Assembly (NCBI GenBank): GCA_002269645.1
Contig: NIVC01002651.1
Coordinates: 1-64,000, forward strand
Direction of reading: 5' to 3'
From: Macrostomum lignano
Lineage: Eukaryota
Length of the DNA stretch: 64,000 nucleotides
Below the pieces are notes generated by a model. The model saw nothing but the letters and a program-made list of their open reading frames with translations, was not told where the DNA came from and did no database searches. The stretch's first letter is position 1. The number at the start of each line of letters is the position of its first letter. Both the position numbers and the translations under genes were made by a program. Positions 1 through 64,000 of this stretch are shown here, one piece after another.

Positions 1-243
1 CCACTCTATGCGCCAGTGAGGCAATTTCTCTTTGACTTTTCTGAACTAAAAGATAACGAGAAAACTGATTGGGGTAGCTTTTATCAGTTCAACCCTAGCA
101 CACCGCATTGCCCAACTTCATTCCTCAACCCAAGTAGCTAAGTTGCGTCACTTGCAAAGATTTAGAGAATTTACCTGCACTCTCAAAATAAGCAACAGCT
201 GACCACAGATGAAATCTTCTGTGATGGCGACTTTTTGATGTTG
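1..243 (-). CDS. Possible two internal exons (175-243 and 1-40) of an unidentified minus-strand gene running off the window
   Basis: AG/GT boundaries on the minus strand (ctcag|CAACAT...GTGCAG|gtaaat; ttcag|AAAAGT) give an open phase-0 reading QHQKVAITEDFICGQLLLILRVQ-KSQREIASLAHRV. No recognisable homology. Confidence 0.2.
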
Positions 244-1186
244 CTGAGTATATATAGCTTTTTATTATTAGTCTACTTCAATTTCTAAAATTATGTTTAA
301 TATAATTTTAGAAAGTAGGTAAGGCCTATTTGTTATCATTCTAAGAAAAGACTAAAAGCTAAGTCTTATTTAGCAAAGCCTAATATATTGCTATACTTGC
401 TTATTCTAAACAACAAAATAACTTCTTTGAATCATTAATCAAATTTGTAAAAAGTCAAAAAAGTCAAACTAATAAAATATAACTTTTATTTCATTATAAT
501 GCTCTTTTTATAACAGGGCACCTTAAGTTTTATTTTAGCTGAAATGGCATATTCCAAAGAGTATACTATATATAAACTCATTGTGTTGATACTTGATATT
601 ATTTAAGAAGCTTTCTATATGAATACGAATCTTGCTTAAACTTTTTAAATGATTACCATGTTAGAGTCATAGTATTGATAATTTGAAGTCCTAAATTAAG
701 TTTGTCTTATATAGCTATTTATATATTGCTTTATGGTAATATAAGCATGCTAATAATCTCATTAGATTTATTGCTTTATAATACAGTTGTTCATACACAG
801 ACCTTTTTACATATAATGGTTTAAATCTAAAGTAAGTTTAAACATAAGTCTAAAAGAACTTAAACTTGATGAAAGAAACTGAAACTATAGGCCTAAGGGA
901 AATTGGTATATGTCTTACAAAATGCAAACTGTCTGTAATTTTTTTATAAGATGCTATAAAATAATACTTACACTTGATCAATTGTGGTGCCATAATTTGT
1001 TTTAACTTCACTGCCACAGAAGAATTATTTTTGTTTTTTTACTTTGCCATTTTTGAGCCTTCAATTTTTTTAAGCAACAATATCTGAACTTTCTACTTCA
1101 AGTAGCGCAAATCCTTGTTGCCCTCCTGACTAGCACTAGTTAGCCGCCGCGCATCGTACAGTTGCACAGTCAGCAGGCGGGTCGCC

Positions 1187-3117
1187 ATGCAGCGCCCGTT
1201 CGGCGCGAGTGCCGCCGCCTCCCAACCGCCGTCCAGGCGACTGCATCTTCGCCAGCTTCAACCGCGGTGGCTCCGCCGCCACCTCACCGTCAGCAGCAAC
1301 ATCAGGCGGTTGCGCGCATTCATCAGCACCCTGCCTCCGCCAACTTGACGACGACCACTCTGCCAGGCAGTCGGGCCGCCGTGTCTGCCGGCAGTCCGAC
1401 CCGGGTTGCGCCGCAGGGCGAGGAGAGCCTCCAATCGGGCCTGGCCTCTCTCAGCCCGCCGGCAGAGCCGCGTCCCCAGCCGCCGCTGCTGTCTAAACTG
1501 CTGCCGAGGCTTTCCCTCCCCTGACCCCGGCCGAGGACAAAGTGGTGGCCTCCGCTACTCACGTGTTCCTGTCCGAGTCCGTGCCAGTGCAGGGCCGGCG
1601 CGGCTCGCAGCAGTTGCCGCCAAAGAGTCCGAAAAGTCCCCGAAGTCCCGGCCGCCAAAAGGGGCCGCAGCGGCAGCCGCAGCTCCCTACCAACCTGCCG
1701 TTGCTTCTCCTGTGGCTTCGCCGCAGCAGCAGCAACAGCAGCCGCAGCAGCATCAGCTCCTTGGACCGCCTGCTAGTCCCACTACTGGTCATCAAAGTCT
1801 TCAGCATCAGCAGCATCACGACCAGCAGCAGCAGCAGCAGCAGCAGCATCACGACCACCACCAGCAGCAGCAGCAGCATACTTACGCTGTACCCTACGCA
1901 GGCCAGTTTCTGCAGCAACAGCTTCAGCAGCAGCAACAGCAGCAGCTCGGCAGCCGTACCCGCTCCCATCCAAACCTGCTCAACGATTATGTAAACGTTG
2001 TGGACGCCTCGCCAGATAAACCGCCGCTGCCTCATCAAGGCGGTCAGCCTCCGCTTCCGCCGCCTCTTCATCCGTCTCTCCAGCATCCGCACCATCATCA
2101 GCATCATCATCAGCACAATCAGCATCCGGACTCCTCAGGCGCGGCGCTGCACTCGCTCCGGCTTCAACTGGAGGCTGCGCAGTCGCGTGCCAGCCGAGTG
2201 GAGCTGTTGGAACGCGAGCTGTCCCGCTTGGCTGACGCGCACGAAGCTCTGGTTAAATCGGCCGAGCGGAGCGCCCGTCTCGAGACCGCGGTGCGGCGCC
2301 GGCTAGAACGAGAGTGCGCCCTGCTCAGACAGGAGAATGCTCAACTGAGAGACCGGCTGCTCAGCGCTGCCGAGTTTCATCATCAGCAGCAGCATCATCA
2401 GCATCAGCCGGCTACTCAGGAGACTCTGCAACGATTGGAGGCTGAAAATCTGGCTGTGAGTTTGTTGAGTTTAAATCAATTAGTGTTAAAGAGGCCAATT
2501 ATCAGTTGGTTAAAGAGGCCAATTAGCAGTCAGTTAAAGAGGCCACTTATCAGTCAGTTAAAAAGGCCAATTAGCAGTCAGTTAAAGAGGCCAATTAATT
2601 ATCAGTCAGTTAAAGAGGCCAATTATCAGTCAGTTAAAAAGGCCAATTAGCAGTCAGTTAAAGAGGCCAATTATCAGTCAGTTAAAGAGGCCAATTAGCA
2701 GTCAGTTAAAGAGGCCAATTATCAGTCAGTTAAAGAGGCCAATTATCAGTCAGTTAAAGAGGCCAATTATCAGTCAGTTAAAGAGGCCAATTATCAGTCA
2801 GTTAAAGAGGCCAATTATCAGTCAGTTAAAAAGGCCAATTAGCAGTCAGTTAAAGAGGCCAATTATCAGTCAGTTAAAGAGGCCAATTATCAGTCAGTTA
2901 AAGAGGCCAATTATCAGTCTGTTAAACGGGCCAATTAGCAGCTACTTTATTCAGGTATTCAAAAATTTGTATTTATATTCTTAGCATAATAATTGCATTA
3001 TCACAGGTCTCATTTTAATGTCTAAACTCCTTAAATCCTTTTTAGCTCAAAGAGCAGCTGCTGAGCTCTCCAGCGCATCAACAGCAGCACAATCCCAACT
3101 GCAGTAAACAGAGCTGA
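1187..3117 (+). CDS. AMOT: Angiomotin-like (AMOT family) coiled-coil protein with a Q/H/P-rich N-terminus; large exon ending at 2455 plus a small terminal exon 3046-3117; the 5' part has a frame discontinuity
   Basis: RASRVELLERELSRLADAHEALVKSAERSARLETAVRRRLERECALLRQENAQLRDRL matches, by recall, the angiomotin coiled coil ([58 protein letters not shown]). Donor GCT|GTGAGT at 2456 (phase 0) joins tttag|CTCAAAGAG at 3046, giving ENLA-LKEQLLSS and a stop at 3115-3117. The start is uncertain; a Kozak-like gccATG lies at 1187. Confidence 0.7.
1720..2110 (+). repeat. Coding CAG/CAT-rich repeats (polyQ/polyH tracts) in the angiomotin-like exon
   Basis: Runs of cagcagcag and catcatcat translate to QQQQ/HHQ tracts in the main frame. 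Confidence 0.85.
2483..2940 (+). repeat. Intronic minisatellite, 23-24 bp unit (GTTAAAGAGGCCAATTATCAGTCA)
   Basis: About 19 tandem copies beginning about 27 bp after the AMOT-like donor. Confidence 0.95.
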
Positions 3118-3487
3118 CATTCTGACAAAAACGGTCAAGTTGTTCTTGTGAAAACATGTAACTTTTAAACTTTTTTTCTGATTCGAAATGATTTTTTACA
3201 ACGAGCTCGTCTCTTTTAAAAATGCAATTTAATTAGCGCAACCTGATGCAAAATCACAAATCGAAATGTTTATATTCTTATTCTAGTTGGCATTAACTGT
3301 ATAGCATATCTGTTATTCTGTTAATAATTTTCCAACGGGTTGTACTTGATCATGACGCTCTTCCCTACCTTTGTTTTGTACTGCTTTTGTCTTCCTGTTT
3401 TTTATTGCACCTTTGCTGTCGGCTTCGTGCTCAAGAAAAAAATTACTTATTGTGCTTTTTCACTTTTAATAAATATTGCCCCAATAA

Positions 3488-3875
3488 GTCCTCGGATCGG
3501 TCCTATAATACTTTGATTGGTCCTCGGATCGGTCCTATAATACTTTGATAGGTCCTCGGATTGGTCCTATAATACTTTGATAGGTCCTCGGATTGGTCCT
3601 ATAATACTTTGATTGGTCCTCGGATTGGTCCTATAATACTTTGATTGGTCCTCGGATTGGTCCTATAATACTTTGATTGGTCCTCGGATTGGTCCTATAA
3701 TACTTTGATTGGTCCTCGGATTGGTCCTATAATACTTTGATAGGTCCTCGGATCGGTCCTATAATACTTTGATAGGTCCTCGGATTGGTCCTATAATACT
3801 TTGATTGGTCCTCGGATTGGTCCTATAATACTTTGATTGGTCCTCGGATTGGTCCTATAATACTTTGATACGTCC
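3488..3875. repeat. Minisatellite, 32 bp unit (GGTCCTCGGATTGGTCCTATAATACTTTGATT)
   Basis: About 12 near-identical tandem copies. Confidence 0.95.
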
Positions 3876-4644
3876 TAGGCTACACAATTTGAAGCAAGTC
3901 TTCCTACTGTTTTTAGTGATATTTACACGTGTCACACACTTTAGAAGCGTCTGTATTAATCATAGCAACTTTACTAACGATACCTCCTACGAGCGTATTG
4001 TGCTTTAATGGATCAGATTAACAGCTATATGTAGCATGTATGCTATGGTAGGTAAATTAGCTTTATTAATACTCTCCGCCAGGTCAGTATTACTTGTCCC
4101 TTGGCTAGACCTCTCCTGCCTTTGTATTTTTAGTGATTTTTCGCAATTTTTACAGTAAATACTTAGTTGCACTAGCCATTTGTACTATTAGCATGCACCG
4201 TACTTTGCTCTTTAACTGACCACTGCTGATGGCTTTTGTCCCCGAGGTCTTGTACCTATCTAGTGTCTTTAATTGGCCTAACTTTTTTTCACTGACAGCC
4301 TTGACACCCTTTATCTCCACCGCCAGCGTACACTGCTCATCTTTTTATTTGTTTGTTTAAATTTATTACTTTAATAAAATGAAAATACAGACTTGTCAGA
4401 ATCTGTAGTTACATTGCTGGTGTCCGATTGAAGCTTTTCCAGTGTAAAAGTTCTGCTGTGTTGCCAGAATTGCTTAATGTTTAGCGCGCTTATTAACGTG
4501 CAGCGTCACTGATGATTGGGGTTCGCATATCCGAGGAGGCAGGGCGTCGCCACCGGGGGGACATGCCATTGCTTTGTCCTATCCACTCCATCTTGTGACC
4601 CGTTATGGAAATCAATAATTTTGCTACAGAGCGACAAAATATAG

Positions 4645-5225
4645 CGCCTGCGGCATCAAAATGAGTGTCTGCGGCGCCAAAATGAGTGCCTGCGATGCTA
4701 AACTGAGTGTCTGCGGCGCCAAAATGAGTGTCTGCGATGCTAAACTGAGTGTCTGCGATGCTAAACTGAGTGTCTGAGACGCTAAAATGAGTGTCTGAGA
4801 CGCTAAAATGAGTGTCTGCGGCGCCAAAATGAGTGTCTGCGATGCTAAACTGAGTGTCTGCGACGCCAAAATGAGTGTCTGCGATGCTAAACTGAGTGTC
4901 TGCGGCGCCAAAATGAGTGTCTGCGATGCTAAACTGAGTGTCTGCGATGCTAAACTGAGTGTCTGCGATGCTAAACTGAGTGTCTGAGACGCTAAAATGA
5001 GTGTCTGCGACGCCAAAATGAGTGTCTGCGATGCTAAACTGAGTGTCTGCGATGCTAAACTGAGTGTCTGAGACGCTAAAATGAGTGTCTGCGGCGCCAA
5101 AATGAGTCTGAGACGCTAAAATGAGTGTCTGTGGCGCTAAAATGAGTGTCTGCGACGCTAAAATGAGTGTCTGCGGCGCCAAAATGAGTGCCTGCGGCGC
5201 CAAAATGAGTGCCTGCGGCGCCAAA
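4645..5225. repeat. Minisatellite, 21 bp unit (AAATGAGTGTCTGCGGCGCCA and variants)
   Basis: About 27 copies with interchangeable variants; this explains ORFs 4493-5242 and 4624-5100. Confidence 0.95.
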
Positions 5226-5487
5226 ATAAGCGCTGACAACACCGATTCTAGAAGTAATGTATGCTCAACAACATTAAAATGTCGCCACCTTTGAGAGTGG
5301 GCAGTGAATTCTAGCTCAGTATTGACTTTTGAGTGACGCGACGCAGAGTTGGGCTGGGTGAGAAGGGATTGTGAAGAGTGGAGGGCTTTTTATTATCAAA
5401 ATGGTTGGCCAGGTGATAGACGCTGGTCGAAAGACACTGCTCACTGGGGCAAAGGGTGGCGACTATTCAATGTTGCTGAGTGTACAT

Positions 5488-7420
5488 GCCTTGACATCTC
5501 AGTAATTCCCCTTGAGCCTTGACATCTCAGTAATTCCCCAGGAGCCTTGACATCTCAGTAATTCCCCATGAGCCTTGACATCTCAGTAATTCCCCTTGAG
5601 CCTTGACATCTCAGTAATTCCCCAGGAGCCTTGACATCTCAGTAATTCCCCTTGAGCCTTGACATCTCAGTAATTCCCCAGGAGCCTTGACATCTCAGTA
5701 ATTCCCCATGAGCCTTCACATCTCAGTAATTCCCCAGGAGCCTTCACATCTCAGTAATTCCCCCGTGAGCCTTCACATCTCAGTAATTCCCCCGTAGGCC
5801 TTCACATCTCAGTAATTCCCCCGTGAGCCTTCACATCTCAGTAATTCCCCAGGAGCCTTCACATCTCAGTAATTCCCCCGTGAGCCTTCACATCTCAGTA
5901 ATTCCCCCGTGAGCCTTCACATCTCAGTAATTCCCCAGGAGCCTTCACATCTCAGTAATTCCCCCGTGAGCCTTCACATCTCAGTAATTCCCCAGGAGCC
6001 TTCACATCTCAGTAATTCCCCGTGAGCCTTCACATCTCAGTAATTCCCCAGGAGCCTTGACATCTCAGTAATTCCCCAGGAGCCTTGACATCTCCGTAAT
6101 TCCCCCGTGAGCCTTGACATCTCAGTAATTCCCCATGAGCCTTGACATCTCACTGATCTTAGTACTTCCCCCGTGAGCCTTGACATCTCAGTAATTCACC
6201 CGTGAGCCTTGACATCTCAGTAAGTCCTCCGTGAGCCTTGACATCTCAGTAATTCCCCATGAGCCTTGACATCTCAGTAATTCACCCGTAAGCCTTGACA
6301 TCTCAGTAATTCCTCCGTGAGCCTTGACATCTCAGTAATTCCCCATGAGCCTTGACATCTCAGTAATTCCCCCGTGAGCCTTCACATCTCAGTAATTCCC
6401 CAGGAGCCTTCACATCTCAGTAATTCCCCCGTGAGCCTTCACATCTCAGTAATTCCCCCGTAGGCCTTCACATCTCAGTAATTCCCCGTGAGCCTTCACA
6501 TCTCAGTAATTCCCCAGGAGCCTTCACATCTCAGTAATTCCCCCGTGAGCCTTCACATCTCAGTAATTCCCCCGTGAGCCTTCACATCTCAGTAATTCCC
6601 CAGGAGCCTTCACATCTCAGTAATTCCCCCGTGAGCCTTCACATCTCAGTAATTCCCCAGGAGCCTTCACATCTCAGTAATTCCCCCGTGAGCCTTCACA
6701 TCTCAGTAATTCCCCAGGAGCCTTGACATCTCAGTAATTCCCCAGGAGCCTTGACATCTCCGTAATTCCCCCGTGAGCCTTGACATCTCAGTAATTCCCC
6801 ATGAGCCTTGACATCTCACTGATCTCAGTACTTCCCCCGTGAGCCTTGACATCTCAGTAATTCACCCGTGAGCCTTGACATCTCAGTAAGTCCTCCGTGA
6901 GCCTTGACATCTCAGTAATTCCCCATGAGCCTTGACATCTCAGTAATTCACCCGTAAGCCTTGACATCTCAGTAATTCCTCCGTGAGCCTTGACATCTCA
7001 GTAATTCCCCATGAGCCTTGACATCTCAGTAATTCCCCCGTGAGCCTTCACATCTCAGTAATTCCCCAGGAGCCTTCACATCTCAGTAATTCCCCCGTGA
7101 GCCTTCACATCTCAGTAATTCCCCCGTGAGCCTTCACATCTCAGTAATTCCCCCGTGAGCCTTCACATCTCAGTAATTCCCCAGGAGCCTTCACATCTCA
7201 GTAATTCCCCCGTGAGCCTTCACATCTCAGTAATTCCCCCGTGAGCCTTCACATCTCAGTAATTCCCCCGTAAGTCTTCACATCTCAGTAATTCCCCAGG
7301 AGCCTTCACATCTCAGTAATTCCCCAGGAGCCTTCACATCTCAGTAATTCCCCAGGAGCCTTGACATCTCAGTAATTCCCCAGGAGCCTTGACATCTCAG
7401 TAATTCCCCAGGAGCCTTGA
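5488..7420. repeat. Minisatellite, 28-29 bp unit (GAGCCTTSACATCTCAGTAATTCCCC..) with a 666 bp higher-order duplication
   Basis: About 68 copies. Rare variants recur at +666 (tagg at 5795/6461; cactgatc at 6151/6817). Confidence 0.95.
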
Positions 7421-8102
7421 ACTGACAGTACATGTATATTTTTCAAGAGCTTGCATAATATTTATTCATTGGGAAAAAACTATATAAGTGTAGTGCAGCG
7501 CATTACGCGACCCTAGCCCAGCTGTCAAACATTATTAGGATTTATTTTCAAAGCAATTTCTCTGGCCAGAATAATGATTAGCATCGAATTGTAACAGAAT
7601 ATTTGCGTGTCCCTGTGCGTCCCGAAAGTGCACCGAGTACTAAACACTTGATCCCTTGGATTTCGGGGAGTTTAGTGATCTTTGCGTGGGAGAAAGTGAA
7701 CCGCATTGAACAGCTCGTATTAAATTTCTAATCGATAGTTATGCGAGGTTTGCCTGCTAATTAGCCGCTGTTCTACCTGTAATTTTCACCATCTAGAAAG
7801 AGCAGACAGTTCTCAAATATACAGTTACGGGAGCTTGAGTTCCATTGGCAATTAGTGGTTGTCGATGTGCCGAGAATATAAAGTACCAAATTTCTAGCCC
7901 ATTTTGACACCGCAAACCCAGCGAATCCCGGATGGAACTGGATTTGATATTTGTCTCGCTTATAGATAGAATCAATTTTCTCTTATCGGATATTTATCCT
8001 GTCGTGAGGGTATATATAGGCATTAAAACACGCTGGCAACCACTAGCAAGGAGTGCAGTACTTTGCCTTGTTGCCACAAATTAGTCATTCTATACCATCC
8101 CA

Positions 8103-11100
8103 ATGAGATCGCCTTTGCTGCTGGTAATTGTATCGCTTCTTCTACTAGGAGAAGCCGCAGAAATTGCCCGGGCTCTGCGCCTCGCCGTGCTGGCTGAGCC
8201 GGGGCTGCTGCAGCCGGGTCTGGTGCAGCGAGTCGTCGACAGGCGGGTCAACCAGAACCCGCTGCTGTTCCCCGGCCTCGGCGAGTCCAACCCGCTCACC
8301 TGCCAGCTCGTGTCCGCTGACGACTCCGTCTTGGCTGTGCAACAGAGTGAGACATCTATGCTGTTGTTTATCTATGGCCAGTGCATCAATGCACTCTGTT
8401 TATCAATGGCCAGTGCATTGGTGCACTCTGTTTATCTATGGCCAGTGCATCAATGCACTCTGTTTATCTATGGCCAGTGCATTAGTGCACTCTGTTTATC
8501 TATGGCCAGTGCATCAATGCACTCTGTTTATCTATGGCCAGTGCATTGGTGCACTCTGTTTATCTATGGCCAGTGCATCAGTGCACTCTGTTTATCTATG
8601 GCCAGTGAATTAGTGCATTCTGATTATCTGTGGCCAGTGCATCAGTGCATTCTGTTTATCTATGGCCAGTGCATCAGTGCACTCTATCTATCTATGGCCA
8701 GTGCATCAGTGCACTCTGTTTATCTATGGCCAGTGCATCAGTGCACTCTGTTTATCTATGGCCAGTGCATCAGTGCATTCTGTTTATCTATGGCCAGTGC
8801 ATCAGTGCACTCTGTTTATCTATGGCCAGTGTATCAGTGCACTCTGTTTATCTATGGCCAGTGCATCAGTGCACTCTGTTTATCTATGGCCAGTGCATCA
8901 ATGCACTCTGTTTATCTATGGCCAGTGAATTGGTGCACTCAGTTCATATGGCCAGTGCATCAATGCACTTTGTTTATCTATGGCCAGTGTATCAGTGCAC
9001 TCTGTTTATCTATGGCCAGTGCATCAGTGCATTCTGTTTATCTATGGCCAGTGAATCAGTGCATTCTGTTTATCTATGGCCAGTGCATCAGTGCATTCTG
9101 TTTATCTATGGCCAGTGAATCAGTGCACTCTGTTTATCTATGTCTACTGCATCAGTGCACTCTGTTTATCTATGGCCAGTGCATCAGTGCACTCTAATAC
9201 ACTAGCTGTAAAACAAAAACATTCAAATCCTATACTTAAATAATTACCTTGCAGTCTGTCGGTCCAGCGGATTCCACGGCCTCGTGGCAGTCGGCAGCTG
9301 CTCTCTGGGCAGCTCGGTGCACCGGCTGGCCAAGTCCTTGCGAGTGCCCGCCATTTTTGTGCCAGCGGGGGAGCTGTGCCTACTGGACACTGCTGAGTCT
9401 GGTATGTGAGCTGTGCCTGCTGCATGGACACTGCTGAGTCTGGTATGTGAGCTGTGCCAGCTGGACACTGCAGAGTCTGGTATGTGAGCTGTGCCAGCTG
9501 GACACTGCAGAGTCTGGTATGTGAGCTGTGCCAGCTGGACACTGCAGAGTCTGGTATGTGAGCTGTGCCTGCTGGACACTGCAGAGTCTGGTATGTGAGC
9601 TGTGCCTGCTGGACACTGCAGAGTCTGGTATGTGAGCTGTGCCTGCTGCTGGACACTGCAGAGTCTGGTATGTGAGCTGTGCGTGAGCTGTGCGTGAGCT
9701 GTGCGTGAGCTGTGCGTGAGCTGTGCGTGAGCTGTGCGTGAGCTGTGCGTGAGCTGTGCGTGAGCTGTGCGTGAGCTGTGCGTGAGCTGTGCGTGAGCTG
9801 TGCGTGAGCTGTGCGTGAGCTGTGCGTGAGCTGTGCGTGAGCTGTGCGTGAGCTGTGCGTGAGCTGTGCGTGAGCTGTTGTCCAACTCATTCATCCTGCA
9901 GAGTTTGCTTTTGTTGGCGATGATCACCCTAGCAGACTTTTGTCTGCAGTCGTCGCCCTGCTGAAGTCGCACTCAGCCAGCCTCGTGTCCGTGTTCTATG
10001 ACAGTCACCAGGGTATGCGGCTGCTCTAAAATTGCCTTTTGTTATAATAGACTTAAACCATTGCTAATTGATACGTCGTAAACGACAAACTTCAGATGAG
10101 AGCCAGATGCAGTCGCTCCAGTCGCAGCTGTCAGCCTCAGGCATTGCGGCTGTCAGCTTTCAAACTGATGCTCCAACGTCAAACATATCGAGAATTCTGG
10201 CTGACTCCATTAAAAAGAAAATCCGATTCAATCTGATCTTTGCCAGGCCCGATGCTGTCTACAGTCTGATAAGACAGGTGCTGTTTCACACTAGCTTTCA
10301 ATTTCCAAATTTTTGGCCTTTATATTTTGATTGCGAAGCAAATTTTGCAGGCGGTTCAAGCGGAGGCAGTGCAGGCCCACTACTACTGGCTGGCTCTGGA
10401 CGAGGGGCTGCGGCCGAACCAGCTGCTGCGGCTGCTGCCACCCAACGTGTCGGCCAACGTCATGCTGGTCCGCGGCTCGAGTCACGGCCTGCTGGATCCG
10501 CAGCGGCTGCGGCTGAGCGGCGGCTGTCCCGACGCTCTGCGAGCCGTCATGGGCGACTCGTGCGACCCAGGAGCTGTCAGCGTGAGCATCTGAGCATTCT
10601 CATTGAGCCTTGGCATCTGAGCATTCTCATTGAGTCTTGGCATCTGAGCATTCTCATTGAGCCTTGGCATCTGAGCATTCTCATTGAGTCTTGGCATCTG
10701 AGCATTCTCATTGAGCCTCGGCATCTGAGCATTCTCATTGAGTCTTGGCATCTGAGCATTCTCATTGAGCCTTGGCATTCCGGCCATTGTGACCCGTGGT
10801 GGGCAAGCCATTGTGACCCGTGGTGGGCAAGCCATTGTGACCCGTGGTGGGCAAGCCATTGTGACCCGTGGTGGGCAAGCCATTGTGACCCGTGGTGGGC
10901 AAGCCATTGTGACCCACGTGGGCAAGCCATTGTGACCCGTGGTGGGCAAGCCATTGGGACCCGTGGTGGGCAAGCCATTGTGACCCACGTGGGCAAGCCA
11001 TTGTGACCCGTGGTGGGCAAGCCATTGGGACCCGTGGTGGGCAAGCCATTGGGACCCGTGGTGGGCAAGCCATTGTGACCCGTGGTGGGCAAGCCATTGT

Positions 11101-13885
11101 GACCCGTGGTGGGCAAGCCATTGTGACCCGTGGTGGGCAAGCCATTGTGACCCGTGGTGGGCAAGCCATTGTGACCCGTGGTGGGCAAGCCATTGGGACC
11201 CGTGGTGGGCAAGCCATTGGGACCCGTGGTGGGCAAGCCATTGGGACCCGTGGTGGGCAAGCCATTGTGACCCGTGGTGGGCAAGCCATTGTGACCCGTG
11301 GTGGGCAAGCCATTGTGACCCCTCAGCCTCCGTAGCTGCAGATGCGCTCCCAATCGCACTCAGTGAACTCATTTTCTCATCGAACATTCCAGTCTGTTGA
11401 GCTGCGCACCATTGACGCAGTTCTGGCCATGACGAGGGCTGTCCACAGCGTCACAGGCGGCTACACCAGCTCGAGCTCCACCAACGCCAGCTGCAACGGC
11501 GCCACTCGAGCATGGCCTGATGGAGCACTGGCAGCTCGCGCTCTCGCTAAGGTTGTGAGCGACTTGTCTGCATTCCAACACATTCACATCCGGCATCACT
11601 GCTGGGAAACTTTTCATTGGAATTCCAGACCACGGACTTCAACACACTCGGCTCTCTGATTTCCTACAATGGCACCACGAGGCACTTCACCAGCTACATC
11701 GAGGCGGTGTCCACCTTCCACGCCTTCTACACGAGTCCGCTGAGGTACATCGAGAGCGCCAGGTACCACCCCGACAACGCCTCGCTCAGCGTCTCGTTCG
11801 TCTACAAAGACAGGCGACTGGCTTTCCCGAACACCTTCGTGGACTTCAAGAACCGAACTCTGCGAGTCTGCGCTCCGGATGTAGGAGCTAAATTTCAACT
11901 GTCACACTGAAGTATTTGGATTTCATACTTGAAAACTATACCTATTATTGTCTTGAATTTCAGGTTCGTCCCTACGTAATCTACGACGAGAACACTTACG
12001 GAAAGGTCACCGGCCACGCTGAGGATGTGCTCAATATTGTGCGAGAAAATCTGAACTTCTCGTTAGTGACTCGAAAGCGTGAAAATTCTTAGTCAATGCC
12101 ACCAGTTTTAATGCAACTAACATATTGCACCGAGGGGGGGGGCCGTAGCCCAGCGGTAGCGCAGATGCTCTGGTGTCCAGCGACCCAGGCTCGATTCCAA
12201 GTGCAGTCGCATTAATTTGGGGCTGAATTGGAATTTTGGCTTGGCTCTGCTCGTGCAATTAACGGCTTTGAGAGCCAACCCCCCAAGGCGCAGTGAAGTG
12301 TACATGCCTAACGATAAATAAAGTTAGGGCCGCTGTACACTCCTGTGTGAGTGTGTGCCTGCGTACGTATCCGCGCGCTTGTGTGCCTGCTCAGGGGAGT
12401 CGGCGGAATGGGCAGTAATGCCTCTCACCGGTTGTGTGCCTATGTCGCTTAAAAAACATATTGCACCAATATTGCAGAACCATCGTTCTGAAGCCGCCAG
12501 ACGGGCAGTTCGGGGCGCCAATCAATGGCACGCAGCGCTTCTCCGGCTGCATTGGAGAGCTGCAGAATGGCGTGAGTTGCTTCTTGAAGATGGCTTAAGA
12601 GTCGCGACGGCTTCAAGTTGTTTGATAAATCTAGCTGTGAGTTTCAGTTTGTTCATCCGATTTCTCTTCCAGAAAGCAGACTTGGCAGTCGTTTTCGCTG
12701 TCACCAATCTGCGCTATGCCGTCGTGGACTACTTGGACGACTACCTGTACTCATCCAACAACATCCTAGTCCGCATACCACCCCCTGCCAGCAAAATCTG
12801 GAACGTGTTCACGCCGATGACGCTGCAAGTTTGGCTGCTGCTGGCTGCCTCCATCTTCATCGTGCCCTTCATCATCTACCTGCTGGCCTTGTTCAGCCCC
12901 TTCTCCGCTTGGAACCTGAAACTGAGCTTCGCTTTCGCCGACGAGGTCTGGTACAAGGAATACCTGTGGTCCACCATCGGCAGTTTCTTGCAACAGGGTC
13001 AGGACTTTTATCCATTCGCAATGTCGCCCAGAACCGTGATGGTGTTCTGGTGGCTGCTCACCGTTATTATATTTGGTGCATACACTGGAGACCTGACTGC
13101 TCACTTGGCTACATCAGTCAGCAGTTTGACTATTAGGACTCTGGAAGACCTGGTGTCCATGCCTTACTACACTGCTTTAGTACCAAGGGGAACCAACATT
13201 CACACGGCGATCGACATGGCTACGTCGGGACCGATGTTCCAGCTGAAGTCCATGACTGTGCTGGTGCAATCGCACGAGGACTGCGCTAGGAAGGTGAGGA
13301 CTGTGCGCCCCGAATTTGGAATTCTTAGAACAGAAAGGTGCAACGAATCGGTGAAATTATGCGCCTTCAATTTTCAACTTTCAGCTGCTGGCCTCAACCA
13401 ATCCGTACACTGTGTGCATCGCGGATCAGAAGTCCAATCTGTACTTTGCTAACCAATTCTGCGAAGAAATGTACGTGGCTGACGAGTATTTTAACTTCTA
13501 CTATCTGGCGTGGCCTGTGCCCAAGGATGCGTTCTATGCTGACGCCATGAACTTAATGTAAGCCGCTAATCCTGACAGTCATGCCCACAGTGCTCTGATG
13601 CATTTGCTTTATTAATTGACGCGAAATTTACCTTCTAGAATTCGTCGGGCTAAAGAGAACGGCCTCGTTGACATGCTCCGGTTGAAGTACTTCCCAACTA
13701 GCAGCTCAGAGTGCTCAAGTGCACAGGGAGGGATATCGGATGCTGAGCCAATTAACCTGGAGGGCATCGGCGGATCCTGCTTGGTGCCAGGAGTCCTGTA
13801 CTTAATTGGACTGCTCATCCTGCTGCTTGAGCTCTTCTGGACCGCCTGTCTGAACAAGGACCCGCTGCAGTGCGTCTTGTTCTGA
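8103..13885 (+). CDS. Divergent ionotropic glutamate receptor (iGluR/IR-like) copy 1, 12 exons, about 853 aa
   Basis: Exons 8103-8346, 9255-9401, 9902-10012, 10096-10277, 10351-10581, 11393-11554, 11629-11880, 11964-12061, 12478-12571, 12673-13293, 13385-13557, 13639-13885; all GT-AG, phase-consistent, no stops. Signal peptide; ATD-like region; S1 (RPYVI..LNFSTIVLKPPDGQFG..FSGCIGELQNGKADLAVVFAVTNLRYAVVDY); M1; pore loop GSFLQQG; M3 AYTGDLTAHL (SYTANLAAF-like); S2 with paired Cys; M4. Confidence 0.9.
8365..9195 (+). repeat. iGluR intron-1 minisatellite, 32 bp unit (GTTTATCTATGGCCAGTGCATCAGTGCACTCT); also at 17037-17418 and 33017-33462
   Basis: About 26, 12 and 14 copies in paralogs 1, 2 and 3. 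Confidence 0.95.
9371..9878 (+). repeat. iGluR exon-2/intron-2 junction minisatellite (37-41 bp unit containing the donor CTG|GTATGT), followed in copy 1 by an 11 bp (GTGAGCTGTGC)n array; also at 17596-17952 and 33640-33912
   Basis: The unit GAGCTGTGCCAGCTGGACACTGCAGAGTCTG-GTATGT is the last 31 nt of exon 2 plus the donor hexamer. Donors lie at 9402, 9443, 9480, 9517, 9554, 9591, 9628 and 9668. Confidence 0.95.
10586..11320 (+). repeat. iGluR intron-5 double minisatellite: 27 bp (GAGCATTCTCATTGAGCCTTGGCATCT) then 24 bp (GCCATTGTGACCCGTGGTGGGCAA); also at 18786-19332 and 34746-35160
   Basis: Two abutting arrays whose copy numbers differ among the three paralogs. Confidence 0.95.
12132..12454 (+). 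mobile_element. tRNA-derived SINE inserted in intron 8 of iGluR copy 1
   Basis: A box TAGCCCAGCGG, B box GGCTCGATTCC and an A-rich end. A 13 bp TSD AACATATTGCACC lies at 12119-12131 and 12455-12467. The empty site is in copy 2 at 20131-20143. Confidence 0.9.
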
Positions 13886-14429
13886 TGGTTGTTTTGAGCG
13901 TTTGAAAATTTGTTAACTTGCGGTTTTAATCGCAACTTTAAGATGCTTAAGTTTTTTCTTGATTTAATTGTGAAGCACTACTTAGGCATAAAGTTAAGAC
14001 ATTGGAATTTTTGTGTCACCAGAGATCATGTAACTTGTTATACTGAAGTGATCAGCTGACAATTTACCATTAACTGATTTCTCACAGTATTGCACTGGCA
14101 CCTATTCAACTTACTTCGTAGGGTCCCGATATTATCACGTACGCTCGTACACAAATAAAAACCAGTTGCAAGAAAAAATGCACAAACTGTAAGTCCTTAT
14201 ATTAAAATATTATCCCCAATTCACATTGGCGTACTAATCTTGAAGTAAGGAATTATGTAAATTACTGTATATAGGGTTTGAAAGCCTACCAAAGTATAAT
14301 ATATTCATATAAAAAATAATTTCTTTATTTCCAGTCAAACCTAATCTGGATTTGCAAGTTAATCTATATAGGTTTCAGGCTAAATTCATTTGGGGCTCAG
14401 GTGGCAACATTTTTTTTCTAGGGCTTCGT

Positions 14430-15852
<1,423 letters not shown>

Positions 15853-16763
15853 GTTTTGAAGGTTCATGCAATGAACTGAGTATTCGCAATAAGAGACTTT
15901 AGTTTTTCGGCTACTTTTAGCCAAACGAATAAAAACCAAGAGCATAGAGCATACTCTCCCTGAAGAGACTGAAAATTATATAATTTAACCTGAAAATTAA
16001 ATAAGTGTACAAGTAGTTATTAAGTATACAAAAAATTCATGGTATGCTGAAAAGTACGCGTAGGTGAATCGATACAAATACATGTCAATGAAGCCCTCTC
16101 CTAAACAGTCAGTTGTACCCCCGCCAGTCGATTGTGCTCGGCAGGCAAACTGTGGCAGACAAATGACAGCATCCCTGTGCAGTGTCACTCAACACTGCTT
16201 AAACGGGGTGTGGCTACGGTGTACTTTCTGCGTGCAGCTGCACCGGTGCACAGCGCCAGACATATTGGTGCAAACGTCAGCACGATAAGGAAATTCCTAA
16301 TTACTTTTGTCTTGCCATTTGGGTTCCCGATTATCAACTGCACGCAGTTCCCCCTGCCCTAACTGGCTATTGTGGATCGCTTTGGAGGCAAAAGGAGTCC
16401 TGATTAGTGCGACAAAAGTAATGATACACGAAAATGAAAGCTGAAGCCGTTAATTCGCGAGCCAAATATCGATTCGAGCATCGCTGAGACTCTGATCCCG
16501 TTAAGAAACTGTCCTTAGTGCATCGATTCGACCCCAAAAACACCCAACCAGCTTAGTTATCTCAGTGTCGCCTCCGGGAAGTTCTTGTCTATGTTCAATT
16601 AACGGTTTTTCTGGTCGATATCGATTGATTATTCACTGAGACACGGCGATATGACCAACTTCTGTCTATATAATAACTCACCTGATCCTCTGCCGCTGGC
16701 TTTTCTTTGCTCCGCAATCTAAGAGTCAAGAGTCTGCCTCTAAAGCTACGGATTTTATTCACA

Positions 16764-19700
16764 ATGCTGGCGCTGCTAATGTTGTCGCTTCTTCTACTAG
16801 GAGAAGCCGCAGAAATTGCCCGGGCCCTGCGCCTCGCCGTGCTGGCTGAGCCGGGGCTGCTGCAGCCGGGTCTGGTGCAGCGAGTCGTCGACAGGCGGGT
16901 CAACCAGAACCCGCTGCTGTTCCCCGGCCTCAGCGAGTCCAACCCGCTCACCTGCCAGCTCGTGTCCGCTGACGACTCCGTCTTGGCTGTGCAACAGAGT
17001 GAGACATCTATGCAGAGCTTACCAGCAACAGCCATTGTTTATCTATGGCCAGTGCATCAATGCACTCTGTTTATCTATGGCCAGTGTATCAGTGCATTCT
17101 GTTTATCTATGGCCAGTGCATCAGTGCACTCTGTTTATCTATGGCCAGTGTATCAGTGCACTCTGTTTATCTATGGCCAGTGTATCAGTGCACTCTGTTT
17201 ATCTATGGCCAGTGCATCAGTGCACTCTGTTTATCTATGGCCAGTGCATCAGTGCACTCTGTTTATCTATGGCCAGTGAATTAGTGCACTCTGTTTATCT
17301 ATGGCCAGTGAATTAGTGCACTCTGTTTATCTATGGCCAGTGAATTAGTGCACTCTGTTTATCTATGGCCAGTGAATTAGTGCACTCTGTTTATCTATGG
17401 CCAGTGCATCAGTGCACTCTAATACACTAGCTGTAAAACAATAACATTCAAATCCTATACTTAATTAATTACCTTGCAGTCTGTCGGTCCAGCGGATTCC
17501 ACGGCCTCGTGGCAGTCGGCAGCTGCTCTCTGGGCAGCTCGGTGCACCGGCTGGCCAAGTCCTTGCGAGTGCCCGCCATTTTTGTGCCAGCGGGGGAGCT
17601 GTGCCAGCTGGACACTGCAGAGTCTGGTATGTGAGCTGTGCCTGCTGGACACTGCTGAGTCTGGTATGTGAGCTGTGCCAGCTGGACACTGCTGAGTCTG
17701 GTATGTGAGCTGTGCCTGCTGGACACTGCTGAGTCTGGTTTGTGAGCTGTGCCAGCTGGACACTGCAGAGTCTGGTTTGTGAGCTGTGCCTGCTGCATGG
17801 ACACTGCTGAGTCTGCTTTGTGAGCTGTGCCTGCTGCATGGACACTGCTGAGTCTGCTTTGTGAGCTGTGCCTGCTGCATGGACACTGCTGAGTCTGCTT
17901 TGTGAGCTGTGCCTGCTGCATGGACACTGCTGAGTCTGGTATGTGAGCTGTGTAGCCAGGTGCATCAAGACCCGTCCGCCAACCCAATTGCAGAGTTCTC
18001 ATTCGTTGGCGAAGACCATCCCATCGGCCGCATTGGGTCTATCGAAGCCTTGCTTCGGTCAAAGTCAGCCAGTGTCGTGTCGATATTTTTCGACAATCAT
18101 CAGAGTGAGCACAGGCGTTTTGAACTCAACTCTGCCGTTCATCACTTCTTTTAAATGCCTAGTTAATACAAAAAATTGAAAAAAAACACTTCAGATGAGC
18201 AGCTCATTCGGTCCCTGCACAACCAGTTGGCTGATGCGGGCATTGCGACAGTCAGCTTTCAGCTTGACACCATTGGAGTGAACCTGTCAAGGATTTTGAA
18301 AGATTCCATCAAGAAGAAAGTGAAGTTCAATGTAGTACTGGCAGAGCCGGATGCAGTTTACAGTTTAATTGAACAGGTAAATTCGGCTTCTTTGACAGAC
18401 TTGTGCCTGAAACTCTGTGCCTTAGGGGTCGGCCACTGTGGTTGTGAATTGCAAAGGTGGGCGACACGTGACAATTTTTTAACTTCATAATGTATCACCT
18501 GTACTGTTGTGTTTTTGCAGGCGGTTCAAGCGGAGGCAGTGCAGGCCCACTACTACTGGCTGGCTCTGGACGAGGGGCTGCGGCCGAACCAGCTGCTGCG
18601 GCTGCTGCCGCCCAACGTGTCGGCCAACGTCATGCTGGTCCGCGGCTCGAGTCACGGCCTGCTGGATCCGCAGCGGCTGCGGCTGAGCGGCGGCTGTCCC
18701 GACGCTCTGCGAGCCGTCATGGGCGACTCGTGCGATCCAGGAGCTGTCAGCGTGAGCACTCTGGCTGCTGGGACAGCAACTTCATGAGCCTTGGCATCTG
18801 AGCATTCTCATTGAGCCTTGGTATCTGAGCATTCTCATTGAGCCTTGGTATCTGAGCATTCTCATTGAGCCTTGGTATCTGAGCATTCTCATTGAGCCTT
18901 GGTATCTGAGAATTCTCATTGAGCCTTGGCATCTGAGCATTCTCATTGAGCCTTGGTATCTGAGCATTCTCATTGAGCCTTGGCATCTGAGCATTCTCAT
19001 TGAGCCTTGGCATCTGAGCATTCTCATTGAGCCTTGGCATCTGAGAATTCTCATTGAGCCTCGGCATCTGAGCATTCTCATTGAGTCTTGGCATCTGAGC
19101 ATTCTCATTAAGCCTTGGCATCTGAGCATTCTAATTGAGTCTTGGCATTCCGGCCATTGTGACCCGTGGTGGGCAAGCCATTGTGACCCGTGGTGGGCAA
19201 GCCATTGTGACCCGTGGTGGGCAAGCCATTGTGACCCGTGGTGGGCAAGCCATTGTGACCCGTGGTGGGCAAGCCATTGTGACCCGTGGTGGGCAAGCCA
19301 TTGTGACCCGTGGTGGGCAAGCCATTGTGACCCCTCAGCCTCCGTAGCTGCAGATGCGCTCCCGGTTGCACTCAGTGAACTCATTCTCTCATCGAACATT
19401 CCAGTCTGTTGAGCTGCGCACCATTGATGCAGTTCTGGCCATGACGAGGGCTGTCCACAGCGTCACAGGCGGCTACACCAGCTCGAGCTCCACCAACGCC
19501 AGCTGCAACGGCGCCACTCGAGCGTGGCCTGATGGAACACTGGCAGCTCGCGCTCTCGCTAAGGTTGTGAGCGACTTGTCTGCATTCCAACACATTCACA
19601 TCCGGCATCACTGATGGGAAACTTTTCATTGGAATTCCAGACCACGGACTTCAACACACTCGGCTCTCTGATTTCCTACAATGGCACCACGAGGCACTTC

Positions 19701-22096
19701 ACCAGCTACATCGAGGCGGTGTCCACCTTCCACGCCTTCTACACGAGTCCGCTGAGGTACATCGAGAGCGCCAGATACCACCCCGACAACGCCTCGCTCA
19801 GCGTCTCGTTCGTCTACAAAGACAGGCGACTGGCTTTCCCGAACACCTTCGTGGACTTCAAGAACCGAACTCTGCGAGTCTGCGCTCCGGATGTAGGAGC
19901 TAAATTTCAACTGTCACACTGAAGTATTTGGATTTCATACTTGAAAACTATACCTATTATTGTCTTGAATTTCAGGTTCGTCCCTACGTAATCTACGACG
20001 AGAACACTTACGGAAAGGTCACCGGCCACGCTGAGGATGTGCTTAATATTGTGCGAGAAAATCTGAACTTCTCGTTAGTGACTCGAAAGCGTGAAAATTC
20101 TTAGTCAATGCCACCAGTTTTTATGCAACTAACATATTGCACCAATATTGCAGAACCATCGTTCTGAAGCCGCCAGACGGGCAGTTCGGGGCGCCAATCA
20201 ATGGCACGCAGCGCTTCTCCGGCTGCATTGGAGAGCTGCAGAATGGCGTGAGTTGCTTCTTGAAGATGGCTTAAGAGTCGCGACGGCTTCAAGTTGTTTG
20301 ATAAATCTAGCTGTGAGTTTCAGTTTGTTCATCCGATTTCTCTTCCAGAAAGCAGACTTGGCAGTCGTTTTCGCTGTCACCAATCTGCGCTATGCCGTCG
20401 TGGACTACTTGGATGACTACCTGTACTCATCCAACAACATCCTGGTCCGCATACCGCCTCCTGCCAGCAAAATCTGGAACGTGTTCACGCCGATGACGCT
20501 GCAAGTTTGGCTGCTGCTGGCTGCCTCCATCTTCATCGTGCCCTTCATCATCTACCTGTTGGCCTTGTTCAGCCCCTTCTCCGCTTGGAACCTGAAACTG
20601 AGCTTCGCTTTCGCCGACGAGGTCTGGTACAAGGAATACCTGTGGTCCACCATTGGCAGTTTCTTGCAACAGGGTCAGGACTTTTATCCATTCGCAATGT
20701 CGCCCAGAACCGTGATGGTGTTCTGGTGGCTGCTCACCGTTATTATATTTGGTGCATACACTGGAGACCTGACTGCTCACTTGGCTACATCAGTCAGCAG
20801 TTTGACTATTAGGACTCTGGAAGACCTGGTGTCCATGCCTTACTACACTGCTTTAGTACCAAGGGGAACAAACATTCACACGGCGATTGACATGGCTACG
20901 TCGGGACCGATGTTCCAGCTGAAGTCCATGACTGTGCTGGTGCAGTCGCACGAGGACTGCGCTAGGAAGGTGAGGATTGTGCGCCCCGAATTTTGAATTC
21001 TTAGAACAGAAAGGTGCAACGAATCGGTGAAATCATGCGCCTTTAAATTTTCAACTTTCAGCTGCTGGCCTCAACCAATCCGTACACTGTGTGCATCGCG
21101 GATCAGAAGTCCAATCTGTACTTTGCTAATCAATTCTGCGAAAAAATGTACGTGGCTGACGAGTATTTTAACTTCTACTATCTGGCGTGGCCTGTGCCCA
21201 AGGATGCGTTCTATGCTGACGCCATGAACTTAATGTAAGCCGCTAATCCTGACAGTCATGCTCACAGTGCTCTGATGCATTAGCTTTGGAATGGGCGTGT
21301 AACCTCGCGGCTAAGCTGCTGGTTTTGCTAAGGATTACGAGTGGACTATTATCTGCTGTACTGATTTGAGATTTGGTAGAATCGCTGCCACCAGGCTTCC
21401 TGCTTCCCTAATCCTATTATTTTGAGACAAAGGAAGAACTCAGGAAAACCAAATTATTTGACAAAAGTTTATACTTCAAAAAAATAGAACAGCATGCAAT
21501 GGTTATTGTGCGAGAGTTTTAGGCATTGACTACCTGGTAGTGTACTGTTTTAGGCATCGACTACCACCAACAGTTTTACGTATCTCCCAATATTTCCCCG
21601 CCTCTTACCTAATCCTACTTGAGACTACGCAAGTCCGCGAGCGAACGAAAGATCTGCTTACCCAAGCTTTAAACTGCTCTATTCTTCTAAGGAATCCCGG
21701 AAACCTGCGATTTTCCCCGGCTCTAATTACTTTCCCAAACCTAAACTACTGACAGTAGGCAAAAAGCATATCTGCTTCGCTACTAATTCCCATTCCTAAA
21801 ATACTGCCCTACTACAGCTTTATTAATTGACGCGAAATTTACCTTCTAGAATTCGTCGGGCTAAAGAGAACGGCCTCGTTGACATGCTCCGGTTGAAGTA
21901 CTTCCCAACTAGCAGCTCAGAGTGCTCAAGTGCACAGGGAGGGATATCGGATGCTGAGCCAATTAACCTGGAGGGCATCGGCGGATCCTGCTTGGTGCCA
22001 GGAGTCCTGTATTTAATTGGACTGCTCATCCTGCTGCTTGAGCTCTTCTGGACCGCCTGTCTGAACAAGGACCCGCTGCAGTGCGTCTTGTTCTGA
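16764..22096 (+). CDS. Divergent iGluR/IR-like copy 2 (chimeric), 12 exons, about 850 aa
   Basis: Exons 16764-16998, 17480-17626, 17994-18104, 18195-18376, 18521-18751, 19405-19566, 19641-19892, 19976-20073, 20154-20247, 20349-20969, 21062-21234, 21850-22096. Intact and phase-consistent, with the same motifs as copy 1. Confidence 0.9.
21288..21815. mobile_element. 528 bp insertion/deletion in intron 11 of copy 2, flanked by a 6 bp direct repeat AGCTTT
   Basis: The intron is 81 bp in copy 1 (single TGCTTT site) and 615 bp in copy 2, with AGCTTT at 21282-21287 and 21816-21821. GGAATGGG at the left end has its inverse CCCATTCC near the right end. Confidence 0.45.
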
Positions 22097-22639
22097 TGGT
22101 TGTTTTGAGCGTTTGAAAATTTGTTAACTTGCGGTTTTAATCGCAACTTTAAGATGCTTAAGTTTTTTCTTGATTTAATTGTGAAGCACTACTTAGGCAT
22201 AAAGTTAAGACATTGGAATTTTTGTGTCACCAGAGATCATGTAACTTGTTATACTGAAGTGATCAGCTGACAATTTACCATTAACTGATTTCTCACAGTA
22301 TTGCACTGGCACCTATTCAACTTACTTCGTAGGGTCCCGATATTATCACGTACGCTCGTACACAAATAAAAACCAGTTGCAAGAAAAAATGCACAAACTG
22401 TAAGTCCTTATATTAAAATATTATCCCCAATTCACATTGGCGTACTAATCATGAAGTAAGGAATTATGTAAATTACTGTATATAGGGTTTGAAAGCCTAC
22501 CAAAGTATAATATATTCATATAAAAAATAATTTCTTTATTTCCAGTCAAACCTAATCTGGATTTGCAAGTTAATCTATTTAGGTTTCAGGCTAAATTCAT
22601 TTGGGGCTCAGGTGGCAACATTTTTTTTCTAGGGCTTCG

Positions 22640-25123
<2,484 letters not shown>

Positions 25124-25332
25124 TGTTGTAGAAATTGAACAAGTCTGAGGGCCGTCAATTTAGCCAACAAGAAAAATCAACAATTAAGCGCTCACTGAGA
25201 GGCCTGCGAATATATTATATATTTAGCTCCGTCTCTCGCAACAACCACCCCACCATGCGCACAGAGGAGGGGGGACGCCAAGCGTACATACAAACCAGAG
25301 TATGCTAGGCAGGCACACAACTAACCCTAACA
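25124..25332 (-). repeat. BEL 3' LTR (209 bp)
   Basis: About 97% identical over 159 bp to 29779-29937; the PPT abuts it at 25333-25340. Confidence 0.9.
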
Positions 25333-25741
25333 CTCCCCCTAATGATGCTTCAACATTACAGTACTTAACACTGATATTCGAAAAAGGAAACTCACTATGA
25401 ACTTAAAAGAAATTAAACGAAACGAATAGCAAAAAAAACAAACGAACAACAAAAAACGCTCTAACATTACAACAGACTTGATAAATAAAAATGTGACGCA
25501 CCATCACTACAGTTTTAAGTTAACGAAAAAGCAGAAACACAAAAGGCGCCAAGGAGCAAAAATGTAAGCACCGTCACCAGCGTACTGTAAATTAGAGAAA
25601 CCCAAATGTCGCGTTGAAAAGTTTACTCAAAGCACGAGCACGATGCTGGGATAAGAACTGGAGATTGAAACTAAGGAGAGCTAAAGACTGAGATGTCAGA
25701 TGTCAATAGTCACTGTCAGCTTAAGAAAAGTCAATAGCATT

Positions 25742-28700
25742 TCATTCATTCACGGCTTCTAGCAAAATCAGGTTCTCAACCGGCCAGCGAATCAAGCATC
25801 TCCTGGGTCCGCGGCCTGGCTTTTGCGCGACTCGAACTGTTGCCAATTTTACTGCTCCGTCTCGTCCCGGATGCACCGCCTCGATAATCCCAATACACCA
25901 GGTGAGCCTCGGTTGGCCAGCTTCGCCTTTCACCAGGACGATGTCACCGATCGTTGCCTCTCGGATCTCGCCGTGCTTAGGATTGAGCCGATGTTCACGC
26001 AGGCTGGTCAGATACTGCCGCTCCCAGCAGTCCCAGAAGGTGTGAAGTCTGGTGCGCATTCGCTTCAGCATTTTTGGCAACGGTAGCAGAAGATCCGGCG
26101 CGCAACTAGAAGTAGGTTCCGCTGTCAGCCGCTGCAACACCAGGAAGTGTGTTGCGGTGTCAGAACTTCTCCTTCGGGCTCGGCATCCACGTAGAGCAGA
26201 GGGCGGCTGTTGAGCACCGCCTCCACCCCATGAGCAGTGTCAGCAGTTCGTCCAGTGTTAGACTTGCATTCAGAAGGGTTTTGCGCAGCGCCAGTTTGAT
26301 GTCCTTAATCAGTCGCTCCTAGAAGCCGCCTTTCCAGGGTGCGCGTTCGGTGATGAACTGCCAGGTAATCTTCCGAGCGGCGCAGGACTCCTGAACCTTT
26401 TGACTCTCCGATGCTTGTAAATCCGCGCGGCTTTGACGAATGTCTTAGCGTTATCGCTGATGAGACTAGGGATACCTCTCCTTGCACAGAATCTCCTTAG
26501 GGCTCTTAAGAAGGTCTCAGTTGTTAGATCTTTCACCAGTTCTAGATGAAGCGCTCGCGTTGCTGCGCAGGTAAACACTAAAATTTAGCCCTTCTCGACA
26601 GCAGTGTCTTCTCTCAGTTTGACCGGACCACATTAGTCGAGCCCGCTCCACTCAAATGCTCTCATTGCTTTCACGCGAGATTCTGGCAACGCAGGAACTT
26701 GCTTCACAGCGAACGGGAGTCCCTAACGGGAGAACTGGAACGGGAGAACGGGAGAACTGCAGACGACGCATTTTCCAAGAATTGCCTTCACTCGCTGCCT
26801 GCCACGGATCAGCCAAAACTTCTCTCGCAGTTTGCAAAGGGTGCTTGGAACTCCCCGGTGCAGAACTTTGCTGTGCGCGTCTCGGATGAGGAGAACTTCT
26901 AGATGAGTCTAGTTCGGGATGAGGATGGGGCAATCAGCAGCTGCACCAACGTTTGATTCTCTCAATCGACCCCGACTTCGGAGCAGACCTTTGCTGTCGA
27001 TGAAGAGATTCAGCTGCTTTGCGAGGTCCGTAGATGCTGTCGACCTTTCAAAGTGAGCAATCTCAGCAGGGAAACTCCTTCGTTGTACATCTTTCAGCCA
27101 ATCAGGACCATGCCACCAGCTGGATCAGTCTTCAGCTTGTCGACCGAAGTGCCGCGAGATGCAACATCGGCAGGGTTCTCACTGCCTGGCACGTGTCGCC
27201 ATGATTCCTCCGGAAGCAGCCGGCGGATCTCAGAGACTCGGTTGTGAACAAAGAGCTTCCATGGCTTGTGCTGTCGGATCCAGTACAGAGTATCGGCACT
27301 ATCTGTCCAGCAGAAAACTTGGCGGACTTGAGGATGTTGACTCAGGGCTGAAATCACTAGTCTGGCCAGTATCAGGGCACCTAATAGTTCCAGCCGAGGA
27401 ACCGACAGGGCCGATAGTGGAGCCACTCTGGCCTTCGCCGTCACCAGGGTACAGCTGACAGAACCGTCGATGTACTGAACTCGTAGGTAGAGACAAGCCG
27501 CGTAGCGCTTTGCGGATGCGTCACAGAAGCCATGCAGCTGCATCTCTTGGACCACCCGTGTCGCGAAAAGCACCAGCCGCGGTACCTGGAATCGTGCTTT
27601 CAGCATGTCCTGCAGCCACTTCTGCCACAGCTGTTCAGTCGGCTCATCCAGCGGGCAATCCCAAGCAACTTTGTGAGCACAGAGTGTCTGAAACATTGTT
27701 TTCGGCCAAGTCAGTATTGGAACTAGGAAGCCGAGAGGATCATAGACACGTGCCAGAAGCTGTAGCATGACTCGCTTGGATTGCGTAGCTCTGAGTAACT
27801 CCTCTGCTGGTGAGAACCGAAGCACGAACACGTCCGATCCGGTTTCCCAGTGCAACCCAAGGACCTTCGACAACACGCCCTCCTCACTCAATGAGGCGGA
27901 GGAATAGCTCCCCTGGTCCTCCGTCATTCTGAGAGTCTCTACTGACAGGGCTGGAGCCAGAATGTCCTGGTCTGTAGCGCTAGCTCGAACTGCGGACTAA
28001 ACCGCTTTACTGTTGGACTGCCAATGGCGTAGATTCATACCTGCCTGGCGGAAGACGTGACGGGATTTTTGGATGAGTTCCATGGCTTGCCGTTCGCTTG
28101 CACACCCAGAGATATGTCCACATAGATCTCTCCACAAACTGCGCATCCTGGTCCCGATGAGATGCTAAATGATGTTGAATGACCGTCTTCAGAATCCCAG
28201 GTGAGCAGGTGAGTCGGAATACCAAAGCGGCGTAACGAAGAACAACGAGTGGCGATTCAGCTCGACTTGGATCCTGTGGCCAGAGAAACCGCAGTGAATC
28301 CCGATCTTCTTCAGCAATGCGAATCTGAAGAAACGCCTCAATATCAGCTGTAAGAGCGATCGGATGAAACCGGAATGCTTGAAGAAGACGAGGAATCTCG
28401 ACCAACGAACACGATCCAGTCTCCAGACACTCATTCAAGAACGAGCTCCACCGATCTCGCTTAGCACTGGCATCGAAAACTACTCTGACCTTCGTCGACT
28501 CTGCTTCAGGACGAATCACTGCTCGGTGAGGCAAGTAGTGGACAAGATGGTGCGTGCCGTCGGGAACCTCATCCACTATTCCAGCTTCTTTCTGGCTCAT
28601 CAGAATGTGGTGGTATTCCTGCAGCAGTGCGGGTTCACGGCGCAGCCTGCTCAGGTTGATCTGAAGCCTCTTGAATGCCACGTCGAAGTTGTCCGGTAAG

Positions 28701-29330
28701 GTCAATTCCTCCTCGGGAAGCCTCCACGGCAGCTTGACTGAGTAGCGCCCATCCTGGAATTGACTGCCTAATTCGAAAGGCCGATGCTCAGGTTCGGATG
28801 CGCTGGTAATGCCAATGCCTTCAAGCGTCCAAAACGTCTCCATGGAACAGTGGTCAAGGCCTTTGAAGCACTTGCTCTTTTTTGTCTTCCAGTCCTCCTG
28901 CCGAAATGGCGTCGGACAAGGAGCCACACAGGAGCCACCAAAGCTGACTAGCTACCCCAACCAGCCCGGTGCTGATTTCAGAACGATCCACCTGTCCTGT
29001 GACAAGGTCATCGAACTGGTCAGCTCCTATGAGGATGCTGATCTCTGGATGCTGCTCGCTGCCGATGTCCCAGTCTGCAGCCATCTGGTGAAATCAGTAC
29101 AGCTCCCGCAGTAGGAAGAACTACTGTCTGGGCCTTGGTGACCATCGCCATAGTCTTTACTTCGTGACTCTTGACACCCTGCGCGGCCGACTGTTCGACT
29201 TTCTTCTTCTCTGAACCCGCCGTATCGAAGGTGCAATAGGCGTCTTGTCTGCCGGTCTCGGTGGCTGTTCCACTGGCGCAGCGCAGACTGGGATGATGCT
29301 TTAACCACAGATCTTATAAACACTAGATAG
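25742..29330 (-). pseudogene. Frameshifted BEL/Pao pol (protease, RT, RNase H, integrase, DUF5641)
   Basis: Recognisable motifs: ISILIGADQF; ALTADIEAFLQI..DRDSLRFLW; LHGFCDAS..YAACLY; AKARVAP..VPRLELLGA; WTDS; WRHVPGSENPADVASRG; FTCAATRALHLELV..FLRALRRFCARRG..SDNAKTF; FWDCWERQYL..GDIVLVK..PGRDG. These are spread over at least six ORF fragments. Confidence 0.93.
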
Positions 29331-29778
29331 GCCACTCCAGCTAATTTATTCACAACACGACGTTTACTCTACTTTCTGCTTAGTAGTAGTAAATACATTT
29401 TAGCGTTATTTATATTTAAAAAGCAAAAAAAACAAAATGAATGCAGTGCAGCAATTGCATTGATTTTAATTGCAAAAAGAAACTTATAATTATACTTTCT
29501 ACAATTCAAAGCAACATAGTGAATGCTTTAGATTGTATTGAAGGCTATATTATTGTAGTCAACTATTGTACATTTAGCAAATACGACCTATATCATATAC
29601 TCTATATTCGTGTAGCAAAATAGAAAGATTTCTCCTCTTATTCAGCTCATCTGTTTCTGAAACTTTCGCAGCGTGCTGTCGAAGCACAGGGTCGCCAGTC
29701 GCCTTTGTTCAGAGGCAGCATTCAGCACGGCTTAAGAGATGAAAAAAACTGGCAAATGCGCCTCTTCAAATCCCCCTT

Positions 29779-29937
29779 AATCAACAATTAAGCGCTCACT
29801 GAGAGGCCTGCGAATATATTAAATATTTAGCTCAGTCTCTCGCAACAACCACCCCACCATGCGCACAGAGGAGGGGGGGACGCCAAGCGTAAATACAAAC
29901 CAGAGGATGCTAGGCAGGCACACAACTAACCCTAACA
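29779..29937 (-). repeat. BEL 5' LTR, truncated (about 50 bp at the U5 end and the PBS missing)
   Basis: Matches 25175-25332 with 4 substitutions and one homopolymer indel. Confidence 0.85.
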
Positions 29938-31832
<1,895 letters not shown>

Positions 31833-32743
31833 GTTTTGAAGGTTCATGCAATGAACTGAGTATTCGCAATAAGAGACTTTAGTTTTTCGGCTACTTTTAG
31901 CCAAACGAATAAAAACCAAGAGCATAGAGCATACTCTCCCTGAAGAGACTGAAAATTATATAATTTAACCTGAAAATTAAATAAGTGTACAAGTAGTTAT
32001 TAAGTATACAAAAAATTCATGGTATGCTGAAAAGTACGCGTAGGTGAATCGATACAAATACATGTCAATGAAGCCCTCTCCTAAACAGTCAGTTGTACCC
32101 CCGCCAGTCGATTGTGCTCGGCAGGCAAACTGTGGCAGACAAATGACAGCATCCCTGTGCAGTGTCACTCAACACTGCTTAAACGGGGTGTGGCTACGGT
32201 GTACTTTCTGCGTGCAGCTGCACCGGTGCACAGCGCCAGACATATTGGTGCAAACGTCAGCACGATAAGGAAATTCCTAATTACTTTTGTCTTGCCATTT
32301 GGGTTCCCGATTATCAACTGCACGCAGTTCCCCCTGCCCTAACTGGCTATTGTGGATCGCTTTGGAGGCAAAAGGAGTCCTGATTAGTGCGACAAAAGTA
32401 ATGATACACGAAAATGAAAGCTGAAGCCGTTAATTCGCGAGCCAAATATCGATTCGAGCATCGCTGAGACTCTGATCCCGTTAAGAAACTGTCCTTAGTG
32501 CATCGATTCGACCCCAAAAACACCCAACCAGCTTAGTTATCTCAGTGTCGCCTCCGGGAAGTTCTTGTCTATGTTCAATTAACGGTTTTTCTGGTCGATA
32601 TCGATTGATTATTCACTGAGACACGGCGATATGACCAACTTCTGTCTATATAATAACTCACCTGATCCTCTGCCGTTGGATTTTCTTAGCGCCGCAATCT
32701 AAGAGTCAAGAGTCCGCCTCTAAAGCTACGGATTTTATTCACA

Positions 32744-35700
32744 ATGCTGGCGCTGCTAATGTTGTCGCTTCTTCTACTAGGAGAAGCCGCAGAAATTGCC
32801 CGGGCCCTGCGCCTCGCCGTGCTGGCTGAGCCGGGGCTGCTGCAGCCGGGTCTGGTGCAGCGAGTCGTCGACAGGCGGGTCAACCAGAACCCGCTGCTGT
32901 TCCCCGGCCTCGGCGAGTCCAACCCGCTCACCTGCCAGCTCGTGTCCGCTGACGACTCCGTCTTGGCTGTGCAACAGAGTGAGACATCTATGCAGAGCTT
33001 ACCAGCAACAGCCATTGTTTATCTATGGCCAGTGCATCAATGCACTCTGTTTATCTATGGCCAGTGCATCAATGCACTCTGTTTATCTATGGCCAGTGCA
33101 TCAATGCACTCTGTTTATCTATGGCCAGTGCATCAATGCACTCTGTTTATCTATGGCCAGTGCATCAATGCACTCTGTTTATCTATGGCCAGTGTATCAG
33201 TGCATTCTGTTTATCTATGGCCAGTGCATCAGTGCACTCTGTTTATCTATGGCCAGTGTATCAGTGCACTCTGTTTATCTATGGCCAGTGTATCAGTGCA
33301 CTCTGTTTATCTATGGCCAGTGCATCAGTGCACTCTGTTTATCTATGGCCACTGCATCAGTGCACTCTGTTTATCTATGGCCAGTGAATTAGTGCACTCT
33401 GTTTATCTATGGCCAGTGAATTAGTGCACTCTGTTTATCTATGGCCAGTGCATCAGTGCACTCTAATACACTAGCTGTAAAACAATAACATTCAAATCCT
33501 ATACTTAATTAATTACCTTGCAGTCTGTCGGTCCAGCGGATTCCACGGCCTCGTGGCAGTCGGCAGCTGCTCTCTGGGCAGCTCGGTGCACCGGCTGGCC
33601 AAGTCCTTGCGAGTGCCCGCCATTTTTGTGCCAGCGGGGGAGCTGTGCCAGCTGGACACTGCAGAGTCTGGTATGTGAGCTGTGCCTGCTGGACACTGCT
33701 GAGTCTGGTATGTGAGCTGTGCCAGCTGGACACTGCTGAGTCTGGTATGTGAGCTGTGCCTGCTGGACACTGCAGAGTCTGGTTTGTGAGCTGTGCCAGC
33801 TGGACACTGCAGAGTCTGGTTTGTGAGCTGTGCCTGCTGCATGGACACTGCTGAGTCTGCTTTGTGAGCTGTGCCTGCTGCATGGACACTGCTGAGTCTG
33901 GTATGTGAGCTGTGTAGCCAGGTGCATCAAGACCCGTCCGCCAACCCAATTGCAGAGTTCTCATTCGTTGGTGAAGACCATCCCATCGGCCGCATTGGGT
34001 CTATCGAAGCCTTGCTTCGGTCAAAGTCAGCCAGTGTCGTGTCGATATTTTTCGACAATCATCAGAGTGAGCACAGGCGTTTTGAACTCAACTCTGCCGT
34101 TCATCACTTCTTTTAAATGCCTAGTTAATACAAAAAATTGAAAAAAACACTTCAGATGAGCAGCTCATTCGGTCCCTGCACAACCAGTTGGCTGATGCGG
34201 GCATTGCGACAGTCAGCTTTCAGCTTGACACCATTGGAGTGAACCTGTCAAGGATTTTGAAAGATTCCATCAAGAAGAAAGTGAAGTTCAATGTAGTACT
34301 GGCAGAGCCGGATGCAGTTTACAGTTTAATTGAACAGGTAAATTCGGCTTCTTTGACAGACTTGTGCCTAAAACTCTGTGCCTTAGGGGTCGGCCACTGT
34401 GGTTGTGAATTGCAAAGGTGGGCGACACGTGACAATTTTTTAACTTCATGATGTATCACCTGTACTGTTGTGGTTTTGCAGGCGGTTCAAGCGGAGGCAG
34501 TGCAGGCCCACTACTACTGGCTGGCTCTGGACGAGGGGCTGCGGCCGAACCAGCTGCTGCGGCTGCTGCCGCCCAACGTGTCGGCCAACGTCATGCTGGT
34601 CCGCGGCTCGAGTCACGGCCTGCTGGATCCGCAGCGGCTGCGGCTGAGCGGCGGCTGTCCCGACGCTCTGCGAGCCGTCATGGGCGACTCGTGCGATCCA
34701 GGAGCTGTCAGCGTGAGCACTCTGGCTGCTGGGACAGAAACTTCATGAGCCTTGGCATCTGAGCATTCTCATTGAGCCTTGGCATCTGAGCATTCTCATT
34801 GAGCCTTGGCATCTGAGAATTCTCATTGAGCCTCGGCATCTGAGCATTCTCATTGAGTCTTGGCATCTGAGCATTCTCATTAAGCCTTGGCATCTGAGCA
34901 TTCTCATTGAGTCTTGGCATCTGAGCATTCTCATTGAGCCTTGGCATCTGAGAATTCTCATTGAGCCTCGGCATCTGAGCATTCTCATTGAGTCTTGGCA
35001 TTCCGGCCATTGTGACCCGTGGTGGGCAAGCCATTGTGACCCGTGGTGGGCAAGCCATTGTGACCCGTGGTGGGCAAGCCATTGTGACCCGTGGTGGGCA
35101 AGCCATTGTGACCCGTGGTGGGCAAGCCATTGTGACCGTGGTGGGCAAGCCATTGTGACCCCTCAGCCTCCGTAGCTGCAGATGCGCTCCCGGTTGCACT
35201 CAGTGAACTCATTCTCTCATCGAACATTCCAGTCTGTTGAGCTGCGCACCATTGACGCAGTTCTGGCCATGACGAGGGCTGTCCACAGCGTCACAGGCGG
35301 CTACACCAGCTCGAGCTCCACCAACGCCAGCTGCAACGGCGCCACTCGAGCGTGGCCTGATGGAACACTGGCAGCTCGCGCTCTCGCTAAGGTTGTGAGC
35401 GACTTGTCTGCATTCCAACACATTCACATCCGGCATCACTGATGGGAAACTTTTCATTGGAATTCCAGACCACGGACTTCAACACACTCGGCTCTCTGAT
35501 TTCCTACAATGGCACCACGAGGCACTTCACCAGCTACATCGAGGCGGTGTCCACCTTCCACGCCTTCTACACGAGTCCGCTGAGGTACATCGAGAGCGCC
35601 AGGTACCACCCCGACAACGCCTCGCTCAGCGTCTCGTTCGTCTACAAAGACAGGCGACTGGCTTTCCCGAACACCTTCGTGGACTTCAAGAACCGAACTC

Positions 35701-38700
35701 TGCGAGTCTGCGCTCCGGATGTAAGTGGAGAAGGCTTGCTATTAAGTTTGTAGGAGTATTGCTCACCTAATTTAAGACTTTAACAGTAGAACAACCTAGA
35801 GGGGGAAGAATTCCCCCTGACAATTTTTTGTCAACGCAGGCACACAAAATTCAAGAACACAGGCTAACTTTTTGTTGCGCACCTTCTCAAACAAGAATCA
35901 AGTCGCCAGCCCTCCAGACCGTCGAGATATTCGACCATTCTGCCAGAAGGTCGGAATTTTTCCATAAGCGCTACTGTTCTCAGTACACCCCAGTGCGCCA
36001 AACAGCACTGCGCCAAGCCTCTAAATTTCATCATCACGTCGAAGACATGTGTCTGCATCAGCTCTGACTTCGTTGGTCACTGGCCTTCACCCTGGCGGAG
36101 CTTCTGGACCTTCACCCTGGCGGTGGGCAAGCCTCAACTGCTGGACATCCTCAGCTAGTCTCTCAAGAATTCCGTCATCACCTCGATGTTGAATTTCGTG
36201 TGCCTGCGTTGCTCCCCCCGTCCGGCGGAAAATGGCTTGGTTTTCCTACTGTTGATCCGGCTTTCCAGTTCCGGCCGTACACCGTATTCGATAACAGGAC
36301 GGACGGCAAGGTCACTGGCCACTCTGAAGATCTGCTTAACGTGCTGAGGATCGACCTTAATTTCTCGTGAGCGCCGAATAATACTTGAAAATCATGATGC
36401 TTTCGGATAAAAGAGAGTTAATGAACCGCTTTTGTTGATCTGAATCTGTAGCACCATCGTTTTAAAGCCGCCTGATGGCGTCTTCGGCACTCCGATCAAT
36501 GGAACTCAGCAATTTTCCGGCTGCATCGGAGAGCTGCAGAAGGGAGTGAGTCGTGCTGCTTGCTTCTATTCAATGCTTTTCTTTCCAAAGTAAATTTAAA
36601 CTGGGGATTTTTAATACAGTCTTTAATTAGTCTTTGTTGTCTTTGTTGTTCCTGTCTATGACCAGTCCTCACCTGCTCCTGTCTATGACCAGTCCTCACC
36701 TGCTCCTGTCTATGATCAGTCCTCACCTGCTCCTGTCTATGACCAGTCCTCACCTGCTCCTGTCTATGATCAGTCCTCACCTGCTCCTGTCTATGACCAG
36801 TCCTCACCTGCTCCTGTCTATGACCAGTCCTCACCTGCTCCTGTCTATGACCAGTCCTCACCTGCTCCTGTCTATGACCAGTCCTCACCTGCTCCTGTCT
36901 ATGATCAGTCCTCACCTGCTCCTGTCTATGATCAGTCCTCACCTGATCCTGTCTATGATCAGTCCTCACCTGCTCCTGTCTTTGACCAGTCCTTACCTGC
37001 TCCTGTCTATGATCAGTCCTCACCTGCTCCTGTCTTTGACCAGTCCTCACCTGCTCCTGTCTATGACCAGTCCTAACCTTGCTGAACTCGAACCGTTGCA
37101 CTTCTCACAAGAATTCGGATCTGGCCATGCTGTTTGCCATCACGAACGTTCGCTATGCCGTCGTGGACTACTTGGATGACTACCTGTACTCATCCAACAA
37201 CATCCTGGTCCGCATACCGCCTCCTGCCAGCAAAATCTGGAACGTGTTCACGCCGATGACTCCGCAAGTTTGGCTGCTACTGGCTGCCTCCATCTTCATC
37301 GTGCCCTTCATCATCTACCTGTTGGCCTTGTTCAGCCCTTTCTCCGCTTATAACCTCAAACTGAGCTTTGGTTTTGCCGACGAAATCTGGTACAAGGAGC
37401 ACCTCTGGTCCACCATAGGCAGTTTCTTGCAACAGGGTCAGGACTTTTATCCGTTCGCAATGTCTGCCCGAATCGTGATGGCTTTCTGGTGGCTGCTCAC
37501 CGTTATTATATTTGGAGCCTACACCGGTGACCTTGCGGCTCACCTGGCTACATCAGTCAGCAGTCTGCCGATCCAGACTCTGCAGGACCTGGTGTCCATG
37601 CCTTACTACACTGCTTTAGTACCAAGGGGAACCAACATTCAGACAGCGATCGACATGGCTACGTCGGGACCGATGTTCCAGCTGAAGTCCATGACTGTGC
37701 TGGTGCAATCGCACGAGGACTGCGCTAGGAAGGTGAGGCTCGAAAAGGCAGACTTGTTTTGTTGGCGGCACGAGAGTTGCCCGCCGGGAGCTGAATAGAG
37801 ATTTTCGGCAGGCGTAGCCATGTACTCACCGCCCAGCAGCTGGTTGCAGCCAGCTTCTAGCAGGAAGCAGTTACAGGCACCTTTGTAGTTTGCCCCTCTG
37901 TAGCTGGCGCCCCCTCTGTAGCTGGCGCCCCCTCTGTTGCTGGCGCCCCCTCTGTAGCTGGCGCCCCCTCTGTTGCTGGCGCCCCCTCTGTTGCTGGCGC
38001 CCCCTCTGTAGCTGGCGCCCCCTCTGTAGCTGGCGCCCCCTCTGTAGCTGGCGCCCCTCTGTAGCTGGCGCCCCCTCTGTAGCTGGCGCCCCTCTGTAGC
38101 TGGCGCCCCCTCTGTAGCTGGCGCCCCCTCTGTAGCTGGCGCCCCTCTGTAGCTGGCGCCCCTCTGTAGCTGGCGCCCCTCTGTAGCTGGCGCCCCCTCT
38201 GTAGCTGGCGCCCCTCTGTAGCTGACGCCCCTTTGTAGCTGGCGCCCCCTCTGTAGCTGGCACCCCCTCTGTTGCTGGCGCCCCCTCTGTAGCTGGCGCC
38301 CCTCTGTAGCTGGCGCCCCCTCTGTAGCTGACGCCCCTCTGTAGCTGGCGCCCCCTCTCTTGCTGGCGCCCCCTAATCCAATCTACACACCCTATCACCC
38401 CAGCTACACCCTAGAACCTCAGTTGCATTCCCAGTAACCCAGCTACATACCCAGTTCCCCAGCTACACACCCCAGTAACCCAACTACACACCCCAGTAAC
38501 CCAGCTACACACCCCAGTAACCCAGCTACACACCCTAGTAACCCAGCTACACACCCTAGTAACCCAACTACACACCCCAGTAACCCAGCTACACACCCCA
38601 GTAACCCAGCTACACACCCCAGTAACCCAGCTACACACCCCAATAACCCAGCTACACACCCCAATAACCCAGCTACACACCCCAGTAACCCAGCTACACA

Positions 38701-40306
38701 CCCCAATAACCCAGCTACACACCCCAATAACCCAGCTACACACCCCAGTAACCCAGCTACACACCCCAGTAACCCAGCTACACACCCCAATAACCCAGCT
38801 ACACACCCCAGTAACCCAGCTACACACTCCAGAACCCCAGCTACATGTACATAACCCAGTACCCCAGAGCTCTACATACCCTTAGTAGACACTCAGTGTC
38901 TCGCGTACAAAATTTACGCGGGAAAATCTCGGCGGACAATTCTTGTACATTTAGATCTCGTTTGGTTTCGTGTAGAGTCTCAGTCTTCAAAATATTGCCT
39001 GCATTTTCAGCTTTTAGCAACAAACAATCCGTACACTGTGTGCATCGCGGATCAGATGTCCAATCTGTACTTTGCTAACCAATTCTGCGAAAATGTTTAC
39101 GTGGCTAAGGAATATTTTAACTTTTACTATCTGGCTTGGACGGTGCCACAGGATGCGTTTTACATCGATGCTATGAATTTTGTGTAAGTTTATTAAATGT
39201 TTATGAGATTCATGATGGACTGTAGATCTTTGAGTCGTTAAGCGTATGCGCACTGATTCGAAATACTCCAAGATCCTCAGGCCTCTCCAGCTCTTCGCGC
39301 TAACTTAAGGGTTCTGCTGATACGCACTTCAATTCCTCAAGCTAGCCCACACTGTACATTCGTTTCTAAATTTAGGGCTTCTGCTGATACACGCTTCAAC
39401 TCCAACCCCCTCAAGCTAGCCCACACTGTACATTCGTTTCTAAATTTAGGGCTTCTGCTGATACACGCTTCAACTCCAGCCCCCTCAAGCTAGCCCACAC
39501 TGTACATTCGTTTCTAAATTTAGGGCTTCTGCTGATACACGCTTCAACTCCAACCCCCTCAAGCTAGCCCACACTGTACATTCGTTTCTAAATTTAGGGC
39601 TTCTGCTGATACACGCTTCAACTCCAGCCCCTCAAGCTAGCCCACACTGTACATTCGTTTCTAAATTTAGGGCTTCTGCTGATACACGCTTCAACTCCAA
39701 CCCCCTCAAGCGAGCCCACACTGTACATTCGTTTCTAAATTTAGGGCTTCTGCTGATACACGCTTCAACTCCAACCCCCTCAAGCTAGCCCACACTGTAC
39801 ATTCGTTTCTAAATTTAGGGCTTCTGCTGATACACGCTTCAACTCCAACCCCCTCAAGCTAGCCCACACTGTACATTCGTTTCTAAATTTAGAGCAGTTT
39901 TTTTAGATTATATACTTTCTTTGTAGTTATACTCAAACAGTTCACTTAGTCTCATTTTACTGTGTATTCAATTTTTTTATTCTCCTGTACTACCAGTCTT
40001 ACTTTATCTAACAACACCGTTCTCATTCTTACTAAATTTCCTCTTGCTGAAACATCCACCAGCGTAAGTCGAGCCAGAGAGAACGGCCTCGTTGACATGC
40101 TCCGACTGAAGTACTTTCCAGCCAGCAGCTCAGAGTGCTCAAGCTCCCAGCTGATGGCGGAGGCTGACCCAATCAACCTGGATGGCATCGGCGGATCCTG
40201 TTTGGTGCCAGGAGTCCTGTATTTAATTGGAATGCTCATCCTGCTGCTTGAGCTCTTCTGGACCGCCTGTCTGAGCAAGGACCCGCTGCAATGCATCATA
40301 TTCTGA
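32744..40306 (+). CDS. Divergent iGluR/IR-like copy 3, 12 exons, about 849 aa
   Basis: Exons 32744-32978, 33524-33670, 33956-34066, 34156-34337, 34482-34712, 35233-35394, 35469-35720, 36269-36366, 36452-36545, 37112-37732, 39011-39183, 40063-40306. Intact; M3 reads AYTGDLAAHL; exons 8-12 and their introns are diverged from copies 1 and 2. Confidence 0.9.
35832..36211. mobile_element. Candidate MITE or fold-back element in intron 7 of copy 3
   Basis: A 23 bp inverted repeat with 1 mismatch: CAACGCAGGCACACAAAATTCAA (35832-35854) and TTGAATTTCGTGTGCCTGCGTTG (36189-36211). No clear TSD. Confidence 0.4.
36650..37078 (+). repeat. Copy-3 intron-9 minisatellite, 27 bp unit (TCCTCACCTGCTCCTGTCTATGACCAG)
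   Basis: About 16 copies ending about 40 bp before the exon-10 acceptor. Confidence 0.95.
37895..38850 (+). repeat. Copy-3 intron-10 double minisatellite: 20-21 bp (CTCTGTAGCTGGCGCCCCC) then 21 bp (CCCAGCTACACACCCCAGTAA)
   Basis: Arrays at 37895-38372 and 38430-38850. Confidence 0.95.
39315..39891 (+). repeat. Copy-3 intron-11 tandem repeat, 73-74 bp unit x8
   Basis: Unit CTGCTGATACACGCTTCAACTCCAACCCCCTCAAGCTAGCCCACACTGTACATTCGTTTCTAAATTTAGGGCTT. Confidence 0.95.
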
Positions 40307-40511
40307 CTTTCTATTGATAACAGTGTCTATTCAATGCCACCCATAATTATTGAATGCACCGCATGTAAGAACAATGCCCTATGTTCAAATCATGGCCGCA
40401 CTTTACTACTTGCTAAGCGAAGTAGTCGCATCGCAAACAACTCTATTGCAAACTCAATAAAGTTCTATCTGACACTTTTAACGGCCTCATTATCGCCAGC
40501 TGTCGTTTGGA

Positions 40512-41946
40512 CCCTCACTATCTAGACTGAAATCCGTTCTTCTGACCCTCACTATCTAGACTGAAATCCGTTTTTCTGACCCTGACTATCTAGACTGCAA
40601 TCCGTCCTCCTGACCCTCACTATCTAGACTGCAATCCGTCCTCCTGACCCTCACTATCTAGACTGAAAGCCGTCCTCCTGACCCTCACTATCTAGACTGA
40701 AACCCGTCCTCCTGACCTTCACTATCTAGACTGAAACCCACCCTCCTGACCCTCACTATCTAGACTGCAATCCGCCCTCCTGACCCTCACTATCTAGACT
40801 GAAATCCGTCCTCCTGACCCTCACTATCTAGACTGCAATCCGCCCTCCTGACCCTCACTATCTAGACTGAAACCCGCCCTCCTGACCCTCACTATCTAGA
40901 CTGAAACCCGCCCTCCTGACCCTCACTATCTAGACTGAAATCCGCCCTCCTGACCCTCACTATCTAGACTGAAATCCGCCCTCCTGACCCTCACTATCTA
41001 GACTGAAATCCGCCCTCCTGACCCTCACTATCTAGACTGCAATCCGCCCTCCTGACCCTCACTATCTAGACTGAAACCCGCCCTCCTGACCCTCACTATC
41101 TAGACTGCAATCCGCCCTCCTGACCCTCACTATCTAGACTGCAATCCGCCCTCCTGACCCTCACTATCTAGACTGAAACCCGCCCTCCTGACCCTCACTA
41201 TCTAGACTGCAATCCGCCCTCCTGACCCTCACTATCTAGACTGAAATCCGTTCTTCTGACCCTCACTATCTAGACTGCAATCCGTCCTCCTGACCCTCAC
41301 TATCTAGACTGAAATCCGCCCTCCTGACCCTCACTATCTAGACTGCAATCCGCCCTCCTGACCCTCACTATCTAGACTGAAACCCGTCCTCCTGACCCTC
41401 ACTATCTAGACTGCAATCCGCCCTCCTGACCCTCACTATCTAGACTGAAATCCGTTCTTCTGACCCTCACTATCTAGACTGCAATCCGTCCTCCTGACCC
41501 TCACTATCTAGACTGCAATCCGCCCTTCTGACCCTCACTATCTAGACTGAAATCCGTTCTTCTGACCCTCACTATCTAGACTGCAATCCGTCCTCCTGAC
41601 CCTCACTATCTAGACTGCAATCCGTCCTCCTGACCCTCACTATCTAGACTGCAATCCGTCCTCCTGACCCTCACTATCTAGACTGCAATCCGCCCTTCTG
41701 ACCCTCACTATCTAGACTGAAATCCGTTCTTCTGACCCTCACTATCTAGACTGCAATCCGTCCTCCTGACCCTCACTATCTAGACTGCAATCCGCCCTTC
41801 TGACCCTCACTATCTAGACTGCAATCCGTCCTCCTGACCCTCACTATCTAGACTGCAATCCGCCCTTCTGACCCTCACTATCTAGACTGAAACCCGTCCT
41901 CCTGACCCTCACTATCTAGACTGAAACCCGTCCTCCTGACCCTCAC
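40512..41946. repeat. Minisatellite, 34 bp unit (TGACCCTCACTATCTAGACTGMAATCCGYCCTCC)
   Basis: About 42 copies downstream of copy 3. Confidence 0.95.
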
Positions 41947-42597
41947 CAGACTGTAATGCCCCTTCTCTGCCCAAGCTACTTGTATGCATAGTTTTTTACT
42001 TTTACCACTTCGTTCATAAATTCTACTTTGAAAAATAGCTCACACAAGTCATTGCACGCTAAAAGCTAAGTTCTCGCACAAAATGTTTGTCGCGGGTAGC
42101 TTTGTCGGTCTTCTACTAGCCAATGAATAGTATTTGAGCTCCAATTTAAGAGAGAGCATTCACGACTTGAAAAGCGTGACAGGATGCGAGAGCCAGACGA
42201 AAGAGGCTCAGGCTTGAGGGTTGCCGCTTTTAGAGCGAATAGAAAGTATTTTTAAATCTTCGTTCACAAGCTTGGCTTCTACTGTATATTTTTGGAAGAT
42301 TATTAGGTTGTAGCTGAACTTATTTCATCAGCCTCGTTGCTGCGATCAACGGATTCAAACTTGTCAATCAGTGAACTTTTAAATGTAATAAAAGTTCCTA
42401 GACTTTCTCTACTAGAGAATCTGGAAATTCTGACTGACTAGGATTCTTTTGTCAATTTCTACCATACCCTTGAGCTCACTTCCTTGGGGTAATTCGCTTT
42501 GTAAAGTAATTTAGCTAGCTCTCATGTATTCTCATTCATCTGCATTTGATCACCGCACACTGTGAGTGCAGGATTAGAAATCCCGAAAGAGTGATTG

Positions 42598-42988
42598 TGC
42601 AGGATTTATTATGTCTATAGTCAAACCTCCCCCGGAGCGTGCAGGATTGATTATGTCTATGGCCAAACCTCCCCCGGAGCGTGCAGGATTGATTATGTCT
42701 ATGGCCAAACCTCCCCCGTAGCGTGCAGGATTGATTATGTCTATGGCCAAACCTCCCCCGGAGCGTGCAGGATTGATTATGTCTATGGCCAAACCTCCCC
42801 CGGAGCGTGCAGGATTGATTATGTCTATGGCCAAACCTCCCCCGGAGCGTGCAGGATTGATTATTTCTATGGCCAAACCTCGGGCCCGGAGCGTGCAGGA
42901 TTGATTATGTCTATGGCCAAACCTCGGGCCCGGAGCGTGCAGGATTGATTATATCTATGGTTAAACCTCGGCCCCGGAGCGTGTGGGA
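42598..42988. repeat. Minisatellite, 42 bp unit (GAGCGTGCAGGATTGATTATGTCTATGGCCAAACCTCCCCCG)
   Basis: About 9 copies; the last unit is split by the SINE and resumes at 43341. Confidence 0.93.
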
Positions 42989-43340
42989 TTTTTTTATTAG
43001 AGGCAGGGGGTTGTGTGCACCCTGGCGTACTTTAAGCGACATTGTCGCACAACCGGCGAGAGGCATTACTGCCCATTCCGCCGACTCCCCTGAGAAGGCA
43101 CACAAGCGCGCGGATACGTAAGCAGTCATACGCACAGGCAAACACTCACACAGGAGTGTACAGCGGCCCTAACTTTATTTATCGTTTATCGGGGTTTGGC
43201 CCTCAAGGCCGTTAGTTGCACGAGCAGAGCCAAGCCGAGGTTCCAATTTAGCCCCAATTCAATGTGACTGCACTTGGAATCGAGCATGGGGTCGCTGGCA
43301 CATCAGAGCGCCGCGCCAGACCACTGGGCTACGACCCCCT
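42989..43340 (-). mobile_element. tRNA-derived SINE, second and longer copy of the family at 12132
   Basis: The reverse complement aligns with 12132-12454 (A box TAGCCCAGTGG, B box GCTCGATTCC, shared body). It continues about 40 nt further to ...CCTCTAATAAAAAAA. Imperfect TSD gcgtgtggga/gcgtgcgggt. Confidence 0.88.
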
Positions 43341-43944
43341 GCGTGCGGGTTTGATTTCGTCTATGGCCAAACCACCCGAGATAGTGCAGGATTGATTATG
43401 TCCATGGGTTAGCCTCATCAGACTCAGGCTCTCGCAAGGCTCTCTCTGTCTATATTATCAATGAAAACCTTTCATTCCAGTAGTCATTTGGCCATTGGTT
43501 GTCATGTAATTAATTTACCAGTGCTAAAGCTAAATTATTCTATGATATTGTCAGCCAATAAGAATGGATGAGAAGCCACCGGGACATTATTGAGCAGCTG
43601 AGCATTCACTCTAGCTTTTCAATTTAAGTCCTCCCAGATGCGCACAATCCCGCCAATAAATAACTCAACGACATTCAATAGCAGAGAATTTTTCGCTAAA
43701 GAAAAAAATAGTAACAGGCCATAATAAAACTTTTGCCTGAAAGGCGATTCCAGATACCCGACAGATAGCATCTGCTATCCGCACCGCTGCCAACGGGAAG
43801 GCAAAGTCAAGCAAGTCACAATACAGACGACTCAGGCTTCACCTACACAGTATCTGGGATAAATAGAGAGAAAGTCATCCGTTCCCCCTTCAACTCCGGC
43901 TGCGATGCCAAAAGATTAATTGGCCTTGCCGTGCGACCGTCGGA

Positions 43945-43950
<6 letters not shown>

Positions 43951-43999
<49 letters not shown>
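43951..43999 (+). repeat. (AG)n microsatellite about 90 bp upstream of the BAMBI-like start codon
   Basis: About 24 AG units. Confidence 0.95.
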
Positions 44000-44001
<2 letters not shown>

Positions 44002-44087
44002 CACAGCAGCAGCAATCTATTAAAAAGCGGAGCAGCAGAGAAGGATCAGATTCAATCATTCTTAGAATTCCCAGCTGCGGAGACCCG

Positions 44088-46903
44088 ATGCCGAGACCAA
44101 CCAGTTCCAGGCTGATGCACCTGCTGGCAGTGCTCATCGTCGGCTGCGGCGCCTCAGCCCTACTCTGTGAGTCCTGGAAGCTCAACCCTCAAAAAATGCC
44201 TAAAATCTCAGCTTGGGAGAAGTTGCATAGAGGACGCTGTTTCCGCTAGGTGGACTTGCAAGATTTCCCGTCGCACAGCTCAACCAAGGCGTGAGACATA
44301 CCTTCACCTCTGGCTTTACTCTGTAGAATTAAGGAACAGGATTAGAATGGTGCAGATCGCTTGGTTCCTGAGGCTGGTATGCGAGGGCGGCCAGGCGTGA
44401 GAGAGTAGGAATGTCTGCGCGGGAGGTGAGCCTATCTTTGTTAAGTCGCTGACGCCCTGTAGAGTTTGTTTTTCTGCTGAATTTTGTCACGGCGGCTGCT
44501 TCAGCACCTCTCTCAGCCCCGGCTCGCTCTCCGGCTCATGCTATTGAACAGGCTGCAGAGCAAAGTTAATGGAGAAGCTCTGGGAAAGCAGTTCAGAGAG
44601 GAGTTGAGAAGTAGGGACCGAGAGCAGTGCTCTCTTGGCTAGGGTGGGTCGGGCGGGCGGCATCCGCTTAGCGGAAGACGGCTTGGAAGGCTTGGGCTCC
44701 CTGCCTGATGCAAGCTGGCGCTCTGCGGCCGGTCTTCTTCTTTTTCTGTGTTTCTTTCTGTTGCTTCGCCTTTCTTTTTGGCTCATCTGTCTCGCTGTGC
44801 AGCACCCTCCACACTGCAGCACCCTCCTATCCTACAGCACCCTCCTATCCTACAGCACCCTCCACACTGCAGCACCCTCCTATCCTACAGCACCCTCCTA
44901 TCCTACAGCACCCTCCACACTGCAGCACCCTCCTATCCTACAGCACCCTTCAATCCTACTGCACCCTTCAATCCTACAGCACCCTTCAATCCTACGGCAC
45001 CCTCCTATCCTACAGCACCCTCCTATCCTGCAGCACCCTCCTATCCTACAGCACCTTCCTATCCCCACAGCACCCTCCTATCCTACAGCACCCTCCTATC
45101 CTACAGCACCCTCCTATTCCCACAGCACCTTTCAATCATACAGCACCCTCCTATCCTACAGCACCCTCCTATCCTACAGCACCCTCCTATCCTACAGCAC
45201 CCTCCTATCCTACAGCACCCTCCTATCCCCACAGCACCTTTCAATCATACAGCACCCTCCTATCCTACAGCACCCTCCACACTGCAGCACCCTCCTATCC
45301 TACAGCACCCTCCACACTGCAGCACCCTCCTATCCTACAGCACCCTCCTATCCTACAGCACCCTTCTATCCTACAGCACCCTCCACACTGCAGCACCCTC
45401 CTATCCTACAGCACCCTCCTATCCTACAGCACCCTCCTATCCTACAGCACCCTCCTATCCTACAGCACCCTCCTATCCTACAGCACCCTCCTATCCTACA
45501 GCACCCTCCTATCCTACAGCACCTTCCTATCCCCACAGCACCCTCCTATCCTACAGCACCCTCCTATCCTACAGCACCCTCCTATCCTACAGCACCCTCC
45601 TATCCTACAGCACCCTCCTATCCTACAGCACCCTCCTATCCTACAGCACCCTCCTATCCTACAGCACCCTCCTATCCTACAGCACCCTCCTATCCTACAG
45701 CACCCTCCTACGGCACCTTCCTATCCCCACAGCACCCTCCTATTCTTTTCTCGCTACTCGCTAGTAGTCAGTCTATAATTCAGCATCCTTCGCTGTATCT
45801 TCAGCAAACTCGGCAGGATTCGAACCCACGACCTGCGCCTGCACAACCGCGGACTGCATCGGGGCGGGCACGGACATCTGCCGAGCTCCGCAGCTCTGCT
45901 ACAGCCGGCTGAAGGCATTCAGCGGAGGCTCGCCAGAACCGCTTGACAAAGGCTGCGTGCTCAGCAGCAAGGATCAGGGAGCCTGCAGTCTAGACGAGCC
46001 TGTGAAGGACTCGGAAGGGGCCTTCCTGGTCTGCTGCTCGGGCTCCTGGTGCAACAGCAAGCCGTCTGAGATGATGCCCACCCTGCCGGGCCAAGCCGGT
46101 GAGTGGCGCCTGACCAAATGCATATCCCGACTTGTCCTTAGCTGGCAGAATGCATAACCTGGCCTGTCCTTAGCTGGCAGAATGCATAACCTGGCCTGTC
46201 CTTAGCTGGCAGAATGCATAACCTGGCCTGTCCTTAGCTGGCAGAATGCATAACCTGGCCTGTCCTTAGCTGGCAGAATGCATAACCTGGCCTGTCCTTA
46301 GCTGGCAGAATGCATAACCTGGCCTGTCCTTAGCTGGCAGAATGCATAACCTGGCCTGTCCTTAGCTGGCAGAATGCTCAGCTTGACTTGTCCGCCCTTC
46401 CGCCAGCCGTCTCAGGCCCCAGCCAGGCTCTGCACTCAACAGTCACAAAGCAGATTCTGCAGCCATCTGCAACACCAGCGATGACGTCTCCCACTGCAGC
46501 AAGCAGCAGCACCTCGGCGTCAACCACGGAGACTCTGCAGCAGCTGCGGCATCGCCGACCGATTCCGCAGTCGCCGAGAGTTGCCGACGGCAGTCTGGAC
46601 GGCAGCGCGGCAATCTTGGCCACCGGACTGACCGCGGTGCTGCTGGGCATAACTGTGGCAGTCGCCGCTGCTGCCCTGCTGGTCCTGCTGGTCAGGCGTC
46701 GCCAACAAAGCCGGCGGCATCAACGACACGACCGGAGTCAGGAGGCCGAGCTGGAGGCCGCTGCCCAGCAGCTGCCGATGCCGGAGTCGCCGACTCTGTC
46801 GCAGTTGGCTCAGTTTGACCTGCACTACAGGAACAGCCTGGCTGAGCAGCTCTGCTCACCGCTGCCAGCAAGGACTCAAGCCAAGCTGGATGCGGTCTAT
46901 TGA
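44088..46903 (+). CDS. BAMBI: BAMBI-like TGF-beta/BMP pseudoreceptor, 3 exons, about 289 aa, no kinase domain
   Basis: Exons 44088-44166, 45805-46098 and 46407-46903 (phase 1/1). Signal peptide MHLLAVLIVGCGASALL. Activin-receptor-type ectodomain CACTTADC..C..LCYSRL..PEPLDKGC..C..VCCSGSWCN, compared by recall with BAMBI CYC..C..C..CFSRL..SPLTHGC..CC..MCN. S/T stalk, TM helix followed by RRR, and a short tail. Confidence 0.8.
44806..45742 (+). repeat. BAMBI-like intron-1 minisatellite, 17-18 bp unit (CAGCACCCTCCTATCCTA)
   Basis: About 52 copies; this explains three overlapping spurious ORFs. Confidence 0.95.
46133..46376 (+). repeat. BAMBI-like intron-2 minisatellite, 32 bp unit (GTCCTTAGCTGGCAGAATGCATAACCTGGCCT)
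   Basis: About 7.5 near-perfect copies filling most of a 308 bp intron. Confidence 0.95.
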
Positions 46904-47504
46904 ATCAGATTTGCCCGCCCCGTCTTAGTCTACTATTCTCCTTAGTGTAAATTAATCACAAAATAGCGTATAAAATTCAGCAATGTTTACAAAGCTACTA
47001 TAAGTAGTTTAAAAGATGCGAATTTGAAATTTTTAGCAAAAATGAACTAATTTAATCGTATGTAAATAATTTATATGCCAATAAATTGGAAATATAACGT
47101 CAATTATGTTTTCTGGTTATATCGAAATTATTGTGTTTGTTATAATAGAGATTTTGGAAATTTTCAGAAAATATCCCGTCTCACTGATGTATTTTGAAGC
47201 TCCAGTGAAATTTGCACGAATTGAGAGTGTAGTTAAAATTTAATTGGAACGAAGAGGGTAGAGAACATCGAGAGACCTGCTTGACCATCTCTTGAACTCA
47301 TTCTGAACAATTTCTGCAGGTGCTGCATGACGCACTGTGGTGATTAAATATGCAGACCACCCTTGCTCATGCAAATTCATTTAGATAGCAATCTGCACCA
47401 GTGTTTTGTAGCAGCCGACCAGAGCCCACTGTCTGGCACGATATTGTTGTGTCTTGTCAGAGCTGCGCGTGAATCACGTGGACACATCTCTTTAGCGTGG
47501 ACAA

Positions 47505-48070
47505 AAGCACTAAACGAGGACACAAACAATCACTAAATGAGGTCAGACACAAGCACTAAATGAGGACACAAACAAGCACTAAATGAGGACACAAGCAGGC
47601 ACTAAATGAGGACAAAAAACACTATAAGCGAGGACACAAACAAGCACTAAATGAGGGCGCAAACGCTAAGCGAAGACACAAGCAAGCCCTTAAACGAAGA
47701 CAACAAACAAGTACTAAACGAAGATAACAAACAAGTACTAAACGAAGATAACAAACAAGTACTAAACGAAGACAACAAACAAGTACTAAACGAAGACAAC
47801 AAACAAGTACTAAACGAAGACAACAAACAAGTACTAAATGAAGACAACAAACAAGTACTAAATGAAGACAACAAACAAGTACTAAATGAAGACAACAAAC
47901 AAGTACTAAACGAAGACAACAAACAAGTACTAAATGAAGACAACAAACAAGTACTAAATGAAGACAACAAACAAGTACTAAATGAAAACAACAAGCAAGT
48001 ACTAAATGAAGACAACAAACAAGTACTAAATGAGGACACAGACAAGTACTAAATAAGGACACAAACAAGC
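47505..48070. repeat. Minisatellite, 24 bp unit (AACAAACAAGTACTAAATGAAGAC)
   Basis: A homogeneous core with diverged flanking units, lying between the convergent BAMBI-like and CUB genes. Confidence 0.93.
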
Positions 48071-48489
48071 ACAAATTATTATGATATTAAGCCACCAGTG
48101 TATTGCCATTGGTTCCGACTAATATATTTACAGAACACTTGCTTATGCCATTATAATAATGCATGGAATTCCGATAAAAATTGAAACTGTGTGTACAGCC
48201 ACTCGTAGAAATCGCAGATAAGAATTTTAGCAAAGAAATAACGCCAACGGAAATTAGTTCACACGGTACGCTGCTCTCAGGAAAATTTGTTAGGGCAACG
48301 AGAAGCTGACTGGGCGAGAGCAATGATGATGGGCTTAACTTCGAATACTCTTCTTCTGGGTGCCGAATAAATAACTGATTTGCTAATTTATGATCAAGTG
48401 TACGATTGCACTGCGGCTGCCGGCTGAATAAAAGGGAAGGCACTCTGGGCAGATCTCTCGCCCTTCTCAGGCTTGCTCATATTCTTGAA

Positions 48490-48975
48490 TTGACTCAGAA
48501 CCTGACTCAGAATCTCACTCAGAATCTCACTCGGAATCTCACTCGGAATCTCACTCGGAATCTCACTCGGAATCTCGCTCGGAATCTCACTCGGAATCTC
48601 ACTCAAGCTCAGAAGCAAGTCTCACACCAAATCTTACTTGAAATCTCAACCCGAACCTCAATCAGAATCTCACTTGGAATCTCACTTGGAATCTCAATCA
48701 GAATCTCAATCAGAATCTCATTCAGAAGAATCTCACTCGGAATCTCACTCGGAATCTCACTCAAGCTCAGAAGCAAGTCTCACACCAAATGTCATGCTAA
48801 ATCTCACTCCGAATCTCACTCTAAATCTCACTCCAAATCTTACTTAAAATCTCACTCCAAATTTCACTCTAAATCTCACCTCAAATCTTACTTTAAATCT
48901 CACTCCAAATCTCACTCTAAATCTCACCTCAAATCTTACTTTAAATCACACCTCGAATCTCACTCTAAATCTCAC
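48490..48975. repeat. 12 bp degenerate repeat (GAATCTCACTCG) in the probable 3' UTR of the CUB gene
   Basis: About 40 copies with an internal 150 bp duplication (caagctcagaagcaagtctcacaccaaat at 48604 and 48762). Confidence 0.85.
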
Positions 48976-49011
48976 CCCAGATTCTCCTCACAGTCCCAGT
49001 GAGAGTCACAG

Positions 49012-62775
<13,764 letters not shown>

Positions 62776-62952
62776 CTCGCTGTCCGAAAAGCTGACCCGG
62801 CCAGCACCCAGGCACCAGCAGCAGCAGCAGGAGACTGGAGCCTAAATACCTGACAATTAAGCGCTCCGTTGATCCCTCAGAAAAATGTTCAGCAGCCTTT
62901 ATCAGGACACCCCCAGCTGGCAGCCAGCCTCCTCCCCCAGCTGCATCAATTA

Positions 62953-62985
62953 GGGATTGGCCGTGATGAGTGGCCAGCCAATCCC
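62953..62985 (-). promoter_or_regulatory. Inverted pair of CCAAT boxes about 180-210 bp upstream of the CUB gene ATG
   Basis: GGGATTGGC (62953-62961) and GCCAATCCC (62977-62985) form a perfect 9 bp inverted repeat. The promoter role is inferred from position only. Confidence 0.3.
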
Positions 62986-64000
62986 TCCACTGGGTGACTT
63001 GAAAGTTTAAAAGAAATGAAAACTCCTTATTGGTTTCTGGAGACTTTAGAATCCCCTTCAAGTTGATTTATAACAATGCGCCAGTTCTGTAGCGTCCCAT
63101 ATTTATTTATGGTTTACTGTTATATTAATAAATTATAAATTTGACAAAAAACCAGCAGCGCGTAGCAAATATAAAACAGCCAGACTGACTACTATTTAAC
63201 AGTAATACAGTTAGAATCTTACTATTAAAAGTTGATTTAAAAAAAAATAAAATACAAACGCACAGAGTAAAACAAATAGGAATTATTTTGTGCGACAGGA
63301 CTTCGATAAAGAAACATCGTGTTTGGAATGTATTAAATAAACACTACGAAATGACAGAACTATTCATTAGAATAATTACTTTATTTACAGACTAATTTGT
63401 TGAATTAATAAATATTAATAATTTATATAGTGTGCCATGAAAAAATGATTAGAATATTTATTAAAGGTAAAACTGTGCGCAAAATTGTACTTTTTTAGCA
63501 AATAAAATTAACTGTAAAAGTCCAAATATATATTATGTAAGGTGTATTGCACAGCAAAAATCAGATATGCAAAGCAAAATTGCACTTTTACTATTGCAAT
63601 AAGTACACACGAACTTAATTTAAATTCCCCTCGACGACAACCCGATTATTAATTATCAATAGTACCCGTGTTACACAATTATTGACAAAATAAAACCACA
63701 TTTGCGTGTAAGCTACTTACAGTTCAGTAGCAGGCTAAATTAAGAAGCATTTTAAATGTATTTTTAGGGTAAAAGTCTCATTTATTGGCTCTCTGACCCC
63801 CATAGCTTGAATCTCTACTCCCGTCCCACTGAAAATTTTTATTGCGTTCCTCGCTGTGTTTTCTAACCTGCCATGTACATTCTCAGTGGCACTGGCTGAT
63901 GTACATTATGACGGCTTGCGCCGCCAATAGCAAGCTGTTTATTAAGGTCTGCAAGTCACTCCAACTGGCTTTCTCTTTTCATAAAATAGCTTACGCATTA

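What the first reader, a model, noticed from the sequence alone, without database searches (positions are those of the whole stretch)
15852..22640. Middle iGluR gene is an anti-Lepore chimera whose crossover swaps the ATD and LBD/channel modules
Seen: the upstream DNA, exons 1-6 and introns 1-6 of copy 2 match copy 3. Its intron 7 through exon 12, 3' flank and the start of the (GTTA)n array match copy 1. The last copy-3-type base is 19614 (cactgAtggg) and the first copy-1-type base is 19896 (gtaG, versus gtaA in copy 3). The crossover therefore lies in or immediately before exon 7, which encodes the ATD end and the linker into S1 (FPNTFVDFKNRTLRVCAPD). Known: the order A, C/A, C is the anti-Lepore product of unequal crossing-over. 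Inference: a new intact receptor was made by clean domain shuffling, pairing one paralog's assembly/modulatory domain with the other's ligand-binding domain and pore.
Basis: partly seen in the sequence, partly recalled or inferred. Interest (0 to 1): 0.8.

Follow-up and report, generated by a model that had tools for sequence, protein, structure and literature searches.

The report
Hybrid glutamate-receptor gene from unequal crossover
The middle of three tandem glutamate-receptor genes in this Macrostomum lignano flatworm sequence is an intact hybrid, with the front half of the downstream gene and the back half of the upstream gene; this is the textbook product of unequal crossing-over, so it is a tidy but not surprising case.

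Summary
Copy 2 (CDS 16764-22096) equals copy 3 from the end of the upstream (GTTA)n array (15853) to 19614. It equals copy 1 from 19896 through its 3' flank into the next array. The 281-bp switch interval covers the end of intron 6, all of exon 7 and 3 bp of intron 7. It is identical in all three copies except for one change private to copy 2. In coding sites, exons 1-6 give 130 copy-3-type against 1 copy-1-type. Exons 8-12 give 172 copy-1-type against 8.

All three genes have 12 exons, canonical splice sites and open frames (871, 867 and 866 aa). Exon 7 runs from the end of the amino-terminal domain (ATD) about nine residues into the first ligand-binding segment (S1).

Best explanation: homologous unequal crossover between the two parent genes, confidence about 0.78.

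Caveats:
- The two intergenic spacers differ by a 4.8-kb BEL/Pao retrotransposon.
- The parents' ATDs differ mainly in exons 3-4.
- M. lignano assemblies are known to hold chimeric stacks of its three subgenomes, so an assembly artefact keeps about 0.15.

UniProt model A0A1I8HNV3 runs from copy 1 into a gene that only copy 2 can match. Expression and function are untested.

The parts
8103..13885 (+). Copy 1 (parent A) iGluR gene, ATG to stop, 12 exons, 871 aa. Exons: 8103-8346, 9255-9401, 9902-10012, 10096-10277, 10351-10581, 11342-11554, 11629-11880, 11964-12061, 12478-12571, 12673-13293, 13385-13557, 13639-13885.
   Evidence: Hand-built model mapped from copy 2. Open frame with canonical GT-AG at every junction. 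It has its own start codon and an unrelated upstream region.
14429..15852 (+). Spacer 1: a (GTTA)n array of 1.4 kb. Its head matches array 2 and its tail matches array 3.
   Evidence: TRF. Variant-unit maps: 198 bp exact common prefix with array 2. The last ~90 units share the variant order of array 3, with 125 bp exact.
15853..19614 (+). Copy-3-type (C) part of copy 2: 911 bp of 5' flank and promoter, exons 1-6, introns 1-5 and most of intron 6.
   Evidence: 843 bp exact, then about 0.5% substitutions outside the minisatellites. 130:1 coding informative sites.
16764..22096 (+). Copy 2 (hybrid) CDS, 867 aa. Exons: 16764-16998, 17480-17626, 17994-18104, 18195-18376, 18521-18751, 19354-19566, 19641-19892, 19976-20073, 20154-20247, 20349-20969, 21062-21234, 21850-22096.
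   Evidence: splice sites, open frame. Exons 8-12 are identical to UniProt A0A1I8JJ64 (P0005), an exact substring at aa 458-867. Pfam Lig_chan, Lig_chan-Glu_bd and a weak ANF_receptor. The exon 2/3 junction and the exon 6 acceptor (19354 or 19405) stay ambiguous.
19615..19895 (+). Crossover interval: last 26 bp of intron 6, exon 7 (19641-19892) and 3 bp of intron 7. It lies at the 3' edge of a block from about 19334 to 19895 where A and C are about 98.5% identical.
   Evidence: A-versus-C identity collapses at 19896.
19896..22639 (+). Copy-1-type (A) part of copy 2: introns 7-11, exons 8-12 and 543 bp of 3' flank.
   Evidence: 22 substitutions in about 2210 bp. 172:8 coding informative sites.
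20388..20497 (+). Patch in exon 10 where copy 2 is identical to copy 3 and copy 1 differs at 4 synonymous sites (20414, 20444, 20456, 20459). Possibly a short gene-conversion tract.
   Evidence: Suggestive only.
22640..25123 (+). Spacer 2, left (GTTA)n array, 2.5 kb.
25124..29937 (-). Degenerate BEL/Pao LTR retrotransposon inside spacer 2, absent from spacer 1. LTRs of 158 bp at 25175-25332 and 29779-29937.
   Evidence: Direct repeats. LTR alignment: 4 substitutions plus 1 indel. Pfam Peptidase_A17 at 1.4e-46 and DUF5641. ORFs are broken.
29938..31832 (+). Spacer 2, right (GTTA)n array, 1.9 kb.
32744..40306 (+). Copy 3 (parent C) iGluR gene, 866 aa. Exons: 32744-32978, 33524-33670, 33956-34066, 34156-34337, 34482-34712, 35182-35394, 35469-35720, 36269-36366, 36452-36545, 37112-37732, 39011-39183, 40063-40306.
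   Evidence: Open frame. Exon lengths equal those of copy 2 except exon 12, which is one codon shorter.

Best explanation
The locus held two old, diverged tandem iGluR paralogues in the same orientation. A is copy 1 and C is copy 3. They are separated by a (GTTA)n-rich spacer.

Earlier gene conversion had made exons 1-2 and exons 5-7 of A and C nearly identical. Exons 3-4 and everything from intron 7 onward stayed diverged.

A homologous but misaligned exchange then took place. It joined C on one chromatid or homologue to A on the other. It fell within the last 281 bp of the exon 6-7 identity block.

The exchange duplicated the segment 'A 3' half - spacer - C 5' half' in tandem. The one new junction is copy 2. 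It carries C's promoter, signal peptide and ATD up to exon 6, then the shared exon 7, then A's LBD, pore, M4 and tail.

The junction lies in sequence that encodes the same amino acids in both parents, so the frame and the domain boundary are preserved.

Shown: the sequence mosaic, the intact frames, the position of the domain boundary, and purifying selection on the copies.

Inferred: that the exchange was a crossover rather than another homology-driven event; that it occurred between chromosomes already differing in the spacer; that the gene is expressed and forms a working subunit.
For: - Ancestry switches once, between 19614 and 19896. Coding informative sites are 130:1 before the switch and 172:8 after it.
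- Flanks follow the halves. There are 843 bp of exact identity with copy 3 upstream. Downstream, the 60 bp before the array and the first 198 bp of the array are identical to copy 1. The tail of array 1 has the same variant order as the tail of array 3.
- Copy 1 has no (GTTA)n array upstream and copy 3 has none downstream. Conversion tracts would therefore lack an outer homology anchor. A single crossover needs none.
- A-versus-C identity is 98.5% across exons 6-7 and collapses at 19896. The exchange sits where homology exists.
- All three genes are open with identical exon structure.
- Copy 1 and copy 2 differ in exons 8-12 by 12 synonymous changes and 1 replacement (omega 0.025). The differences are therefore not sequencing noise, and the sequences are under constraint.
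- Copy 1 carries a private SINE with a 12-bp target duplication. Copy 2 shows the empty site.
- Outside support comes from UniProt A0A1I8HNV3 (P0004), an M. lignano gene model. It strings together exons 3-5 and 11-12 that match only copy 1, then an exon 6 that matches only copies 2 and 3, then an exon 10 that matches only copies 1 and 2. Its tail can therefore only be copy 2 lying downstream of copy 1.
- UniProt A0A1I8JJ64 (P0005) equals copy 2 exons 8-12 exactly, including the copy-2-specific Lys.
Against: - The spacers are unequal. Spacer 1 is a 1.4-kb array. Spacer 2 is 2.5 kb of array, a 4.8-kb BEL/Pao element and 1.9 kb of array.
- LTR divergence (4/158) is higher than the duplicate divergence (Fisher p = 0.03). 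The element is therefore probably older than the duplicates' divergence. A sister-chromatid exchange would have copied it into both spacers.
- Divergence of the two halves is not quite equal: 0.5% against 1.0%, p = 0.06.
- M. lignano DV1 has three subgenomes 1.4-2.4% apart that differ mostly by indels. Its assemblies are reported to contain collapsed or chimeric sequences (PMC10733133; PMC5730564). That is the same kind of difference as seen between the two duplicated units.
- P0004 probably derives from the same PacBio reads as any later DV1 assembly (PMC5730564). It is therefore not independent data.
- No transcript evidence was available.
Confidence: 0.78

Rival explanations
1. Assembly artefact. 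The true locus has two genes (A - spacer - C) on each subgenome or haplotype. The assembler stacked two versions of the segment 'A 3' half - spacer - C 5' half' in tandem. One version lacks the BEL/Pao element and the other has it. The assembler stepped from C to A through the near-identical exon 5-7 block.
For: - It explains the unequal spacers with no extra biological event.
- The two units differ by 0.5-1% substitutions plus TE and minisatellite indels. That is the profile reported for M. lignano subgenomes (PMC10733133).
- Mlig_3_7 has only 64% error-free bases by REAPR and 872 coverage-distribution errors (PMC5730564).
- The ML2-derived UniProt set holds redundant copies of the A-type 3' half (P0005, P0011, P0013, P0014).
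Against: - The shared block free of length-variable minisatellites is only about 560 bp. The long reads needed to assemble 1.4-2.5 kb (GTTA)n arrays span that easily.
- There are no Ns or gaps in the window.
- A gene model from what appears to be another assembly (P0004) contains the same copy 1 -> copy 2 adjacency and the C-type exon 6 / A-type exon 10 combination.
- PMC5730564 says the two published DV1 assemblies used different algorithms.
Confidence: 0.15
2. Gene conversion rather than crossover. Three genes already existed, either A, A', C or A, C', C. A long conversion tract then overwrote one half of the middle gene with the sequence of the other parent.
For: Gene conversion is clearly active in this cluster. 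Exons 1-2 and 5-7 of A and C have dS of 0.03-0.05, against 0.5 to saturated elsewhere. A 110-bp patch in exon 10 of copy 2 matches copy 3.
Against: - The tract would have to be at least 3.8 kb in the 5' case or 2.7 kb in the 3' case.
- It would have to run through introns and flanks that are unalignable between A and C (46-57% identity).
- It would have to end in a (GTTA)n array that the recipient's presumed original flank does not have. There is no such array upstream of copy 1 or downstream of copy 3.
- It needs two events where a crossover needs one.
Confidence: 0.05

Closest known systems
Haemoglobin anti-Lepore chromosomes (delta, beta-delta hybrid, beta). Textbook knowledge, not tested here.
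   Same: Two tandem paralogues. A misaligned homologous exchange inside the genes. The product carries both parents plus a middle hybrid with the 5' part of the downstream gene and the 3' part of the upstream gene. The frame is kept.
   Different: Here the parents are far more diverged (dS 0.5 or more in the 3' half). The exchange was confined to a block homogenised earlier by conversion. The two spacers are unequal. The junction coincides with a boundary between protein domains. No reciprocal Lepore chromosome is known.
Other hybrid genes made by non-allelic homologous recombination (NAHR): the CYP11B1/CYP11B2 chimera, red/green opsin hybrids (own knowledge), and the FCGR3B/A chimeric gene (PMC8183472, title listed).
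   Same: Hybrid genes made by NAHR between tandem paralogues. They pair one gene's regulatory and 5' part with the other's 3' coding part.
   Different: Those are human polymorphisms with population and functional data. This case rests on one assembled sequence plus one database gene model.
Expansion of iGluR/IR families by non-allelic homologous recombination (Croset et al. 2010, PMC2924276).
   Same: The same superfamily. Tandem arrays are attributed to NAHR.
   Different: That paper infers whole-gene duplications from clustering. A text search of it found no mention of chimeras. Here the breakpoint lies inside the gene and recombines ATD with LBD and channel.
Laboratory ATD-swap chimeras of AMPA, kainate and NMDA receptor subunits (own knowledge).
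   Same: The ATD of one subunit is joined to the LBD and pore of another at the ATD-S1 linker. The iGluR design tolerates this because it is modular.
   Different: Those are engineered. This one is natural, and the parents' ATDs differ mainly in a 98-residue cassette (exons 3-4).

Membership tests
Anti-Lepore-type hybrid gene (unequal crossover / NAHR tandem duplication) | Three genes in the same orientation, in the order parent 1 - hybrid - parent 2 | tested here: met
   tblastn and gene models: three + strand copies at 8103-13885, 16764-22096 and 32744-40306.
Anti-Lepore-type hybrid gene (unequal crossover / NAHR tandem duplication) | The hybrid has the 5' part of the downstream parent and the 3' part of the upstream parent, with a single switch | tested here: met
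   130:1 before 19614 and 172:8 after 19896. One possible 110-bp exception in exon 10.
Anti-Lepore-type hybrid gene (unequal crossover / NAHR tandem duplication) | The switch lies in a tract of identity between the parents | tested here: met
   281 bp identical in copies 1 and 3, at the edge of a block that is 98.5% identical.
Anti-Lepore-type hybrid gene (unequal crossover / NAHR tandem duplication) | The two intergenic spacers are copies of one another | tested here: inconclusive
   The spacer edges match (198 bp and 125 bp exact, same variant order). The interiors differ by a 4.8-kb BEL/Pao element and by array length. This fits an exchange between differing homologues or a later event.
Anti-Lepore-type hybrid gene (unequal crossover / NAHR tandem duplication) | The structure exists on a real chromosome; two-gene and Lepore haplotypes exist | not testable with these tools
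   No reads or population data are available. Indirect support only, from UniProt A0A1I8HNV3 and A0A1I8JJ64.
Ionotropic glutamate receptor (AMPA/kainate/delta-like) | S1-pore-S2 core: Lig_chan-Glu_bd and Lig_chan domains, three membrane segments plus a pore loop | tested here: met
   Pfam PF10613 at 47.7 bits (cut-off 30) and PF00060 at 73.9 bits (cut-off 30.8). PDB GluD1 6ksp at E = 1.2e-36 over residues 449-855. The QQG pore motif is present. The SYTANLAAF motif is diverged to AYTGDLTAHL.
Ionotropic glutamate receptor (AMPA/kainate/delta-like) | LIVBP-like amino-terminal domain | tested here: inconclusive
   PF01094 at 24.6 bits, just under the 25.4-bit cut-off, covering residues 95-374. Weak alignment to the GluD1 ATD over residues 58-255.
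Ionotropic glutamate receptor (AMPA/kainate/delta-like) | Ligand gating and ion conduction | not testable with these tools
   The S1 arginine aligns with that of GluD1. No functional data.
False tandem duplication in an assembly | Gap or contig boundary at the junction, or copies identical apart from errors | tested here: not met
   No N in the window. The copies differ by a SINE with target duplication, a 534-bp indel, and substitutions that are 12:1 synonymous.
False tandem duplication in an assembly | Halved read depth and no reads that span the junction | not testable with these tools

The most novel reading that the evidence does not exclude
The cluster may be a standing module-shuffling system. 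Exons 1-2 and 5-7 are kept near-identical among paralogues by conversion and serve as swap points. The exon 3-4 ATD cassette (58% amino-acid identity, dS saturated) and the LBD/pore half (85% identity) are kept distinct by selection. Crossovers in the homogenised blocks would then repeatedly make new ATD-by-LBD combinations. Copy 2 would be the latest of these, retained under purifying selection.
Probability: 0.15. Interest if true: 0.55.

Novelty: new member of a known kind. Interest (0 to 1): 0.35.

Why it matters
If the structure is real, both parents and their in-frame hybrid sit side by side, only 0.5-1% diverged from the parental halves. That is a natural ATD-swap experiment in an iGluR family. 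It would let one ask what the ATD (mainly the exon 3-4 cassette) and the promoter contribute, against the LBD and pore, to assembly, ligand response and expression. It also shows how earlier gene conversion can create the homology that later allows domain-level recombination between otherwise diverged paralogues. For M. lignano genomics, it is a concrete locus for testing whether tandem near-duplicates in the assemblies are real or are stacked subgenomes.

Tried and rejected
- Self-BLAST without masking was swamped by the (GTTA)n arrays and minisatellites. I replaced it with region-to-region BLAST and MAFFT.
- Gene conversion as the main cause was rejected. It lacks outer homology anchors and needs tract lengths of 2.7-3.8 kb.
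- A wholesale C-to-copy-2 conversion of exon 10 was rejected. Copy-1-type sites interleave everywhere except 20388-20497.
- I treated the 4.8-kb spacer insert as possibly unique ancestral DNA. It is a degenerate BEL/Pao LTR element.
- The look-up of encoding contigs for P0004 found nothing on record. The contig behind that gene model could not be read.
- The first protein search, with exon 10, gave only distant M. lignano paralogues.
- The third search found no copy-3-type 3' half in the database. No Lepore-type or alternative combination could be looked for.
- The Wasik et al. 2015 genome paper is not in the searchable library.
- Other long ORFs in the window gave nothing relevant in Pfam.
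Full report
**What is in the window.** The 64-kb window has no Ns and is extremely rich in tandem repeats (55 TRF rows). Three iGluR genes lie on the + strand (tblastn). Three (GTTA)n arrays are interleaved with them, at 14429-15852, 22640-25123 and 29938-31832.

The closest database proteins are all from the flatworm Macrostomum lignano. One of them, UniProt A0A1I8HNV3 (P0004), is 98% identical over its best local alignment. The window is therefore M. lignano or a very close relative.

**Gene models.** I built the copy 2 model by hand from open frames and GT-AG sites. It has 12 exons, 2604 nt and 867 aa, with every junction canonical. Mapping it onto the other copies gave the same exon lengths and junctions, with two exceptions. 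Copy 1 has its own start codon at 8103 and an unrelated upstream region. Exon 12 of copy 3 is one codon shorter. All three frames are open: 871, 867 and 866 aa.

Exons 8-12 of my copy 2 model are an exact substring match to UniProt A0A1I8JJ64 (P0005). That confirms those junctions independently. Two points stay ambiguous and do not affect the finding:
- The exon 2 donor lies inside the first unit of a 37-bp minisatellite, and an alternative exon 2/3 pairing is also in frame.
- Exon 6 may start at 19354 or at 19405. P0004 uses the second site.

**Family.** Pfam finds Lig_chan (73.9 bits), Lig_chan-Glu_bd (47.7 bits) and SBP_bac_3. It also finds ANF_receptor just under its cut-off (24.6 against 25.4 bits, residues 95-374). 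The best solved relatives are GluD1 (6ksp, E = 1.2e-36, residues 449-855), then the AMPA and kainate receptors. S1 starts at about residue 449 (RTLRVCAPDVRPYVIY aligns to LTLKVVTVLEEPFVMV). Exon 7 encodes residues 374-457. It therefore runs from the last part of the ATD, through the linker, about nine residues into S1.

**The observation.**
- The three-way alignment shows copy 2 at 97.5-100% identity to copy 3 from 15853 to about 19850 outside the minisatellites.
- From 19853 to 22639 it is 96-100% identical to copy 1. Identity to copy 3 there falls to 48-92%, with only the exons alignable.
- The site list gives the last copy-3-type base at 19614 and the first copy-1-type base at 19896.
- The 281 bp between them are identical in all three copies, apart from a private A at 19775.
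- In coding sites, exons 1-6 give 130 copy-3-type against 1 copy-1-type. Exon 7 has none. Exons 8-12 give 172 copy-1-type against 8 copy-3-type.
- The flanks follow the halves. There are 843 bp of exact identity with copy 3 upstream. Downstream, the 60 bp before the array and the first 198 bp of the array are identical to copy 1.

**The parents are themselves mosaics.** A (copy 1) against C (copy 3) gives:
- dS 0.05 in exons 1-2;
- saturated dS and dN 0.32 in exons 3-4 (58% amino-acid identity);
- dS 0.03 in exons 5-7;
- dS 0.51 with omega 0.17 in exons 8-12.

A-versus-C nucleotide identity of 98.5% ends abruptly at 19896. Earlier conversion events thus created the homology in which the exchange happened.

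At the protein level, the hybrid takes 49 C-type residues in the ATD, 41 of them in exons 3-4. It takes 61 A-type residues in the LBD, membrane domain and tail. So the 'ATD swap' is real. It amounts to the exon 3-4 cassette, the signal-peptide start and the promoter. By analogy with the LIVBP fold, the cassette is probably much of the lower ATD lobe. That is an inference and was not tested.

**Mechanism.** A tandem duplication has one novel junction. Here it lies in 281 bp of perfect homology between two paralogues in the same orientation. The duplicated unit is 'A 3' half - spacer - C 5' half'. This is the anti-Lepore geometry.

Gene conversion is a poor alternative. The tract would be 2.7-3.8 kb. 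It would cross unalignable introns and flanks. It would end in a (GTTA)n array that neither copy 1's upstream side nor copy 3's downstream side possesses.

**The spacer discrepancy.** A sister-chromatid exchange predicts two identical spacers. They are not identical.
- Spacer 1 is a single 1.4-kb array.
- Spacer 2 is array, then a degenerate minus-strand BEL/Pao LTR retrotransposon, then array. The element has Peptidase_A17 at 1.4e-46 and 158-bp LTRs with 4 substitutions and 1 indel.
- Variant-unit maps show that array 1 has the head of array 2 and the tail of array 3. Its middle is made of amplified tail-type modules.
- LTR divergence (4/158) exceeds that of the duplicated units (p = 0.03). 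The element is probably older than the duplicates' divergence.

The simplest reading is that the exchange took place between homologues or homeologues that already differed in the spacer. That gives the observed structure in one step. In that case the 0.5-1% divergence does not date the event. Alternatively, the element was lost from spacer 1 by array-array recombination.

**Are the copies real and constrained?**
- Copy 1 and copy 2 differ in exons 8-12 by 12 synonymous changes and 1 replacement, E/K at 21143 (omega 0.025).
- Copy 1 has a tRNA-like SINE with a 12-bp target duplication (ACATATTGCACC) in intron 8. Copy 2 shows the empty site. A relative of the SINE lies at 43031-43339 on the minus strand.
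- Copy 1 also lacks 534 bp of intron 11, at a GCTTT microhomology.

These are biological differences, not consensus noise. They would look the same whether the units are tandem paralogues or versions from different subgenomes.

**The artefact question.** M. lignano DV1 carries three subgenomes with 1.4-2.4% SNP divergence. They differ mostly by indels. Its assemblies are reported to contain collapsed or chimeric sequences and misrepresented paralogues (PMC10733133). Mlig_3_7 has 64% error-free bases by REAPR (PMC5730564). A false stacking of two versions of the unit, through the exon 5-7 block, would produce exactly this sequence and would explain the unequal spacers.

Against the artefact:
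- The clean shared block is only about 560 bp.
- The window has no gaps.
- P0004 strings together exons 3-5 and 11-12 that match only copy 1. It then has an exon 6 that matches only copies 2 and 3, then an exon 10 that matches only copies 1 and 2. Its tail can only be copy 2 lying downstream of copy 1.

P0004 starts inside intron 2 of copy 1 and ends in the middle of exon 10 of copy 2. The same UniProt set holds several redundant and frameshift-patched versions of the A-type 3' half (P0011, P0013, P0014). I therefore think these models come from a different, more fragmented assembly than the window. My own knowledge is that the A0A1I8 accessions are WormBase ParaSite models on the ML2 assembly. 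PMC5730564 states that Mlig_3_7 re-used the published PacBio reads with a different algorithm. That makes P0004 an independent assembly but not independent data. I put the real hybrid at about 0.78, the artefact at about 0.15 and conversion at about 0.05.

**Unexplained details.**
- Synonymous divergence between copies 1 and 2 in exons 8-12 (dS 0.043) is about five times the divergence of the adjoining introns and 3' flank (0.9%; p = 6e-4).
- Four of the twelve synonymous sites fall in 20388-20497, where copy 2 equals copy 3 exactly. This suggests a short conversion patch. The rest remain unexplained.
- Copy 2 and copy 3 differ at five sites within 16696-16735, after 843 identical bases.
- No copy-3-type 3' half is present among the M. 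lignano proteins found.

**Comparison and novelty.** Hybrid genes from unequal crossover are textbook biology (haemoglobin anti-Lepore, CYP11B1/B2, opsins, FCGR3B/A). iGluR/IR families are known to expand by non-allelic homologous recombination (PMC2924276). What is new is a case in this family where the breakpoint falls at the ATD-S1 boundary and both parents are retained next to the hybrid. This is a new member of a known kind. It is useful as a natural domain-swap and as a test locus for M. lignano assembly quality, but it is not surprising to a specialist. Expression and function were not testable here.

Noticed in passing
window 12120-12467; relative at 43031-43339 (-): A tRNA-like SINE lies in intron 8 of copy 1. 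The body is 12132-12455, starting GGGGCCGTAGCCCAGCGGTAGCGC and ending in A5, flanked by a 12-bp target duplication (ACATATTGCACC). Copy 2 has the empty site. An 81%-identical copy lies elsewhere in the window.
   Followed up: partly
window 25124-29937 (-): A degenerate BEL/Pao LTR retrotransposon (Peptidase_A17, DUF5641, broken ORFs) is embedded between two (GTTA)n arrays. Its LTRs are 158 bp and about 97% identical. About 50 bp of non-LTR, non-array sequence (25124-25174) lies between the left LTR and the array.
   Followed up: partly
window 13558-13638 versus 21235-21849: Intron 11 is 81 bp in copy 1 and 615 bp in copy 2 (880 bp in copy 3). The 534-bp difference is bounded by a GCTTT microhomology, which suggests a deletion in copy 1.
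   Followed up: partly
introns 1, 2 and 5 of all three copies (e.g. 8365-9195, 17036-17420, 33016-33464; 9371-9878, 17596-17952, 33640-33914; 10586-11321, 18785-19333, 34746-35161): The same four intronic minisatellites (units of 32, 37, 27 and 24 bp) occur in all three genes with different copy numbers. For example, the 32-mer has 26, 12 and 14 units and the 24-mer has 22.5, 7.5 and 6.5. The 37-mer unit contains the GTATGT used as the exon 2 donor, so every unit offers a potential donor.
   Followed up: no
window 20388-20497: In a 110-bp stretch of exon 10, copy 2 is identical to copy 3 while copy 1 differs at 4 synonymous sites. This may be a short conversion tract inside the otherwise copy-1-type half.
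   Followed up: partly
window 19976-22096 versus 11964-13885: Synonymous divergence between copies 1 and 2 (dS 0.043) is about five times the intron and flank divergence (0.9%); Fisher p = 6e-4. Only partly accounted for by the exon 10 patch.
   Followed up: partly
window 16696-16735: Five substitutions between copy 2 and copy 3 cluster in 40 bp of the 5' UTR, just after 843 bp of perfect identity. The source is unknown, and copy 1 is unalignable there.
   Followed up: no
UniProt A0A1I8HNV3 (P0004) versus window 9889-20735: This database protein is a fused, exon-skipping gene model that runs from copy 1 into copy 2. It is a mis-annotation, but it is informative about gene order.
   Followed up: yes
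window 53275-53838 (-): This ORF has a weak CUB-domain match (E = 5.4e-05). It may be an exon of a neighbouring gene.
   Followed up: no
window 1-8000 and 40400-64000: Many long minisatellite and microsatellite arrays occur here, for example a 28-mer at 5488-7418, a 34-mer at 40510-41946, (GACA)n at 52066-53466 and a 16-mer at 55500-57406. This fits the reported repeat richness of M. lignano.
   Followed up: no
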